Shown: positions 1 to 48,552 of the stretch, piece by piece
Position numbering within the stretch: the stretch's first letter is position 1
How the letters are laid out: every line of letters starts with the position of its first letter
Source: a virus
UHGV virus genome: UHGV-0142349
Direction: 5' to 3' (one strand)
Length of the DNA: 48,552 nt
Made by a program: the position numbers and the translations under genes
Notes under the pieces: model-generated
Told to the model about the DNA's origin: nothing
What the model saw: only the letters and a program-made list of their open reading frames with translations
Databases searched by the model: none

Positions 1-1
1 A

Positions 2-262
2 CATCCGGCCGGGAAATTATTCTGGGCTTTAACGGATGAAAGCAATAAAGAGCAACCGGACGTTATTCCTGTTTATGCTGACTCACCTGCGCCGGTAGTG
101 CCGGATGATGGTCGCGAAAAGTTCGAAGCACTTGTCAGGTTTCATGCGGGTGATAAAAACCATGAAACATTATTGCTTCGTGCCAACGAAGGTATGAATT
201 ACCAGGACCCGAATGTTGATCTGGCGTGGATATTCTGGAAGTCCAGTCGTGAGCATATATAA
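2..262 (+). CDS. 3' end of an upstream gene (partial, hypothetical)
   Basis: Open frame from window edge to TAA at 260-262; translation ends ...RANEGMNYQDPNVDLAWIFWKSSREHI; no recognisable family. Confidence 0.35.
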   Translation, partial: HPAGKLFWALTDESNKEQPDVIPVYADSPAPVVPDDGREKFEALVRFHAGDKNHETLLLRANEGMNYQDPNVDLAWIFWKSSREHI

Positions 263-602
263 GCTGTAGTGAGAAGCCATGCGATTACGAGCAGTATTCA
301 GATATTCAGAGCGGGTAATGAGGCACATACAACCGAAAACATGGCAGAAATTGGATTCTGTGGGAGTTAAGTTGGAGAAGATTACTCAACTTAAGCAGTG
401 GCATATCGGCGAATATTATGGAAGTCCTGGCCGGGATGTTCGTTTGGTAAAAAGTTGAGTATTGTTTTTTTATTGATCAATTAACCACGATTTGAAGGTT
501 TTTTTATGGGAAAACCTTGTTTTAGGTGGTAACTGGGTGTAGTGTTTCATTTAACGTAGTAAAACTGCGTTAAGCGATTACCGCGTAATTTGTTGCTTTA
601 TG

Positions 603-636
603 AAGCCCTGCCTTTTTCGGCGGGGCTTTTTTTTTA
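603..636 (+). terminator. rho-independent terminator immediately upstream of lysis genes
   Basis: GC-rich hairpin (gccctgcc / ggcggggc, one mismatch) followed by a run of 9 T. Confidence 0.55.
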
Positions 637-648
637 ACGAGGATTTCA

Positions 649-1044
649 ATGTCAGCAGAACCAATTTCCGGTACGGCCGTTGCTGCTGGTGGCCTGATGG
701 GTGCCAGTGTTTTTGGTATTGCAACTGGTATTGATTACGGCGTTGTATTCGGGGCATTTGCTGGCGCTGTTTTCTATGTTGCTACAGCGGTGAATATTAG
801 CCGTCTCAAGCTGATTGGCTATTTCTTTACATCGTTCATTGTTGGAGTGATTGGAGCGCCGTTAGTTGGCTCATTTCTTGCCAAATGGACCAGCTACAAC
901 GATCGTCCTCTGGATGCGCTTGGTGCGGTTATTGTGGCTGCATTGACAATTAAAATCCTCACGTTCGTAAACAGCCAGGATCTCGGTAGCATCTTTGGAA
1001 TGCTTTCCCGCTTACGTGGAGGGGGTTCAAATGGTAAGCAGTGA
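649..1044 (+). CDS. putative holin (multi-TMD small membrane protein)
   Basis: 131 aa with about 4 hydrophobic segments; first gene of a cluster followed by endolysin and spanins. Confidence 0.5.
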   Translation: MSAEPISGTAVAAGGLMGASVFGIATGIDYGVVFGAFAGAVFYVATAVNISRLKLIGYFFTSFIVGVIGAPLVGSFLAKWTSYNDRPLDALGAVIVAALTIKILTFVNSQDLGSIFGMLSRLRGGGSNGKQ

Positions 1045-1327
1045 CCCGTCAGCACTGATTAATGCGGTGCTTTGCACAGTAATAGTAATGGCGCTGATGT
1101 TTTATCGACGGAAAGACTCAAGGCATCGTCCATTTGTTTCCTTTCTGGCTTATATCTACGTCATTGTATACGCCAATGTTCCCTTCCGTTACGTGTTCGG
1201 TCTTTATCAAGAATCCCACTGGCTGGTGGTTATTGGAAATCTGATTATCTGCATCGTTGTTCTGTATTTCAGGGGCAATCTGGCGCGGATAGTTGACGCA
1301 TTAGGATTTAATCATGACCAAAGATGA
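1031..1327 (+). CDS. small membrane protein (holin/antiholin-like)
   Basis: ATG 1031 preceded by GGAGGGGG; two hydrophobic segments; overlaps stop of preceding gene; the six-frame track starts this ORF at 995. Confidence 0.4.
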   Translation: MVSSDPSALINAVLCTVIVMALMFYRRKDSRHRPFVSFLAYIYVIVYANVPFRYVFGLYQESHWLVVIGNLIICIVVLYFRGNLARIVDALGFNHDQR

Positions 1328-1856
1328 GATTTTTAACAGCATTCTTGGAAAAGAGGGCGGCTATGTGGATCACCCTGACGACAAGGGAGGCCCAACAAAG
1401 TGGGGCATTACTCAGAGCACTGCCCGTGCTCATGGATACCGTGGCGATATGCGCGATTTAACCCGCGAACAGGCACTGGAAATCCTTGAGGCTGATTACT
1501 GGTACGGACCACGCTTTGATCAGGTTGCCGCATTATCCTCTGATATTGCCGCAGAGCTGTGTGACACGGGGGTGAACATGGGGCCAACAGTGGCGTCAAA
1601 AATGCTTCAACGCTGGCTGAATGTGTTCAACCTGCGCGGGAAGCTGTATCCCGATTTGGATGCAGACGGACGAATCGGTCCACGTACCATTAATGCGCTG
1701 CGTGCTTATCTTGGGAATCGGGGAAAAGACGGCGAACGGGTGATGCTGACGTCGCTGAACTGTACGCAGGGCGAACGCTATCTGGAGTTGGCGGAGAAGC
1801 GCGAGGCTAATGAGTCGTTTGTCTACGGCTGGATGAAAGAGCGAGTGGTGGTATGA
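1314..1856 (+). CDS. endolysin, GH108-type lysozyme with C-terminal peptidoglycan-binding region
   Basis: N-terminal motif EGGYVDHPDDKGGPTKWGIT typical of glycoside hydrolase family 108 phage lysins. Confidence 0.8.
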   Translation: MTKDEIFNSILGKEGGYVDHPDDKGGPTKWGITQSTARAHGYRGDMRDLTREQALEILEADYWYGPRFDQVAALSSDIAAELCDTGVNMGPTVASKMLQRWLNVFNLRGKLYPDLDADGRIGPRTINALRAYLGNRGKDGERVMLTSLNCTQGERYLELAEKREANESFVYGWMKERVVV

Positions 1857-2131
1857 CTGGTTTGAAGGCCGTTTTGTCATTTATTGGCACAATTATATTG
1901 GTTGCATTCGGCGCGTTTGGTTTTGGTCGTATGAAGGGGCGAGAAAAGGCCGAAGATGAAGCTGAAAAGCAGCGCATTAATGAGAATGCAGCCGCCGTAA
2001 AAGCCACTGCGGAGCGGCGTATAGAAGTGACAAAAGAGGTGGGGAATGTACAGCAGAGTGTTAACCATATGGCTGATGACGATGTTGATCGCGAGCTGCG
2101 GGAGTCGTGGAAGCGTCCCGGTGGTGGTTGA
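1853..2131 (+). CDS. i-spanin (Rz-like)
   Basis: N-terminal TMD then charged coiled-coil-like region; immediately after endolysin; overlaps stop of previous gene. Confidence 0.55.
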   Translation: MTGLKAVLSFIGTIILVAFGAFGFGRMKGREKAEDEAEKQRINENAAAVKATAERRIEVTKEVGNVQQSVNHMADDDVDRELRESWKRPGGG

Positions 2132-2255
2132 TACCGCCTGTGATTGGGTAAAGCCCATCTACCTGACTGATCACGACATCGATGTTATGGACCGCCAGAC
2201 AAAGAAAGATATTCTGGCTCATAACAGGGCATGGGAAATCAACTGCCGAAAGTAA
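2046..2255 (+). CDS. o-spanin (Rz1-like outer-membrane lipoprotein)
   Basis: Starts inside the i-spanin gene in another frame; signal peptide with lipobox L-I-A-S-C. Confidence 0.55.
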   Translation: MYSRVLTIWLMTMLIASCGSRGSVPVVVDTACDWVKPIYLTDHDIDVMDRQTKKDILAHNRAWEINCRK

Positions 2256-2286
2256 TATATATTTCTATAATTATATAAATATATAG
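2253..2286. repeat. AT-rich near-palindromic motif copy (TATAATTATATAAAT core)
   Basis: Shares TATAATTATA core with 7 other copies (3407, 35479, 40528, 41236, 41307, 45065, 46280). Confidence 0.5.
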
Positions 2287-2424
2287 TTACAACATTCTAT
2301 GCGCTTTTCTCATGGGCGCACGCATCAACCATGTTTGTCTGATATGCCGCCGCGCCCAAAAATCCTGAATTTATTGGCTGGGATTTTCGTGCGCGGCGCC
2401 ACACCAGACAAACAAATCAAATAT

Positions 2425-2500
2425 GGCCCCTTAGCTCAGTGGTTAGAGCAGGCGACTCATAATCGCACGGTCATCGGTTCAAATCCGGTAGGGGCCACCA
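2425..2500 (+). tRNA. tRNA with CAU anticodon (elongator type; tRNA-Ile2/lysidine-like or Met)
   Basis: 76 nt cloverleaf: acceptor GGCCCCT/AGGGGCC, D-arm GCTC..GAGC, anticodon loop CTCATAA, T-loop TTCAAAT, 3' CCA; G1-C72 pair argues against initiator; 5' half recalled as close to enterobacterial ileX. Confidence 0.85.
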
Positions 2501-2819
2501 ATTCACTCTCACACATAAAGATAAGCGCGGTGGAGTTACTTCTTCGTGCTCATCTTTATGCTCATCTTTATGCGTGCCTGGTGCGCATTTCGGGCGAACG
2601 TGGGGCTAAGTTACAGGCAGGGCCTGTTATCCGCAAAGGGGTAAAAGCTGGAGCGGCACGGAACTGTAGCCGTGTTACCAAAACAGCGTTGTCGGGCGAT
2701 ATCCGGCACACAACAGGCAAGGGCATTAATCAGTCTGGTTAGTGCCCTTTTCGTTGTGTTTGCTGTAGAGCTGGCCAGCGTTATGACTGCCGGAGATAAG
2801 CGCCGGAGACACAACTAAC

Positions 2820-3407
2820 ATGGAGGCAATTGCATTGTTTAATCTGATTTATGCAGATCCCCCCTGGGAATACAAAGACAAGTGTAAGGATGGGAATCGT
2901 GGCGCTGGTTTTAAGTATCCAACGATGAAAGCTGAGGATATTGCTCGTATTCCTGTCTGGCAGCTTGCTAATCCTGAATCGTGTTTGTTGGCCATGTGGT
3001 GGGTTCCGACTCAGCCAGAAGAAGCGTTGCTGGTGGTGAAAGCATGGGGATTCAGGCTGATGACCATGAAGGGCTTCACATGGAACAAATGTGGTAGCCG
3101 ACAACCAGATAAGCTGGTGATGGGGATGGGGCATATGACTCGTGCAAACAGTGAAGATTGCTTGTTTGCGGTAAAAGGCAAACTGCCGACCCGCCTTGAT
3201 GCGGGGATCATTCAGTCGTTTACATCGCCTCGTCTGGAGCATTCTCGGAAGCCTGATGTGGTTCGTGACAAGCTGGTAAGGCTGTTAGGTGATGTTCCCC
3301 GTATTGAGCTGTTTGCTCGCGGTGATTTACCTGATGGCTGGCATGGCTGGGGCAACCAGTGCAATGGAGGTATCCAGTTGCATGATGCTCTCTGGCAAGT
3401 GGCATAG
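2820..3407 (+). CDS. MT-A70 family N6-adenine DNA methyltransferase
   Basis: Catalytic DPPW motif in IYADPPWEY context; size and layout typical of phage Dam-like MT-A70 enzymes. Confidence 0.75.
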   Translation: MEAIALFNLIYADPPWEYKDKCKDGNRGAGFKYPTMKAEDIARIPVWQLANPESCLLAMWWVPTQPEEALLVVKAWGFRLMTMKGFTWNKCGSRQPDKLVMGMGHMTRANSEDCLFAVKGKLPTRLDAGIIQSFTSPRLEHSRKPDVVRDKLVRLLGDVPRIELFARGDLPDGWHGWGNQCNGGIQLHDALWQVA

Positions 3408-3519
3408 AATTATATAATTATATATTTATATAAAAATTGCTTTACAGGTGGGAAAAAATTTCCTATGGTTATACCCGAAACCGAGCGATACCCGCCCTGG
3501 CTAAACCGGAGATAACCCG
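3407..3519 (+). promoter_or_regulatory. promoter-leader cassette copy A (AT-rich motif, -35 TTTACA, 17-bp spacer, -10 TATGGT, conserved 5' leader)
   Basis: Near-identical to 35479..35591 and 45065..45180; ends at ATG 3520; GGAGA Shine-Dalgarno. Confidence 0.6.
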
Positions 3520-3789
3520 ATGAAAGTACAAGACCGTGAAGTAGTAAAAAGCCTCCTGCAATACCTGACCTCAAAAAACCTGACGGGCAGCGTTGAGTTC
3601 CGTGAAGCGTTAAAACATTTCAACGTCACTACGGTTTATCGTTGGGAAAACAAACATTCTGAAAGACCGTATGTGGTGGATGTTTTTGCGCCTGATATTG
3701 AGTGCGGTTTTGAGCGCCATTCATTCAAAAAGAAACATTCCGCTGATGTTTTTTGTGAGGTTGTATGTGCGGCAGGAGATGATGAGTGA
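3520..3789 (+). CDS. hypothetical protein (cassette-driven)
   Basis: 89 aa ORF starting right after conserved leader with SD. Confidence 0.5.
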   Translation: MKVQDREVVKSLLQYLTSKNLTGSVEFREALKHFNVTTVYRWENKHSERPYVVDVFAPDIECGFERHSFKKKHSADVFCEVVCAAGDDE

Positions 3790-3986
3790 TGCGTATTTCC
3801 TTCAAACGTGCGACTGAGCAGCAACGCAAAGAGTTCCTGGCTGATGATGTTGCGGCCGTTTATGACCTCATGAAAGAGGTTGTGGAATCAGGGAACTACA
3901 CGGCGGCAAAGATGCTTAAACTGCAATTTTTGCTGGGCGACCTGAAATACAAATCCGAAGTTGTCGCCGGACGACGCGAGCATTAA
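3786..3986 (+). CDS. hypothetical protein
   Basis: 66 aa ORF, start overlaps stop of preceding gene (ATGA), followed by terminator. Confidence 0.4.
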   Translation: MMRISFKRATEQQRKEFLADDVAAVYDLMKEVVESGNYTAAKMLKLQFLLGDLKYKSEVVAGRREH

Positions 3987-4007
3987 ACCGTAACGATAAC
4001 GAACAAC

Positions 4008-4036
4008 GAGCCTCGGCAATTGCCGGGGCTTTTTTA
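4008..4036 (+). terminator. rho-independent terminator
   Basis: Hairpin agcctcggcaa/ttgccggggct followed by TTTTTT. Confidence 0.55.
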
Positions 4037-4060
4037 CATCCAGACAAAGGAGAACATGGG

Positions 4061-4360
4061 ATGCCTTCGACAAGCACCAAAAAAGAAATGGCGGCTAGTG
4101 ATGTGCTTTACGCGCTTTCGACTATATGTGACGGAGCAATGATGAGGATGAAAGTCCTCCATGAAGCATACGGAAAAAGTCACGATGAGGCAGCTAAAGA
4201 GTGCCTGAATGAGATTGTGGACTTCCTTGATAGCCATCGTTCAGTTATATCGCGTCAACCGACAGCGTCGTCCATCACGATTAGCGCACCGGTTATCAAT
4301 ATATCAGTAACTGCGGCGTGTAAATCAGCAGCGGAAGATGATCGTGCTTATGCCGAGTGA
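4061..4360 (+). CDS. hypothetical protein
   Basis: 99 aa ORF; no recognised family. Confidence 0.4.
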   Translation: MPSTSTKKEMAASDVLYALSTICDGAMMRMKVLHEAYGKSHDEAAKECLNEIVDFLDSHRSVISRQPTASSITISAPVINISVTAACKSAAEDDRAYAE

Positions 4361-4550
4361 TTTGTTCTGGTTTCCGCTTCCAATAAGAGATTTGTTGGTA
4401 TTTCTGGCTGGCGCTTACGTCTGGAGAAAAGCGAAAGACACCTCGTTATCTTTGAGGTTTGTCTTAGCTATATCGGTAGGAACCGCGCTGGGTACGGCGT
4501 ATCTCTTGATATTACTGGAGGTATTCATTGAAAAATGGATAGTTTCATGA
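4338..4550 (+). CDS. small membrane protein (2 predicted TMDs)
   Basis: 70 aa, two hydrophobic stretches. Confidence 0.4.
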   Translation: MIVLMPSDLFWFPLPIRDLLVFLAGAYVWRKAKDTSLSLRFVLAISVGTALGTAYLLILLEVFIEKWIVS

Positions 4551-4699
4551 ATGGTCTTTGCATTTTTCTGATGGTTGTGGCCGTGTGTTTTTGTATCTCG
4601 CTGGTGGTTATTGCTGGTGTCCTGTGGCGCATCTTAGTGGCGCAGAGAGCTTTTCGGCTTAAGCGGGAGCAAATGCGCCTTGATTTCTATCGAAAGTAA
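4547..4699 (+). CDS. small single-TMD protein (50 aa, not in ORF track)
   Basis: ATG 4547 overlaps stop of previous gene (ATGA coupling); MNGLCIFLMVVAVCFCISLVVIAGVLWRILVAQRAFRLKREQMRLDFYRK. Confidence 0.3.
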   Translation: MNGLCIFLMVVAVCFCISLVVIAGVLWRILVAQRAFRLKREQMRLDFYRK

Positions 4700-4706
4700 C
4701 TCTTAC

Positions 4707-4741
4707 AGCCTCGCGGTGTCGCGGGGCTTTTTATTTTCAGG
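4707..4741 (+). terminator. rho-independent terminator
   Basis: Hairpin cctcgcggtgtcgcgggg followed by T-run. Confidence 0.5.
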
Positions 4742-4748
4742 TGATGTT

Positions 4749-5159
4749 ATGGAAAAGAAAGAAGATAAACCGATTGCCATTGGTGCAGAGTCTGTTCCGT
4801 TTAAGTTTGAATTATCCCAACTGGTAACAATGCGTATCAGTGACGAATGGGGAGAAGTTCAAGCCCGTGCTCAGTATGCAAATGGCGAAAACCAGTATCT
4901 GATTCACTATCAGGCGGCTGATGGCCGTGCTACCACAGAGTGGTTCGGTGAGTCGATGCTGATTGCGATGGAGGATAAACGTCATCCTGGCTGCCCTGTT
5001 TTTGCCTGTATTGATTTGCCAGAAGGCGCGGTACTTGAAGACGACGAAGAAGAATGCTCATCTGATGGCGAACTTGTCATTACCGGAATCGTTGATGGTA
5101 AGCCGGAATACTCTCGTATTGAGGTAAATAACGGCTGCCTCCGTTTGATCCCTGCGTAA
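4749..5159 (+). CDS. hypothetical acidic protein
   Basis: Start moved to ATG 4749 downstream of terminator (ORF track starts 4680); 137 aa. Confidence 0.45.
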   Translation: MEKKEDKPIAIGAESVPFKFELSQLVTMRISDEWGEVQARAQYANGENQYLIHYQAADGRATTEWFGESMLIAMEDKRHPGCPVFACIDLPEGAVLEDDEEECSSDGELVITGIVDGKPEYSRIEVNNGCLRLIPA

Positions 5160-5394
5160 CGCATTACAGCAGCTCTTGTGCCTATCAGGGGCTGCGATAA
5201 TGCGCAAACCAAAGCTGCCTCATTAACTCCAGCTCGCTGTGGAGTTAATGCTGGTGGCTTTTTTATTTACAGGAAGGTGGGCGACCGCCGTCAGTTGCGA
5301 CCTGACGACAGTCATTCATACCCACAGGGTGCCGTGGATACAAACCGAGGCCCACTTGCTTGCACAAGCGAGGGGATTTTAGCGGATAAACGGC

Positions 5395-6018
5395 ATGACA
5401 AAACATCTTAATGTGGTTTCTTTACCACTTTCTGTGTTGATTGGTTATGAAAAGAACGCTCGCACACACTCCGTGGAGCAGGTAGATCAGATTGTTGCCA
5501 GCATACAGGAGTACGGATGGACTAATCCGATCCTGATAGACGAAAGCAACGTTGTAATTGCTGGTCATGGTCGAATTGCTGCGGCCACTCAGTTGGGGAT
5601 GGATGATGTTCCCTGCATTGTTCTGGAAGGGCTAACGGAGAATCAGAAGAAGGCATATCGTCTGGCCGACAACCGTATTCCGCTGAATGCTGGTTGGGAT
5701 GAAGAGTTGTTAAGCGCGGAGCTTGCAGATCTTGCGGCCGATGATTTTGCTCTGGACTCAATTGGTTTTACTCAGCGCGAACTGGATAACTTATTGAGTG
5801 CGGCGGTCTACGATGACACAGAAGGTATGGATATCCCATTTGAGAAGGATGAGGCCAAATCAGGCGTAAAAGTTCAGTACCTGTCATTTGGAGGTCATAA
5901 AATCCCGGCAACGGATGAGGAAGCGGATCGTTTTGACTGCGCGGTATCTCGTTATGTTGATGATAATGGCAGCTATATCGGATTTGTATCCGCATTGCTG
6001 GCAGGGGAGGTGTGCTGA
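5395..6018 (+). CDS. ParB-like nuclease domain protein (paralog 1)
   Basis: N-terminal ParB/Srx-like motifs (NARTHS.EQV, IAGHGRIAAA, KKAYRLADNR); paralogous to 8685..9275. Confidence 0.65.
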   Translation: MTKHLNVVSLPLSVLIGYEKNARTHSVEQVDQIVASIQEYGWTNPILIDESNVVIAGHGRIAAATQLGMDDVPCIVLEGLTENQKKAYRLADNRIPLNAGWDEELLSAELADLAADDFALDSIGFTQRELDNLLSAAVYDDTEGMDIPFEKDEAKSGVKVQYLSFGGHKIPATDEEADRFDCAVSRYVDDNGSYIGFVSALLAGEVC

Positions 6019-7391
6019 TGCTTCACCTGAATTACGACATAACGCACCTACGCGGCGCGGAATATAACCCGCGTTTTATCGGTGAGGATGATCTTGCGAG
6101 GCTGGCGGAAAGCGTCAGGGAGCTGGGGCTTGTGAAGCCATTGATAGTGCGCGGCGATTTGCTGGTGGCGGGACACCAAAGGACGAAGGCGCTACGTAAG
6201 TTGGGAATAACGCGTGCTGCGGTGTATGTGTTGCCCTGTGAAACGACGGTATACGACGAAGTACGGTTTAACCAACTGCATAACGGAACGGATTTTGACA
6301 GCGGAGATGAGCGTTGCAGGGTGTCCGGTCTGGAAGATAAGCATGGTTTTGTTCAGGTATCGGCAAGCCAGATCTCAGGCAATATGCGCGCGAAAATGGC
6401 ATATGTTCGAAAGAACATAGCGGAACTGGTTATCAAGTATGGTCCGTGGGGTGGTTGTGTTGCTACTCAGTCTGGCGAGGTTATTCACTGTGCTCAGTAT
6501 GCATTAGCAGCGAAGATGACGCGCACACCGCTAACGGTGTTTGTGATCCCTGATGTTGAGAAGGAAAAATACCAAAGTTATCTGAATAAAACTTATGGTG
6601 TATTTGAGTATTCTCATCTGGAGAAAACAACATACATCCAGACGTATGCGCAGCTTATGCGGTTGCGTAATGGTGGCAGCCTGAAATCAAACCTGTATGA
6701 GTCGTTGATCCTCCCGATCATTGCCAAGACGCCAAGAGGAATTGATTTTGGTTCGGGTCAGGGAGACTACGCGCGAATGCTCAGGGCAAAGGGATATAAC
6801 CTGCATGATCTTGAGCTTTTCCGCCGTAAGGGCGCTGGAAACACTCTGGATAGGACCGCAACAAACCGGATGATTGATACGCTGGTGGACGACTTAAAAA
6901 CGCGAGGGCGTTACGACTACGTGATTTGCGATAGCGTTTTGAACTCGGTCGATAGTGTCGAGGCTGAATGGTCCGTTCTGACGGTTCTGAAAGGGCTGTG
7001 TAAAGCTGGTGGGTCAATATTCTTTTCTGGCCGTAGCCGTGGAGAGCTGGAAACAGTCCTGAAGCAGACACAAGCGGCGAGTTCCAAAAGCCGGCTTTAT
7101 TTTATTGATCATAACGGTTTTACCGCGTTGTACCGGAAGGGGCACTGGTTTTACCAGAAGTTTCACTCTGATGAGGAAGTGAAGCAGTTGTGTCGTGTAC
7201 ATGGTTTCAGGATTAAGCGGTCAATATTCAACTGTAAGAGCTGGTATTTGCACGTCATTAACGATGATTCCCTTAGTTGGGCGAGTCTGGAGAAAGCTGT
7301 TCGTTTTGAGTTTGAGTTGCCGTTGCCTGGTGGTTCAACAATCGGACGATCTGATGATGTACTGGCGGCTTTCCGGCCGTTGATTAAGTAG
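6012..7391 (+). CDS. ParB-like N-terminal domain fused to class I SAM-dependent methyltransferase-like domain
   Basis: N-term LLVAGHQRTKALRKLG (ParB-like); C-term Rossmann motif I GIDFGSGQGDYA and DYVICDSVL acidic-loop motif. Confidence 0.6.
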   Translation: MLMLHLNYDITHLRGAEYNPRFIGEDDLARLAESVRELGLVKPLIVRGDLLVAGHQRTKALRKLGITRAAVYVLPCETTVYDEVRFNQLHNGTDFDSGDERCRVSGLEDKHGFVQVSASQISGNMRAKMAYVRKNIAELVIKYGPWGGCVATQSGEVIHCAQYALAAKMTRTPLTVFVIPDVEKEKYQSYLNKTYGVFEYSHLEKTTYIQTYAQLMRLRNGGSLKSNLYESLILPIIAKTPRGIDFGSGQGDYARMLRAKGYNLHDLELFRRKGAGNTLDRTATNRMIDTLVDDLKTRGRYDYVICDSVLNSVDSVEAEWSVLTVLKGLCKAGGSIFFSGRSRGELETVLKQTQAASSKSRLYFIDHNGFTALYRKGHWFYQKFHSDEEVKQLCRVHGFRIKRSIFNCKSWYLHVINDDSLSWASLEKAVRFEFELPLPGGSTIGRSDDVLAAFRPLIK

Positions 7392-7407
7392 TGTGTAGGA
7401 GGCGCTG

Positions 7408-8127
7408 GTGGCTGACAGAATTGAGATAAAGATGGATTTTTCTTCTCAGGATATTCAACGACAACTCCAGCGCCTTGAAGAACGCGAATTGCCGTTCGCA
7501 ATGGCGCTTGCGGCAACCAGAACGGCAAAGGCTTCTCAGGCTGCGATTAAGAATGAAATTAATCGGGTATTTGACAGGCCCACGCCGTGGATTCAGAACT
7601 CTACTTACGTTTTGGCCGCAAAGAAGAGTGATCCTACAGCCATTGTGTATGCTCGTGAATGGGGAGGAACGCCAGCCCCTGTAACGTTGACTCCGCAAAT
7701 CGAAGGTGGCCAACGACAGTACAAACGCTCAGAAGGGGCGCTAAGGGCTGGTGGATATTTGCCTAACGGCTGGCAGCTTGCTCCTGGTCCCGGCGCAAAG
7801 CTGGACAAATACGGGAATATTTCGCGGGGGCAATTACAGCAGGTCTTATCTGGCCTAAGAGTTCAGCGAGATGCGCATCAAAATCGCCGTCAGGGCAAGC
7901 CTACGGAGTTTTTTGTTGTTCGACCTGGTACAAGTAACCCGCTTCAACCAGGCGTCTGGCAGCGCGTTGGGCGGCGTCCTACGTTGATCCTTACGTTTAT
8001 CCAGCAACCTAACTATTCGCAGCGTCTTGATTGGCATGGCGTGGCGCTGCGTGCTGGTGAGGATGCGTTTGCTGATGAAGTCACAAAGGCTATTGATGAC
8101 ATTCTTTCTAAGACCTTCTCTCGTTAA
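7408..8127 (+). CDS. hypothetical protein
   Basis: 239 aa ORF; G/P/Q-rich; no family recognised. Confidence 0.45.
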   Translation: MADRIEIKMDFSSQDIQRQLQRLEERELPFAMALAATRTAKASQAAIKNEINRVFDRPTPWIQNSTYVLAAKKSDPTAIVYAREWGGTPAPVTLTPQIEGGQRQYKRSEGALRAGGYLPNGWQLAPGPGAKLDKYGNISRGQLQQVLSGLRVQRDAHQNRRQGKPTEFFVVRPGTSNPLQPGVWQRVGRRPTLILTFIQQPNYSQRLDWHGVALRAGEDAFADEVTKAIDDILSKTFSR

Positions 8128-8299
8128 TCATCGTGTGGTTGATGGTGTTGTTATGCAGAGTGTATTCACTGTGTTCTGTAGCGTCGCTCGCTGGCTGTCT
8201 GTGGGGGAGCACGAGCATCGTTTCATCGTCCGGCAGAATTGGGTCCTTCTGGCCAAAAGCGTTGGATGCGGGTCATTCGAACCCCGATGTTCGGCTAGC

Positions 8300-8680
8300 T
8301 AAACGTGAAAAAAGTTAGGTTAAAAGTTGCGGTAAAAGAAATTTACTCATCTCATTGAAAAATATCGGGAAAACGTGATTTTTTGCTGTATTTGTGCTGG
8401 TAAAAAGAAAGTAGAAAATTTTCTTTTAGATCATCAAGATACGCGCAGATCTTTAACCAATGTGATGTTGTTCTGATAAAAATCGTTATAAATCATGCAA
8501 ATACATCCAATCTTTTAACCAAAACACCATCTCAAGATCCTTTTTACTTATAAAAACTTAATAAAATCAGATGATTATGCTGGTTTGTGTGATTTTTTAT
8601 GAGTAAAAAGATCGTCATTTTTCTCTTTTAGTATCAATAAGTTAAACAGTTTTCTTTAACCTGTTGTGTTATGGCGGTTA
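8300..8680. promoter_or_regulatory. AT-rich non-coding region with direct repeats (candidate promoter / packaging cos-like region)
   Basis: About 380 bp without ORFs; imperfect direct repeats GTGATTTTTT..GTAAAAAG..TTCTTTTAG near 8384-8440 and 8588-8640; TCTTT(T)AACCAA repeated. Confidence 0.35.
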
Positions 8681-8684
8681 AAAA

Positions 8685-9275
8685 ATGGCTCTAAAAATCG
8701 AATATTTACCAGTCGGTAAGCTGCTCAGATACGCCAAAAATTCACGGACTCATTCAGATGAGCAAGTTGAACAGTTGGTGAACAGTATCCGTGAGTTCGG
8801 TTTCACTAATCCTGTGCTGATCGATGAAAAGAATGAACTGATTGCGGGGCATGGGCGGCTTGCAGCAGCCGAAATTCTGGAAATGGATAAAGTTCCAGCG
8901 ATTCGGTTGAGTAACCTTTCTGAAAAACAGAAGAAGGCTTACAGGATTGCAGATAACAAGCTGGCCTTAAATGCTGGCTGGGATATGCAGCTTCTGGCCG
9001 AAGAAGTCAAAGCGTTAATGGATGATGATTTTGATATTGATCTGCTTGGGTTTAATGATGCAGAGCTTGACGAAATGTTAAGCGATGAACAGCCGCAGGA
9101 AGAAGACGATAATTCTTCCCCTGTTGTTCAAATTAAGTACCTGGCTATTGATAAAGAACGTATTCCCGCGACGGATATGGAAATTGCATTGTTGCTGGAT
9201 GTTTATCGTCAGTACCACGACGCGCATGAAACGCATGAGGGATTTGTTCAGTATCTTGCTAATGGTTGCAAGTAA
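8685..9275 (+). CDS. ParB-like nuclease domain protein (paralog 2)
   Basis: NSRTHSDEQVEQLV, IAGHGRLAAA, KKAYRIADNKLALNAGWD; collinear with 5395..6018 product. Confidence 0.65.
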   Translation: MALKIEYLPVGKLLRYAKNSRTHSDEQVEQLVNSIREFGFTNPVLIDEKNELIAGHGRLAAAEILEMDKVPAIRLSNLSEKQKKAYRIADNKLALNAGWDMQLLAEEVKALMDDDFDIDLLGFNDAELDEMLSDEQPQEEDDNSSPVVQIKYLAIDKERIPATDMEIALLLDVYRQYHDAHETHEGFVQYLANGCK

Positions 9276-9826
9276 TGGCCATCGTCAGTAAGTCAGAGTT
9301 TGCCCGCCGAAAAGGTATTTCTCCGGCAATGGTTACGAAGCTCTGTCGTTCCGGTCGCATTCCAGTGCTGAAAAGCGGCAAGCTGGATTTTGATAAAGCT
9401 AGTGCGGCTTATGAAGCGAGCCGACAGGTTGGTCGTGAGGTATCTGCTGAAAATGGAAAAAGAGGGCATGGGATATCTTCGGAACAACCAGAGTTACCCG
9501 CTGATGATGCCGGATTAGCTGGTGGTACTTCCGGTGTTGCGGTGCAATTCAACAAGGCTAAGACCGCAGAAAAAATTTATCAGGCAAAGCTGAAACGCCT
9601 TGAATTTGAAGAAAAGGAAGGCTCTCTCATCGCTAAAGATGCGGTCAGGGATGATGCATTTCTGGCAGCTAATGAATTGCGTAGCCGCTTATTTAGTATT
9701 GCTCCAAGAGCAGCTCCCCGTTGTGAAGGCAAAACAGCCAGGGAGATCGAACGCATTATTGAAGACGAGATTAATTTTGCGCTTCAGGCGCTCCAGGAAT
9801 CCCGATTTATTAAGCAGGAAGAATAA
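9266..9826 (+). CDS. terminase small subunit (lambda Nu1-like)
   Basis: N-terminal HTH-like segment, directly upstream of gpA-like large terminase. Confidence 0.55.
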   Translation: MQVMAIVSKSEFARRKGISPAMVTKLCRSGRIPVLKSGKLDFDKASAAYEASRQVGREVSAENGKRGHGISSEQPELPADDAGLAGGTSGVAVQFNKAKTAEKIYQAKLKRLEFEEKEGSLIAKDAVRDDAFLAANELRSRLFSIAPRAAPRCEGKTAREIERIIEDEINFALQALQESRFIKQEE

Positions 9827-9831
9827 ACCTC

Positions 9832-11688
9832 ATGGGCGAAACAGTATGGAGCACCGCTTTTTTCCGTGCGCTTCGCCCTAAATCACGGCTAACTGTTTCC
9901 GAATGGGCTGATAAGTATCGTCATGTAGCGCCGGGAACGTCTCCAGAGCCAGGGCCGTGGCGTACAAGCCGAGTGCCATATTTGCGTGAACCAATGGATG
10001 TTATTGGTGACGCTGATACAGAAACAGTAGTGATGCAATGTAGCTCGCAAATTGGTAAATCCGAATTACAGCTAAATGTTATGGGTTACTTTGCAGATCA
10101 GGAGCCATCTCCTCAGTTGATGATTTATCCAACGGTAGAGGCGGCTGAGGCTTTTTCAAAAGAGCGTATTGATCCGACGTTCAAATATTCCCCTGGTTTG
10201 AAACACAAGCTGCATGAAGGGAAAGAGGGGCGCGGTGCAGCCAAAAAGTCCAGCACGACTATACGTATGAAGCATTACGCTGGTGGATATATAGCACTTG
10301 TTGGTGCTAATTCCCCAGCAGGTCTTGCATCCAGGCCAATTCGAATACTGTTAGCTGATGAGATTGATCGTTACGGTGTGACGCAGGAGGGCGACCCACT
10401 AAAACTAGGTATTCAGCGTACTACCAACTTTCATAATCGTAAGAAGGTTTTTGTTTCTACTCCTGTTTTGGAGGAAACGAGCAAAATCCACAAGTGGTTT
10501 AAGCTCTCCGATCAGCGTTACTACCATGTTCCTTGCCCATGTTGTGGCACCATGCAGGTGATGAAATGGTCGCAAGTCAGATGGGATAAGAGCGATTCAG
10601 GTGAGGCGTTACCGGAAACGGCCAGATATGAGTGCTGTGAGTGCGGCGGGATTATGCGCGGATCTGGTAAACCAGACGTTGATTGGTTGGCGAAGGGGGT
10701 ATGGATAGCTGAACATACTGGAGTTAAAGGTATTGTTGGTTTTCATATTAACAGTCTTTACTCCCCGTGGGTTGCATTGTCAGAGCTGGTTGAAGAATTT
10801 GCGGAAGCAACCAGAAACCGCGATAAAAATGGATTAATGGAGTTTATTAACCTTAAGCTGGGTGAGCCATGGAAAGAGGATGCTAAAGACGATATCGATC
10901 CTGAATACTTGTTGCAACGCAGAATAAGGTTTGAAGAGTTTTTACCAGATGATGTTTTATTGTTAAGTGCTGGTGTTGACGTACAGGACACGTATTTAGT
11001 TTGTGAATTGGTCGGTTGGGGAAAAGGTAAGGAGTCATGGGGGATAGAATATAAAATATTCCCAGGTGATCCCGCACAAGATGTTGTCTGGAAACAACTT
11101 GATGAATACTTACTCCGTAGCTGGTCATTCCGTGACGGTCGAAAATTACAGATTTCTTCCGTTTGTATTGACTCTGGTGGGCATTTTACGACAGAGGTAT
11201 ATCGCTTTACTAAGCCGAGAGAATCAAGGCGAATATACTCTATCAGGGGGCGTGGTGGGGTAGGTTTACCATTTATAGGAAAGCCAAGTAATAATAACCG
11301 TGTGGGTGCTATGTTGTTTAATTTGGGGGTTGATGATGGTAAAGGGACCATCATGGCAAGAATTAAACTACATGATCCTGGTCCTGGTTATATGCATTTC
11401 CCATTAGATTCTGACAGAGGATATGATACCGAATACTTTAAAGGATTATTATCAGAGAAGAAAATATTTGAATATAAAAATGGGCAGACAAAAGAAAAGT
11501 GGGTGAAAGTCTACGAGCGTAACGAGCCTCTTGATTGCCGTAACTATGCAACTGCCGCGATGGAAATTCTGAACCCTAATTTTAACTGGCTTGCCGAACA
11601 GGAAATGCGAGGTAATGTGTATGTGCAGAACTCGTCAGGTATACGTAGAAGACGCCGTAGAGTTATAAGTAAAGGCGTAACCATATAG
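9832..11688 (+). CDS. terminase large subunit (lambda gpA-like)
   Basis: 618 aa; N-terminal region resembles GpA terminases; position before gpW and portal. Confidence 0.85.
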   Translation: MGETVWSTAFFRALRPKSRLTVSEWADKYRHVAPGTSPEPGPWRTSRVPYLREPMDVIGDADTETVVMQCSSQIGKSELQLNVMGYFADQEPSPQLMIYPTVEAAEAFSKERIDPTFKYSPGLKHKLHEGKEGRGAAKKSSTTIRMKHYAGGYIALVGANSPAGLASRPIRILLADEIDRYGVTQEGDPLKLGIQRTTNFHNRKKVFVSTPVLEETSKIHKWFKLSDQRYYHVPCPCCGTMQVMKWSQVRWDKSDSGEALPETARYECCECGGIMRGSGKPDVDWLAKGVWIAEHTGVKGIVGFHINSLYSPWVALSELVEEFAEATRNRDKNGLMEFINLKLGEPWKEDAKDDIDPEYLLQRRIRFEEFLPDDVLLLSAGVDVQDTYLVCELVGWGKGKESWGIEYKIFPGDPAQDVVWKQLDEYLLRSWSFRDGRKLQISSVCIDSGGHFTTEVYRFTKPRESRRIYSIRGRGGVGLPFIGKPSNNNRVGAMLFNLGVDDGKGTIMARIKLHDPGPGYMHFPLDSDRGYDTEYFKGLLSEKKIFEYKNGQTKEKWVKVYERNEPLDCRNYATAAMEILNPNFNWLAEQEMRGNVYVQNSSGIRRRRRRVISKGVTI

Positions 11689-11699
11689 AGGAAATATAA

Positions 11700-11939
11700 A
11701 TGAACAATGAAGCATTTTCTCTGACTGAAGCCAGAGAGATGTTATCTGTCTGGCGGGAAGCATATCGCGCTATTGCTATTGGCGGTCAGTCATATAAATT
11801 TGGTACGCGGCAGTTAACTCGTGCGGATTTATCAGAAGTCAGAAAAGAGATGGATTACTGGCGTAATGAAGTAGAAAGATTATCAGCAGGTATACGCCGA
11901 GGCCCACGAATTAAACGAGTGGTGATAAGAGATTTATGA
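11700..11939 (+). CDS. head-tail joining protein (gpW-like)
   Basis: 79 aa between terminase and portal, as lambda W. Confidence 0.6.
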   Translation: MNNEAFSLTEAREMLSVWREAYRAIAIGGQSYKFGTRQLTRADLSEVRKEMDYWRNEVERLSAGIRRGPRIKRVVIRDL

Positions 11940-13510
11940 ATATTCTTGATCGAGTTATTGCGCCGTTTTCACCTCAGAGGGCATTAAATCGAGCTTTGGC
12001 AAGAAAACGGTTAGAAGCACTTGAAGGTATTAATAACCTTGGATATTCACGTCATGGTGCAAGCACTCATAAAAAATCATTAAGGGGTTGGTTTAGTAAA
12101 GCTGGTTCTCCTGATGATGATATTGTTAAAAATATAGATAAATTGCGTGAGCGTTCTCGTGATCTCTTCATGGGAAACCCGCTATCGGTTGGCGCAATAA
12201 AAACTATCAGGACAAACGTTGTTGGTTCCGGTTTAAAACTAAATGCGAACATTGATGCCGATTTCTTGGGGATGACGCAGGAAGAAGCGCGAGCATGGGA
12301 AAAGCATGTTGAGCGTGAGTTTAGATTATGGGCTGATTCTCCAAATTGTGATGCATCAAGAATGTGTACTTTTGGACAATTGCAATCATTGGTCCAAATA
12401 TCTGCGTTAACATCTGGCGATATATTTGCTGCGCTACCAGTTATTAAGCGTAAGGGTGTTATATATGATTTGTGCGTCTATTTAATTGAAGGTGATCGTG
12501 TTTGCAATCCAGAGGATCGTTTTATACCAAATCTTTACGGTGGCGTAGAGGTTGGTGAATTTAGCGAGCCTGTGGCGTACTGGGTTGCAAAACATCACCC
12601 AGCCGGGACTTCTGGTTTTGTAACCCGCAAGTGGGAACGTATTCCCGCATATGGGAGTAAAACAGGAAGAAGAAATATTCTGCATGTCATGCAGGATTTT
12701 GAAAGGCCTGGGCAACGCCGTGGCGTTCCTGTACTTGCTCCTGTTATTGAAGCATTGAAGCAGTTAGGACGATACACCGATGCTGAATTGGTTGCTGCGG
12801 TTGTGTCAGGGATGTTTACTGTCTTTATTAAAACAGACGCTCCTGATGGACCAGTCGGTGAATCGGGTATCCCTCAGTACGAGCAGATCGATAACCATGA
12901 TGATAACACCCAAGAAATGGGGAATGGCTCCATAGTAAGTTTGGGTGAAGGTGAGTCGATAGATACAGCAAATCCCGGGCGACCAAATACGGCATTTGAT
13001 GGTTTTGTTGTCGCCATATGCCGTCAAATTGGGGCTGCTTTAGAACTCCCTTACGAACTCTTGGTAAAGCATTTTACAGCAAGTTATAGCGCTAGCAGGG
13101 CCGCATTACTTGAAGCCTGGAAAATGTTCCGTATGCGACGTGACTGGATGGTTCAGTCATTTTGCCAACCGATCTATGAGGAATGGTTGGCCGAAGCCGT
13201 TGCTAAAGGTCGTGTTATTGCCCCTGGTTTTTTTTATGGGCCTGAATATCGCGCTGCATGGAGTGGCGCTCAATGGTATGGCCCATCACAAGGCCAATTA
13301 GATCCCCTTAAAGAAGTCAAAGCTGCAAAACTGCGTGTTGAGGAAACATTCTCTACCCGTGAAAAGGAAGCGGCTGAAATGTCAGGTCTTAACTGGGAAG
13401 AAACCGCACAAATTTGTGGCAGAGAAGAGAATGCTCGCCGTGAGTTGGGGCTGATTACGCCTCCTGTTTCTGAGGTAAATGAACAAAATATGGAGACAGA
13501 TGATGCCTAA
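11936..13510 (+). CDS. portal protein (lambda gpB family)
   Basis: 524 aa, position after W and before protease. Confidence 0.8.
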   Translation: MNILDRVIAPFSPQRALNRALARKRLEALEGINNLGYSRHGASTHKKSLRGWFSKAGSPDDDIVKNIDKLRERSRDLFMGNPLSVGAIKTIRTNVVGSGLKLNANIDADFLGMTQEEARAWEKHVEREFRLWADSPNCDASRMCTFGQLQSLVQISALTSGDIFAALPVIKRKGVIYDLCVYLIEGDRVCNPEDRFIPNLYGGVEVGEFSEPVAYWVAKHHPAGTSGFVTRKWERIPAYGSKTGRRNILHVMQDFERPGQRRGVPVLAPVIEALKQLGRYTDAELVAAVVSGMFTVFIKTDAPDGPVGESGIPQYEQIDNHDDNTQEMGNGSIVSLGEGESIDTANPGRPNTAFDGFVVAICRQIGAALELPYELLVKHFTASYSASRAALLEAWKMFRMRRDWMVQSFCQPIYEEWLAEAVAKGRVIAPGFFYGPEYRAAWSGAQWYGPSQGQLDPLKEVKAAKLRVEETFSTREKEAAEMSGLNWEETAQICGREENARRELGLITPPVSEVNEQNMETDDA

Positions 13511-14567
13511 TTGGTGGGAAATAAAAAATAGCACGGGTGAAGATGACTCTCCGGCTGAACTTTTAATCTACGGATATATTGGCGAATTTGATGAGGTTTC
13601 TTCTTCTGACATAGTTAATAAATTAAAGGATATATCATCAAATGCTATCAACGTAAAAATTAATAGTTATGGTGGTTCTGTTTTTACTGCTCAAGCTATT
13701 CTTTCTTCATTAAAACGTCATAAGGCTAATATTACTGTTTATATTGATGGTATTGCTGCATCGGCTGCAACCATTATTGCAATGGCAGGTGATAAAGTTG
13801 TTATCCCATCTAATGCTATGATGATGATCCATAATCCGTGGACATTTGCTGCTGGTGATGCGGATGAACTACGTGATATTGCTGAGATGATGGATAAGAT
13901 ACGAGATAGTATTTTATCTGCATATAAGGAGAAAACAGGGCTTTCTGAGGATAAATTAATTGAACTAATGGATCAGGAAACATGGCTAAATGCAGAAGAG
14001 GCTGTAGAGCTTGGATTTGCTGACGAAGTTGAAAAACCAATGCGCTTATCCGCTTCTATAAAGGAAGGGATGCTTTCGCTCAATGGAATAACTTTTGAAG
14101 CATCAAGGTTTTCAAAATTACCTGATTCGCTCGCAAAGTTGCCACAAAATAAAAATGAATTATCTACTGAATTAAATGAACAAAATGAGGACGATGTTGT
14201 GACTCTTGATGAATTAAAAAATAAACATCCAGAATTATACAATCAGGTTTTTAATGCTGGTAAAGACGAGGGCGTTAAATCAGAACGCGAGCGCATTGAA
14301 ACAATCGAGAATAGCGTAATTCCAGGTCATGACGACCTGGTTAAGAATGCAAAATTCAAAACGGGAATTTCTGCGGCTGAACTTGCTTTGGAAATTATGA
14401 ATGCAGAGCGAGCGCGTAACAAAAACTTTCTTAATCAACGGCAAGAAGACGCAAATGAGGTGAATGATTCAGTTGATGTTAATCAACCAGAAAACAACGG
14501 CGATAAACAAGCTGAAGTAGTAAAAAATGTTATTGGGTCAGTATTCAAAAACCGCGATAAAAATTAA
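13479..14567 (+). CDS. head maturation protease (ClpP/S49-like) with C-terminal scaffold-like region
   Basis: ClpP-like motifs INSYGGSVF and IDGIAASAATIIAMAGD; true start may be the internal Met at 13503. Confidence 0.75.
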   Translation: MNKIWRQMMPNWWEIKNSTGEDDSPAELLIYGYIGEFDEVSSSDIVNKLKDISSNAINVKINSYGGSVFTAQAILSSLKRHKANITVYIDGIAASAATIIAMAGDKVVIPSNAMMMIHNPWTFAAGDADELRDIAEMMDKIRDSILSAYKEKTGLSEDKLIELMDQETWLNAEEAVELGFADEVEKPMRLSASIKEGMLSLNGITFEASRFSKLPDSLAKLPQNKNELSTELNEQNEDDVVTLDELKNKHPELYNQVFNAGKDEGVKSERERIETIENSVIPGHDDLVKNAKFKTGISAAELALEIMNAERARNKNFLNQRQEDANEVNDSVDVNQPENNGDKQAEVVKNVIGSVFKNRDKN

Positions 14568-14576
14568 GGTGAGTTT

Positions 14577-14960
14577 ATGCGAGAGTCTTTTTCATTTGAA
14601 CCAGATAATCTGATTATTTCTGGTGGTATGCCAGCAATTACAACAAGTATTAAACTTGCCAGCGGTAAAGTAAATCGAGGTGAGTTGCTTGCTTTTGTCA
14701 GTATTGATCAGACAACAAATGTTGTCACTGTGGCACCAATAAATCTCTCTGGTGAGGGGGTGGCAAAAGAACCGTATTGTATCGCTCAACATAGTATTGA
14801 TGCGACTGATTCAGCGCAAGTTGGAACAGCATGGCTGACCGGAATGTTCAATGCACATGCGGTTATCCTTCCTGAATCAGCAAAGATTGCCGATGTATAT
14901 CTGGCTTGCCGGAAGGTTGGGATATTCCTTAATACCGCACAACAAAATCCATCTGCATAA
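14577..14960 (+). CDS. head decoration protein (gpD-like)
   Basis: 127 aa directly upstream of major capsid gene. Confidence 0.6.
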   Translation: MRESFSFEPDNLIISGGMPAITTSIKLASGKVNRGELLAFVSIDQTTNVVTVAPINLSGEGVAKEPYCIAQHSIDATDSAQVGTAWLTGMFNAHAVILPESAKIADVYLACRKVGIFLNTAQQNPSA

Positions 14961-14980
14961 TATAAAGAGGTCGTATTTTT

Positions 14981-16024
14981 ATGTCGAATATTGATATTTT
15001 TGAACGACGTACAATGCTTGAGCCTGTTATTCAGAATTTCAAGGCTCGTCGTTTTCTTCTTCGTACCTTTTTTCCTGGTGTTCAGACCTTTAATACAAAG
15101 AAAGTTGATCTGGATTTTGTTCGCGGTGGCCGTACTATGGCTCCGTTTGTTGGTAAAGGTTTTGGCTCAAAAACCGTTGAGCGACGCGGCTTTGTAACGA
15201 GAACTCTGGAGCCACCACTTGTTGCACCTGATTTGGTAACAACAGCCGAGCTGCTTTTAAACAGGCTTCCGGGTGAGAATATTTACAACGCAAAATCGCC
15301 AGCAGAACGAGCCGCCGCGCAATTAGGTAAAGATTTGCTTGAGCTTGATGAAATGGTTAACCGCCGTGAAGAATGGATGTGTGCACAAGTCTTGTTTACG
15401 GGGCAGGTTGATATTGTTGGTGAAGGAGTGGATGACACAGTTTATTTTTGGCCTGAAGAGGAAGGAGATAAACCATATCTTGAACTGACAGGTGATGATT
15501 TATGGAGCGCAGCAAAATCAGATCCGTTGGTCAATGTTCGCAACTGGAAACGTCGGGTATCACTAACTTCAGGTTTTACACCTCGTGTTGCCGTAATGGG
15601 CGCAAAAGTTGTTGATGCCTTCGTTAAAAATGAAGCAGTAACTAAATATCTTGATAATCGCCGAAAAGAGCTTGGGTATATTGAGCCTAAGGAGTTAGAA
15701 GAAGGCGTAACTCATTATGGCAATCTTGAAGGTGTCGATTTTTATGGTTACGACGAACTTATTCGCAATGATAAAACAGGAAAACCAGAACCATTAGTAC
15801 CGGAAGATAAGATCCTCTTTGGCTCTCCTGGTCGAGGAACGATGCTGTATGGTGCTGTAGAGCTTGTAGATGACGCCGAAAAGACTCTGACGATTGTTGA
15901 GTCGCCACGAGTTCCAGACACCTGGGTAACTCGTAAGCCGGCTGGCCGTTATGTTGCCATGAAGTCATCTCCACTGCCTAATCCTGGTGTGGCTGATGCC
16001 TATCTGGTGGCTAAGGTGGTTTAA
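14981..16024 (+). CDS. major capsid protein (lambda gpE-like)
   Basis: 347 aa, position after decoration protein. Confidence 0.8.
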   Translation: MSNIDIFERRTMLEPVIQNFKARRFLLRTFFPGVQTFNTKKVDLDFVRGGRTMAPFVGKGFGSKTVERRGFVTRTLEPPLVAPDLVTTAELLLNRLPGENIYNAKSPAERAAAQLGKDLLELDEMVNRREEWMCAQVLFTGQVDIVGEGVDDTVYFWPEEEGDKPYLELTGDDLWSAAKSDPLVNVRNWKRRVSLTSGFTPRVAVMGAKVVDAFVKNEAVTKYLDNRRKELGYIEPKELEEGVTHYGNLEGVDFYGYDELIRNDKTGKPEPLVPEDKILFGSPGRGTMLYGAVELVDDAEKTLTIVESPRVPDTWVTRKPAGRYVAMKSSPLPNPGVADAYLVAKVV

Positions 16025-16417
16025 ATGGCCAGACTGATTAAAAACATTGATACGATAAGCCACGGCTCGCTAAAAGCGGGCCGTTTGCTTAATGGGCTAA
16101 TGGATAACTCCAGAATTGCCGAACTGATTGCGTCAGGACATGCTATTGCCACCGAAGAGGATGGTGATTTGGCATCGGCTGGGGGCTATGATGCTGCTAA
16201 GTTAGCTTTTGAGCATGGATACGCATCTGCTGTTAATGATGCTGTGGACGCGGGGTTGATTACGCGAACGGAGGCGGGTAGCTGTGTATTCGAGGTTGAG
16301 TTTGAGGATGATGGCGGCAATGAGGAAATGGTTGCTGATGATTCATCTGAATCTGTAGCTACTTCTGATACCAGTAATGCGAAAAAATCAACGCAAAAAA
16401 AAGGTAATAATAAGTAA
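16025..16417 (+). CDS. hypothetical head-associated protein
   Basis: 130 aa, acidic C-terminus. Confidence 0.4.
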   Translation: MARLIKNIDTISHGSLKAGRLLNGLMDNSRIAELIASGHAIATEEDGDLASAGGYDAAKLAFEHGYASAVNDAVDAGLITRTEAGSCVFEVEFEDDGGNEEMVADDSSESVATSDTSNAKKSTQKKGNNK

Positions 16418-16761
16418 TGAACTCCTTCAAAGAGGTTATAGCGCAAGATATTTCTGCAATATTCCTCAATGAAAAAGAGTTTGCCGATACATATAACATA
16501 GACGGCAAGGATATCCTTGCCGTTATTGATACAGACCTTATTCATGAGCGTAATAAACGCTCATATGCTGAGTTTGCAGAGGGAATAAATCAGGGGCAAA
16601 TAATATTATTTGTTTCAAGAAAAGATTTTCCTGTTCTCCCTGTCAAAGACCAGTCAATGAAAATCAACGGTAAAAATTATATTGTTGATGAAGTATCAGA
16701 TAATGTTGGTGTATTGGAAATAACTCTCACTGTTAATACTAACAGAGGAATGCCGATTTGA
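16417..16761 (+). CDS. putative head-tail connector/completion protein
   Basis: Position between capsid and tail sheath genes. Confidence 0.35.
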   Translation: MNSFKEVIAQDISAIFLNEKEFADTYNIDGKDILAVIDTDLIHERNKRSYAEFAEGINQGQIILFVSRKDFPVLPVKDQSMKINGKNYIVDEVSDNVGVLEITLTVNTNRGMPI

Positions 16762-17243
16762 TTAATCTTTTGATAGATGCAATAAAAAATCGGTTGGAAC
16801 ATGAGGTTTTCCATGATTTATTAGTGCAGGGGCCTCCTTATGATGAAACAGATAGCGATATTAAATTGTTTGTTCCAACAATATTTAAAGGGTACTTGCC
16901 TCCTAAATCACAACCATCTCCAGATAAACCGCCAGAATTTCCTCATGTGATTATCAGACCCACGGAAGGAGGAATGCAGCCTGAAACGGATGAAGTTAAG
17001 GTTAAGTTTCTTCTAGGTGGTTTTTGTGAGGACCATACTGGATATGAATGGGTAATGGCTCTTCTTGAAAGGATGATGTTTCATTTTCAGGAGAAGCCTT
17101 TACTTGAAGAGAAATTTCTCTTTCAGGGTGATATCAGATGGCGAATGTTTGATGATCAACCATATCCATATTGGATAACGGAAGCAACTGGAACGTGGCT
17201 AGTATTAAAGCCTCAGAATATTCAGTCTCAGGAGTTTATCTAA
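16758..17243 (+). CDS. putative neck/tail completion protein
   Basis: 161 aa, overlapping start, structural operon context. Confidence 0.35.
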   Translation: MINLLIDAIKNRLEHEVFHDLLVQGPPYDETDSDIKLFVPTIFKGYLPPKSQPSPDKPPEFPHVIIRPTEGGMQPETDEVKVKFLLGGFCEDHTGYEWVMALLERMMFHFQEKPLLEEKFLFQGDIRWRMFDDQPYPYWITEATGTWLVLKPQNIQSQEFI

Positions 17244-17534
17244 ATGGCTAATAAGAAAAGTAGTAAAGAAGATATAGAAAAGAAGGAAGATGTTGCTCAA
17301 ACATTTGTATATATAGGACCAACAATCCCTCAACTCTCAATTTTGAAGCATAAACTATTTAAGAATGGCTTATCTCCAGAGTGTAAAAAATTAATATCAC
17401 ATATTCCTGGTGCAAAGTGTTTGTTTGTGGCAACCAGTGATTTTGCAGATGCAGAAAAAAGACTTTCTGATAAAACCAGTGTCGAGTATGTAATGTACTC
17501 TAGAGTTTCTTCTTCTATCATGGAGATTAAATAA
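17244..17534 (+). CDS. hypothetical structural-module protein
   Basis: 96 aa ORF upstream of sheath. Confidence 0.35.
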   Translation: MANKKSSKEDIEKKEDVAQTFVYIGPTIPQLSILKHKLFKNGLSPECKKLISHIPGAKCLFVATSDFADAEKRLSDKTSVEYVMYSRVSSSIMEIK

Positions 17535-18997
17535 TGGGATATCGCCACGGTATTTATATATCTGAGCTGGCTACATCTATAACTCCTCCAGTACAAGTTA
17601 GTGCTGGGTTGATTGTCGCATTTGGTACAGCTCCTGTTAATCAGTTAGAAGATCCAGCCTCAGCAGTAAATAAACCTATCATTGCTTATACATACGCAGA
17701 GGCCGTATCTAAAATAGGATATAGCACAAACTTCGAGAAATATACTTTAAGCGAAGTAATTAAAGTCGCATTTGGAATATATGGTGTTGCGCCAGTTGTA
17801 TTTATCAATGTGCTTGATCCAGCAAAGCATAAGAAAGACGTAACTGATGAGGTAGTAAAACTTTCTGGCGGGAAAGGTACGCTCTCTAACGATGGTGTCT
17901 TATATAAATCTGTTGTTGTGAAAAAAGCAGATGGTGATTCGCCAGGGTTAACGGTTGATACCGATTATGTGCTGGCGCTGGATGATAATGGCTATACGGT
18001 CATTACCGCTATTAGCGGAGGAAAAATTACCGAAAAAGACGCTACTCTTAAGGTTAGTTATACGCATCTTGATCCCGGTGCCGTAACTAAAAATGACATT
18101 ATCGGTGGTGTGGATTCCAACACTAAAGCCAATACAGGGCTTGAGTTACTGTCTGATGTGTATCCCCGCTTCAAGTTGGTTCCTGGACAAGTGATTGCGC
18201 CTGGATTTAGTTCTGATAGTGAAGTTGGTCAGCTAATGGCGGCTAAAGCCGCGTTGATTAGTGAATTGTTCAAAGCAGAAGCCATAACTGATGCACCGAC
18301 CGATAAATCTACTATCAGTGATTACTCGGCTGTTCCTGAATGGAAACAGAACAATAATCACATGGCCGCTAACCAGACAGTGTGCTGGCCGATGGTGAAA
18401 CTTGGTGACAATATTTACCATCACTCAACCCATTTAGCGGCCGCAACATGCTTGCTGGATAGTCAGTATGGTGATATTCCATCACGTTCTCCGTCAAATA
18501 TAAAACTACAGATGGACGGTGCTGTACGTAAAGATGGCAGTGAAGTATGGCTTAACATTAGCCAGGCAAACTACTTAAATGGTCAGGGGATTGTAACAAG
18601 CCTTAATTTTGATGGTTGGAAATCATGGGGAAACCGTAATGCTATTTATCCAACATCTACAGACCCCAAAGACGCATTTCGTGTTTGCCGACGTATGTTT
18701 AACTGGGTGGGTAATACGTTAATTCTTTCGCATTGGTCAAAAATAGACAATCCTGCAAACCGTCGATTAATTGAATCGATTGTTACAAGTGCGAATATTT
18801 GGCTTAACGGCCTCACAGGTAATCAGGATATTGCAGGTGGTGTTGTTACCTTTGATCAGTCTGAAAACACGATTACGTCATTGATGGACGGGATTGTTAA
18901 ATTCCATGTAAAAATGACACCATTCTCACCTGCCAGAGATATAGAGTTCGTCATGGAATATAATCCTGATTATCTGCTGAACTTGTTTTCTGAATAA
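17534..18997 (+). CDS. contractile tail sheath protein
   Basis: 487 aa followed by tube and frameshifted chaperone (P2 FI/Mu L-like layout). Confidence 0.8.
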   Translation: MGYRHGIYISELATSITPPVQVSAGLIVAFGTAPVNQLEDPASAVNKPIIAYTYAEAVSKIGYSTNFEKYTLSEVIKVAFGIYGVAPVVFINVLDPAKHKKDVTDEVVKLSGGKGTLSNDGVLYKSVVVKKADGDSPGLTVDTDYVLALDDNGYTVITAISGGKITEKDATLKVSYTHLDPGAVTKNDIIGGVDSNTKANTGLELLSDVYPRFKLVPGQVIAPGFSSDSEVGQLMAAKAALISELFKAEAITDAPTDKSTISDYSAVPEWKQNNNHMAANQTVCWPMVKLGDNIYHHSTHLAAATCLLDSQYGDIPSRSPSNIKLQMDGAVRKDGSEVWLNISQANYLNGQGIVTSLNFDGWKSWGNRNAIYPTSTDPKDAFRVCRRMFNWVGNTLILSHWSKIDNPANRRLIESIVTSANIWLNGLTGNQDIAGGVVTFDQSENTITSLMDGIVKFHVKMTPFSPARDIEFVMEYNPDYLLNLFSE

Positions 18998-19013
18998 ATA
19001 ATAGGAGGTTGCT

Positions 19014-19535
19014 TTGAGCAATCAAATTCCTGAGAGACTTATTAACTTTACAGTATACGGTGAGGGAAACCGTATTATCGGTGTTGCTGACGCAAAGCTG
19101 CCATCAATTGAGATGATGACAGAAACTGTTAGTGGTGCAGGTATCGCTGGAGAGCTTGAGAGCGGAACGCTGGGGCATTTCAAACCAATGACTGTCTCTC
19201 TTAAATGGCGAACTCTGACCTCTGCTGGTACAAAATTATTTCTATCCTCATCGCATCAGGTAGATTTTCGCGGTAGCCAGCAGGTTTATGATGCAGGAAC
19301 AGGAAAATATAAAACGGTTCCTATTCGGGCTTCAATGAAGCTAAACCCTAAAAAACTGGATTTAGGTTCGCTACAGGTGGCAAAGGCTACTGATTCAGAG
19401 AATGAATTTGAAGTTCTCTATATCAAATTATTTATTGATGGAAAAGAAGTCTTGGAAATTGATAAGTTGAACTTTATTTGTATCTTTGATGGTGAAGATA
19501 TATTAAAAAGCGTTCGTGATGATTTAGGTTTATAA
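19014..19535 (+). CDS. tail tube protein
   Basis: 173 aa directly after sheath (P2 FII-like). Confidence 0.75.
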   Translation: MSNQIPERLINFTVYGEGNRIIGVADAKLPSIEMMTETVSGAGIAGELESGTLGHFKPMTVSLKWRTLTSAGTKLFLSSSHQVDFRGSQQVYDAGTGKYKTVPIRASMKLNPKKLDLGSLQVAKATDSENEFEVLYIKLFIDGKEVLEIDKLNFICIFDGEDILKSVRDDLGL

Positions 19536-19544
19536 GGTGACAAA

Positions 19545-19826
19545 ATGGAAACCGTTAAATTAAGTAAAGAATATCGTTTTGAAGACTTTGAGCCGGTGAC
19601 TGAACTCAACCTTGATTTAGACAACCTAAAAGGCAGTGATATTTTAGAGGTATCGGACTTACTGCAATCTCAAGGGCATGTTTCAGTTCAAACATCACTT
19701 GATAATAAAGTCCATGCAGCCTTGGCTGCTCGCTGTATTGGCCGTCCAATAGAGTATCTGAATGGATTGCCAGCGAAAGACTTTGTTAAAGTTTGTCAAA
19801 AGGTACAGAATTTTTTGCTCTCGTAG
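19545..19826 (+). CDS. tail assembly chaperone (short form)
   Basis: 93 aa upstream of tape measure. Confidence 0.55.
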   Translation: METVKLSKEYRFEDFEPVTELNLDLDNLKGSDILEVSDLLQSQGHVSVQTSLDNKVHAALAARCIGRPIEYLNGLPAKDFVKVCQKVQNFLLS

Positions 19827-19975
19827 GTTTTGATGAGCAAAAACCTATTGATAAGCAAATAATGAGGGCCGCGAGTTCTCTATCTCAATCATCTCAATCA
19901 ACACCTATATCCTACTGGCTTTCGCTTCGGTTGAGGCGAATCGTCGCATGGATTGATGTGTTTAATGAGGATTAA
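19545..19975 (+). CDS. tail assembly chaperone long form via -1 programmed frameshift
   Basis: Slippery heptamer T_TTT_TTG at 19811..19817 in zero frame; -1 frame stays open to 19975. Confidence 0.5.
19811..19817 (+). other. putative -1 ribosomal frameshift slippery site (TTTTTTG)
   Basis: X_XXY_YYZ pattern 3 codons before the stop of the short chaperone ORF. Confidence 0.5.
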
Positions 19976-19980
19976 TACTA

Positions 19981-22773
19981 ATGGCCAGCAATAAGAACTT
20001 TAAGCTGGCTTTTGAAATTGGCGGCAAAGTTGCCGCCTCTCTCCCCAAAAGTTTTACTACAGCTAATCAGGCTGTTGCTAAATTAAATGCCGAGCTTGCT
20101 GGATTAACGAAAGAACATGGGGAAATTCAAAAGCTACAATCTGTAAAAGTAAAGGTTGGACAGACTGCCCTCGAATATCATAAAGCTGCCGCTCGCGTTG
20201 AAGAGTTACAGAAGCAAATAAAAAACACGGCCAATCCAACCAGAGCGATGCTTCGTGACTTTGAGAAGGCAAAAACACATTCATCGAATTTACGAGCATC
20301 ACTACGTTCTCAGCGTGAAGAACTGGCCGCTTTAAAGTCTGCCTATCAGGGAGCTGATACATCTGCCAGAGCTTTGGCCTCAAGAGAGAAAGAGCTTAAA
20401 GCCAGCATTGATCGTAATCGTGAGGCTCAGGTCCGTAGCGTTGAGCAGGTTAACCGCTACAGAACGGCTTTGGCTTTAGCCAGAGCAAATGTTCAGCAAG
20501 TGAAAAAACAGCAGGAGGAACTTAACCGGGCATTAGAAAAACAACGTATTGATAAAATTAACAGCTATAAAAATGCGTTGGCTGAAGCACGGAAAAATGT
20601 TCTTGCAGTAAAACGTGCTCAGGAGGAGTTAAACCGCGCGTTGGAAAGGCAGCGTGAATTGAAGCGAGAGCATCTTGGTGAGGCAAAGAGTCAACTTGTA
20701 AGGTCAGGATTACAAACTGGTGCTGTAGCGGCTGGTGCATTTGCTGCTGCTAACAATGCAGCAAATTTCAATCGTGAAAACAAAATGATTGGTCTTACGG
20801 CAGATATGAAGCCGGAAGAAGTTCAGGCGATGGGGCAGGCGATGCTTGTTACCGGAACGGCCACCAACCAGTTTGCATCTGATATTCAGGCCGCTCAGGG
20901 TTTTCTCGTCGCTGCTGGGCAGGATTATAAAGAGGCTCAGGCGAATCTACTAACTATTGGGCGAACAGCTACAGCTACTGGCTCTGATATCCTCGATGTC
21001 TCGAAAGCATCATTTACATTAAGTGACTCATTGAAGATTGATCCATCTCAAATGAAGTCTGCAATGGGGATTCTGGTTCAGGCAGGGAAAGAGGGAAACT
21101 TTGAATTTAAAGATATGGCCAAAAATCTTCCTGTGCTTGGTGCTCAGTTCCAGGCATTAAAAATGGGAGGTAAAGAAGCCGCCGCGACGATGGGGGCAGC
21201 TTTGCAGATAGCTCGCAAAGGTGCTGCAACTTCGGATGAGGCTGCTAATAATATGAACAACTTTTTGGCGAAAATACTTTCCCCTGAAACCCTAAAAAAA
21301 GCAAAGAAAAATTTCGGTGTAGATTTATATAAAATTGTCACAACAGCGCAGAAAAAAGGGAAGAATCCATTCGAAGCTGCAATGCATTCTGTCATGAAAA
21401 TGACTAAGAACGGAGATCAGAAGTTACTTGGTGAGCTATTTGGCGATATGCAGGTTCAGAACTTTGTTCGTCCGATGATTCAAAACTGGAAGGAATACCA
21501 GAGAATCAAAGCAACATCTCTTGGTGCTGGAAGTGCTGTTATTGACCGCGATTTTGCCAACATAACGAAAGACAATGCGGAGCGATTGAAACAATTACGT
21601 ATTCAGGCTAGCAATGCATCATTAAGTTTTGGTCAGGCCTTGCAACCTGCTTTGAATGCCGCGCTTAGTGTTTTGGTTCCGCTGATTACAAAAATTAGTG
21701 AATTTGTAGCTAACAACCCCAATTTTGTGTCTCAGATTGTGATGGCGGCAGGTGCGTTTCTAACCATGAAAAGTGTGGTTATAGCGTGTAGGGTAGCTAT
21801 GCTGGCTTTATCTGTAGCGACAAAGCTAACACCCTTCGGGTGGATTCAGATGGCTATATCTGCGCTGGTTGCCGCAGGAATATTGCTCTATCAGAACTGG
21901 GATAAGATCAGAGATTATGCTGTCAGAGTTTGGCCTTCTGTTAAGGAATATACAGTTAAATCGTTTGAAGCTATAAAAAACTTTATCTTAAACTTTGATC
22001 TCAATGGATGGATTATATCTATGTTTGGTAAAGCATGGGATTATCTTTCCAACATAAACTGGAGTTCGGCAGGAGTAAGAATTTACAGTACATTAATTAG
22101 TGCTTTTAAATGGATGTCTCCGCTTCCGTTCTTAATTAAAGCATTTAAACTTACAACAAATTACCTTTCTGGTATTAACTGGAGCGAAACAGGAAAGAAA
22201 ATCATAGATACACTGGTATCTGTTTTTATGCGTTTTTCACCAGTTGGACTCTTTATAAGAGCATTCCAATCTGTAACGGCTTATTTGTCTGGAATAAACT
22301 GGAGTGAGTCAGGCGCAAAAATAATTGAGACGTTAATCACTGGGATAAAATCAAAAGCAAATGCTTTAATTAATGAAGTGAAAGGCGTTTTTTCTTCTGT
22401 ACGTGAGTATTTACCGTTCTCTGACGCGAAAAAAGGTCCATTCTCACAGCTAACAAAGTCAGGTGGTGCAATAATGACTACTCTGGCATCAGGTGTTAGC
22501 AGGAATAACAGCTTACAGAATGCAATAGCAACCAAGTTCGGGCAATCAAATTTATCACCTCACGGGATATCTGCCGCCGGGACTTCTGGACCTCGCCAGA
22601 ACGTTAATGCTGTGACTGGTGGAATAACCTATTCACCTGTAATCAATCTTCCGGCTGGTTCACCAAAGGAAACTGAGGCGGCAGCTAAAAGAGCATTAGA
22701 TGCGGGATATTCTGATTTTGAGAAGAAATTGAGTGCTCATATGTTCCAACAACGGAGATTAAGTTTTGGATGA
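19981..22773 (+). CDS. tail tape measure protein
   Basis: 930 aa, coiled-coil N-terminal part, hydrophobic mid segments. Confidence 0.85.
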   Translation: MASNKNFKLAFEIGGKVAASLPKSFTTANQAVAKLNAELAGLTKEHGEIQKLQSVKVKVGQTALEYHKAAARVEELQKQIKNTANPTRAMLRDFEKAKTHSSNLRASLRSQREELAALKSAYQGADTSARALASREKELKASIDRNREAQVRSVEQVNRYRTALALARANVQQVKKQQEELNRALEKQRIDKINSYKNALAEARKNVLAVKRAQEELNRALERQRELKREHLGEAKSQLVRSGLQTGAVAAGAFAAANNAANFNRENKMIGLTADMKPEEVQAMGQAMLVTGTATNQFASDIQAAQGFLVAAGQDYKEAQANLLTIGRTATATGSDILDVSKASFTLSDSLKIDPSQMKSAMGILVQAGKEGNFEFKDMAKNLPVLGAQFQALKMGGKEAAATMGAALQIARKGAATSDEAANNMNNFLAKILSPETLKKAKKNFGVDLYKIVTTAQKKGKNPFEAAMHSVMKMTKNGDQKLLGELFGDMQVQNFVRPMIQNWKEYQRIKATSLGAGSAVIDRDFANITKDNAERLKQLRIQASNASLSFGQALQPALNAALSVLVPLITKISEFVANNPNFVSQIVMAAGAFLTMKSVVIACRVAMLALSVATKLTPFGWIQMAISALVAAGILLYQNWDKIRDYAVRVWPSVKEYTVKSFEAIKNFILNFDLNGWIISMFGKAWDYLSNINWSSAGVRIYSTLISAFKWMSPLPFLIKAFKLTTNYLSGINWSETGKKIIDTLVSVFMRFSPVGLFIRAFQSVTAYLSGINWSESGAKIIETLITGIKSKANALINEVKGVFSSVREYLPFSDAKKGPFSQLTKSGGAIMTTLASGVSRNNSLQNAIATKFGQSNLSPHGISAAGTSGPRQNVNAVTGGITYSPVINLPAGSPKETEAAAKRALDAGYSDFEKKLSAHMFQQRRLSFG

Positions 22774-22984
22774 TTATAGAACGGTTCAAGGGGACTCATG
22801 GGATAGTATCGCGTTAAAGTTGTATGGTAATGAGTACCTGTCTTATCTTCTTATTGATGCTAATACTGAGCACCGCTTTACGGTGCTTTTTTCTGCGGGA
22901 ATTATTCTTAAAGTTCCTGATGCTCCGGTTATGCCAATATCAGTAAACAATTTGCCTCCGTGGAGACGCAATAGTGTTACGTAA
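22766..22984 (+). CDS. tail protein X-like (small LysM-like tail protein)
   Basis: 72 aa between tape measure and gpD-like gene as in P2/R-pyocin clusters. Confidence 0.45.
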   Translation: MDDYRTVQGDSWDSIALKLYGNEYLSYLLIDANTEHRFTVLFSAGIILKVPDAPVMPISVNNLPPWRRNSVT

Positions 22985-23975
22985 AACGCTTTTTGATGTT
23001 ATATATCAGAATGTAAATATTACCGCTCATATGTCACCTGATGTTTTGTCAATGTCTTATACAGATAATGAAGATGGTCAGGTCGATGATATTTCTATTA
23101 TATTAAAAAATGATGATGGGAAATGGTCTGGAGACTGGACACCTAAAAAGGGTGATTTTATTGATTTGAGCTTTAAGCCTATAAATCAAATCGTCCTTGA
23201 GTGCGGGAAATTCCAGGTAGATGGCATAACTTGCTCTGGACCACCTTCTGTTGTTGAGGTGACTGCTGTTTCTGTTCCTGTTTCATCAGGCATTAGACGT
23301 GATTTAAAAAGTAATGCATGGGAAAAAACAACTCTTAAAGATATAGCAACCTCTATAGCTAAATTAGCTAACCTTGAACTGTTGTTTCTTATTGATGGTG
23401 ATAGTAATCCATATTATGCGCGTGAAGATCAAATGGAGGAAAGCGATTTAAAATTTCTCCATCGACTATGCCAGGATGAAGGGTTGTCGTTAAAGGTCAC
23501 TGATAGCCAATTAATAATATTTGCTCAAGAGATGTTTGAGCAAAAAGATCCTATCGCTACGCTTACGTTAGGTATTGATGAGATAATCAGATATAGCTTT
23601 AGCACACAATCTACAGATTTGTATAAAAGTTGCACGTGCAAATATCGCGTACCTAAAAAAAGAAAGTCGCTTTCGTATACTTGGGTAGATCCATCCGTAG
23701 AAGAAGGGTCGAATCTTAAGATAAGAAAACTGGTAGCTAATTTAGATGAAGCAAAACGTAAGGCAAAGGCTGCTTTGCGGCTTAAAAATAGATATCAAAA
23801 TACAGGATCTTTAGTATTGGTTGGAGACACCAGATTGGTAGCTGGTGTAACTATAAATCTGGACGGATTCGGTTCATTTTCTGGAAAATATCTTATATCG
23901 AAAGCTGTGCATTCAATTGGGGCTAGTGGTTATACCACCTCGATTGATGTCCGAAGAGTAATTAATGGGTATTAA
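22974..23975 (+). CDS. tail protein D-like (late control D family)
   Basis: 333 aa after tape measure. Confidence 0.55.
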   Translation: MLRKTLFDVIYQNVNITAHMSPDVLSMSYTDNEDGQVDDISIILKNDDGKWSGDWTPKKGDFIDLSFKPINQIVLECGKFQVDGITCSGPPSVVEVTAVSVPVSSGIRRDLKSNAWEKTTLKDIATSIAKLANLELLFLIDGDSNPYYAREDQMEESDLKFLHRLCQDEGLSLKVTDSQLIIFAQEMFEQKDPIATLTLGIDEIIRYSFSTQSTDLYKSCTCKYRVPKKRKSLSYTWVDPSVEEGSNLKIRKLVANLDEAKRKAKAALRLKNRYQNTGSLVLVGDTRLVAGVTINLDGFGSFSGKYLISKAVHSIGASGYTTSIDVRRVINGY

Positions 23976-23977
23976 TT

Positions 23978-24598
23978 ATGAATGATTTAGAAACATTATT
24001 ACGTCAGACTATAAGAGTTGGCGTTGTTTCTGATATTGATGATGGTGATGTTACAGCAAGAGTTACTTTCGATGATCAGGATAACGTCACTTCGGCAAAG
24101 TTATCAGTTATTGTGAAAAATACGGATAAGAATGCTGATTACTGGATGCCAGATATTGGTGAGCAAGTTTTGTGTATCTTTCATCCCGCAGGGCCGCAAC
24201 AAGGTTTTATTCTTGGTAGTTTTTATGATGAAACACAGAAGCCGCCATCTAATACTGTTAATAAACGCGTCATTAGATTTAATAACGGAACTCGTATTGA
24301 GGTAGACAGAGAATCTAATTTACTCCTTGTTGATGCTGTCGGAGATGTAACCGTTAAGGCTACAGGAACCGTAACTATTGATGCTCCAGAAACCATCATT
24401 ACCGGAAATGCTACAGTTGAAGGATTACTAACCTTCAAAGGTGGAATGAAAGGATCTTCTGCTGGAGGTGTTGCAGCTACAATTTCTGGGGATGTTAAGG
24501 TTGTTGGTGGTGATATAGATGTTGATGGGATTAAATCTAAAGGCCACCATCACACGGCTCAGGGGGAATACGCTCCGACAACGGAGGCTCAGGCATGA
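23978..24598 (+). CDS. baseplate spike/assembly protein V-like
   Basis: 206 aa; position ahead of W/J/I homologs. Confidence 0.6.
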   Translation: MNDLETLLRQTIRVGVVSDIDDGDVTARVTFDDQDNVTSAKLSVIVKNTDKNADYWMPDIGEQVLCIFHPAGPQQGFILGSFYDETQKPPSNTVNKRVIRFNNGTRIEVDRESNLLLVDAVGDVTVKATGTVTIDAPETIITGNATVEGLLTFKGGMKGSSAGGVAATISGDVKVVGGDIDVDGIKSKGHHHTAQGEYAPTTEAQA

Positions 24599-25062
24599 TT
24601 GTGGGTATGCTTGGTACAATGCCTTTTGTTGCCTCATCAATAGTGGTGAATACGTTCAACAATTTTAAAAGGACGTCAAAGCGTCGTGTAGCGCGCCATG
24701 ATGTTATTGGGCTTAAACCTGTTCTGGAGGATATAGGTCCAGATCTGGATGAAGTTAGTTTTAATATGCGGTTGGATACAACACTTGGCATTGTTCCATT
24801 GGCTGCGCTTTCATTACTTAGGACAATGCAATCAATTCAGGAAGTAAATCCTGTTGTAATTGGTATTCAGTATTTTGGTAATTTTATAATTACAGATATA
24901 GAGGAATCATGGACTTATTTCGGTCCAACTGGGAATCCACGAGTGATTATCGTCGGCATTAAATTACAGGAAGTCGGACAGACCTCTCTGAAAGAAGCAT
25001 TAGTTGATATTGCTGGCAATATAGAGTCAAAAACTAGAAGTGCGTTAGGTAAATTATTATGA
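24595..25062 (+). CDS. tail protein (gpU-like, tentative)
   Basis: 155 aa; weak resemblance to P2 gpU pattern. Confidence 0.35.
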   Translation: MIVGMLGTMPFVASSIVVNTFNNFKRTSKRRVARHDVIGLKPVLEDIGPDLDEVSFNMRLDTTLGIVPLAALSLLRTMQSIQEVNPVVIGIQYFGNFIITDIEESWTYFGPTGNPRVIIVGIKLQEVGQTSLKEALVDIAGNIESKTRSALGKLL

Positions 25063-25379
25063 ATAATACGTTTACCATATCATCACCTTCTTACTCGATT
25101 GATTGGTCGCCCAAAACAGTTGTAGAAGAAGTATTGCAAAATGTCTCTACTATTATTAATACTCAGATTGGCACTGTACCATATGCCAGAAAATTAGGAG
25201 TTAATTCAAGTCTTGTTGATAGCCCTAGCCCAATTTTTATTGCTACAGCAACACGAGAAATAATTCAAAAAATTAGTGAGTTTGAGCCTAGAGCGATTAT
25301 CCATTCTGTTACTTTTGAAAGAACGGACGTTTCTGATGGTTTTATTAGGCCAAAACTTGTGATAGGAGTTAGAGAATGA
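25059..25379 (+). CDS. baseplate wedge protein (gpW/gp25-like)
   Basis: 106 aa, position before J-like. Confidence 0.6.
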   Translation: MNNTFTISSPSYSIDWSPKTVVEEVLQNVSTIINTQIGTVPYARKLGVNSSLVDSPSPIFIATATREIIQKISEFEPRAIIHSVTFERTDVSDGFIRPKLVIGVRE

Positions 25380-26500
25380 CGTTGCCGCGCGGTGGTTTGC
25401 CAGATATTACTTTCGCAGATTCTAACCCGACTGATATAACAACTCGTTCAATCAGGGCTTTTGAGAGTATAACAGGTGAAACATTAGCACCTGCTGATCC
25501 ACGTAGATTATTCATCTTGTCATTGTGTGAGATTATTATACAGCAAAGAAAAGCTATCGATTTTTCTGCAAAACAAAACCTTCTTACATATGGTGGGGGT
25601 GAATATCTCGACCATATAGGCTATCTGACGGATACGCCTAGGCTGGAAGCTCAATCTGCCTTGACTACATTTGAGTTTAATCTGTCAACAAAATTATCGG
25701 GGATATATACAATACCTGCTGGCACTCAAATTTCAACTGGAAATAGTGTTATTTTCCAAACAGATGTTTTGTTGGAAATACCAGCTGGGAAAACAGTTGG
25801 TATAGTCTCAGGATATGCTGTTATACCTGGCTTATCGGGGAATGGATTTTTACCTGGGCAAATAAACGAGTTGGTGACTCCGTTGCCGTATGTTTCCAGC
25901 GTAAGGAATCTAACAACATCTAATTCTGGTGCTGATACAGAGTCAGATGATAATTATGCTGAAAGAATAAAACTGTCGCCGGAAAAACTGTCTACAGCAG
26001 GGCCGGAGGATTCTTATAAATATTGGACAAGAACAGCCAATCAGAATATAAAAGATGTGAATGTATATACACCATCGCCCGGAACTGTAGAAATCCGTTC
26101 TTTGTTAGAGAACGGGGATATACCTTCTGATGAACTATTAGAGCAGATAAATAGCGTTCTCTCTGCAACTAATATTCGACCATTCACAGATAAAGTTCTT
26201 GTTAAGAAACCAGAGAGCATTGAATACGATATAATAATTAAATACTGGATTAACTCATCGGACAAAAACAGAACAACGTTAATTCAAAGTGAGGTTGAGA
26301 AAGCTCTTGATGAGTATAAACAATGGCAACGTTCGGTTATGGGAAGAGATATAAATCCAGATGAAATTATTCAACGTTTAAAAAATGCCGGGGCTAAAAG
26401 ATTAGAAATATCAAGTCCTGTATTTACTGTAGTTGGAGAGACGCAGGTCGCCAGAGAGAGAAATATAAATTGCCAGTATGCGGGGTTAGAGGATGGCTGA
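25376..26500 (+). CDS. baseplate J-like protein
   Basis: 374 aa between W-like and I-like. Confidence 0.65.
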   Translation: MTLPRGGLPDITFADSNPTDITTRSIRAFESITGETLAPADPRRLFILSLCEIIIQQRKAIDFSAKQNLLTYGGGEYLDHIGYLTDTPRLEAQSALTTFEFNLSTKLSGIYTIPAGTQISTGNSVIFQTDVLLEIPAGKTVGIVSGYAVIPGLSGNGFLPGQINELVTPLPYVSSVRNLTTSNSGADTESDDNYAERIKLSPEKLSTAGPEDSYKYWTRTANQNIKDVNVYTPSPGTVEIRSLLENGDIPSDELLEQINSVLSATNIRPFTDKVLVKKPESIEYDIIIKYWINSSDKNRTTLIQSEVEKALDEYKQWQRSVMGRDINPDEIIQRLKNAGAKRLEISSPVFTVVGETQVARERNINCQYAGLEDG

Positions 26501-27074
26501 TATCTTTAATGTTAGCTTGTTGGATGTTTTACCTCCTAACTTAGCTAGAGATCCCAACGTGATAGCTATGTCGAAAGCTATTGATGATGAACTACAAGCA
26601 ATTAACAATTTAATATATAAGACAGAAATATATAGCGTTGTTGATAACCTGGACTCAGTTGTTCTCGATCATTTAGCTTGGCAATGGAATGCTGATACAT
26701 GGAGGGATAGTTGGCCTGTATCGTTAAAGCGTTCTGTTTTTAAATCAATAATACGAACAAAGCGAATAAAGGGTACAAGGGCAGCGGTTGAAGATGTAGT
26801 AAATAGCTTGGGTGGAGAGGTAAACATAACAGAATGGTTTGAAACATCACCACCTGGCGAACCATATACAGCCTCAATTGTTGCTTCGATTAACTCTTTT
26901 GATGGTGCCGTTCCTTCGAAAGAGATGTTGGAAGATACGTTAAGAAGTATCAAGAGCGCAAAGTCGGCAAGAACATTATTTACATTTTCGCAAGCAGCCA
27001 ATGTTTCTGGTGGTGTCGGTATTGTTGGTGCTTGTCAGCCTGTGTCTTATGTACGATTAATTGGCGAGTGCTAA
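26493..27074 (+). CDS. tail protein I-like (baseplate)
   Basis: 193 aa directly upstream of tail fiber gene. Confidence 0.55.
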   Translation: MADIFNVSLLDVLPPNLARDPNVIAMSKAIDDELQAINNLIYKTEIYSVVDNLDSVVLDHLAWQWNADTWRDSWPVSLKRSVFKSIIRTKRIKGTRAAVEDVVNSLGGEVNITEWFETSPPGEPYTASIVASINSFDGAVPSKEMLEDTLRSIKSAKSARTLFTFSQAANVSGGVGIVGACQPVSYVRLIGEC

Positions 27075-27104
27075 TTCGCAATTTGTTAATTCAAGGAATT
27101 AAGC

Positions 27105-29483
27105 GTGAGTAAATTATTATTTACGATGACTGACGCCGGGCGTCAGGAGCTGGTTAATGCCAACAAAACAGGAACAAATAAAGTTGAGATTGTTTCTGTT
27201 GGTTTAGGTAGTAGATATTATGTCACGTCAACTTCACAAACAAATATAACAAACGAAATAAAACGACTTACCACAATAGGTGGCAAAGTTGTTTCCCCTG
27301 ATACAATTCATGTAACAGCGAAGGATGATAGTAAAGATGAGTATGTTGTCCATACAATAGGATTGTATACGAATAAGGGTACGTTGTTTGCTGTATACTC
27401 ACAAGAACAAGCAATAATAAATAAAGCATCATCTACTATCGCTTTAATATCAAGTGATATAGCAATTAAAACTCTTGATACTAAAAATATTACATTTGGT
27501 GATATTGAGTTTATTAATCCTCCCGCGACCGAAACTGTTGTTGGGGTGGCAAGATTTGCTAATGAACAAGAAATTGATGCAGGTACAGATGATTCCCTTG
27601 CTGTTTCAGCAAAACGGCTTAAGCAAGCCATTGTGAAACATGAGCAATCACGTAATCATCCTGATGCAACTTTAACCTCAAAAGGTTTTGTTCAACTTAG
27701 CAGCGCCACCAATAGCACGTCTGAAACGCTTGCTGCGACGCCTAAGGCTGTTAAGGCAGCATATGACCTGGCTAATGGCAAATACACCGCACAGGACGCT
27801 ACCACAGCGCGAAAAGGGATTGTTCAGCTCAGTAGTGCCACCAACAGCACGTCTGAAACGCTAGCAGCAACACCAAAGGCTGTTAAGGCAGCGTATGATC
27901 TTGCGGCCGGAAAGGCTCCGTCCAATCACACGCATTCGTGGGAGCAGATAACAAATGTGCCTGTAGCTTCACTGACTGTAAGGGGAATAACTCAGCTCAG
28001 TAGTGCCACCAACAGCACGTCTGAAACACTGGCCGCGACATCGAAAGCTGTAAAGGTGGTAATGGATGAAACGAACAAGAAAGCGCCCCTGAACAGTCCG
28101 GCGCTGACCGGAACACCAACAACACCAACTGCGCCAAAAGGTACTAACAATACTCAGATCGCAAGCACGGCTTATGTTATGGCTGCGATCGCTGCCCTCG
28201 TGGACTCGTCGCCTGACGCGCTGAATACGCTGAACGAGCTGGCTGCGGCGTTGGGCAACGACCCGAATTTTGCGACCACCATGACTAACGCGCTTGCGGG
28301 TAAGCAACCGAAAGATGCCACCCTGACGGCGCTGGCCGGGCTTGCTACTACGGCAGACAGGTTTCCGTATTTTACGGGGAATGATGTCGCCAGCCTGGCA
28401 ACTCTGACAAAAGTCGGGCGGGATATTCTTGCGAAATCGACCGTTGCCGCCGTTATCGAATACCTCGGTTTACAGGAAACGGTAAACAAGGCTGGTAACG
28501 CCGTGCAAAAGACAGGCGATACCTTGTCCGGTGGACTTACTTTTGAAAACGACTCAATCCTTGCCTGGATTCGGAATACTGACTGGGCAAAGATTGGATT
28601 TAAAAATGATGCCGACAGCGACACTGATTCATACATGTGGTTTGAAACAGGCGACAACGGCAATGAATATTTCAAATGGAGAAGCAAACAAAGCACCACA
28701 ACAAAAGACCTGATGAATCTTAAATGGGATGCTTTGTATGTTCTTGTCAATGCCATTGTAAATGGCGAAGTCATATCAAAATCAGCAAACGGCCTACGTA
28801 TTGCTTATGGTAATTACGGATTCTTTATTCGTAATGATGGTTCAAATACATACTTCATGTTGACAAACTCCGGTGACAACATGGGGACTTATAACGGATT
28901 AAGGCCATTATGGATTAATAACGCTACTGGCGCTGTTTCGATGGGGCGTGGCCTTAATGTTTCAGGGGAGACACTTTCAGACCGTTTTGCTATTAACAGC
29001 AGTAATGGTATGTGGATTCAGATGCGCGATAACAACGCTATCTTTGGGAAAAATATAGTTAACACTGATAGCGCTCAGGCGTTGCTTCGCCAGAATCACG
29101 CCGACCGAAAGTTCATGATAGGTGGACTGGGGAACAAGCAATTTGGCATCTACATGATTAATAACTCAAGGACAGCCAATGGCACCGATGGTCAGGCGTA
29201 CATGGATAATAACGGGAACTGGCTTTGCGGCTCGCAAGTTATTCCCGGAAACTATGGCAATTTTGACTCCAGATATGTGAAAGATGTTCGACTTGGTTCA
29301 CAGCAATATTATGGAGTGAACAACTGGCAAACATGGAATTTCCAGTGCCCGTCAGGTCATGTATTGTCTGGTATTAATGTTCAGGATACAGGGTCCAACT
29401 CTGCCGATAATATAGCGGGCGTTTATTACAGACCCGTTCAAAAGTATATAAATGGCACCTGGTATAATGTAGCGAGCGTTTAA
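27105..29483 (+). CDS. tail fiber protein (constant N-terminal part plus invertible C-terminal part)
   Basis: 792 aa; three tandem copies of [19 protein letters not shown] motif; crossover repeat at 28462..28490 inside the gene. Confidence 0.8.
27688..28065 (+). repeat. three ~80-bp direct repeats inside tail fiber gene
   Basis: Repeated nucleotide blocks at about 27688-27772, 27820-27900, 27985-28065. Confidence 0.7.
28462..28490. repeat. left inverted repeat (crossover site) of invertible segment
   Basis: ACCTCGGTTTACAGGAAACGGTAAACAAG; reverse complement matches 31505..31533 with 2 mismatches. Confidence 0.75.
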
Positions 29484-29484
29484 T

Positions 29485-30012
29485 ATGATGCACTTAAAGA
29501 ACATAAAAGCGGGTAACGCTAAAACACTGGAACAGTATGAGTTAACAAAGAAACACGGAGTTATCTGGCTTTACTCTGAGGACGGAAAAAACTGGTATGA
29601 GGAAGTGAAAAACTTTCAGTCAGACACAATAAAGATTGTTTACGATGCAAATAATATTATTGTCGCCATCACTAAAGATGCCTCCACGCTTAACCCTGAA
29701 GGTTTTAGCGTCGTTGAGGTTCCAGATATTACAGCCAACCGCCGCGCTGATGATTCAGGAAAGTGGATGTTTAAGGATGGAGCTGTAGTTAAACGGATTT
29801 ATACGGCAGACGAACAGCAACAACAAGCCGAATCACAAAAGGCCGCATTGCTTTCCGAAGCTGAATCAGTCATCCAGCCGCTGGAACGCGCTGTCAGGCT
29901 GAATATGGCAACAGACGAGGAACGCACACGACTGGAAACATGGGAACGCTACAGTGTTCTGGTCAGCCGTGTGGATACGGCAAATCCTGAATGGCCACAA
30001 AAGCCTGAGTAA
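29485..30012 (+). CDS. tail fiber assembly protein (current orientation)
   Basis: 175 aa; paralog of 30041..30574 on opposite strand. Confidence 0.7.
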
Positions 30013-30018
30013 AAATTA

Positions 30019-30036
30019 AGGCCCGATATCGGGCCT
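30019..30036. terminator. bidirectional hairpin between convergent tail fiber assembly genes
   Basis: aggcccgatatcgggcct perfect palindrome. Confidence 0.45.
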
Positions 30037-30040
30037 TCTC

Positions 30041-30574
30041 TCATTCTGGTTGTTCGGGAAACGTTACTGGCAGGCTGGAGGTGTCTGTGGATTCGACTTT
30101 CTGCGCGTAGAGCATCCACTCGGTTAATTTTTGTTTATTCTCGTCGGAAATGATGCCCAGCCGTAGCTGTGAGTCCCATAGCTGGGTTTTATCCCTGACA
30201 AGTTGCAACAGGCTTTGCTTTTCATTCTCTGCCTGCTGCCTCTGTTCCTCCTCGGTATAAGTTCGCTTTATCACTACGCCATCTTTGAACATCCATTTAC
30301 CCGAAATATCAGCCCGGCGATTTGCTGTAATATCAGGTAATTCAACGACGCTTGCGCCTTCTGGATTAATTGCTGAAACATCCTTTTCAATACAAATAAT
30401 AACGCCGTTGTGGTCATAGACCATTTTCAACGTATCAGGCTGAAAGTTCTTTTGTTCCTCATACCAGTTTTCCCCATCCTCTGTATAAAGCCATTTGATG
30501 TTAAATTGTTTCGTTAGCTGGTATTGCTCTTTTGTTTTAGGGTTGCCAGCAGTAATATTTTTTAAGTGCATCAT
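30041..30574 (-). CDS. tail fiber assembly protein (alternative)
   Basis: 177 aa, same N-terminal MMHLKNI.AGN motif as 29485..30012 product. Confidence 0.7.
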   Translation of the reverse strand: MMHLKNITAGNPKTKEQYQLTKQFNIKWLYTEDGENWYEEQKNFQPDTLKMVYDHNGVIICIEKDVSAINPEGASVVELPDITANRRADISGKWMFKDGVVIKRTYTEEEQRQQAENEKQSLLQLVRDKTQLWDSQLRLGIISDENKQKLTEWMLYAQKVESTDTSSLPVTFPEQPE

Positions 30575-30576
30575 AA

Positions 30577-31524
30577 TTAAATACTCCCCGCGTTATACCA
30601 CGTTCCATTAATGCAATACTGAATTGGCCTTGCCTGAGTTGTATCAATTAATTCATCACGGTTTCCGTTAACTGACCCCGTAACGACATAACCTGACCTG
30701 TCAGACCAGCCGGGACCATTCCATGTCTGAACAGATGACAGACCGCCAAGACGAATACCTGTAATAAACCTTGAGTTACATTCTGCCTGCGTATATGCAC
30801 CAACATCTCCCGCTGATGGCTTACGTGTTGTGGTGTAAATTTCTGACCAGTCAGCTTCGAATCCGTAACCATCACGCGCTGAACGATAAAAAATACCGCC
30901 GTTCCTGTAATTCACACGGAACTGTACGGCAGGGCAACTCCCCGTATTCATATTGAAGTGGAGGATTAATGTCGATGCGCCACCAATATTTGCGTTATAG
31001 ACCCCGCTATTCCAGTTCCAGCCAACAGCTTTATCATTTCCGACAGTGCTTCCTGTTTGCCCTAAAGCAAATGCAGGCTGCTGGTTTTTCGTGTTGTAGT
31101 CTCGTCGCCAGCCAGGAGCATAAGCATCACCATGATTAATATAAGTGAATTGAGCGTTAGTGATTCCGCCACCGCTGGAAGTGCTCGGGGTGGTTACACG
31201 GATGGTCATGGCTCCTTTATTACCCATAACCTCAATAACGCAACCTGCAAGATGAATAGTTCCACAGCCAGTATCGGTAATAATTTTATTATTGCCGTAT
31301 GACCATGAACATTTGCACATCCAGTATGGGTGATTGAATGCCCCTTGAGAATCAAGCCATTCAATCAATTGTGCCGTTGTCCAGTTCCCTGCCCCTGTAC
31401 TAATAGCACTGTGAAAAGCACGACATGCACCAATATTTTTTGTGAAGGTATCTTTTCCAGGAATATCTGCGCCGTTCTGGTTTTTCTGTAATGCGCCAGA
31501 AGCCTTGTTTATCGTTTCCTGCAA
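30577..31524 (-). CDS. alternative tail fiber C-terminal segment
   Basis: N-terminus (M)QETINKASG parallels LQETVNKAG at crossover in the expressed fiber; likely continues into the right repeat with no own start. Confidence 0.65.
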   Translation of the reverse strand: MQETINKASGALQKNQNGADIPGKDTFTKNIGACRAFHSAISTGAGNWTTAQLIEWLDSQGAFNHPYWMCKCSWSYGNNKIITDTGCGTIHLAGCVIEVMGNKGAMTIRVTTPSTSSGGGITNAQFTYINHGDAYAPGWRRDYNTKNQQPAFALGQTGSTVGNDKAVGWNWNSGVYNANIGGASTLILHFNMNTGSCPAVQFRVNYRNGGIFYRSARDGYGFEADWSEIYTTTRKPSAGDVGAYTQAECNSRFITGIRLGGLSSVQTWNGPGWSDRSGYVVTGSVNGNRDELIDTTQARPIQYCINGTWYNAGSI

Positions 31525-31533
31525 ACCGAGGTT
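31505..31533. repeat. right inverted repeat (crossover site) of invertible segment
   Basis: CTTGTTTATCGTTTCCTGCAAACCGAGGT. Confidence 0.75.
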
Positions 31534-31605
31534 TTTGCGAATTGCCTCTGTGTCGTCTGAACGATATTTTTTCCCGCTTTTAGCAACAATCGCGGTTTAG
31601 AAAGT

Positions 31606-32160
31606 ATGCAATATGGTTATGCGAGGGTGTCAACTTTTGACCAGAATTTGGAATTACAACTGGAGGCGCTCAGGAGTTCAGGATGTGACCGGATTTTTGA
31701 AGATAAAATATCCGGTGCTAAATCAAAACGACCAGGGCTTGATAAGCTACTGAAGGTGTTACGGCCGGGCGATACGGTTATTGTCTGGAAGCTGGATCGA
31801 ATGGGGCGTTCTCTGATTCATCTTGTTGATTTACTTAACCATTTTTTATCAAACAACATTGAGTTTATTTCGATTACGGAAGGGATAAAAATTAGCACTT
31901 CAATTGGCCGCTTTGCCTACACGATGCTGAGTGCAGTCGCAGAGATGGAGCGGGAAAATATGATTGAAAGAACGCGTGCAGGATTGGCGGTGGCAAGGGC
32001 TAATGGCAGGATAGGAGGACGCCGCTCAAAATTGGCCCCAGAGCAATGGGAACAGATCGGAAGGCTTATTGCGAATGGTGTTTCACGTAAGCGGATAGCG
32101 ATTATCTTCGATGTTACCTTATCCACGCTTTACCGCAGGTTTCCGGCTGGGAATCATTGA
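31606..32160 (+). CDS. serine recombinase, DNA invertase (Gin/Hin/Pin/Cin family)
   Basis: N-terminal YARVSTFDQNLELQ with catalytic Ser; small size with C-terminal HTH; adjacent to invertible segment. Confidence 0.85.
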   Translation: MQYGYARVSTFDQNLELQLEALRSSGCDRIFEDKISGAKSKRPGLDKLLKVLRPGDTVIVWKLDRMGRSLIHLVDLLNHFLSNNIEFISITEGIKISTSIGRFAYTMLSAVAEMERENMIERTRAGLAVARANGRIGGRRSKLAPEQWEQIGRLIANGVSRKRIAIIFDVTLSTLYRRFPAGNH

Positions 32161-32341
32161 CTGGAGTTAGGCCAGTAGTATGATGCTCGCAAAACGAGAT
32201 CCAATTTAGATCCTTTTACTGGTGGATTATCGTTCGATCAGTGAGAGACTTCGTGCATGACCGAAAGTGTTGTGGTAGAGTTCTCTTAAAACCACGTAAC
32301 GTGGTTATGATTGTGGGTGTCTGGTTGGAAAGCGACCAGAT

Positions 32342-33319
32342 ATGGAAACAAAAAGCCCGCAGATAAATCTGCGGGCTTCTTGCGACATCCACGGAAAACC
32401 AACAATTAACCATGGGCGCCTCGACAACTCCCATTATACGTTGGTTTTCCGTGGACGCAAGAGCGAACATATGGATAGACCAATGCCGTCTCTACGTTCA
32501 GCTTACGTTTGTAATTTGTCGCCGGAGTTCCAGCCTCCAAAGCACCATACGCACAAGCTGCCGCTGGTGTTATCTGATGCTTTACAGCGCATTAATGGTC
32601 GTGATCTTACGTGTGAGGTTGCGTTCTACGTTAATCAACCGTCAGAGCGGAAACGCCGGATAAACGAGCATCGTCGTCGGGCGATTAATGCTGTGATTGC
32701 TGCGATTTTGCACCATGTAAACATCATTTCTAAGCGGGTTCTGGCCAGTGCTGAGGCGTTGGCTGATTTTTGCGGTCTGTCTACCGTATCCGAAGCTGGG
32801 AACAAGTCTATAACGCGCTGTACAAGGGCGTTGTCGCAACTGAAAGCGTTAGGTTTTATTGATTATGAACGTCGCTGGGATCGGGTGAATAAACAGTATT
32901 GGCCAGCGAAAATAGAGATTCGTGATCAACTGCTGGAAACCGTTGGTATTACTGAACAAGCATGGAGACGTGCGGTTAGCCAGAAACTTAATTACTTCAA
33001 TGCGAAGAATAGCGAACGGCTTAAAAAAGCGATAACGGAGGCTGATTATAAGCGTATTGTTATTCAGGAGCAGATGGAGAATGTATGGCGTCAGAGGAAG
33101 ACGGCCAGAGAGATAAAGGCAAAACAGAAAGCAGCGGAGAGAGCTGCGCGTCTTGTTCGGGAAAAGGGAGAGGCCGAACTTCGTCATCAAATCACTAGAG
33201 AGGTTAGCCAGGAATTTGCTGATGGCATGTATCCTGGAGCTGACCTTGCATATTTACGATCCCTCGTTGAGCAGCGTTATAACAGGTTAAGAAAGACTTG
33301 GAAATCACTCCAACATTAA
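32342..33319 (+). CDS. repA: plasmid replication initiator RepA (IncFII RepA1-like)
   Basis: Segment SITRCTRALSQLKALGFIDYE resembles IncFII RepA1; basic C-terminus; real start may be internal ATG 32471 downstream of leader stem-loops. Confidence 0.65.
   Translation: METKSPQINLRASCDIHGKPTINHGRLDNSHYTLVFRGRKSEHMDRPMPSLRSAYVCNLSPEFQPPKHHTHKLPLVLSDALQRINGRDLTCEVAFYVNQPSERKRRINEHRRRAINAVIAAILHHVNIISKRVLASAEALADFCGLSTVSEAGNKSITRCTRALSQLKALGFIDYERRWDRVNKQYWPAKIEIRDQLLETVGITEQAWRRAVSQKLNYFNAKNSERLKKAITEADYKRIVIQEQMENVWRQRKTAREIKAKQKAAERAARLVREKGEAELRHQITREVSQEFADGMYPGADLAYLRSLVEQRYNRLRKTWKSLQH
32346..32455 (-). ncRNA. putative CopA-like antisense RNA in repA leader
   Basis: On minus strand: 15-bp-stem hairpin (32389..32454) then hairpin 32355..32376 followed by TTTTTGTTT. 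Confidence 0.35.
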
Positions 33320-33439
33320 CCCACCTGAATGATGAATCCGGTTTTACCGGAGGATTATCTACGTCGCAATAAAATATCTGTTCAAAAAACAATCTAAATT
33401 AATTTTCTCTAAACCTGAACACAGCAAAAATATCGCCTT

Positions 33440-33600
33440 TACAGGCATCGGCTAATAAAGTTATCCACAGTTTTGATATGTATATGCAAATGGTTTTTTA
33501 TAATAGATGCACTAAACAAATAAATGCAAAATCACTTTCTTTTATTAAGACTTTCTTTATTTAACTTACGCAGGCTTTGCCTGTGAATATGTTCGCCCTT
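33440..33600. promoter_or_regulatory. putative replication origin (DnaA box TTATCCACA at 33461..33469 plus AT-rich tract)
   Basis: Perfect DnaA box about 140 bp downstream of repA stop, then about 120 bp AT-rich DNA. Confidence 0.5.
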
Positions 33601-33950
33601 GCAGCGAGCTAAAGCTCGCGCCGGTTCGAGTCGCTACGCTCAAATATACCTCCTCCGGCACTTGCCGGAGGCATGGAGCAGCCTGATCATCCTTTTCGAA
33701 ACGGCGCGTTTCGAACTATACAAAATCAATTTATATAAGGCCGAAATAAGGCCTACGGCCGGGCTTTGCAGGAGGAAGGGGCGAGCCTTATCAATAAACG
33801 TCGATAAATACGCACACAGTAGCCATCAGAACGCGATAAAACGTAAGAAACATCATGTCCTATTAGACATAGAAAACTTGTCTTATACGCAATGTAGTAA
33901 ATTTCTATTGCCACATAGGAAAAGATTTCCTACCATCGTAGATATAATAA

Positions 33951-34250
33951 ATGGAGATGGTTATGGATAAAGATACTGTTTTAAAAATGTTGAATCCGGC
34001 TTGTTTAAAAAAAGCGGATGAATGGGAATCTCCTACATGTGGAGAAGTTCGGGCAGTCATTGGCCTGACCGGAATGAGCGGCTCGCAGTTGGCCAAAAAA
34101 CTAGGCTTAAAAGATAGTCGCAATGTTCGCAACTGGCAGATGTTAAAGGAGTCCACATCCAGATCCAGCATTCCGTATGCAGCCTGGGCGCTGCTGTGTT
34201 ACTTCGCTGGGTTAGGGTTAATCTTCATTGATAACAAAACAGATGTTTGA
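33951..34250 (+). CDS. hypothetical HTH-containing protein
   Basis: 99 aa; GLTGMSGSQLAKKLGL resembles an HTH. Confidence 0.35.
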   Translation: MEMVMDKDTVLKMLNPACLKKADEWESPTCGEVRAVIGLTGMSGSQLAKKLGLKDSRNVRNWQMLKESTSRSSIPYAAWALLCYFAGLGLIFIDNKTDV

Positions 34251-34537
34251 AACATGCAAATATGAGGTTTGTTATGGAACTTGTACGCAAAACACGCAAA
34301 GAGTTCTTGGACCTGTATCGCATGGGAGCTTTCACTTGTGTTGTGGCTACCCAGGACGAAGTGACAAAAAGCTGGCGGCTTTTTGCTCTCAATAAAAAAG
34401 GGATTGCCGTTTTCATTGAAAAAGCCCGTGGTGGTATCCGCGAATGGGCGGGATTGAATTATGTGGCTGATTTTTGCGCAGCTATGGGGATTCGTCGCTG
34501 GGAAGTCCATATGCCAGGAGTAAAGTCACAAAAATAG
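34247..34537 (+). CDS. hypothetical protein
   Basis: 96 aa ORF overlapping stop of previous gene. Confidence 0.35.
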   Translation: MKHANMRFVMELVRKTRKEFLDLYRMGAFTCVVATQDEVTKSWRLFALNKKGIAVFIEKARGGIREWAGLNYVADFCAAMGIRRWEVHMPGVKSQK

Positions 34538-34781
34538 GGCTTTCGCGTCGAAAATGAGGCGAAACTGAAAACGAGATTTCATTAACAAATAAGCAACATA
34601 AAAAACGGTGGAAAACGCCCAGGAAAACATGATCTTTTGAGCGGATTTTTTAGATCCGACAATGAACGGTGATCCGGTGGTGCCGATAACGTCCATTATG
34701 TTAAATAGCCCCGTTTTTCTTGAAATTATAACTCACAGGTTATATAGTTAGTGATATAAACTACAGGTTATAGGATTGAGC

Positions 34782-35129
34782 ATGTGGACGGTACTTTTTA
34801 GCCAGCGATTTGACGACTGGCTAAATGAGCAAGAAGACGCTCTTCAGGAAAAGGTTTTGGCTGATTTGAAAAAGCTACAGGTTTACGGACCTGAGTTACC
34901 TAGGCCATATGCCGATACCGTAAAAGGTTCTCGGTACAAAAATATGAAAGAGCTTCGCGTTCAGTTTTCTGGCCGTCCGATAAGAGCCTTTTATGCGTTC
35001 GATCCGATTCGCCGGGCCATCGTTCTTTGTGCAGGAGACAAAAGTAACGATAAGCGGTTTTATGAAAAACTGGTGCGTATAGCTGAGGATGAGTTTGCAG
35101 CACATCTGAACACACTGGAGAGCAAGTAA
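34782..35129 (+). CDS. type II toxin, RelE/ParE superfamily (HigB/Gp49-like)
   Basis: Gp49-like pattern (ELR..., RAFYAFDPIRRAIVLCAGDK..RFY); precedes and overlaps an XRE-HTH gene; start at ATG 34782 (track uses TTG 34776). Confidence 0.65.
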   Translation: MWTVLFSQRFDDWLNEQEDALQEKVLADLKKLQVYGPELPRPYADTVKGSRYKNMKELRVQFSGRPIRAFYAFDPIRRAIVLCAGDKSNDKRFYEKLVRIAEDEFAAHLNTLESK

Positions 35130-35428
35130 TGAGAACATTAGATGAGGCGATTGCCAGCCGTTCACCGGAAAGCCAGGCGCGAATTAAAGAAATGGCAGAT
35201 GAGATGATTCTTGAGGTCGGCTTGCAGATGATGCGTGAAGAACTCCAGTTATCACAAAAACAGGTTGCTGAGGCGATGGGTATAAGCCAGCCAGCAGTAA
35301 CAAAGCTGGAGCAGCGCGGAAATGATTTAAAGCTGGCGACATTAAAGCGTTACGTTGAAGCTATGGGAGGCAAATTAAGCCTGGATGTTGAGCTTCCCAC
35401 AGGAAAACGAATAGCGTTTAACATCTGA
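35129..35428 (+). CDS. XRE-family HTH antitoxin (HigA-like)
   Basis: HTH LSQKQVAEAMGISQPAVTKLE; start overlaps toxin stop (TAATG). Confidence 0.65.
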   Translation: MRTLDEAIASRSPESQARIKEMADEMILEVGLQMMREELQLSQKQVAEAMGISQPAVTKLEQRGNDLKLATLKRYVEAMGGKLSLDVELPTGKRIAFNI

Positions 35429-35443
35429 TCAGAACGAATGATA

Positions 35444-35470
35444 AGCCCCTGTTGCAAAGGGGCTTTTTTG
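35444..35470 (+). terminator. rho-independent terminator
   Basis: agcccct-gttgcaa-aggggct then TTTTTT. Confidence 0.6.
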
Positions 35471-35478
35471 TGCTCACA

Positions 35479-35591
35479 GAATTATATAATTATAGATTTA
35501 TATAAAAAGTGCTTTACATGTGGGAAAAAATTTCCTAAGGTTATACCCGAAACCGAGCGATACCCGCCCTGGTTAAACCGGAGATAACCCG
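35479..35591 (+). promoter_or_regulatory. promoter-leader cassette copy B
   Basis: Near-identical to copies at 3407 and 45065; -35 TTTACA, -10 TAAGGT, conserved leader with GGAGA SD. Confidence 0.6.
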
Positions 35592-35972
35592 ATGAGCATG
35601 ATTAAAATCCGCAAAAACGCTTTCCTTAAAATTCAAACTATCCTGGCTGGTTCTGTTGGCGTGATTTGCCGTTCTTCCTCAAGCCGCATCGATGACTGCT
35701 ACGATGATGAGTATCGTGTGTCCTCATGCGATGAGGCTTTAACCTGGCTGAAGGAGAATCAGGAACGTGCCCAGGTATATCTGGAAACAGAGAACGGCAA
35801 TCAGATGCTGCGTATTAGCGGTCGTTATGGATTTGAAACTACATTCATGGCCTATTTTAATCAGGCTTACTTTGACAAGGAGTTGGCCTGGTACACTGAT
35901 CGCATGAGCAAAAGCGAGCCAGCCCCGATTACACCGCCGAACAATAAACCATTTTTATTCCTCGTTAAGTAA
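35592..35972 (+). CDS. hypothetical protein (cassette-driven)
   Basis: 126 aa ORF. Confidence 0.5.
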   Translation: MSMIKIRKNAFLKIQTILAGSVGVICRSSSSRIDDCYDDEYRVSSCDEALTWLKENQERAQVYLETENGNQMLRISGRYGFETTFMAYFNQAYFDKELAWYTDRMSKSEPAPITPPNNKPFLFLVK

Positions 35973-35979
35973 ACACAAT

Positions 35980-36008
35980 GCGCAAAGTGTCATTTTGACA
36001 CTTTGCGC
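35980..36008. repeat. perfect palindrome (13-bp arms, 3-bp spacer) GCGCAAAGTGTCA-TTT-TGACACTTTGCGC
   Basis: Seen directly; AAAGTGTCATTTTGA half also at 45010..45024. Confidence 0.6.
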
Positions 36009-36075
36009 GTGTTAATATAGGGGGCGTTTGAAGATAGATAACTTATTGTGGGGCAAGCCGATAACTTACATTGGG

Positions 36076-36501
36076 TTAGCTTGAATAGGTAGTTGGTATT
36101 TTGAGCATATGGCCAATCTCTTCGAGATGCTTAGATGGATTCTCCCCAGTCTTACCTTCATGTATTGACGCTATATAGTTCAAATTTTGAGCTGCCCCAA
36201 GAATCTCGGTGTCTGATGGAACAAGACGAAAGCCGATATGTAACTTTTTGATATAGAAAGGTAAAGTGGAATATTTCGCCATTAACTGTGCTGCGGAATC
36301 TTTTAGATCATGAATGATTTCTGGCTTTAAGTTCGAGCCAGGATTCACTATTTTTGCTTGGTTACACAATAACAGATTGGATATTTTCCCTAGTTGTTCC
36401 CTGAATGAAATGTAAGGCTCAATAGCTCCTTTGACGATGAGTTGGCCTAGAACAAAAACACTTACACCAGTGACCACGGTGACAAAAGCAGATGAACTCA
36501 T
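36076..36501 (-). CDS. hypothetical membrane-anchored protein
   Basis: 141 aa, N-terminal TMD; region looks AT-richer than flanks; divergent from HTH gene. Confidence 0.45.
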   Translation of the reverse strand: MSSSAFVTVVTGVSVFVLGQLIVKGAIEPYISFREQLGKISNLLLCNQAKIVNPGSNLKPEIIHDLKDSAAQLMAKYSTLPFYIKKLHIGFRLVPSDTEILGAAQNLNYIASIHEGKTGENPSKHLEEIGHMLKIPTTYSS

Positions 36502-36602
36502 TTTTTACCTAAAGCCTAAAGATTGGATTGTTAATACATCTTATTTTGTCGTGAGTGGCTATGTCTAATTTATTGAATATCTAGGGAAAGGTAGAGGATG
36601 TA

Positions 36603-36875
36603 ATGACGGGTTACGAATTGAAATTATGGCGTCGTGGGATGAACTGGACGCAGGAGCGAGCCGCCGAAGAGTTTGGGATATCGTTGGCTACATATAAGCG
36701 ATATGAGAAGGGGGTGCCGCCGAGGGTCATGGAGATGGCCATTCGCGTTCTGTCGTTTGACGATATGGTTAAGGATCTTTCACACCTTGATAAAGATGCG
36801 ATTCTGTTAAGGCTGCAAACCCTTGTATGGGAAAAGGTTAAAGTGTCGGCAGAATTGGAACAAGGGATCAAATGA
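36603..36875 (+). CDS. HTH (XRE-like) DNA-binding protein
   Basis: 90 aa; WTQERAAEEFGISLATYKRYEKG resembles an HTH. Confidence 0.45.
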   Translation: MTGYELKLWRRGMNWTQERAAEEFGISLATYKRYEKGVPPRVMEMAIRVLSFDDMVKDLSHLDKDAILLRLQTLVWEKVKVSAELEQGIK

Positions 36876-36923
36876 TCCTTTACGGATCGTTTTATGGTGG
36901 TGTAATGTAAGCGCCAGAAAGAC

Positions 36924-36948
36924 AAAAACCGCCTTGCCGGGCGGTTTT
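36924..36948. terminator. bidirectional rho-independent terminator
   Basis: aaaaccgcc-ttgccg-ggcggtttt (A-run before, T-run after). Confidence 0.55.
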
Positions 36949-37484
36949 CAGTCTGAAATTTAAATCTTGCTTGGTAGGCTGGATTTAAAAAGACACCTCT
37001 TGATTGGGGCGGCTTTCTTGCGTCTAAAGATAATCAAATCTTTTTGCGCCTGCAACCCCTTTTTTACTGGTGCTCATTTCAGACTCACGCTCGCGTCGTT
37101 GTCTTTGCCACTTCGTTGGGTTCGGTGTTTTTGGGCGAAGTGGCGCGCGGGTATGCGTACAAGGGGAAAGTGTGCTGACGCAAGCTAGGAACAGCGATCT
37201 AAACTAAGTCGAGTCTGAGAAAGGCAGGAGTGCGACAACTCGCCTGTGCTCTATGAGCAGAAGAAGGTATATCAGACGACCAATGGCATGATTGTGGGCC
37301 ACAGGGCGCACACGGCGGCGAAGCATTGGAAACGATGTGGAGCTATCTGGTGGCATGAGTTCCGGTACTCGATCTCGAGCTTTTTTGATGCTTTTGAGAA
37401 GGGGCCGGAACTCCGGTAAAGGGCACCCTGTATGGGGGGAGGGGGGGTTGTGTCTGAAGGGTGGTTATCGGTTATGGTGGAATT

Positions 37485-37673
37485 ATGATGCGTAGAAAAG
37501 CGAGTTTGCTGCAAGCTATTGGGTCCATTATTTCTTTGTTTCCGGCAGTTGATCATTTTCGTCATATGGCGACACGTTCCAGTATGGAGTTGGCGCGTGA
37601 CGCTGACGCTATTCGAAAGGATTTTCAGAAAGTCTCTGGTGTTGATAAGAGAGAAAAGAGTAAGGGGCCGTAG
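37485..37673 (+). CDS. possible small protein (62 aa), low confidence
   Basis: ATG 37485 with GGTGGA upstream; ends before hairpin 37661..37676. Confidence 0.25.
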   Translation: MMRRKASLLQAIGSIISLFPAVDHFRHMATRSSMELARDADAIRKDFQKVSGVDKREKSKGP

Positions 37674-37683
37674 CCCCTTGTAG

Positions 37684-38952
37684 TTATGGTCTGCTTTTCT
37701 GTGCCAGCTTATCAGCACATGTTTTTATCAGATCCTGTAGTGTCCTGGCTGGCAGGTTTGCATCCAGAACGCTGAGTATGCTGTTGTGATCAGCCTGGTC
37801 GACTACTTTGCCTGTCGGTGGTAGTAGCTTGAGCTGAGGATTCAGGTCCTCGTCAAAGCTGATAAGTGCTCTGGCGTTCCTGAGCAGATCAAGAAGTAAG
37901 GCTGATATCACATTTTCCTGAGTCATTGCTGGCAGACTTAGCGCCGCTTTAGTTTTCTCCGTCGCCTTGTCAAACTCTTTGATTAGTGTCTTGCGGTAGT
38001 TCGGTTCCGTTAATAGCCGATTATGCTCTGTTGCCGCGCGGATAATCGTTTTTTCTTGGTACAGTCGTTTAGCCAGATCACGCTCGTACTGTGTTTTTAA
38101 CACGCTGCTGATAGCGTTAAAGGCTTCAATGTAGGCCAGCTTGATATCTTTTACGCCTGGACCGTCGATGCTCTCCATGAGCAAGGTAAATCCGTCTTTT
38201 GTCATGCGATAGATTGTTATTTCGCGGTCGCTTCCTTCCAACGGTCGTTGCTCTTTAAAGAAATGACGCGCCGCAGCTGTGCGAGGAATGCGTAACGCAT
38301 CGATGGCCATAACGATGGAATTGTTTGTGGTGCTGAATGCCTGGGCAACATCGGCCGAGGTTGTGAGTGGCTCGTTATTGCACACCTTAATGTAAAACAT
38401 CGGTTTGGCGTTGAGCGTATCGACAACCTCACGAGCATTGTTTGGCGAGACGGTTACGGTCGCGGCCGTTTGCGCGTTCTGGTTGAAGTAGCAGTCTTCC
38501 AGCCGTTCGAACACATCCCACGCTTGGTTAGTTTCAAGCATTTTGGCGTGACGTGCAGCCCCGCGTTCTGTCCAGAGAATGAGGGAGCGAACGTTACGGG
38601 CGATTTTCACAGAGTGACTTTTAGTTACCTTGTGGTTAACAGAGTAGTTTAAAACTACTCTGTGCTCGTCGCTCTCTCTTTTAGAGGGGGCGTCATTAAC
38701 TGAATCTCTTAAAGAGTTTTTGTTCTTCACATCATTATCTTGAGTCACTTTGTGCTTTAACTCTCGAAGTTCGTTACCTTCAATTTTGAAGTAGTGCTTA
38801 CCTTCAATGAAGCGTTCCTTATTCTCATGATGATTTTGTCGAATGCGTACAGGAGATACGCCGTAAAGCTGTGCCAGTAACTCGGTAGTAATGACAGGGA
38901 TTTGGTTATGCAGGATAGGCTGTAGGGTGTTAACGGTCGGAAGCGTTTTCAT
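37684..38952 (-). CDS. antirepressor (KilA-N/ORF6N-like N-domain, Ant-like)
   Basis: 422 aa; N-terminal ITTELLAQLYGVSPVRIRQNHHENKERFIEGKHYFKIEGNELRELK resembles ORF6N/KilA-N. Confidence 0.65.
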   Translation of the reverse strand: MKTLPTVNTLQPILHNQIPVITTELLAQLYGVSPVRIRQNHHENKERFIEGKHYFKIEGNELRELKHKVTQDNDVKNKNSLRDSVNDAPSKRESDEHRVVLNYSVNHKVTKSHSVKIARNVRSLILWTERGAARHAKMLETNQAWDVFERLEDCYFNQNAQTAATVTVSPNNAREVVDTLNAKPMFYIKVCNNEPLTTSADVAQAFSTTNNSIVMAIDALRIPRTAAARHFFKEQRPLEGSDREITIYRMTKDGFTLLMESIDGPGVKDIKLAYIEAFNAISSVLKTQYERDLAKRLYQEKTIIRAATEHNRLLTEPNYRKTLIKEFDKATEKTKAALSLPAMTQENVISALLLDLLRNARALISFDEDLNPQLKLLPPTGKVVDQADHNSILSVLDANLPARTLQDLIKTCADKLAQKSRP

Positions 38953-39176
38953 TTTGCACCTCCCATAACTACTTTGGTTACGAGGGAGATTTTTGCGTCA
39001 GAAACAGCGTTATCGTTGCTGGCGATGCGCATAGCTTCGCGCTCGATGATTTCAGCCAGGCGGAATTTATCGGCGTATGAGGCTTTCTTGAGAAGGATCT
39101 TTACGAGGTTGACGTAATAGTCATGGGGTAGGTTTGTCATTGTGATATCTCCAGTATATGGAACTATCACCGCCAT
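38949..39176 (-). CDS. small protein upstream of antirepressor (possible regulator)
   Basis: 75 aa overlapping ant start; start may be internal Met. Confidence 0.35.
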   Translation of the reverse strand: MAVIVPYTGDITMTNLPHDYYVNLVKILLKKASYADKFRLAEIIEREAMRIASNDNAVSDAKISLVTKVVMGGAK

Positions 39177-39435
39177 TCGAGGCTAATCAAATGGTGGTGA
39201 GCCGTACAGGGTTAGCCTTACCGGACACAATGACGAACCGGCGCGGATTTCTCCGCCCCTGTACGACCCACCATAATTTGGGCGTAACAGTGCTCTACGC
39301 ATAAAAAAACCGCTAACGCGGTATGCGCCATCGTGTTATTCAGGAGGCTAATCCCGACCGTAGATTTTGCTACGGCTCGGAAAGTGTCCACCAATGGCGC
39401 ATTCATGTCAATACGGCGGGATTTTAACAGAGACA

Positions 39436-39448
39436 ACCACATAGCGTG
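39436..39448. promoter_or_regulatory. operator-like site CCACATAGCGTGG upstream of ant operon
   Basis: Matches CCACAT-N3-GTGG motif seen in repressor/cro intergenic region. Confidence 0.45.
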
Positions 39449-39473
39449 GGTTTATTGGTAGGCAGAAACAAAA

Positions 39474-39498
39474 AAACCGCCCTATTGAGGACGGTTCT
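39474..39498 (-). terminator. minus-strand rho-independent terminator
   Basis: Hairpin accgccct/aggacggt with A7 before on + strand (T-run after on minus). Confidence 0.45.
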
Positions 39499-39893
39499 TT
39501 CGTGCTGATCGGATTCGCGGTCCTTTCAGCATTACGTTGTTGTATAAACAACCACGCAAGCACAAGCAGCAAATTGATTTTACTCAAAAGGTAATAATAG
39601 TCCACTATTATACATCAAAAAATTGTGGTTCTTGTTGTGTCAGCAAACTCACAGATTGTGGGTAGGTTACTGATTTTGTGAAAATAAACTGTTTTTTTCG
39701 TTTAATTTCTTTCCTATTACTAATCTTAAAATAATCGTAAAATACCTGTGGACCTTCCCGCCGATTCGCACCCGGGCACCGACTTTAGGGGAGGATTTCC
39801 TGTTGCCGTACATGCAAGCACAAGCAGCCGTGCTTGCTCTCGCGTTGTTTTCGTCGGTGGGGATGCCGTGAAACGGCCTGTAAGGGCCATACA

Positions 39894-40016
39894 ATGAAAA
39901 AATACTGTATGTGTATTTTTATCGTTGTTACTGGAGCTTTGTTTACGCCACATGGGGAGGGTTGGAAGATTACTGATAACGCTCTGAATGTGACGATAAA
40001 CATTAGCAGCAAGTAG
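39894..40016 (+). CDS. small hydrophobic protein (40 aa), candidate type I toxin-like peptide
   Basis: MKKYCMCIFIVVTGALFTPHGEGWKITDNALNVTINISSK; followed by terminator at 40022..40045. Confidence 0.3.
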   Translation: MKKYCMCIFIVVTGALFTPHGEGWKITDNALNVTINISSK

Positions 40017-40021
40017 CGATT

Positions 40022-40045
40022 AGGCCCCTTCGGGGGCCTTTTTTA
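40022..40045 (+). terminator. rho-independent terminator
   Basis: ggcccc-ttcg-ggggcc then TTTTTT. Confidence 0.65.
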
Positions 40046-40054
40046 TGGTTGAAT

Positions 40055-40237
40055 TTAAACGCTGGAGCGCATTAAGCCTTTCAGAACTGCTTCACGTACC
40101 CATTCTGGTCTGGTGGATAGCAGGGCAAATAAGCGGCCAGCTTGCAGCCGTTTGAGGTCGGTTAGACGAGTTTTCAGTAACCGTGTATATTGTTGTTCGG
40201 ACATAACAAATTCCCCTTGTTGTGTCGCGACGGCCAA
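40055..40237 (-). CDS. hypothetical protein
   Basis: 60 aa ORF downstream of parG-like gene. Confidence 0.3.
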   Translation of the reverse strand: MAVATQQGEFVMSEQQYTRLLKTRLTDLKRLQAGRLFALLSTRPEWVREAVLKGLMRSSV

Positions 40238-40266
40238 CAGTTGGCGCTGGAGGCCGTCACCTTCTC

Positions 40267-40515
40267 TTACTTCTGGTTGTATTGAGCCTTGAGTAACTCA
40301 AAAGATTTTGTCAGCACTTCTTTCAATGACATATCCATTGAGCTGGCGAACGTTTTGTACTCGCGTTTAAATTCAGGGTCGACGTTAAACGCCATTTGTG
40401 CCCCACCTGATTTGGTTCTGGCTGGCGTTTCAGTCGGGTCGAAAACCTGCGGTTGTTCGATCGATGGCGGTACGCCTTTGCTGTTCTTCTTTGGTGGTTT
40501 TGATGGTGCGGCCAT
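40267..40515 (-). CDS. partition protein, ParG-like (ribbon-helix-helix centromere-binding)
   Basis: 82 aa, basic flexible N-terminus, directly downstream of ParA-like ATPase gene (type Ib layout). Confidence 0.5.
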   Translation of the reverse strand: MAAPSKPPKKNSKGVPPSIEQPQVFDPTETPARTKSGGAQMAFNVDPEFKREYKTFASSMDMSLKEVLTKSFELLKAQYNQK

Positions 40516-40527
40516 GTGTATCCCCTC

Positions 40528-40563
40528 TTATATAAATCTATAAAACTATAATTATATATTACG
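40528..40563. repeat. AT-rich near-palindromic motif copy
   Basis: TTATATAAATCTATAAAACTATAATTATATATTAC. Confidence 0.5.
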
Positions 40564-41212
40564 CGGCAGTAGTCAGAGCCTCAAGCTGGTTGATAATCCC
40601 CTGAATAACGTCGTCTGCCTTTTTGCGTGGCGCAACGTATGAGCATTCAATGAGGCTTAAGCCCTTATCCTGAGCTTTGCTCAGAGCTGGCTTGTGGGGA
40701 ATGTACTTATCGACAACAAAGTATGGCGTATTAGCCAGGTACTCTTGGGCTTCAATGTAGTCGGCTTCGTTTTCAGCCGCGCCTGAGAACACCATGCAAA
40801 TTTTCTTGATTGGCACACCCTTTTTAACGATGCCATGAGCTGTGTTAACGGTGGTTTCCAGGTCATCGGTAGAGAATCTGGTTGGCAAAATAACCATATC
40901 CAGAAATTCAGAGAGCTTCGGTACTGATTCAGATGCGTAGGCACCGCCATCGACGATAACCAGGTCGTATACTTCTGATTCGATGATTTTCTGGACTTGT
41001 GATGGCGTGCCGCACGGCTGCGCCGCGATTGCAGGTTCGATATTGTTGGCCATTCTGCGTTGTACCCAACGCGTTACCGTTCCGTTAAGCACATCCATAT
41101 CGATCAGGCATACATTCCAGCCGGCCTTTGCATAAGCAACTGCTAAAGCACGGGCAATTGTTGATTTGGTTACGCCGCCTTTTCCGTTGAAAATACCTAC
41201 AGAGATAGTCAT
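40559..41212 (-). CDS. partition ATPase ParA (small ParA/ParF-like, Walker type)
   Basis: Deviant Walker A GKGGVTKST; start at ATG 41212 (SD GGAG upstream) rather than track start 41227. Confidence 0.7.
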   Translation of the reverse strand: MTISVGIFNGKGGVTKSTIARALAVAYAKAGWNVCLIDMDVLNGTVTRWVQRRMANNIEPAIAAQPCGTPSQVQKIIESEVYDLVIVDGGAYASESVPKLSEFLDMVILPTRFSTDDLETTVNTAHGIVKKGVPIKKICMVFSGAAENEADYIEAQEYLANTPYFVVDKYIPHKPALSKAQDKGLSLIECSYVAPRKKADDVIQGIINQLEALTTAA

Positions 41213-41235
41213 TTGTCGAGACTCCATGTGTTTGG

Positions 41236-41340
41236 TTATATAATTATATAAATCTATATTTATAGAACGAGGTAAGCATAACCAACTTTTTGGCGGATGA
41301 AAAGCGTTTTATATAATTATATAAATCTATAATCATATAA
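41236..41340. repeat. two direct copies of AT-rich motif upstream of parA (candidate centromere/operator)
   Basis: TTATATAATTATATAAATCTATA at 41236-41258 and 41308-41330. Confidence 0.55.
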
Positions 41341-41362
41341 GCGGGCGTTAGCCCGCTTTCAG

Positions 41363-41737
41363 TCAGAGGTCAGCTATCGTTGATATCAGTTGATTTGCTA
41401 GCTGTCGCTGTTTACGTGAGAGTGTTAGAGCAGCTTCTGAGCGGTCGCTAAGAGGGGTGTTTTCATCAAGAATCATGAGGCATACAGAAATAATAGCCCT
41501 GTTATATGCCATCAATGGCTGGCACAGCTTCGATACCGCTGGCACATCGTATTGTAAGGCCGTTTTGAGGCAGACTTTTTGTTCTGATGCCAGATGAAGG
41601 ATAGATTCTATCCAGTCGATATCTTTTTCATTATCAATGATTTGGCATAACATACACTCAATCGCTATGTTCAACGCTTGGATTTCGATTCCAGCAGTGA
41701 TCAGAGTTTCGTTTTTATTGGCTGTATGTAATTCCAT
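41363..41737 (-). CDS. hypothetical protein
   Basis: 124 aa ORF between repressor and parA. Confidence 0.4.
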   Translation of the reverse strand: MELHTANKNETLITAGIEIQALNIAIECMLCQIIDNEKDIDWIESILHLASEQKVCLKTALQYDVPAVSKLCQPLMAYNRAIISVCLMILDENTPLSDRSEAALTLSRKQRQLANQLISTIADL

Positions 41738-41773
41738 GCGTAGCCTCTTTTATACTTTTACATGTTGTCAAAA

Positions 41774-41792
41774 CCACAAAATGTGGTTTTTT
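41774..41792. promoter_or_regulatory. palindrome AAACCACAAAATGTGGTTT (operator-like and/or bidirectional terminator)
   Basis: Perfect inverted repeat flanked by A/T runs; shares CCACA..TGTGG core with sites at 42524-42641 and 39436. Confidence 0.45.
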
Positions 41793-41829
41793 TGAGCGTA
41801 GAAATGCACGGCTTTCGCCGTGCTGTGTA

Positions 41830-42486
41830 TCATAACCAGTTGACAACACTAACTACGCGGCCAAGAACTTTATAACGCTTAAATTCCTCGTTATTCAGAT
41901 GCTTAGTGTTCATTTCAGCATCCCTTTCGGTTGACAGCATAACAGCATTGTCACCCGGTATGACTCTACAGTGCCTCAAAACAACCAGGCCATTTCTGTC
42001 TTCAAGGGCATAGATCCCCTCATGAATCTCTGTATCGTCTGTATCAATCAGGACTTGGGAGCCAGGGGATATTGTTGGTGACATTAACTCATCGTTGCTC
42101 TGGAGAACTGACAGAGACGATGGGTTGATGTTCTTGCTTCGTAGAATCTCCTGTTCTATCGCCAGCACTGGCTTTTCTCCGGCGTGCGATGCTATGTCAT
42201 TTTTTATAGCTACAAGCCCAGGAATAACAGGAGCGTTAGTATTCTGGGGTGGGAACGGGTTATCTGTTAAGCACGCGATATAAGGCGCTGATGCTTTCAG
42301 GGCGTGCGCGATTTTCTTGATGGCAGGTATAGATGGTTGTCTTAATCCGGCCTCATAGTTCTGCAAGGTGCTTAAGCCTATTCCAGTGACTTGCTGGAGA
42401 TCTCCGGCAGTCATGCCGGATTGTTTCCGTAGAGTCTGAATGCGCAGACCTATTTCTTTCTTGATGTTCTCGTCGTTGCTTTTCAT
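41830..42486 (-). CDS. CI-like repressor (N-terminal HTH, C-terminal S24/LexA-like peptidase domain)
   Basis: HTH in the N-terminal part and an S24-like C-terminal domain; divergent from Cro-like gene. Confidence 0.75.
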   Translation of the reverse strand: MKSNDENIKKEIGLRIQTLRKQSGMTAGDLQQVTGIGLSTLQNYEAGLRQPSIPAIKKIAHALKASAPYIACLTDNPFPPQNTNAPVIPGLVAIKNDIASHAGEKPVLAIEQEILRSKNINPSSLSVLQSNDELMSPTISPGSQVLIDTDDTEIHEGIYALEDRNGLVVLRHCRVIPGDNAVMLSTERDAEMNTKHLNNEEFKRYKVLGRVVSVVNWL

Positions 42487-42523
42487 GTCTCATCAATCGT
42501 GAATGGTGGGTTATTTATACATT

Positions 42524-42641
42524 ACCACATTTAGTGGTTTTCACATGGTAAGACGAGAGGTGGACCACAAATAGAAGGTTATTTTTTGTTTCGCCCATTG
42601 AAAAACTCACGATATGTGGTTTTAATACCACATATCGTGGT
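42524..42641. promoter_or_regulatory. operator region with inverted-repeat sites (CCACAT-N3-GTGG type)
   Basis: ACCACATTTAGTGGT (42524-42538); CACGATATGTGG (42608-42619) and CCACATATCGTGG (42628-42640) form a larger palindrome. Confidence 0.55.
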
Positions 42642-42660
42642 TTTAACTGGAGTTCGTTAA

Positions 42661-43155
42661 ATGACCTTTCAGGAGTGGGTTGACGAAAATGGAGGCCAAA
42701 TTGGTGTTGCCAGAAAGTTTGGCTTTACGTCATCACTGATTGGTGCCTGGTATCGCTTCGAGAGATTCCCTCGTGCGGATAACCTGACGCTGCTGGTGGC
42801 GTATTCGGAAGGCCGGATTAACGTCCAGCAATGGGCGGCAGATTTTGCCGAACGTCAGCGCCAGCGTAGCGATGGCACATCGGTTCGGCAGAACAAGATC
42901 AAAGGGAACCTCCCTGTTAACTGCTTATCAAGGCTGAAAGCGGTTTTCTCTGAGCTGGGGATGCCTGCGGAGCGTTGCAATCTACGCGGTCCGCGATTCA
43001 TTGCTCGCTGGAAACACTCACACGTAACCGTTTCAGAGGTTCGTGATGCGATTACCGTGCTGGAGCTTAAGAATAAAGATTCCAGCGATATCGAGCTGAT
43101 TCATAAGGAGATTAGCAACGCCCGGCGTTCAGCACTTGGGAGGCTTGAGGAATGA
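42661..43155 (+). CDS. Cro/YdaS-like HTH regulator (first gene of rightward early operon)
   Basis: ENGGQIGVARKFGFTSSLIGAWYR resembles Cro/YdaS-type HTH; divergent from repressor. Confidence 0.4.
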   Translation: MTFQEWVDENGGQIGVARKFGFTSSLIGAWYRFERFPRADNLTLLVAYSEGRINVQQWAADFAERQRQRSDGTSVRQNKIKGNLPVNCLSRLKAVFSELGMPAERCNLRGPRFIARWKHSHVTVSEVRDAITVLELKNKDSSDIELIHKEISNARRSALGRLEE

Positions 43156-43667
43156 TGATTCTGGCCTTCTTTGGTGATAATCACCAGATTCAATCGCAGG
43201 TGGTGCACTACCTTGATCAAACGATTAAAGGATTTGTTATCGATCATATTGATAACGATAGCAAACATCTATCTGTAGATCAGAAAATTGGACGTGTGCA
43301 GCGACTGGTTGCCAGCCGTAACAGACGTGACACCGTCACAGTAGTCACGGGGATAACGGAGGTCATGGAGTACCAGATGTTGCTGCATCGTGGAGCTGTT
43401 TTCTGCGTTCTTCCTGGCATTCTGCCAGCAATTCTTGCTCGTGGTTTTGTCCCTATTGATGAGTCGTTTTTATATGTAACCCCAAGCCGTTCCCTTCTGG
43501 ATACGGAGGCGAAGCGTCGCATTTATATGATGCCGGACGAGGCATTTTCTGAATGTTACCGCCGTGAAATGAGGTTGGGTAAACGAGAAGTGTCTGTTGT
43601 TCGTGATGGCAGGTTTTTAAGAAGCCGCACGGTGAAAAGCACCAGAAATGACGGGGGCCATCAATGA
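43152..43667 (+). CDS. hypothetical protein
   Basis: 171 aa ORF with overlapping start. Confidence 0.4.
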   Translation: MMILAFFGDNHQIQSQVVHYLDQTIKGFVIDHIDNDSKHLSVDQKIGRVQRLVASRNRRDTVTVVTGITEVMEYQMLLHRGAVFCVLPGILPAILARGFVPIDESFLYVTPSRSLLDTEAKRRIYMMPDEAFSECYRREMRLGKREVSVVRDGRFLRSRTVKSTRNDGGHQ

Positions 43668-43897
43668 GTAGTTATGTTCGCGGTGCTGCGATGCATTGCC
43701 AGAATCCCCAATTCTGGCGCTTTCTGACCAGTAAAACAGGGAAGAACGTTTCAAACAGTTCTGAGGCCTCTGTGATTCTGCGTGAGTTTTGCGGGATCTC
43801 ATCCCGTAAAGAGCTGGCAAAGAACTACGCGGCCAGAAGCATGTATGTCCAGTTAATCAACGAGTTCAACCTCTTTATCAATGGTAAGGGGCGCTGA
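43664..43897 (+). CDS. hypothetical protein
   Basis: 77 aa. Confidence 0.3.
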   Translation: MSSYVRGAAMHCQNPQFWRFLTSKTGKNVSNSSEASVILREFCGISSRKELAKNYAARSMYVQLINEFNLFINGKGR

Positions 43898-44301
43898 TGA
43901 ACGGACGTACACCAACGAAGAAAGAGAAACTTTATATACAAGCGGTGCTCACTCACGTGGGTTGCATAGCTTGCATTATTGATGGCCGTGAAATTGAGAA
44001 TCCAGAGCTGTGGACGGAGCTACATCACGATCCTGATTACGGCAGCGTTGATGAGAATTGCCACTTCCATAGCTTTGGGTTGTGCGCACCACATCATCGC
44101 GGTGTTGTGCCTGGTGGTGGGCGCGTGCCTCCGCATATTGCCGTTCGTCACCCTCCCCTGAGTAATTGTGCTCGCTTTGTTGAGCGTTATGGCACCGATG
44201 AATTTTTGTGTGCGCAGACGTGGGAGCTGTTGCCGCAGTCAGTTAAAGACGAAATTGGGTTTGATCTTAGTCTTGGTGAAGTACCAGGGGATACCAAATG
44301 A
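43897..44301 (+). CDS. Cys/His-rich putative zinc-binding nuclease-like protein (NinG/Ref-like, tentative)
   Basis: Pattern HVGCIACI..HHDPDYG..NCHFHSFGLCAPHHRG. Confidence 0.35.
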   Translation: MNGRTPTKKEKLYIQAVLTHVGCIACIIDGREIENPELWTELHHDPDYGSVDENCHFHSFGLCAPHHRGVVPGGGRVPPHIAVRHPPLSNCARFVERYGTDEFLCAQTWELLPQSVKDEIGFDLSLGEVPGDTK

Positions 44302-44630
44302 GATATACCGGCTTTCGCAAACCAGCGACCAGGAAAAGCAAATACGGCAATAAAAAAACGGTTGTCGATGATATCGCTTTTGATAGCAAAAAAGAGGCTG
44401 ATTACTACTGCGAACTGAAGCTACTGAGAAAAGCTGGCCGCGTTGTGACGTTTCTTATGCAGGTGCCTTTTAATCTGCCAGGTGGTGTCGTTTATAAACT
44501 TGATTTCATGGTGTTTTATGACGATGGGACGATTGATTGTGTCGACACTAAAGGTGTGCGAACAGACGTCTACATCATGAAGAAAAAGCAGGTAGAGGCG
44601 CTTTATCCCGTCACGATACGGGAGATCTGA
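44298..44630 (+). CDS. DUF1064-like protein (phage nin-region family)
   Basis: YGNKKTVVDDIAFDSKKEADYYCELKLLRKAG and VDTKGVRTDVY match the family signature as I recall it. Confidence 0.6.
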   Translation: MRYTGFRKPATRKSKYGNKKTVVDDIAFDSKKEADYYCELKLLRKAGRVVTFLMQVPFNLPGGVVYKLDFMVFYDDGTIDCVDTKGVRTDVYIMKKKQVEALYPVTIREI

Positions 44631-44633
44631 ACA

Positions 44634-45011
44634 GTGAGACGCGATCTGGATAGCTTGTTTGAGCTATGGGCGCTGTGGGTGCGCAATGGCTGCAACGCCC
44701 GTAGCGGTTTCGCGTCGATGTTAGAAATGATGATGGTTACGCGTTGCCAGTTTACCGGAGGGGGCGGCGCACCAAATGACTCACTGGAAACCAGTATCGA
44801 GGGAGCGGTGACGGCCCTCACGGTAGTTGATGAGACTGCGGCGCTGGTTGTCCGAATTGAATACGGGGCGTGGGAGATTCGGGGCCTCGACATAAATGCA
44901 CCGCATATTGATAAAGCCCACGCCCTTTCTCTTAGTCTCAGACAGTATCGCCGGAAGCTGGCAAAAGCCAGGGCGTATGTTGTCGACTATTTGAAAAAGC
45001 GAAGAGAGTGA
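44634..45011 (+). CDS. hypothetical protein, possibly antitermination Q-like (low confidence)
   Basis: N-terminal LxxWxxW pattern and position after DUF1064 gene. Confidence 0.25.
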   Translation: MRRDLDSLFELWALWVRNGCNARSGFASMLEMMMVTRCQFTGGGGAPNDSLETSIEGAVTALTVVDETAALVVRIEYGAWEIRGLDINAPHIDKAHALSLSLRQYRRKLAKARAYVVDYLKKRRE

Positions 45012-45064
45012 AAGTGTCATTTTGAGCTGTTTTGATGGTGTGTAGACATCGGGAACATCGAAAA

Positions 45065-45180
45065 TCTATAAATATATAATTATAGATTTATATAAAAAGT
45101 GCTTTACAGGTGGGAAAAAATTTCCTAAGGTTATACCCGAAACCGAGCGATACCCGCCCTGGTTAAACCGGAGAAATCTG
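45065..45180 (+). promoter_or_regulatory. promoter-leader cassette copy C
   Basis: AT-rich palindrome, -35 TTTACA, -10 TAAGGT, conserved leader; diverges only in last 7 nt before ATG. Confidence 0.6.
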
Positions 45181-46248
45181 ATGAATAAACAAGTAATTAT
45201 TTCTGACTGGATCAACAACCCTAACAGCCTGTTAAGCACTGATACTGGCTACCTATTACGCCATGTTAATGGTCGTATGGTCAAAAGCGATGAGCACGAA
45301 ACCTTTTTCTTTGTTGAAGACGATGGGCGCATCTATGAGGATGGTTACTCTTATGAAGCCCAAACTGGTTGTATCCCTGCGGAGCTGGTGGACGTAACAG
45401 AAGATCTGCGCAAAGCATGGCTTGAACAGCAGCAGCGCGGAGATGATTACGTAAACACCTATCAGGAACGCCAGAACGCGCGTCTTGCCCGATATATTGC
45501 TCGTGCAGAAAAAGCCAGAAAAGAAGGTGCGGTAGCGCATAAGCGAGCGCATGACCTGTTGGATGTGATCCCGTTAGGCCAGCCGATTTTAGTTGACCAT
45601 TATAGCGCGAAAGGCCATCGCCGCCGTTTGTCTAAAGCTGATGCGTTATTCAGAAAAGCGTTTGTTGAATGCGAAAGTAAAGCATCACACTACGAGAGCA
45701 AAGCCGCAGGTGTTGGTCGTAATGGAATTTCGTCTGATGATCCTGATGCGCTATTTAAGTTGCTTCGTAAGCTGCAAGGCTGCATGAAGTCACACGTCAA
45801 AATGAAGGCCGCAAATAAGGCCATTCGCAAATACAAAAAAGACCAATTACAGCAGCTTTCTGCATTAATCGATCTCAGGTTTACAGAAAGCGAAGCCAAA
45901 GAGTTACTGGCCGGAGATTTCTGTGGGCACATCGGATTCCCTTCATACGCACTGAGCAACAATAAGGCCGAAATCAAACGACTACAGAGCCGTATTAAGG
46001 AGCTTGAATCGGTCAAGTCTGTAACAGGAGCACAGCGCGAAGAATACGACGGCTTTTCTATGGAGATAGATCCAGAGGATAACCGCATCCTGTTTTATTT
46101 CCCTGGCAAACCAGAGGCAAACATTCGTTCGCTGCTTAAATCACGCGCCTTTAAGTGGAGTCCAACCCGTAATGCATGGGTTCGTAAGATTACTCCAAAC
46201 GCCCTGGCTGATGCCCGATATCTGAAAGAATCGCTATTGAAAGCCTGA
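45181..46248 (+). CDS. hypothetical protein (cassette-driven, 355 aa)
   Basis: ORF begins right after conserved leader; no family recognised. Confidence 0.5.
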   Translation: MNKQVIISDWINNPNSLLSTDTGYLLRHVNGRMVKSDEHETFFFVEDDGRIYEDGYSYEAQTGCIPAELVDVTEDLRKAWLEQQQRGDDYVNTYQERQNARLARYIARAEKARKEGAVAHKRAHDLLDVIPLGQPILVDHYSAKGHRRRLSKADALFRKAFVECESKASHYESKAAGVGRNGISSDDPDALFKLLRKLQGCMKSHVKMKAANKAIRKYKKDQLQQLSALIDLRFTESEAKELLAGDFCGHIGFPSYALSNNKAEIKRLQSRIKELESVKSVTGAQREEYDGFSMEIDPEDNRILFYFPGKPEANIRSLLKSRAFKWSPTRNAWVRKITPNALADARYLKESLLKA

Positions 46249-46257
46249 CAGTAAGCC

Positions 46258-46281
46258 TACGGCGGGATGTCTCCCGCCGTA
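46258..46281 (+). terminator. hairpin terminator
   Basis: tacggcgggatgtctcccgccgta. Confidence 0.45.
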
Positions 46282-46312
46282 TATAGAATTATATATTTAT
46301 ATAAATGTATAA
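46280..46312. repeat. AT-rich near-palindromic motif copy
   Basis: TATATAGAATTATATATTTATATAAATGTATAA. Confidence 0.5.
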
Positions 46313-46325
46313 GGACGCCTCGACA

Positions 46326-46607
46326 ATGAAACGCAAAATTATTAACCCCCAAGATGTGATTAATTTCCTGACCGATCACCCATGTTCAAAAGTGGACGTA
46401 ATCGCGGAGCACATTGGTGTGTCGCAGAACTCTATGCGTTGCAGACTGAGAAGCATGGTTGCCGAAGGACAGATAACAACCAGGAAAATAAATGGTTGCC
46501 TGTACTACTCCGCTAAACCGGAATTGCCATTTGGCATGAATCCTAACTCCATGTTGTTTAACACCTTATTAGCCAAAGTTAAGCCGTTGAGAGGGGCTGT
46601 GGCATGA
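46326..46607 (+). CDS. hypothetical protein
   Basis: Start ATG 46326 chosen over track start 46305, which lies in the AT-rich motif. Confidence 0.4.
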   Translation: MKRKIINPQDVINFLTDHPCSKVDVIAEHIGVSQNSMRCRLRSMVAEGQITTRKINGCLYYSAKPELPFGMNPNSMLFNTLLAKVKPLRGAVA

Positions 46608-46969
46608 GCATCAAAACCCATACCGGAATAATCATTACCAATGATGGTGAGAAAAGAGTGAAGTTGCGCGAAACGCCGACAACCTGGTGTGTTGGTCCGA
46701 AAGAAACATATCGCAAGGAAGATGGCCGTCGTTGTGGGGCACCACTTTCCCGCCGTCGCCTCCTTTTAAGCACGATAAAACCTATCGGGCAGTTTGAGCA
46801 ACCAACGACTCCGGTAACGAAGATTTCAGACAAGAGTCTGGCAAACCTGATCGCTGATGCGGACAAGGTACTGGAGAGGAACACCCCAGTAGCCAATGAG
46901 GAATGGTGGCAGGATTTCCGAGCCGCAATGCTAGAGCTTCAGGAACGTCGTCGGGAGGAGTTGAAGTGA
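46604..46969 (+). CDS. hypothetical protein
   Basis: 121 aa, overlapping start. Confidence 0.4.
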   Translation: MSIKTHTGIIITNDGEKRVKLRETPTTWCVGPKETYRKEDGRRCGAPLSRRRLLLSTIKPIGQFEQPTTPVTKISDKSLANLIADADKVLERNTPVANEEWWQDFRAAMLELQERRREELK

Positions 46970-47157
46970 GCAAGAAAAATGCCGGATGGGTCAGGCCAAT
47001 GAAGGCGAATAAACATCATTATTTTAATGAAGATGAAGTAACCAGCATTTGCGGCCGTTGGATGTATTTTGGTGATTACCGTGAGCCAGACACTTTTGAG
47101 AGTCCTGATGATTGCGTGTCTTGTCGCCGGAAATTGAACAAGGTGGCTTCTAAATGA
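46966..47157 (+). CDS. small Cys-containing protein (putative zinc ribbon)
   Basis: GTG 46966 with GGAGG upstream; CGRW..CVSCRR. Confidence 0.35.
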   Translation: MSKKNAGWVRPMKANKHHYFNEDEVTSICGRWMYFGDYREPDTFESPDDCVSCRRKLNKVASK

Positions 47158-47771
47158 AAGAACGTGGTGTTGTTTTTAATGACGATATGGTTAGGGCCAT
47201 CCTCGAAGGAAGGAAGACGCAGACTCGCCGACCTGTAAAAAATGTCAGGGCCGATAACTGCCTGGTTATCCGTAAACCGACAAAGAAACGCAATGGTGTC
47301 TATACCCACGTTATGGATGCACCTGAACATGGTTTATGCCCGTTCGGTAACGTTGGTGATCGCATATGGGTCCGTGAAACATTCAACGCTTTTTGGCTGG
47401 ATAACGATGTCATTCAGGAAATCAAAGATGGTGTCTCTCTGGCTTCTGAACTGTGTGATTACAAGGCTGATTACTCAGATAGTAGCAAGCCAGCTGAGGG
47501 CTGGACCCCGTCGATTCACATGCCACGTTGGGCCAGCCGCATTCTGTTGGAAATAACCGACGTGCGTGTGGAACGGCTGCATGACATGAGCGAGGCAGAT
47601 GCTAAAGCTGAAGGCGCATCTCCGGCGACGTACAAAATTACACCGCCGGAAGCTGTTTATCGTGTTGGCTTTGGTGATATCTGGCGCGGTATTTACGGGC
47701 AAGAGAACTGGCTATCTAACCCGTGGGTATGGGTAATTGAGTTTAAGCGTATTCAGGAGGGCAACCAGTGA
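47154..47771 (+). CDS. conserved phage protein (ASCH/PUA-like, tentative)
   Basis: N-terminal MVRAILEGRKTQTRRP resembles ASCH GxKTxExR motif. Confidence 0.4.
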   Translation: MKERGVVFNDDMVRAILEGRKTQTRRPVKNVRADNCLVIRKPTKKRNGVYTHVMDAPEHGLCPFGNVGDRIWVRETFNAFWLDNDVIQEIKDGVSLASELCDYKADYSDSSKPAEGWTPSIHMPRWASRILLEITDVRVERLHDMSEADAKAEGASPATYKITPPEAVYRVGFGDIWRGIYGQENWLSNPWVWVIEFKRIQEGNQ

Positions 47772-48331
47772 GTAACCAATGGCGACCAGATATTTGCCCT
47801 ATAACCGGACGTGCATTTTTCATGTGGATTGAGCATCCGGAATTGGGAAATGTACCGACGTACGGTGGCCCATTAGACAGTTACACCATTCCAACAAAGG
47901 ACGGTGACGGTGAGTTTTCATGTGAGCGTTACGATCATGATTTCGGCGGTTGGGTAGAAAGCGAATGTCTTGGGTTATATCTGATTGATGATAAAGAGCA
48001 ATGCAGAGTCTACGAACTGGAGGAACGCGTTAAGGAGCTGGAAGCGCGGGAAATAAAACCAGCCAAAGGTGAAGTTCTTGTCGTTGTATCTGGTTTTACT
48101 GGTTGCGGAAAAAGCGCCATTGCCGGGGAAATAGAAATTGCGATGAAGGCTATTGGTGTACCGGTTCAGTGGACTAATGGCGATGCAGAAAAGCGCATGA
48201 CTGGTGCTGACTGGCTGACAGCAATTGAGATGTACAAACCAACTGTGCGCATCGTGGAAGTTAATGTGCCACGCGTCGCTGGCATTCGCATCAAAGGAGA
48301 CGCAGGAGAGCAAAACGATGAAAAACCGTAA
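47768..48331 (+). CDS. hypothetical protein with P-loop (Walker A) motif
   Basis: GFTGCGKS Walker A-like motif in C-terminal half. Confidence 0.4.
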   Translation: MSNQWRPDICPITGRAFFMWIEHPELGNVPTYGGPLDSYTIPTKDGDGEFSCERYDHDFGGWVESECLGLYLIDDKEQCRVYELEERVKELEAREIKPAKGEVLVVVSGFTGCGKSAIAGEIEIAMKAIGVPVQWTNGDAEKRMTGADWLTAIEMYKPTVRIVEVNVPRVAGIRIKGDAGEQNDEKP

Positions 48332-48509
48332 GGCAAAGATGCTGATAGCAAAGCCCGGGCAGCGTATCCGTATCTCAAATCGGCTTGTTATTTACTATAG
48401 ATATCTGGGTTTTAGGGGGTGTTCCTCTATTCGTTTTTACGGTGTCTGGCGGAGCAGAAGCGCGGCGCAAAACCGCTGGAAAAACCACTTGCGCACTAAA
48501 GGAGAGTGA
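48318..48509 (+). CDS. hypothetical small basic protein
   Basis: ATG 48318 overlapping previous stop; 63 aa. Confidence 0.25.
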   Translation: MKNRKAKMLIAKPGQRIRISNRLVIYYRYLGFRGCSSIRFYGVWRSRSAAQNRWKNHLRTKGE

Positions 48510-48510
48510 T

Positions 48511-48552
48511 ATGGCGTTAACACACCGCGAACTCTGTCAGATTGCGTACAAG
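48511..48552 (+). CDS. 5' end of a gene (partial)
   Basis: ATG 48511 preceded by AAGGAGAG; open to window edge. Confidence 0.3.
   Translation, partial: MALTHRELCQIAYK

Follow-up and report, generated by a model that had tools for sequence, protein, structure and literature searches.

IsrK/C4-type antisense RNAs in the leader of a phage-plasmid antirepressor operon, beside a separate TimR-like sRNA unit

Organisation of the antirepressor region

The window analysed here, a stretch of 48,552 nucleotides (virus genome UHGV-0142349), carries on its minus strand a small ORF that runs into an antirepressor gene, ant, and a long leader upstream of both. The coding end of this operon contains the following features.

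37662..37679, minus strand: terminator-like hairpin directly past the ant stop codon (-13.8 kcal/mol, U-rich tail)
37684..38952, minus strand: ant, encoding a 422-aa antirepressor with ORF6N and Phage_pRha domains (Pfam and PHROG)
38949..39140, minus strand: 63-codon ORF in the place of P1 icd and Gifsy-1 orf45 (PHROG 7886, PGAP)
39143..39170, minus strand: predicted hairpin sequestering the Shine-Dalgarno sequence (UGGAG, 39153-39149) of the 63-codon ORF

The domains of ant bear out its original prediction as an antirepressor gene, although its product shows no homology to P1 Ant1/Ant2 (best E = 0.22) and no similarity to N15 gp30. The small ORF, which had been placed at 38949..39176, also exists, but its likely start is the ATG at 39140: this codon is preceded by a Shine-Dalgarno GGAG, PHROG 7886 matches residues 1-63 of 63 (E = 2e-47) and the PGAP call in a relative is likewise 63 aa. 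A start at 39176 was rejected, having no Shine-Dalgarno sequence and lying outside the PHROG and PGAP models, both of which begin at 39140. The product of the 63-codon ORF matched no Pfam family and gave no BLASTP alignment with P1 Icd at E <= 100. Its stop codon overlaps the ant start (ATGA at 38952-38949), and its 5' end is a C-rich, G-poor stretch (C/G up to 2.7) that resembles a Rho loading site. The stem of the hairpin over its Shine-Dalgarno sequence is kept in relatives with apparent compensatory changes, as judged by eye from the alignment.

Upstream of these genes, the complete 491-nt leader folds far better than its shuffles (z = -7.6), and both hairpin plus T-run structures of the original prediction (hairpins 1 and 2), together with its operator-like palindrome, were recovered by terminator scan, folding and motif count. 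The leader represents, in ordinary form, an immunity module already known from phages P1, N15 and Gifsy-1 and built on IsrK/C4 antisense RNA; Barquist et al. 2013 called it the 'IsrK-C4 immunity system' (PMC3632133). Our best explanation is that the minus strand here carries two independent RNA-controlled units, the ant operon with IsrK and C4 and a TimR-like antitoxin sRNA, and we put the probability of this reading as a whole, mechanism included, at about 0.78. Start sites, processing and termination efficiency are deduced for this element from its sequence. In the database records of relatives, the stretch is annotated with hypothetical proteins only and carries no RNA genes.

An IsrK-type leader RNA with its own terminator

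39383..39411, minus strand: putative sigma-70 promoter of the IsrK/C4/ant transcript
39303..39376, minus strand: IsrK-type leader RNA (Rfam RF01394, 65.7 bits), comprising, from 39376 to 39303, a first hairpin, a second hairpin with a1 in its loop, a linker with b1 and an intrinsic terminator
39303..39322, minus strand: the intrinsic terminator of IsrK from the terminator scan, ACCGC-GUUA-GCGGU plus U7 (hairpin 1 of the original prediction)

The IsrK model was matched over positions 1-77 of 77, above its gathering score of 50, and in 95 family sequences 98.9-100% of the cells in its helices are paired. The c4-a1b1 motif (RF03163) reached 35.7 bits, below its gathering score of 46.7, and is outcompeted by the overlapping IsrK model; the locus does have the a1/b1 complementarity represented by the motif. 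The candidate promoter consists of a -35 TTGACA (39411-39406), a 17-nt spacer and a -10 GACACT (39388-39383) that ends 6 nt before the probable start near G39376. It went unreported by a simple scan because the poor -10 hexamer of the window matches the consensus at only three of six positions; across 105 distinct family regions the upstream consensus, numbered from the IsrK 5' end, is TTGAC at -36..-32 and TATAnT at -12..-7. These elements suggest that the transcript has its own promoter directly before the IsrK 5' end.

Hairpin 1 has a 5-bp G+C stem (39322-39318/39313-39309), a GUUA loop and a U7 run at 39309-39303, with a core folding energy of -8.0 kcal/mol that is unexceptional by itself (z = -1.5 for a 38-nt segment). 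A U-run of at least five between a1 and a' is found in 97 of 98 family members, with a median hairpin energy of -7.9 kcal/mol. C4, the 63-codon ORF and ant all lie downstream of it, and the terminator is weak and presumably leaky; in Gifsy-1, read-through of the IsrK terminator has been demonstrated by experiment (PMC4825925). The suggestion that transcription into ant would need read-through, antitermination or processing therefore holds in part: a terminator-like hairpin does precede ant and RNA processing is very probable, but nothing points to a protein antiterminator.

C4 RNA and its covarying target sites

39190..39278, minus strand: C4-type antisense RNA (Rfam RF01695, 70.8 bits)
~39272-39192, minus strand: predicted mature C4, with a G1:C72-like closing pair, a 16-bp stem, two hairpins and a 3' A-CCA
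39345..39351, minus strand: a1, UUAGCCU, exact complement of a' and its upstream target or decoy
39326..39336, minus strand: b1, ACACGAUGGCG, upstream target of the b' loop or decoy for it (11 contiguous pairs with b', G-U included)
39225..39239, minus strand: b', GGUUCGUCAUUGUGU, loop of the second C4 hairpin, complementary to b1 (11 bp) and b2 (13/14 Watson-Crick)
39212..39218, minus strand: a', AGGCUAA, single-stranded C4 linker complementary to a1 and a2
39180..39186, minus strand: a2, UUAGCCU, downstream target a few nt past the C4 3' end, pairing exactly with a' over 7 nt
39131..39144, minus strand: b2, CACAAUGACAAACC, over the AUG (39140-39138) of the 63-codon ORF (13/14 Watson-Crick pairs with b')

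The C4 model was matched over positions 1-87 of 87 against a gathering score of 45, and the RNA folds at -50.5 kcal/mol (z = -5.5). Its closing stem is 99.3% paired in 95 sequences, with both sides changed in 12 of the 16 pairs. Features of an RNase P substrate are visible, namely a G:C closing pair (39272/39196) followed by A-CCA (39195-39192), and the C4 RNA of P1 is a precedent for RNase P processing; by this analogy, C4 would be excised by RNase P at this locus too. Among the related loci scanned, the order IsrK, C4, 63-aa ORF is kept in a Yersinia phage, one plasmid and 11 of 13 IMG/VR contigs, while the remaining two contigs carry an sRNA-Xcc1-type match at the C4 position and no IsrK match. 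Family members were gathered from viral contigs by means of a degenerate DNA pattern for IsrK, and an exact 21-nt IsrK pattern retrieved no contigs beyond those already collected.

The pairing segments change together. The a2 site lies in an exact 10-nt repeat of the a1 region (GAUUAGCCUC), and a1, a' and a2 switch jointly between three alleles among close relatives. Across the wider family (30 a1 alleles in 116 unique segments), the exact reverse complement a' lies 100-170 nt downstream of a1 in 101/116 segments, compared with 2.6% when the alleles of other loci were substituted, and a second exact copy of a1, corresponding to a2, follows a' by 20-39 nt in 98/116. The 100% pairing obtained for the a helices is inflated because those sequences were pre-selected for exact a' and a2, so that 101/116 and 98/116 are the unbiased values. 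For the b segments, b1 covaries among close relatives, and 72 of 98 sequences can pair their own b' with their own b1 over 8 bp or more, compared with 13% in cross-locus controls. The b2 site covaries with b' in four of the five alleles of the close family, the close relative L016 having no pairing between b' and the AUG; in most other family members b2 lies 20-29 nt after a2, over the Shine-Dalgarno sequence in the allele examples inspected. By column counts the b helices are just 51-56% paired, because their loops contain indels and align poorly, and statistics of the longest pairing per locus were used instead. The exposed C4 segment forms a duplex of -36.7 kcal/mol with IsrK and of -32.2 kcal/mol with the translation start region, either energy being attained by 1 of 500 shuffles; minimum-free-energy folding predicted no pairing in cis of a1b1 with a'b'.

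Several a'/b' alleles among near-identical phage-plasmids are accompanied by matching target alleles, and these short RNA segments are likely to define immunity specificity within the family. C4 is predicted to repress antirepressor synthesis in trans and to determine heteroimmunity. Some plasmids carry two modules in which a' differs and b' is common to both. The a' and b' segments may reassort independently, giving combinatorial RNA immunity types.

The place of b1 raises the question of where C4 exerts its effect. In attenuation of the N15/P4 kind, C4 would bind a1/b1 on the nascent transcript and raise termination at hairpin 1, making control of ant mostly transcriptional and C4 self-limiting. 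The b1 segment ends 3 nt ahead of the conserved terminator stem, and in the window allele the 3' half of b1 can instead pair with the loop and 3' arm of the terminator, in an alternative hairpin that equals the terminator in stability (-8.4 versus -8.0 kcal/mol), so that C4 binding to b1 could favour the terminator. N15 shares the same IsrK and C4 layout, and its CA RNA is reported by Ravin et al. 1999 to cause premature termination. However, RNAfold favours the alternative hairpin in the window allele only and the terminator in the other alleles printed, and attenuation leaves the strict a2/b2 covariation at the translation start unexplained. The established mechanism of P1 (Biere, Citron and Schuster 1992) is moreover translational repression with Rho-dependent polarity. 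The authors of the Gifsy-1 study raised the same possibility of attenuation for STnc1160, yet constitutive STnc1160 failed to prevent IsrK-mediated growth arrest in that system (PMC4825925). As the principal mode of control, attenuation is therefore rather unlikely here, but it is not mutually exclusive with translational repression and the two can coexist.

A further reading takes its model from Gifsy-1, where the read-through mRNA is untranslatable through its own fold and IsrK acts as a positive regulator, a mechanism experimentally demonstrated at that homologous locus (PMC4825925). The full-length IsrK match, the conserved hairpin over the Shine-Dalgarno sequence of the 63-codon ORF and the strong complementarity of IsrK to the a'/b' segment of C4 all agree with such positive control, which is a possible account, if one short of even odds. 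The regulated ORF of Gifsy-1 overlaps the C4-like RNA, whereas here a separate ORF with its own ribosome-binding site lies past C4, and the published structures A and B are therefore not directly transferable; activation by IsrK is also equally well explained by titration of C4. Positive control is in any case compatible with the preferred reading, translational repression by C4, rather than opposed to it.

Hairpin 2 terminates a separate TimR-like sRNA

39470..39570, minus strand: TimR-like antitoxin sRNA, a separate unit (covarying pairing with ryfA), with hairpin 2 as its terminator
39748..40044, plus strand: type I toxin mRNA of the ryfA/timP type, a separate unit (Rfam RF00126, 143.5 bits)

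Hairpin 2 (39498-39474) has a core stem at 39494-39488/39483-39477 followed by U7, and the stem is lengthened to 16 bp by pairing between this U-run and an A-tract on its upstream side; the simple terminator scan probably missed it because the stem absorbs the T-run. At -21.3 kcal/mol it is far more stable than expected (z = -7.1; 0 of 200 shuffles as stable), and in relatives its stem is preserved by paired substitutions. It ends an RNA with a conserved promoter (TGGACT-16-TAAAAT at 39604-39577), whose 5' 18 nt (39570-39553) pair over 18 bp with 39811-39828, corresponding to positions 64-81 of ryfA. This pairing covaries in three alleles, with a length of 18-21 nt. The divergent ryfA unit exceeds its gathering score of 80, contains a 41-codon ORF (39891..40016) that begins at +144, and has its own terminator at 40022-40039.

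The region of the TimR-like RNA showed no blastn similarity to the chromosomal timR copies of E. coli (only 1 of 73 places in E. coli genomes was chromosomal, nearly all being on phage-plasmids), and the assignment is based on the covarying pairing and the match to the ryfA model. RNAduplex with the full TimR-like RNA and the full ryfA RNA gave a result no better than shuffles. An RNAI-like match over the TimR-like RNA was weak (E = 0.077) and was treated as chance. By analogy with timP-timR, the ryfA peptide is predicted to be toxic and the TimR-like sRNA to relieve this toxicity.

The two hairpins had been placed together in one ant leader. Hairpin 1 does lie inside the ant transcription unit, but hairpin 2 lies upstream of the IsrK promoter and is the terminator of the TimR-like sRNA, outside that leader. 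The two do have convincing intrinsic-terminator shapes and share a strand, upstream of ant, and transcripts of the TimR-like unit could read through into the ant leader, as would suit tandem attenuators of one long leader that require antitermination or processing across both. Against such an arrangement, both the promoter, conserved in the family, and the IsrK 5' end come after hairpin 2, hairpin 2 is linked to ryfA and to its covarying antisense segment, and IsrK/C4 families outside this phage group have no second hairpin. In at least five relatives, moreover, a complete convergent HTH gene separates hairpin 2 from the ant leader, the sRNA unit staying beside ryfA while the operator, promoter, IsrK and C4 are intact. 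We regard the tandem arrangement as very improbable.

The modest stability of hairpin 1 might suggest that the hairpins are chance secondary structures that regulate nothing. This is scarcely credible given the curated covariance models matched above their gathering scores, the hairpin and U-run retained in all but one of the 98 family members, and the stability and compensated stem of hairpin 2.

An operator-like palindrome upstream of the putative IsrK promoter

39437..39449, no strand assigned: operator-like palindrome CCACGCTATGTGG (CCAC-N5-GTGG), centred at about -67 from the presumed IsrK start

The motif CCAC-N5-GTGG occurs six times in the window against 0.5 expected. The cI/cro-like intergenic region contains three related sites, two of them exact matches to the motif, and the palindrome differs by one mismatch from the copy there at 42608. 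The phage-plasmid relatives have the palindrome in the same position; unrelated IsrK/C4 carriers have none. The shared motif suggests binding by the CI-like protein encoded at 41830..42486. Because the palindrome is placed ahead of the -35 and clear of both hexamers of the predicted IsrK promoter, simple occlusion of this promoter by the repressor is unlikely. A second candidate promoter beside the palindrome, TTGTCT-17-TATTGA, is weak, has no T at -7 and is altered in the relatives L004 and L009, and was set aside as speculation.

With the palindrome at about -67, or about -42 from that weak promoter, the prophage repressor could stimulate the RNA that silences its own antirepressor, and b1 could also serve as an anti-terminator element through which C4 feeds back on termination at hairpin 1. 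That the IsrK/C4 wiring is in these ways, and through independent reassortment of a' and b', tighter here than in P1 strikes us as doubtful.

Proposed mechanism

In the reading that we favour, transcription of the ant operon would begin near 39376 from the promoter at 39411-39383. A part of the transcripts would end at the weak hairpin 1, yielding an IsrK-like RNA of ~74 nt with a1 and b1, while those that read through would contain C4, to be cut out as a stable tRNA-like RNA of ~80 nt, its 5' end probably by RNase P as in P1. The a' and b' segments of C4 would then pair with a2, just downstream of C4, and with b2 at the AUG of the 63-codon ORF, whose Shine-Dalgarno sequence is probably held in a hairpin in addition. 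Processed C4 would thereby block translation of this ORF and hence of ant, because the two are translationally coupled through ATGA and Rho would probably terminate transcription in the C-rich stretch once it is untranslated. The a1/b1 copy in IsrK would engage the same two segments of C4 and so serve as decoy or anti-antisense, like the trans-activating IsrK of Gifsy-1, and C4 may also act on termination through it. The a'/b' alleles would determine immunity specificity. Beside this operon, the TimR-like sRNA would repress the divergent ryfA/timP toxin mRNA, and the strong hairpin 2 terminator would merely insulate that unit from the ant promoter.

Significance

These assignments correct the annotation of a family of ~48-kb phage-plasmids of E. 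coli and Yersinia and identify the RNAs by which the plasmid prophage probably silences its antirepressor. Allelic RNA specificity bears on superinfection and on the co-residence of related phage-plasmids. The unrelated type I toxin-antitoxin cassette, likely a plasmid-stability or cargo module, is now set apart from the immunity region. Some related phage-plasmids in other lineages carry resistance genes.

Comparison with known systems

The TimR-like unit resembles the enterobacterial timP-timR locus in its small ORF starting at about +144 (+145 to +261 for timP in Salmonella), in a divergent sRNA that uses its first 18 nt to pair with the 5' UTR at a place over 60 nt ahead of the ribosome-binding site, and in an intrinsic terminator after the pairing segment (PMC7667032). 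It differs in lying on a phage-plasmid rather than at a chromosomal locus and in having 41 codons instead of 38.

Among antirepressor operons, immA of N15 is likewise on a phage-plasmid and has a promoter (TTGACG-17-TAGAGT at the same place), an IsrK-like RNA (62.4 bits), C4 (78.8 bits) and the ORFs of the antirepressor operon in the same order, with a rho-independent stem-loop annotated at the position of the IsrK terminator. By the title of Ravin et al. 1999, cited in PMC4488713 and PMC3632133, the negative regulator of N15 is a small RNA processed from the leader. In contrast to the locus here, N15 has three ORFs including an icd-like gene, its C4 overlaps the annotated start of gene 32 instead of preceding a separate 63-codon ORF, and the antirepressor proteins (ant and gp30) are unrelated.

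The isrK-orf45(STnc1160)-anrP locus of Gifsy-1 produces an IsrK of ~77 nt by partial termination, a read-through mRNA and a processed downstream RNA of ~80 nt complementary to IsrK, and AUGA couples its upstream ORF translationally to an antirepressor-like gene (PMC4825925). There, orf45 overlaps the C4-like RNA and abuts anrP, whereas the ORF over C4 here (39302..39183, 39 codons) ends before the separate 63-codon ORF, and it is the latter that is coupled to ant. The output in Gifsy-1 is AntQ-mediated toxicity, and the host element is a lambdoid prophage rather than a phage-plasmid. Hfq binding and trans-activation of the downstream ORF, traits of the IsrK family (RF01394), are predicted for the RNA here.

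In the immunity region of the satellite phage P4 (seqA, CI RNA, seqC), seqA is the structural homologue of IsrK and CI that of C4, and the processed RNA is flanked on both sides by sites complementary to it (PMC3632133, PMC4825925). This likeness is drawn from published descriptions, and P4 controls replication genes rather than an antirepressor, with CI as the primary immunity factor.

In the P1 record, the operator, promoters, a1, b1, c4, a2, b2, icd and an ATGA-overlapping ant1 follow in the same order as their counterparts here, with a hairpin and U-run between b1 and c4, a C4 of the same family with a tRNA-like closing stem and 3' ACCA, and, between P1 and P7, specificity alleles with compensatory target changes. 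The small ORF and ant are not homologous to Icd and Ant1/2, and the P1 leader reaches 35 bits on the IsrK model against 65.7 here. The operator Oc4 abuts promoter P2c4 in P1, whereas the palindrome here lies upstream of the -35; the repressor is C1 in P1 and a CI-type HTH/S24 protein here; and b2 lies ~10 nt upstream of the icd start in the P1 record but over the AUG here. The original prediction had likened the region to immI-type antirepressor control, which the IsrK/C4 matches and the P1 element order bear out, but had matched its layout to no described case; that layout is shared by the P1 record, N15 immA and Gifsy-1 (PMC4825925). The current understanding of immI-type control is unchanged by these results, and the locus takes its place within it.

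The antirepressor leader

The RNA module ahead of the antirepressor gene ant belongs to known families, with Rfam models of IsrK and of C4 antisense RNA each matched end to end. Both hairpin and T-run structures of the original prediction exist (minus strand read from 39620 to 37650), and the one nearer to ant, hairpin 1, is the IsrK terminator. The elements are as follows, with the names a1, b1, a', b', a2 and b2 taken from the annotated P1 record.

39376-39303, minus strand: IsrK (Rfam 65.7 bits, gathering score 50)
39351-39345, minus strand: a1, UUAGCCU, in the loop of the second IsrK hairpin; exact complement of a'
39336-39326, minus strand: b1, 11 bp with b'
39322-39309, minus strand: hairpin 1, ACCGC-GUUA-GCGGU then seven U, reported by the terminator scan
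39278-39190, minus strand: C4 antisense RNA (Rfam 70.8 bits, gathering score 45)
39239-39225, minus strand: b', in the loop of the second C4 hairpin; pairs with b1 and b2
39218-39212, minus strand: a', AGGCUAA, in the C4 linker
39186-39180, minus strand: a2, UUAGCCU, a few nt past the C4 3' end; exact complement of a'
39144-39131, minus strand: b2, 13 of 14 Watson-Crick pairs with b', covering AUG 39140
37684..38952, minus strand: ant

The core of hairpin 1 has a folding energy of -8.0 kcal/mol. C4 folds into a closing stem of 16-17 bp around two hairpins (-50.5 kcal/mol, z = -5.5) and ends in a G39272:C39196 pair followed by A and then CCA (39194-39192). P1 C4 has the same tRNA-like end, which, as Hartmann et al. 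reportedly described in 1995, makes it an RNase P substrate. Predicted duplexes of the exposed C4 segment have energies of -36.7 kcal/mol with IsrK and -32.2 kcal/mol with the translation start region, either value being reached in only 1 of 500 shuffles.

The identification of ant as an antirepressor holds: its product has ORF6N and Phage_pRha domains, and several of its PHROG matches are to anti-repressors; the window encodes a single intact 422-aa fusion matched end to end by PHROG 8244. In the relative pTD225C4_47, the counterpart of 37684-38952 (3852-5120 of locus L002) is annotated as an ORF6N pseudogene and a separate Rha-family gene. The small ORF before ant is also real, but its start is probably ATG 39140, giving 63 codons, rather than the predicted 39176: GGAG lies upstream, PHROG 7886 covers residues 1-63 of 63, and PGAP annotates this same 63-aa protein in a related plasmid. 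Read from the sequence, its stop and the ant start share ATGA (38952-38949). Its Shine-Dalgarno is enclosed in a predicted hairpin (39170-39143) kept in relatives via apparently compensatory changes (alignment judged by eye), and C-rich, G-poor stretches (C/G up to 2.7-2.8) occupy 39168-39065 and 38960-38870. A 39-codon ORF (39183-39302, minus strand) begins directly after the IsrK U-run, crosses C4 and has the same position as Gifsy-1 orf45; it stops 7 nt before ATG 39176, whereas orf45 overlaps the antirepressor start, and it is probably without meaning in the window because it has no Shine-Dalgarno.

Covariation among relatives and across the family

The window is a phage-plasmid, as it encodes a ParA-type gene and a CI-like HTH/S24 repressor and groups with non-mobilizable Escherichia plasmids of ~47-50 kb bearing phage genes; the nearest named phages are Yersinia phages vB_YpM_39/41/44 and E. 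coli vB_EcoM-613R2. It also carries a tRNA-Met (CAT anticodon) gene (2425-2500, plus strand), and positions 1-108 share 99% identity with the upf89.5 region of phage P7, a short patch common to P1/P7-type phage-plasmids.

IsrK and C4 were sought in the Yersinia phage, in one plasmid and in the 13 IMG/VR contigs that have a gene for the 63-aa protein, and were found in that order upstream of the 63-codon ORF in all loci except two contigs, which have an sRNA-Xcc1-type match at the C4 position and no IsrK match. Three alleles of the a segment (AGGCUAA, ACGCCAA and GUUCCAA) are present among these near-identical leaders and change jointly in a1, a' and a2; each of five b' alleles comes with corresponding changes in b1, and four of them with changes at the AUG region too. 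In these leaders (window 39616-39116 aligned with L001-L016, the relatives' loci), a' and b' reassort independently, with the window's b' found alongside two different a' alleles, suggesting that phage-plasmid relatives may have combinatorial RNA immunity types. The relative pE100117_50 has two tandem IsrK-C4-orf63-ant modules (L003 3089-3519 and 5078-5505), alike in the b' loop and unlike in a' allele, and its first ant copy is annotated as a split pseudogene.

Across the wider family, a degenerate IsrK pattern retrieved 116 unique segments with 30 a1 alleles from viral contigs. Of the 116, 101 have the exact reverse complement of a1 (that is, a') 100-170 nt downstream, and 98 have a second exact a1 copy (a2) 20-39 nt past a', versus 2.6% in the control with other a1 alleles; these are the unbiased figures, as the 100% and 99% obtained for the a1-a' and a'-a2 helices are inflated by the pre-selection of aligned sequences for exact matches. 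The b helices are unsuited to column-by-column counting because of loop indels, and b' pairs with its own b1 over at least 8 bp in 72 of 98 members versus 13% in cross-locus controls. In most members b2 lies 20-29 nt past a2, and the allele examples printed show it overlapping the Shine-Dalgarno sequence. After a1/b1 there is a U-run of five or more in 97/98 members, the hairpin ahead of it having a median energy of only -7.9 kcal/mol. A 95-sequence alignment shows 99% pairing in the IsrK and C4 helices, many pairs having changed on both sides. Some members (for example L038, L048, L060 and L087) carry 40-45 additional nt after the IsrK terminator and before C4 (alignment columns ~124-165), absent from the window.

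Promoter, operator-like site and proposed control

39411-39383, minus strand: inferred IsrK promoter, TTGACA (39411-39406), 17-nt spacer, GACACT (39388-39383)
39449-39437, ant leader: palindrome CCACGCTATGTGG

The inferred promoter stops 6 nt before the IsrK 5' end. The family consensus from 105 distinct upstream regions is TTGAC at -36..-32 and TATAnT at -12..-7, and N15 has TTGACG-17-TAGAGT at the same position; the promoter scan reported no promoter-like site on the minus strand between 39376 and 39176. The predicted operator-like site is present as the leader palindrome, which is centred at ~-67 and so lies clear of the inferred promoter. The window has six copies of CCAC-N5-GTGG versus 0.5 expected. 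Sites with ACCAC-N5-GTGGT are at 41774-41786, 39437-39449, 32292-32304 and 27271-27283, and related sites, including two exact matches, are in the cI/cro-like intergenic region (42525-42537, 42608-42621 and 42628-42640). Of these copies, one lies downstream of cI and one in the intergenic region ahead of ORF 32342..33319; a weaker copy (39648-39662) lies between the ryfA and TimR-like promoters. Phage-plasmid relatives conserve the leader copy, which unrelated IsrK/C4 carriers lack. The sites probably mark the regulon of the CI-like repressor, and the leader copy may act by repressing a weak upstream promoter, by activation or by looping.

In a model drawing on the observed family membership, element order, complementarity and covariation, transcription from the IsrK promoter would be split at the weak terminator between the short IsrK RNA and a read-through RNA, from which C4 would be excised and build up. 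C4 would then pair with a2 and b2, blocking initiation at the 63-codon ORF and, because of the ATGA coupling, leaving ant untranslated; Rho could additionally act on the two C-rich stretches. The a1/b1 copy would compete for C4 and might in addition give C4 a means of modulating termination. Antisense-promoted termination, as in N15 and P4, is a live published variant: in the window allele, b1 and the terminator 3' arm can form an alternative hairpin as stable as the terminator (-8.4 vs -8.0 kcal/mol), which would fit it, but RNAfold does not prefer this hairpin in the other alleles printed. A published Gifsy-1-type variant, with IsrK as a trans-activator, is also live, and these variants are compatible with one another. 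Of the original prediction, immI-type control with read-through and processing is supported, while hairpin 2 drops out of the leader.

Hairpin 2 belongs to a TimR-like unit

39748-40044, plus strand: ryfA RNA (Rfam 143.5 bits, gathering score 80)
39891..40016, plus strand: ryfA ORF, 41 codons, beginning at +144
39604-39577, minus strand: conserved TimR-like promoter, TGGACT-16-TAAAAT; predicted RNA start ~39570
39494-39488 with 39483-39477, minus strand: hairpin 2 (G+C core), then seven U

The stretch from the partition genes to the ant operon holds a complete ryfA/timP-type type I toxin mRNA together with a divergent TimR-like antitoxin sRNA, the latter unit at 39470-39604 on the minus strand. 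ryfA is the timP toxin mRNA, repressed by the divergent sRNA TimR. Over 18 nt the TimR 5' end base-pairs with the 5' UTR of the toxin mRNA, at a site more than 60 nt ahead of the ribosome-binding site, and an intrinsic terminator follows in TimR (PMC7667032). The window region matches this description: the first 18 nt of the predicted TimR-like RNA (39570-39553) are complementary to ryfA positions 64-81 (39811-39828), a pairing (18-21 nt) that covaries in three alleles among relatives, and the RNA ends at hairpin 2, which an upstream A-tract lengthens to 16 bp (-21.3 kcal/mol, z = -7.1, 0/200 shuffles as stable).

The TimR-like RNA and hairpin 2 stay beside ryfA in the Yersinia phage, pE100117_50 and three IMG/VR contigs, where a convergent HTH gene of ~180-190 aa, absent from the window, separates them from an unchanged palindrome/promoter/IsrK block. 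The gene spans L001 3406-3978 in vB_YpM_41 and L003 2338-2877 in pE100117_50, at a point corresponding to ~39465 of the window. This makes hairpin 2 the terminator of the TimR-like RNA, possibly bidirectional, and not an attenuator of ant.

Comparison with known systems

The P1 record lists Oc4 (Op51), two promoters, a1, b1, c4, a2, b2, icd and ant1 (overlapping start) in the same order as the window. Rfam finds c4-a1b1 and C4 in the P1 leader; its IsrK match there, at 35 bits, is sub-threshold and takes in a hairpin and U-run located between b1 and c4. N15 immA, like the window, has both IsrK (62.4 bits) and C4 (78.8 bits), and the stem-loop annotated there as putatively rho-independent is the IsrK terminator. 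The proteins controlled in the window have no homology to P1 Icd, P1 Ant1 or N15 gp30, so this known RNA module is evidently portable between antirepressor types. The result is useful for annotation. In Gifsy-1, a 77-nt IsrK arises by partial termination alongside a read-through mRNA, a processed ~80-nt RNA (STnc1160) is complementary to IsrK, and translational coupling joins an upstream ORF to anrP, which is antirepressor-like (PMC4825925). Barquist et al. use the name IsrK-C4 immunity system for the arrangement and link it with P4 seqA/CI as well as with P1, P7 and N15 (PMC3632133). The layout, initially thought to match no described case, is thus matched by P1, N15 immA, Gifsy-1 and the IsrK-C4 immunity system.

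Follow-up and report, generated by a model that had tools for sequence, protein, structure and literature searches.

Eight tandem arrays of 8-bp palindromic units in an E. coli phage-plasmid are likely sites of a ParG-like partition protein

An AT-rich, near-palindromic motif recurs at widely separated places in the viral genome UHGV-0142349, both around a parA gene and in front of other genes, which raises the question of which protein reads it and whether it serves partition, gene control, or both. The window, that is, the whole 48,552-nt stretch analyzed here, is best explained as a complete phage-plasmid of E. coli (roughly 48.5-kb) with a type Ib partition system. Among 5,426 complete E. 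coli genomes, 71 carry a member of its element family; one is that of the reference strain ATCC 25922, with plasmid NZ_CP009073. Salmonella, Klebsiella, E. fergusonii, and E. albertii harbor members too, and others were obtained as infective Yersinia phages. A literature search found nothing on the family or on vB_YpM_39/41/44. Membership in the pSLy3 phage-plasmid group had been guessed and was dropped because pSLy3 falls within the SSU5 supergroup.

The original prediction listed eight copies of the motif, all of which are present. Each consists of four contiguous palindromic 8-bp units in register (32 bp), with the unit consensus TTATATAA (half-sites T-T-A/C-T and A-T/G-A-A) and nearly invariant T4, A5, and A7 positions. 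The arrays exceed 90% A+T and contain numerous TpA steps. The core word TATAATTATA occurs exactly at seven of the eight sites and nowhere else in the window, and the 10-mer TAAATCTATA or its complement is exact at five; the copy at 46280 lacks either exact word and has the same architecture. Three arrays flank parA and five precede other genes:

41309-41340, minus strand: array A, promoter-distal par array (position weight matrix (PWM) and periodicity detector; conserved in Salmonella pAR-0407-1 (L002) and 12 further related loci)
41236-41267, minus strand: array B, promoter-proximal par array, four units (PWM and periodicity detector)
40528-40559, minus strand: array C, four units (PWM), overlapping the parA stop codon by 1 nt
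3402-3433, plus strand: array D, in promoter cassette 1
35474-35505, plus strand: array E, in promoter cassette 2
45064-45095, plus strand: array F, in promoter cassette 3
2255-2286, plus strand: array G, four units (PWM), after the lysis module and 139 nt upstream of tRNA-Met (2425-2500)
46281-46312, plus strand: array H, four units (PWM), right after a terminator-like hairpin

The array motif is real and far above chance. The pattern TATA-N4-TATA-N4-TATA with at most one mismatch has 28 matches in the window, all within the eight sites, where dinucleotide shuffles predict 0.10, and a four-unit PWM scores the sites at 37.7-44.6 bits, with 9.2 at the next-best place and a maximum of 18.3 over 200 Markov-2 randomisations. 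Nor does the frequency reflect AT-rich DNA as such: using a leave-one-out PWM, a background of array composition, and dinucleotide shuffles per site, none of 1000 shuffles attained the observed score at any site, and the motif is absent from six further 32-nt stretches of equal AT-richness. A model-free detector of 8-bp periodicity recovered exactly the same eight sites, and we found no ninth site in the window.

The par locus holds three of these arrays together with the following features:

41275-41303, minus strand: putative promoter of parA, flanked by arrays A and B (sequence only)
40559-41212, minus strand: parA, small Walker-type ATPase (Pfam, phrog_164, sequence, and PGAP annotation of relatives)
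40267-40515, minus strand: ParG-like gene, candidate centromere-binding protein of 82 aa (family profile, hhalign, and AF2)

Translated from the SD-preceded ATG at 41212, the parA product has 217 aa (the mechanical ORF begins at 41227 and has 222 aa), within the size range of small type Ib ParA proteins (about 200-230 aa), and PGAP annotates a 654-nt ParA in relatives. It carries a deviant Walker A motif (GKGGVTKST), lacks an N-terminal DNA-binding domain, and matches CbiA (1.7e-12), ParA, and MipZ in Pfam and the ParA-like phrog_164. Among PDB sequences only ArsA gave a match, and a weak one, for which reason we leave the protein without a ParF or delta subfamily. Two ORFs with ParB/Srx domains (5395-7391 and 8685-9275) lie at a distance from parA.

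As predicted, two direct copies of the motif, 73 bp apart, lie upstream of parA. Array A, whose plus-strand units read TTATATAA TTATATAA ATCTATAA TCATATAA, directly follows the terminator hairpin of an upstream 124-aa gene and ends 5 nt upstream of a putative -35 (TTTTCA, 41303-41298), which is separated by a 17-nt spacer from a putative -10 (TATGCT, 41280-41275). Array B starts 7 nt past this -10 (about +1 to +33) and stops 23 nt short of the parA ATG, while array C sits between the parA stop and the SD of the ParG-like gene. A generic sigma-70 scan called neither the parA promoter nor those of the cassettes described below; its calls were two plus-strand sites, within arrays only, that face away from parA. 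The promoter positions are therefore consensus guesses, resting on the recurrence of -35/N17/-10 in many elements: the same arrangement lies between two arrays at the equivalent place in L002, L003, L004-L007, L009, and L021. Intergenic arrays equivalent to C are found in L002, L004, L006, L007, L008, and L009. As expected of type Ib loci, short-repeat arrays thus lie at or near the par promoter, and 10 other loci share this layout, with units specific to the element.

The ParG-like ORF starts 43 nt past parA, so that a small protein other than an HTH ParB is encoded directly downstream, again as in type Ib systems. Its homologues directly follow a ParA of roughly 213 aa in L004-L007 and also come after ParA in L003, L008, L009, and L021. 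The 82-aa protein has a basic, disordered N-terminal tail (residues 1-40), in which R33 is invariant among close family members, followed by a putative beta-strand (QMAFNVD), whose residues Q40, A42, and N44 would face the DNA, and helices at 47-59 and 64-80; the family consensus after the tail is LNFxVxxEFxREFKxFAxxxDMSMxELLxxxFELYK. A word-indexed search with this one sequence stopped at relatives of 80% identity or more, whereas exhaustive HMMER and profile searches reached further and define a family of more than 500 members at E<=1e-5. Among 47 family members, 16 match RHH_10 and 12 match Antitox_RHH in Pfam; one touches the Pfam ParG profile (PF09274, E 0.018), and the window's protein matches neither this nor any other Pfam entry. 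Searching PDB sequences with phmmer gave no match, and Foldseek with a single-sequence model against the PDB returned only noise. An hhalign comparison with ParG (1P94) aligned the RHH domain in register, although weakly (probability 49.6%, E 1.7e-4), and the AF2 monomer model places two helices after a disordered segment (residues 1-46) and does not form the beta-strand. The protein thus appears ParG-like in build and falls outside the Pfam ParG family, its RHH assignment being suggested by weak profile and fold evidence. The Pfam, PHROG, and source annotations consulted assign no function to this family; the gene is labeled 'hypothetical protein' throughout.

Three of the remote arrays form the 5' parts of promoter cassettes, in line with the original prediction; the cassette is a repeat of 121 nt:

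3402-3522, plus strand: promoter cassette 1, with array D, -35 TTTACA (3441-3446), palindrome (3449-3465), -10 TATGGT (3464-3469), and ATG at 3520
35474-35594, plus strand: promoter cassette 2, with array E, -35 (35513-35518), palindrome (35521-35537), -10 TAAGGT (35536-35541), leader, and ATG at 35592
45064-45183, plus strand: promoter cassette 3, with array F, -35 (45103-45108), palindrome (45111-45127), -10 (45126-45131), leader, and ATG at 45181

In cassette 1, the first unit of array D holds the stop codon of an MT-A70 methyltransferase gene, a 7-nt gap separates the array from the -35, and a 17-bp palindrome in the spacer is followed by a conserved leader and an SD before the ATG. Array E lies just past a terminator (35443-35465) and precedes a gene for a 126-aa protein without known function, and cassette 3 precedes a gene for a 355-aa DUF3560/primase-like protein. 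The cassette arrays occupy -43 to -74 of these three duplicated promoters. Arrays A, D, E, and F all end 5-7 nt upstream of the -35, a fit to the UP-element position (-40 to -60) that does not extend to B, C, G, and H. A fourth promoter with the palindrome (33916) has no array. For array G, no convincing sigma-70 promoter could be assigned, and the downstream ORF 2299-2742 was discounted since it overlaps tRNA-Met and is unannotated in relatives. Array H ends 13 nt before the ATG (46326) of a gene for a MarR-like 93-aa protein, and the leader there (AAGGACGCCTCGACAATG) is similar to that of parA (GGAGTCTCGACAAATG).

Comparison with relatives provides the evidence that links the dispersed sites to the par module. 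Each of the eight arrays has a counterpart at the orthologous position of Salmonella pAR-0407-1. Identity is 66-97% within the arrays, compared with 41-77% in the flanks, several upstream flanks being unalignable; array G, for example, is 97% identical next to an unrelated upstream flank. Twelve further related loci carry an array at each orthologous place covered. The window and 13 loci together contain 38 distinct 32-mers, and across these 14 related sequences variation is limited to symmetric positions, with T4 kept in 145 of 152 units, A5 in 147, and A7 in 151. This pattern is consistent with purifying selection on the arrays.

More distant homologues of the ParG-like protein are encoded on four metagenomic phage contigs, a conjugative cfr plasmid, two Serratia phage-plasmids, and one IMG/VR contig, in each case right after a small ParA. 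Upstream of parA, these loci have a -35/N17/-10 with 8-bp-periodic arrays, specific to the element, on either side, and often a further array in the parA-parG gap; the arrays are built from units of the types AACGAAAT, GTTATTCC, TTnTTTAA, ATTTAAAT/G, or TATA. Thus, ParG-like homologues and their own arrays recur in unrelated phage and plasmid backbones, and no proteins other than ParA and the ParG-like one were common to all array-bearing loci. Where the ParG-like protein has diverged (the two Serratia plasmids and the IMG/VR contig), the par locus and the dispersed cassettes alike have the unit ATTTAAAT/G. In the window, L002, and L003, probes taken from the par locus agree with the same element's dispersed sites at 22-24 of 24 positions, as against 19-21 of 24 for the other clade; own-locus probes of L009 reach only 20-21 of 24. 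At the level of sequence, then, the unit type of the dispersed sites tracks the par module, as seen in two or three independent clade contrasts, and concerted evolution of the repeated cassettes could contribute to this co-variation.

We consider it likely that the 82-aa ParG-like, putatively RHH protein has its cognate DNA sites in the eight arrays, which would act as a type Ib centromere/operator, with the remote arrays also tying gene control to partition. One dimer would bind each 8-bp unit, so that four dimers would coat the 32 bp cooperatively. Arrays A (about -38 to -70) and B would bracket the parA promoter and mediate autorepression, and arrays A, B, and C (12 units, 813 bp) would constitute the main centromere, where the basic tail of the ParG-like protein would stimulate the ParA ATPase; the five remote arrays may serve as additional loading sites. 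Because arrays both flank parA and precede other genes, one ParG-like protein probably serves plasmid segregation and gene control. Since -43 to -74 is a UP-element/class-I position, the cassette arrays may make transcription of the cassette units depend on how much free ParG-like protein there is, more likely by repression, and similar control is probable for tRNA-Met and the MarR-like gene.

Known systems offer parallels for this arrangement. ParG binds 4-bp boxes spaced 4 bp apart cooperatively, and omega binds heptads. In MetJ met boxes, two to five contiguous palindromic 8-bp units are each bound by one RHH dimer, cooperatively and with 8-bp centre-to-centre spacing. The DNA architecture of tandem 8-bp palindromic units is the same here; MetJ, in contrast, is a chromosomal metabolic repressor with a co-repressor, recognizes the unit AGACGTCT, has no partition role, and has no demonstrated homology to the 82-aa protein.

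The ParF-ParG system of TP228 resembles the window's par locus in gene order and protein build: a small ParA-type ATPase comes first, and the small protein after it has a flexible, basic N-terminal tail and an RHH-like domain at its C terminus. In both, 8-bp-periodic arrays, direct as well as inverted, lie upstream of the operon. Its parH and OF sites, composed of 4-bp boxes with 4-bp AT-rich spacers and one ParG dimer per box, act as both operator and centromere (PMC3130281). Unlike TP228, the window's protein has no significant sequence similarity to ParG, the box is TATA/TAGA within a palindromic octamer rather than ACTC, four-unit arrays lie at eight genome-wide sites rather than 20 boxes in one block, and one array sits between the two par genes.

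In pSM19035, parS sites overlap the copS, delta, and omega promoters, and at least four contiguous repeats are required (PMC9499535); omega can activate or repress, according to another account (PMC4627068). The likeness lies in a centromere-binding protein, RHH in omega and RHH-like in the window, with contiguous short-repeat arrays at promoters outside its own operon, and because such arrays lie at other genes' promoters, segregation and gene control share one protein there. Similarly, the window has several separate arrays at promoters of different operons, each of four units, the functional minimum in pSM19035. The differences are that pSM19035 is a Firmicute plasmid with non-palindromic 7-bp heptads (WATCACW, 7-10 per site) rather than the 8-bp TTATATAA, that its sites overlap promoters whereas those here lie 5-7 nt upstream of the -35 or downstream of the -10, and that it controls copy-control and toxin-antitoxin genes instead of phage-plasmid genes. 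The window's protein matches neither the omega family nor any PDB sequence, and its arrays do not follow the omega heptad pattern.

The original prediction had drawn an analogy to the phage-plasmid N15, whose centromere sites are reportedly scattered near phage promoters and not clustered at the partition operon. N15 is type Ia: a large HTH SopB spreads from single 16-bp palindromes, the four dispersed sopC inverted repeats, and autoregulation is carried out by the DNA-binding N-terminus of ParA. The analogy holds for the dispersed layout and fails for the protein type, as the window has an 82-aa RHH-like candidate of type Ib with four-unit tandem arrays in place of an HTH ParB, single-palindrome sites, and a DNA-binding ParA N-terminus. 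Since the window's proteins are of type Ib (RHH-like), omega/parS of pSM19035 and ParG/parH-OF of TP228 are nearer parallels. The N15 sites are named 'IR1-...' in a published account (PMC7205306).

The arrays might instead be operators of another element-encoded regulator, with the copies at parA reflecting co-regulation only; such a regulator could be the 124-aa protein encoded between cI and parA, the MarR-like 93-aa protein, or a cassette gene product. The window, L002, L003, L004, L007, and L009 share a small ORF of unknown function in the cI-parA interval, and array H directly precedes a putative wHTH regulator gene. The cassettes also carry a second operator-like palindrome, which indicates that more than one regulator acts there. 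However, the 124-aa and MarR-like proteins are detectable in the E. coli/Salmonella clade only, and the P2-like L006 and the conjugative plasmid L008 have arrays around parA-parG without either. Furthermore, arrays also occupy the parA-parG gap, in which a promoter is not expected, and tandem 8-bp palindromic units suit an RHH protein better than an HTH/wHTH dimer. A relative with a swapped par module, sought via the neighboring 164-aa protein, was not found (no loci in genome contigs; 12 in viral contigs, all with parA-parG), and ParG and other regulators are therefore not separable by a natural swap. The original prediction had named both ParG-bound sites and operators of another regulator; the comparative evidence favors the former and makes the latter unlikely.

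There is a slim chance that the arrays are mainly protein-independent or host-factor elements, such as UP elements or curved DNA boosting neighboring promoters, or nucleation sites through which H-NS, Fis, or IHF silence horizontally acquired DNA. Pure A/T arrays with many TpA steps at -43 to -74 would indeed serve as UP elements too and recruit H-NS, Fis, or IHF, and in the four arrays nearest a -35 the last unit and AAA together look like a proximal UP subsite. A UP element needs no particular repeat phase, however, and AT-richness alone leaves unexplained the strict 8-bp phasing, the near-invariant T4, A5, and A7, and the count of exactly four units; nor does it account for arrays at +1 to +33 of parA, in the parA-parG gap, or 13 nt before an ATG. 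The strict phasing and the clade-specific units argue for a specific protein. The coordinated unit switch to ATTTAAAT/G in the Serratia clade and to the G/C-containing AACGAAAT and GTTATTCC elsewhere is equally unaccounted for, as the RNA polymerase alpha subunit and nucleoid proteins of the hosts are essentially alike, yet the units differ. A dual role, with a specific protein and a UP/host-factor effect, is possible.

Similarly improbable is a purely centromeric role, in which the ParG-like protein binds all eight arrays, the remote copies serve segregation, and promoter proximity is a by-product of cassette duplication. More than four boxes help in TP228, where four give partial centromere activity, about half (PMC3130281), pSM19035 has six parS sites (PMC9499535), and the cassette arrays could have spread simply by duplication of the whole 121-nt cassette. 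Against this stand the array-free palindrome promoter at 33916, which marks the array as a separable module, the gene-proximal positions that arrays G and H, outside the cassettes, have kept in Salmonella, the maintained spacing between array and -35, and the fact that known RHH partition systems do regulate promoters next to which their proteins bind. An iteron, origin, pac, or cos role was set aside because the sites are dispersed, lie close to genes, and accompany the par module into plasmids that are not phages.

Returning to the arrays as sites of the ParG-like protein, a further, tentative and rather doubtful idea is that this protein is a genome-copy sensor and a switch component in the plasmid-versus-phage lifestyle decision. 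With its eight arrays, every copy of the genome provides 32 binding units, and because the protein pool would be fixed and autoregulated, over-replication or lytic replication could titrate it and thereby free the three identical cassettes (with the primase-like gene and an operon leading to packaging genes), tRNA-Met, and the MarR-like gene. To our knowledge, such a lifestyle-switch role has not been described for RHH partition proteins in Enterobacteria.

The system is readily testable since the sites are short, the protein has 82 aa, and natural specificity variants exist. If the assignment is correct, the centromere and the incompatibility determinant would be defined for a phage-plasmid family that is widespread yet essentially uncharacterized. 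It would also give a name to a large family of ParG-like adaptors with rapidly diversifying DNA specificities (TTATATAA, ATTTAAAT, AACGAAAT, GTTATTCC, and others), and would provide a second, Gram-negative case of an RHH partition protein wired to promoters genome-wide, in a phage genome.

All eight sites of the original prediction were found where it had placed them, and read in an 8-base register each consists of four contiguous octamers (8/8 sites). The unit is a palindrome with the halves T-T-A/C-T and A-T/G-A-A; for example, the array at 41236 reads TTATATAA TTATATAA ATCTATAT TTATAGAA, and the one at 45064 ATCTATAA ATATATAA TTATAGAT TTATATAA. TATA-N4-TATA occurs 27 times in the window, always within the eight sites (27/27). 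Scanning against shuffled background put these sites far above chance: a three-box pattern with at most one mismatch gave 28 matches against 0.10 expected, and a four-unit position weight matrix (PWM) scored the eight sites at 37.7-44.6 bits, compared with 9.2 for the next best place in the window and 18.3 for the top of 200 Markov-2 randomisations. A chance frequency in AT-rich DNA, named as the outcome that would overturn the prediction, was not observed. Dinucleotide shuffles of each site were also scored with a leave-one-out PWM whose background was the composition of the arrays themselves, and at none of the eight sites did a shuffle score as high as the real sequence (0/1000 each). The motif is absent from six other stretches that are equally AT-rich, and the eight sites alone are picked out when 8-bp self-periodicity is tested without a model.

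The window (48,552 bp) is a complete phage-plasmid, with P2-like tail, terminase, portal and lysis genes, a RepA initiator, a toxin-antitoxin pair (RelE/HTH) and an antirepressor control region of the C4/isrK type. On the minus strand, the gene order is cI-like repressor, 124-aa ORF, parA and 82-aa ORF. Near-identical to the window are 62 PLSDB plasmids (mostly from E. coli, 47-50 kb; 62/62 non-mobilizable) and three Yersinia phages (vB_YpM_39/41/44). The par region is present in 71 of 5,426 complete E. coli genomes, nearly always plasmid-borne, and a plasmid of E. coli ATCC 25922 is among its carriers. Membership in the pSLy3 group was rejected, since pSLy3 is SSU5-like.

32342-33319, RepA initiator
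41830-42486, minus strand, cI-like HTH-S24 repressor
39190-39278, minus strand, C4 antisense RNA (Rfam)
39303-39376, minus strand, isrK RNA (Rfam)
37684-38952, minus strand, ORF6N-Rha antirepressor gene
39748-40044, plus strand, ryfA RNA (Rfam)
41765-41790, 42598-42644, 32283-32308 and 5395-5420, ACCAC-N5/6-GTGGT-type repeats

The C4 antisense RNA and isrK lie 5' of the ORF6N-Rha antirepressor gene, an arrangement that is a P1/P7 immI-type control module; ryfA lies on the opposite strand. The ACCAC-N5/6-GTGGT-type repeats stand on both sides of the cI-like gene and the divergent early promoter, with one copy directly 5' of repA. They are probably cI operators, in which case immunity would be tied to replication. 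Elsewhere, nested inverted repeats (29479-29831 versus 30228-30580, and 28459-28510 versus 31484-31535) enclose tail-fibre and assembly ORFs in opposite orientations, adjoined by a recombinase-sized ORF (31606-32160); 28459-31535 resembles a Gin/Cin-type invertible segment for host range.

The two copies predicted in the parA promoter region are arrays A and B, 5' of the parA ATG. Read along the parA strand, array A (41340-41309) comes after the 124-aa gene's terminator hairpin and is followed by 5 nt, TTTTCA, 17 nt, TATGCT, 7 nt and array B (41267-41236), from which 23 nt, including GGAG, lead to the ATG (41212). The mechanical parA ORF begins 15 nt before this ATG; in relatives the annotated start is the second ATG. 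The leaders of parA and the MarR-like gene have the string CTCGACAA(A)TG in common, placed between SD and start codon, and at parA it is kept in the Salmonella and three Serratia-clade elements. The string could act as a translational operator or stem from duplication of a leader.

40559-40528, array C, filling the interval from the parA stop codon to the SD of the 82-aa gene
41210-41227 (minus strand) and 46313-46328, CTCGACAA(A)TG leader string

In line with the claim that three copies form the 5' parts of promoter cassettes, arrays D, E and F open a 121-nt repeat: array, 7 nt, TTTACA, a 17-nt spacer with the palindrome TGGGAAA-N3-TTTCCTA, TAAGGT or TATGGT, a ~45-nt conserved leader, GGAG and ATG.

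3449-3465, 35521-35537, 45111-45127 and 33916-33932, 17-bp palindrome
3470-3522, 35542-35594 and 45132-45183, cassette leader with hairpin
2332-2414, inverted repeat
2425-2500, tRNA-Met gene

The 17-bp palindrome, TRGGAAA-N3-TTTCCTA, occupies the -35/-10 spacer in all three cassettes and is probably the operator of a second regulator. A perfect copy (33916-33932) lies in a fourth promoter, TTGCCA-N17-TACCAT, 5' of a 99-aa ORF (33951-34250, no Pfam match); this promoter has no array, and the array is therefore a separable module. In all, the palindrome has 8 strand-matches versus 0.79 expected. Serratia relatives carry an equivalent palindrome, TAGGA-N7-TCCTA, including the fourth, array-less copy. 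The cassette leader has a small hairpin just 5' of the SD, with outer pairs that co-vary between clades (AACC...GGTT in E. coli and Salmonella versus GGCC...GGCC in Serratia); among nine sequences there are two compensatory pairs. Of the remaining arrays, G lies 139 nt 5' of tRNA-Met, and H is preceded by a hairpin, with its end 13 nt 5' of the MarR-like gene, whose leader AAGGACGCCTCGACAATG is similar to that of parA. An inverted repeat with 34-nt arms (85% complementary) is found directly 5' of tRNA-Met and 3' of array G, and the mechanical ORF over this stretch (2299-2742) is probably spurious.

In the par region, Salmonella plasmid pAR-0407-1 shares 76% identity with the window. It has 8/8 arrays at orthologous places, with 66-97% identity (mostly ~90%) in the arrays and 41-77% in the flanks; several 5' flanks are unalignable. 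In a comparison of the window with 13 related loci (14 sequences), an array was found at every covered orthologous position. In 38 distinct 32-mers, T4 is kept in 145/152, A5 in 147/152 and A7 in 151/152 cases, and variation is only symmetric (A/C at position 3 along with T/G at 6, and T/A at 1 and 8), as would be expected if selection maintains a protein site with two-fold symmetry. Between the window and pAR-0407-1 (40267-41227), ParA is 95% and the ParG-like protein 93% identical, and the neighbouring cI, 124-aa and 164-aa proteins only 60-76%; the par module has either been exchanged recently or is unusually strongly constrained.

The cI-parA-parG module and the promoter cassettes of the window recur in three phage-plasmids (Serratia pJSRIV006_2, S. 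marcescens p2 and an IMG/VR contig), in which the ParG-like protein is only 38-46% identical to that of the window. Their par-locus arrays consist of ATTTAAAT/ATTTAAAG-type units, as do those before their cassettes and other genes. When par-locus arrays alone served as probes, an element's own dispersed sites matched at 22-24/24 positions (window, pAR-0407-1 and one Serratia-clade relative) versus 19-21/24 for those of the other clade. Four distant homologues (36-44% identity) from metagenomic phage contigs are each encoded directly after a ~213-aa ParA. Each of these parA genes is preceded by a -35/N17/-10 with 8-bp-periodic arrays on both sides, and the interval from parA to the small gene often holds one more; the units are AACGAAAT (L004, L007), GTTATTCC (L005) and TTnTTTAA (L006). 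A conjugative cfr plasmid has another parA/small-gene pair, with TATA-type units. The 8-bp arrays thus accompany parA-parG in backbones that are unrelated to one another. The loci with arrays have just two proteins in common, ParA and the ParG-like protein; cI, the 124-aa protein and the MarR-like protein are each missing from some.

The cfr plasmid also has the RelE/HTH module of the window's phage-plasmid, and a cassette array with its -35, truncated by IS26. The ParA/ParG-like pair beside the cut array is a different one and has 8-bp arrays of its own, of TATA type. This is evidence that phage-plasmids and resistance plasmids have exchanged DNA.

NZ_CP037908.1, 6001-6048 and 3584-4560, regions of the cfr plasmid concerned

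Three other explanations are less probable: that the arrays are sites of another plasmid regulator, that they are generic UP-element or nucleoid-protein sites, and that they have a centromere function without any regulation. Each is weakened by the phasing, the non-promoter placement or the clade-specific switch of units.

The preferred ligand, the 82-aa product of 40267-40515 (minus strand; MAAPSKPPKKNSKGVPP...ARTKSGGAQMAFNVDPEFKREYKTFASSMDMSLKEVLTKSFELLKAQYNQK), has no Pfam match and is not a member of Pfam ParG; PHROG lists it under unknown function. An exhaustive HMMER search found 55 representative homologues, and a profile search 501 proteins at E<=1e-5. Members are nearly all 75-105 aa long and share one build, a basic Pro/Lys-rich tail followed by LNFxVxxEFxREFKxFAxxxDMSMxELLxxxFELYK. 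Within the family, 16/47 match Pfam RHH_10 and 12/47 Antitox_RHH. The family profile aligns in register with the RHH domain of TP228 ParG (hhalign 49.6%, E 1.7e-4; ParG sequence checked against 1P94). Together, these results are weakly consistent with a ParG-like build.

Type Ib partition with an RHH protein as global regulator is an already known kind of system, and dispersed centromeres are known from the phage-plasmid N15. New are a protein family without functional annotation in the sources examined, the met-box-like arrays of palindromic octamers, their division among eight four-unit sites across a phage genome, and the pairing of arrays with duplicated promoter cassettes.

Beyond the observed architecture, conservation and co-variation of the arrays, we infer that each palindromic unit binds one dimer and each array four. 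TP228 has 4-bp boxes at 4-bp spacing, each taking one ParG dimer, and its arrays are both operator and centromere, with four boxes keeping about half of the centromere activity (PMC3130281). In pSM19035, six parS arrays lie over the copS, delta and omega promoters, and at least four contiguous repeats are required for ParA ATPase activation (PMC9499535), a minimum that equals the unit number of every array in the window. Following these precedents, we propose that arrays A and B would autoregulate parA-parG and that, with C added, they would make up the main centromere. Additional loading would take place at the five remote arrays. Since the three identical promoters each have one at -43 to -74 and the other two lie beside further genes, the nearby genes would respond to the level of free ParG-like protein, more probably by repression through a block of the UP-element/alpha-CTD region; omega shows that activation can occur as well (PMC4627068).

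Follow-up and report, generated by a model that had tools for sequence, protein, structure and literature searches.

Candidate operators of a CI-like repressor may connect the immunity region, repA and the anti-repressor operon of a phage-plasmid

Organization of the locus and its relatives

The window, that is, the whole 48,552-nucleotide stretch of viral DNA analysed here (UHGV-0142349), carries an immunity region in which a leftward repressor gene and a divergent rightward operon flank an intergenic interval, OR, with three operator-like sites (Table 1). A fourth site lies past the repressor-gene terminator, a fifth upstream of an anti-repressor (ant) operon with two leader RNAs, and a sixth upstream of a gene for an IncFII-family replication initiator. 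The mechanical open reading frame of the latter gene, repA, starts at 32342, and the 277-aa product annotated in relatives implies a start near 32486. The Ant protein matches several anti-repressor PHROGs, with values down to 1e-59, and no homology to Icd was found for the 75-aa product of the small ORF that precedes it. The first rightward gene occupies the position of cro, but the label 'Cro-like' given to it in a preliminary description of the locus could not be confirmed, as its 164-aa product had no match in Pfam and NCBIfam searches and belongs to a PHROG of unknown function only.

Table 1. Features of the immunity, ant and repA regions (window coordinates)
Feature	Position	Strand	Description
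Candidate operator upstream of repA	32291..32305		ACCACGTAACGTGGT; perfect; 30.5 bits; abuts -10-like TATGAT at 32306-11
GC-rich hairpin and U-run in repA leader	32350..32376	-	block invariant in Salmonella relatives
repA, IncFII-family replication initiator	32486..33319	+	Pfam IncFII_repA 1.3e-43; NCBIfam RepA_IncFII_LM 231 bits (cutoff 70)
Anti-repressor gene (422 aa)	37684..39176 (small ORF plus ant)	-	Pfam ORF6N 5.9e-20, Phage_pRha 4.5e-12
Small ORF (75 aa) at icd position	39176..38949	-	4-nt overlap with ant start (38952)
C4 antisense RNA, ant leader	39278..39190	-	Rfam RF01695, 70.8 bits (gathering score 45)
isrK-like RNA, ant leader	39376..39303	-	Rfam 65.7 bits (gathering score 50)
isrK/C4/ant operon promoter	39383..39411	-	TTGACA-17-GACACT; identical in all carrier lineages
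Candidate ant operator	39436..39450		ACCACATAGCGTGGG; one mismatch (GTGGG); 21.9 bits
Candidate 'OL' site	41773..41787		ACCACAAAATGTGGT; core of 21-bp palindrome 41770-41790; 30.8 bits, best in the window
Intrinsic terminator hairpin of repressor gene	41806..41823	-	GCACGGC-loop-GCCGUGC; -15.0 kcal/mol, z = -4.6
Prophage repressor gene (218 aa)	41830..42486	-	N-terminal HTH_3 and catalytically dead S24-like C-terminal domain
Candidate operator O3	42524..42538		ACCACATTTAGTGGT; 38 bp upstream of repressor start codon; 26.0 bits
Asymmetric element	42564..42578	+	ACCACAAATAGAAGG; one operator-like half-site, then GRAGG; conserved in all relatives
-35-like hexamer TTGAAA of putative PR	42598..42603	+	conserved in the same column
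Candidate operator O2	42606..42620		CTCACGATATGTGGT; left half degenerate; in predicted PR spacer; 23.0 bits
Candidate operator O1	42627..42641		ACCACATATCGTGGT; 30.1 bits; over predicted PR start site; conserved in relatives
First gene of divergent rightward operon (164 aa)	42661..43155	+	cro position; PHROG 7452, function unknown

Related elements were compared from Salmonella (L002, L003), C. freundii (L008, L009), C. amalonaticus (L010), K. aerogenes (L011) and Yokenella (L012), together with further members of the Escherichia lineage (L001, L004-L007), while pSLy3 was rejected as a relative, belonging to the SSU5-type group and not to this phage-plasmid family. The immunity region is present in 72 of 5,426 complete E. 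coli genomes, including that of the reference strain ATCC 25922 (plasmid NZ_CP009073), and resides each time on a plasmid of 47-50 kb; infectious Yersinia phages are members of the same family. A literature search found no paper on regulation in this phage-plasmid family.

The operator-like motif and its distribution

The recurrent element is a palindrome of the form ACCAC-N5-GTGGT, or ACCACR-N3-YGTGGT, usually flanked by runs of A and T. Six strong copies occur across the window (42524-38, 42606-20, 42627-41, 41773-87, 39436-50 and 32291-305), all of them in non-coding DNA. Five had been reported in the preliminary description and were found where it placed them, its 42608-19 site corresponding to the copy with an imperfect left half at 42606-20. 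The sixth, a perfect copy at 32291-32305 upstream of repA, had been overlooked.

With at most one mismatch allowed, the motif matches eight times in the window against 0.81 expected, a number reached by none of 100 shuffles, and the core CCAC-N5-GTGG occurs six times against 0.50 expected. When a weight matrix was built from 23 orthologous sites of other genomes, leaving out window sites and ant sites, the same six copies came out on top (in the order 41773, 32291, 42627, 42524, 42606 and 39436, from 30.8 down to 21.9 bits), followed after a gap of about 10 bits by scores of 12.3 and 10.8 bits; in simulated sequences the maximum matrix score averaged 8.7 bits, with a 95th percentile of 14.3 bits. 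In the RefSeq-annotated Salmonella relative L002, of whose DNA 18% is non-coding, all five strong sites are likewise non-coding (P ~2e-4). A further match at 27270, within a tail-fibre ORF, scored just 6.3 bits and was dismissed as chance.

Sites orthologous to those of the window lie at the same positions in the Salmonella, C. freundii, C. amalonaticus, K. aerogenes and Yokenella relatives, whose repressors are 61-67% identical to that of the window, and among relatives the half-sites are invariant while the spacers vary freely. The share of invariant positions in OR is 28 of 30 for the half-sites, 3 of 15 for the spacers (Fisher 1e-6) and 53 of 129 elsewhere (Fisher 8e-8). With three copies in the divergent intergenic region, and with positions and half-sites conserved across six lineages, the sites behave like operators of the CI-like repressor, in agreement with the preliminary proposal. 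That proposal had also named intrinsic terminator hairpins as the competing identity of the motif, a reading that was rejected for all sites except 41773, since five of the six occupy 5' regulatory regions and O3 and the ant site fold only weakly (-5.6 and -4.4 kcal/mol, respectively).

Two other roles were also considered and rejected. A partition centromere is not indicated, because the par locus contains no ACCAC site and carries 8-bp-phased repeats of another kind, TTATATAA/ATCTATAA (41228-41340 and 40520-40559). A DNA-invertase crossover site was likewise discarded, as the hix-like AAACC-NN-GGTTT sequences at 31523-34 and 28460-71 differ from the motif; these two hix-like sequences flank the tail-fibre segment.

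The divergent intergenic region

O3, O2 and O1 are all conserved in 12 distinct relatives. O3, whose core is found in every one of these, probably lies within the spacer of the repressor's own promoter, a -10-like TATAAA occurring 4 nt downstream on the minus strand. O1 ends 20 bp before the first rightward gene, and the centres of O2 and O1 are 21 bp apart in every case among the relatives compared. At the column of the -35-like hexamer assigned to the rightward promoter, PR, the window has TTGAAA, the Salmonella/C. freundii lineage TTGATA and C. amalonaticus TTGCTT, and the predicted -10 element, TTTAAT, is without the canonical A2. A consensus promoter scan of the window called none of PR, the promoter at the repA site and the upstream ant promoter.

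In the proposed arrangement, a repressor dimer would read the two ACCAC half-sites of each operator. O2 and O1, two helical turns apart, would lie on either side of the -10 region of the rightward lytic promoter and overlap its spacer and start site; repressor bound there would shut off the divergent operon. O3, in the promoter region of the repressor gene, would allow autoregulation.

Between O3 and O2 lies an asymmetric element, ACCAC-N5-GRAGG, whose only other copy in the window is at 484-498, in the late/lysis leader. Each relative covering both regions has exactly two copies, one in the middle of OR and one in the late/lysis leader. It could represent a hybrid site that links the switch to late gene expression by way of the repressor or of another factor recognising the shared half-site.

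The repressor and the SOS question

The N-terminal domain of the repressor matches Pfam HTH_3 above cutoff (4.5e-11), the C-terminal domain reaches 20 bits with Peptidase_S24, under the 23.3-bit Pfam cutoff, and the protein matches PHROG 4 (transcriptional repressor) at 1.8e-27. A profile search with the C-terminal domain collected 473 relatives, and 54 of the 60 that were aligned match PF00717 (best 3.7e-24). This bridging alignment replaced, for the question of S24 homology, an hhalign comparison of the family with LexA, lambda CI and UmuD, which was weak (E 0.2) and serves as a consistency check only; judged by the alignment, the C-terminal domain is a true S24 homologue. BLASTP of the repressor against LexA found nothing, searches of PDB sequences, whether by the single protein or by the family profile, gave matches to the HTH and none to the C-terminal domain, and AlphaFold2, run on a 12-sequence family alignment, modelled the latter at pLDDT below 50. 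The HTH is almost wholly invariant across the family, strictly so at residues 12-22 and 34-49, and its match to the invariant half-site was counted in favour of the repressor as the binder.

The Ser/Lys dyad of self-cleaving CI proteins (G-D-S-M, V-K-R) is missing from the repressor. The column of the catalytic Ser holds L134, a Leu invariant in the family, where 35 of 55 distant relatives have S; that of the catalytic Lys holds R171, an equally invariant Arg, where 33 of 55 distant relatives have K; and the family alignment contains no invariant lysine anywhere in the C-terminal domain. The cleavage-site columns hold A102-G103 in the window protein and A-G, S-G, T-G or a gap across the family. 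As for LexA boxes (CTGT-N8-ACAG), the window has one perfect copy, inside the structural genes, and 17 copies with one mismatch against 14.8 expected, none near the immunity or ant regions, so that LexA control was rejected.

The preliminary description had reasoned from an S24/LexA-like domain to a switch that is probably SOS-linked. Its premise of S24 homology stands, but the SOS inference is not supported, and a link to DNA damage is doubtful, because the dyad residues are lost (Ser to Leu, Lys to Arg) and LexA boxes are not enriched. Given the absent dyad, the repressor is probably inactivated by an anti-repressor instead of by RecA-stimulated self-cleavage.

The site past the repressor terminator and the site upstream of repA

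The 'OL' site, at 41773, is situated between the repressor terminator and a gene for a 124-aa product, and it is found at the orthologous position in every relative. As RNA it folds at -9 to -12 kcal/mol. The neighbouring terminator hairpin has a conserved stem and a variable loop in relatives. A promoter at the 41773 site was rejected, since there is no credible -35/-10 pair in the 24 nt between the site and the Shine-Dalgarno sequence of the 124-aa gene. The site might act as an auxiliary or looping operator, as a second terminator hairpin, or as both.

The repA site lies approximately 190 bp upstream of the repA coding start, at a position that would overlap a promoter, and recurs at the orthologous position in all seven relatives covering the repA region. 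The GC-rich hairpin in the repA leader is likely the terminator of a CopA/RNAI-like antisense RNA, and sub-threshold structured-RNA matches occur on the minus strand at 32346-32456. Because the operator heads the repA leader, bound repressor would restrain plasmid replication in the lysogen and induction would lift the restraint, a pattern like that of the CB repressor of N15. There is a strong promoter-like site 100 bp upstream of the operator, and repression of repA might thus be by roadblock only; the repA promoters are predicted to start near 32191 and 32318.

The ant operon and its operator

The candidate ant operator lies 24 nt upstream of the -35 element of the ant-operon promoter and would overlap both the -35 and the spacer of a putative promoter of the extended -10 type (TGtTAAAAT, 39429-39421, minus strand). 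The predicted starts of the two ant promoters are near 39414 and 39376. The isrK model begins 7 nt downstream of the conserved promoter, and both the isrK and C4 RNAs are also found in the two Salmonella elements. By its location over the upstream promoter of the isrK-C4-icd-like-ant operon, the site would let anti-repressor transcription rise once repression weakens, a feed-forward arrangement resembling that of P1 immI.

All Escherichia-lineage relatives examined retain the ant site, beside three different cargo junctions; in C. amalonaticus it is again 24 nt upstream of the same -35, with unrelated sequence between, and the Yokenella element has a matching site in its ant region. It is thus conserved in three lineages and absent in two, Salmonella and C. 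freundii. Only lineages with cargo inserted between ant and the parA operon have the site: where there is no cargo there is no ant operator, and where there is cargo with a terminator the operator is present. Gain or loss of the ant operator may have accompanied the cargo insertions, by which ant becomes uncoupled from the parA operon upstream. The earlier assignment of the ant operon to the repressor regulon is accordingly credible for the window, considering the score and the retention in Escherichia relatives, but does not extend to the Salmonella and C. freundii lineages, which makes control of ant through the repressor lineage-specific.

Alternative explanations

From the observed enrichment, positions and cross-lineage conservation of the motif, together with the domain content and catalytic residue loss of the repressor, we infer which protein binds the sites, where the promoters lie and in which direction each regulatory effect runs. 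The reading that the window represents a circular phage-plasmid, complete at about 48.5 kb, in which the motif is the operator of the CI-like repressor with the regulon proposed above, is given a probability of roughly 0.78. It is improbable that the motif, although a genuine protein site, serves mainly the 164-aa product or a 90-aa HTH protein (36603..36875) instead of the 218-aa repressor. Cro-type proteins normally share the operators of CI, the 164-aa protein is an orphan without a family, and the element encodes several HTH proteins; yet the layout is that of a classic CI region, with three sites between divergent genes, a pair over the lytic promoter and one by the repressor promoter, the invariance of the repressor HTH parallels that of the half-site across orthologues of 61-67% identity, and N15 CB is a precedent for a repressor that controls repA (PMC4997575). 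A self-cleaving repressor of the LexA/lambda-CI type, whose induction would be driven directly by SOS, is far less probable still. The S24-homologous domain, with most aligned relatives matching PF00717, and the Ala102-Gly103 pair of the window protein speak for it, but every family member has Leu in the nucleophile column and Arg in the general-base column, where distant relatives mostly have Ser and Lys, and the domain is without an invariant lysine. Moreover, Ala-Gly is not conserved across the repressor family, no family member has a precomputed S24 Pfam match, and the same catalytic loss is seen in the CB proteins of N15 and phiKO2 (PMC4997575).

For individual sites the alternatives have somewhat more weight. 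The 41770-41790 palindrome is unlikely, though not negligibly so, to be a terminator or attenuator hairpin whose operator likeness is incidental. Its 9-bp stem, closed by a 3-nt loop, has a folding energy of -9.3 kcal/mol (minus strand) or -10.2 kcal/mol (plus strand), the copies of relatives fold at -11.5 to -11.7 kcal/mol with U5-6 coming next on the sense strand, an A..T pair in the window copy is G..C in that of Salmonella, which preserves the stem, and the palindrome sits at the 3' end of a gene with no evident promoter beside it. However, another terminator, much stronger at -15 kcal/mol, already stands between the stop codon and the site, the U-run switches strand (the window has T7 on the plus strand and Salmonella T6 on the sense strand), the ATCC 25922 copy, ACCACAAATCGTGGT, breaks the sixth stem pair and keeps both half-sites, and no other site in the genome matches the matrix of promoter-region sites as well as 41773. 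A larger, though still minority, chance is that the ant site is not functional, in which case ant would be governed by the C4/isrK RNAs and a constitutive promoter only and the regulon would not include it. The site scores lowest of the six and carries one mismatch (GTGGG), it is missing from Salmonella and C. freundii lineages that carry the same ant leader, its centre precedes the start of the conserved promoter by about 67 bp, a distance too great for simple occlusion, and the upstream extended -10 promoter is a prediction. Nevertheless, 21.9 bits exceeds the 95th percentile of genome-wide maxima in simulated sequence (14.3 bits), bona fide Salmonella O1 sites likewise end in GTGGG, and the site is retained at three cargo junctions unrelated to one another. 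The E. albertii copy has intact half-sites within a different flank and spacer. The C. amalonaticus site, at the same 24-nt distance, and the Yokenella site, in the ant region, are accompanied by intervening sequence that differs yet again contains TGn-TAnAnT.

Comparison with known systems

The closest parallel is the immB region of the phage-plasmids N15 and phiKO2, whose CB repressors bind three OR operators as well as OL operators at the repA promoter and lack the cleavage residues (Ala-Gly/Ser/Lys) (PMC4997575). The likeness to these phage-plasmids extends to a divergent arrangement of repressor and lytic genes with three operators between, to one or more further operators upstream of the replication gene, through which the repressor also sets copy number (as is predicted here), to a CI-like two-domain repressor without the Ser/Lys dyad for self-cleavage, and to a separate anti-repressor system (PMC4997575, PMC4488713). 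The N15 operators are 16-bp T-A-N10-T-A sites (PMC4997575), unrelated in sequence to ACCAC-N5-GTGGT, and in N15 the SOS link runs through the LexA-controlled antC (PMC4488713), of which no counterpart is visible here. The window repressor shares just 24% identity with N15 CB in an alignment of 165 aa that falls mostly in the HTH (pairwise E 9e-5). N15 further has a giant primase-helicase RepA encoded next to cB and two repA sites, in contrast to an IncFII-type repA with an antisense-RNA-type leader, 9.5 kb from the repressor gene, and a single repA site in the window; the genome here is also circular and has no telomerase. By sequence, then, the present system is analogous to CB and not a member of the CB protein family.

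In P1, the C1 repressor recognises an asymmetric 17-bp site and is reported to control one of the two immI promoters through the operator Op51. The immI type of secondary immunity/anti-immunity module, known from this plasmid prophage (PMC8546580), is shared by P1 and P7 and resembles the ant operon of the window in having a C4-family antisense RNA in the leader (70.8 bits in Rfam for the window copy) and a small ORF overlapping the start of the anti-repressor gene. Unlike C1, the primary repressor here is an HTH/S24-like protein with a predicted palindromic site; the anti-repressor of the window is an ORF6N and Rha protein, and, unlike in immI, an isrK-like RNA precedes C4 and the ant operator is present in some lineages only.

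As with lambda CI/Cro, divergent genes are separated by three dyad-symmetric operators, a close pair over the lytic promoter and a third by the repressor gene, and the repressor joins an HTH to an S24-fold domain. In contrast to lambda, O3 is 82 bp from O2 and not adjacent to it, the half-sites are 5 bp apart, and family searches recognised no Cro family member; the lambda-type catalytic dyad is lost, so that RecA-mediated cleavage is not expected. A non-cleavable repressor paired with a dedicated anti-repressor is also typical of Gifsy-type and phage 186-type prophages (PMC3121763), and isrK, now the name of an Rfam family, was first described in a Gifsy-1 region. In these prophages LexA directly represses the anti-repressor gene, whereas no LexA box is seen here, and the candidate controllers of the anti-repressor are the prophage repressor itself and the C4/isrK RNAs.

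Implications for phage-plasmid biology

This phage-plasmid family is common yet essentially uncharacterised, and the definition of its operator yields a testable six-site regulon. The regulon predicts that a single protein would switch copy number, lytic genes and anti-repressor expression, and that induction would proceed via the anti-repressor and not via repressor self-cleavage. N15 and P1 are established examples of the principle, and the logic here matches that of N15 CB and P1 immI. A more speculative suggestion, which we regard as doubtful at present, is that one catalytically dead S24-type repressor joins modules that differ in evolutionary origin, namely a lambda-like switch, an IncFII-type replicon with an antisense-RNA-type leader and a P1-type C4/isrK operon, with an ant operator that tracks cargo and a hybrid asymmetric element in addition. 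The proposed regulon may assist the annotation and engineering of these elements and may help to explain how phage-plasmids couple their mode of replication to the lysis-lysogeny decision.

Identity and distribution of the element

The window matches infectious Yersinia pestis phages with 49-kb circular genomes (vB_YpM_39, _41 and _44; 95% identical) and some 60 non-mobilizable 47-50-kb plasmids found in E. coli, E. fergusonii, E. albertii and Klebsiella (97-99% identical), including one of E. coli ATCC 25922, and is therefore a whole phage-plasmid. It encodes contractile-tail and head genes, a Hin-type invertase, a ParA partition locus, an IncFII-family RepA (Pfam 1.3e-43; NCBIfam 231 bits), a CI-like repressor and an anti-repressor (ant) operon. 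Of 5,426 complete E. coli genomes, 72 contain the immunity region, and every full-length copy is on a plasmid of about 47-50 kb. A chromosomal CRISPR array of E. coli GMF054 (NZ_CM183924.1, 1098072-1098104) contains 33 bp that are a 100% match to repressor-gene positions 42191-42223; thus, some E. coli carry a spacer against this phage-plasmid. The window also has a tRNA gene, and a tRNA-Met is annotated in the corresponding genome part of the Yersinia phage relative, past the lysis genes. Hix/gix-like sites bracket a segment of about 3 kb holding the 3' part of a tail-fibre gene and oppositely oriented tail-fibre/assembly ORFs, an invertible host-range segment like Mu G or P1 C.

Coordinates of the features discussed
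Feature	Coordinates	Strand	Remark
Operator O1	42627-42641		30.1 bits
Operator O2	42606-42620		23.0 bits
Operator O3	42524-42538		26.0 bits
Site past the repressor gene	41773-41787		30.8 bits; AAAACCACA-AAA-TGTGGTTTT
repA site	32291-32305		30.5 bits; ACCACGTAACGTGGT
ant site	39436-39450		21.9 bits
-35-like hexamer left of O2	42598-42603		TTGAAA
Repressor terminator hairpin	41806-41823		-15.0 kcal/mol
Promoter-like site at hin end	32157-32184	+	TTGACT-16-TATGAT
TATGAT beside repA site	32306-32311		
GC hairpin and U-run	32350-32376	-	
repA leader, IncFII/IncL-M-like	32157-32184	+	
repA leader, IncFII/IncL-M-like	32346-32456	-	
ant promoter	39411-39383		TTGACA-17-GACACT
Possible extended -10 promoter	39429-39421		TGtTAAAAT
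isrK-like RNA	39376..39303	-	Rfam
C4 antisense RNA	39278..39190	-	Rfam
75-aa ORF			after C4; overlaps start of 422-aa ORF6N/Rha anti-repressor
ryfA RNA	39748-40044	+	Rfam, 143.5 bits
Window cargo, further interval	39452-39747		
Phased repeats upstream of parA	41228-41340		
Phased repeats, parA/82-aa gene	40520-40559		
Hix/gix-like sites ATACCTCGGTTT, AAACCGAGGTTT	28460-28471, 31523-31534		
hin	31606..32160		
tRNA gene	2425-2497	+	Rfam, 67 bits
ACCAC-N5-GRAGG(TT)	484-506, 42564-42586		
Late terminator	598-630		
Holin gene	649..1044		

A conserved, probable operator motif

The preliminary description had listed CCACAT-N3-GTGG sites around the repressor gene and before the ant operon. All are present, and the observation is confirmed and extended: the motif is better given as ACCAC-N5-GTGGT, in which R and Y predominate at positions 6 and 10, respectively, and AAA...TTT commonly forms the flanks, and a sixth site, upstream of repA, had escaped that list. 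Eight matches with at most one mismatch compare with 0.81 expected (none of 100 shuffles reached eight), and six copies of the core CCAC-N5-GTGG with 0.5 expected. To avoid circularity, a symmetric 21-bp weight matrix was trained on 23 orthologous sites from other genomes only, with no ant site. Its six best scores in the window (Table) are followed by 12.3 and 10.8 bits, and simulated sequences gave a mean genome-wide maximum of 8.7 (95th percentile 14.3). The window thus has six strong sites, each of them outside coding sequence; a further match, at 27270 within a tail-fibre ORF, scores 6.3 bits and was set aside as chance.

The repressor family is small (13 clusters at 90% identity); apart from copies nearly identical to the window repressor, its members share 61-67% identity with it, and the longer contigs bearing them are of phage-plasmid size. 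The loci compared came from Salmonella (L002 and L003, about 69% nucleotide identity to the window in the immunity region), C. freundii (L008, L009), C. amalonaticus (L010), K. aerogenes (L011), Yokenella (L012), four Escherichia-lineage plasmids (L004-L007) and a Yersinia phage (L001). Motif positions are the same in all of them: a pair 21 bp apart adjoins the first rightward gene, a third site lies 82-83 bp from the pair beside the repressor start, one follows shortly after the repressor terminator and, where the region is covered, one precedes the repA coding start by about 190 bp. Across 12 aligned sequences of OR, the repressor/rightward-operon intergenic region, no variation is seen at 28 of 30 half-site positions versus 3 of 15 in spacers and 53 of 129 elsewhere (Fisher, 1e-6 and 8e-8, respectively), counts that ignore phylogenetic non-independence, the contrast being stark. 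In the RefSeq-annotated Salmonella locus L002, all five sites are non-coding, though non-coding DNA makes up 18%. A one-mismatch copy, TCCACCACGCGTGGT, inside a 90-aa HTH gene of the Salmonella and C. freundii lineage (L002 18290-18304, L003 24459-24473, L008 15512-15526, L009 13925-13939) is missing from the window orthologue and is probably a coding-sequence coincidence.

Other roles for the motif were weighed against repressor binding. A partition centromere was rejected, the par locus having its own AT-rich, 8-bp-phased repeats, TTATATAA and ATCTATAA, which themselves probably serve a type Ib ParA system as centromere or operator; invertase crossover sites were rejected too, these being AAACC-NN-GGTTT at 31523 and 28460, flanking the tail-fibre segment. 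Pure terminators were also rejected, since O3 and the ant site fold weakly (-5.6 and -4.4 kcal/mol) and O1, O2, O3, the repA site and the ant site lie in 5' regulatory regions. Another protein might bind the motif, the 164-aa orphan protein encoded by the first rightward gene being a candidate; the repressor helix-turn-helix is almost wholly invariant across the family (strictly so at residues 12-22 and 34-49), which fits the unchanged operator half-site. Sequence comparison gives good support to the proposed reading of the motif as repressor operators forming a regulon.

Anatomy of the sites

In OR, a conserved -35-like hexamer directly left of O2 (TTGATA in the Salmonella/C. freundii lineage, TTGCTT in C. 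amalonaticus) would leave the A/T-rich 6-bp O2-O1 linker as the sole room for a -10 element. O1 would then cover the expected start of the lytic promoter, ahead of a GGAG ribosome-binding site and the start codon; with this geometry, repressor dimers at O2 and O1, two helical turns apart, would occlude the promoter. O3 is 38 bp away from the start codon of the repressor gene, with a -10-like TATAAA 4 nt downstream of it on the minus strand, a placement that suggests autoregulation. Because a consensus promoter scanner made no call for the OR promoters in the window and the -10 candidates are imperfect, we infer the promoter step.

The repA site directly adjoins TATGAT and is followed in the leader by an invariant GC hairpin and U-run on the minus strand, a hallmark of the CopA/RNAI-type antisense RNA terminators of IncFII-like replicons. 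An antisense RNA of about 100 nt would end at this conserved structure. The leader resembles an IncFII/IncL-M control region and gave no Rfam family at threshold. Since a strong promoter-like site lies 100 bp further upstream, at the hin end, repressor bound here could block a second promoter or act as a roadblock.

The site past the repressor gene is the most perfect palindrome, preceded by a separate, stronger terminator hairpin. It lies only 24 nt from the next gene's Shine-Dalgarno, and no credible promoter was found between it and that gene. Its RNA would have a folding energy of -9 to -12 kcal/mol, and one of the differences between lineages, A..T to G..C, preserves the stem. By contrast, lineages differ in which strand carries the U-run, and in ATCC 25922 the sixth pair is broken, though both half-sites are intact. 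We read the site as a candidate auxiliary operator, possibly looping to OR 750-850 bp away, that may double as a second terminator.

A candidate lineage-specific link to the anti-repressor operon

The isrK-like RNA, C4 RNA, 75-aa ORF and anti-repressor form a P1 immI/N15 immA-type module. Its promoter, identical in every lineage having it, ends 7 nt before the isrK model. The candidate operator lies 24 nt upstream of the TTGACA -35 and overlies a possible extended -10 promoter at its -35 and spacer. In Salmonella and C. freundii relatives the site is absent and the ant leader comes straight after the parA-82aa-49aa operon. Cargo intervenes in the Escherichia lineage, in C. amalonaticus and in Yokenella, and there the site is present, retained beside three unrelated cargo junctions. 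The E. albertii copy has a changed flank and spacer with intact half-sites; that of C. amalonaticus has the same 24-nt distance to the -35, with another TGn-TAnAnT element after it. The window cargo is a ryfA/timP-like locus with a terminator, comprising ryfA RNA and a TimP-like small hydrophobic ORF; in ATCC 25922, E. albertii and the Yersinia phage the slot is occupied by genes for HTH regulators, and in Salmonella and C. freundii it is empty. The proposed inclusion of ant in the regulon therefore appears credible for cargo-bearing lineages and does not extend to Salmonella or C. freundii.

An asymmetric element shared with the late leader

The window has exactly two copies of the element ACCAC-N5-GRAGG(TT), against 0.10 expected, and each relative covering both regions (L001-L003, L008-L012) also has two. 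One copy is mid-way in the repressor/lytic intergenic region; the other, part of a conserved block TTTTTTATTGnnCAAnTAACCAC..GAAGGTT, lies in a long leader that precedes a strong terminator and the holin gene. It may be a late-regulator site, or a hybrid with a repressor half-site.

Repressor type and induction

The C-terminal domain scores 20 bits against Pfam S24 (threshold 23.3), and no repressor-family member has a precomputed S24 match. Its profile took in 473 relatives, and because 54 of 60 aligned sequences match Peptidase_S24 (best 3.7e-24), the homology is real. The nucleophile column (G-D-S-M) holds Leu134, Leu in all family members and Ser in 35 of 55 distant relatives; the general-base column (V-K-R) holds Arg171, Lys in 33 of 55. 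The catalytic residues defining lambda-type self-cleaving repressors are thus lacking. Given these substitutions, no invariant lysine across the domain, an Ala-Gly not conserved within the family, and no LexA-box enrichment in the window or boxes near the immunity or ant regions, self-cleavage is very unlikely, and the SOS-linked switch earlier suggested from an S24/LexA-like domain is not supported.

No published account of this family's regulation was found in the searchable literature. In N15/phiKO2, the prophage repressor CB has likewise lost its self-cleavage residues and binds three OR operators and OL operators overlapping the repA promoter, reducing repA transcription and copy number (PMC4997575). 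The window repressor is outside the CB family, with 24% identity to N15 CB and an unrelated operator sequence; the likeness to immB is functional, a single repressor over lytic switch and plasmid replication, joined by a P1-type immI module. The newest aspects are the lineage-dependent ant operator and the conserved ACCAC-N5-GRAGG element, which links OR to the late/lysis leader. N15 is induced via a LexA-controlled anti-repressor (PMC4488713, PMC3121763), of which no counterpart was seen in the window; in the window's family, the anti-repressor operon is the obvious candidate route to induction.
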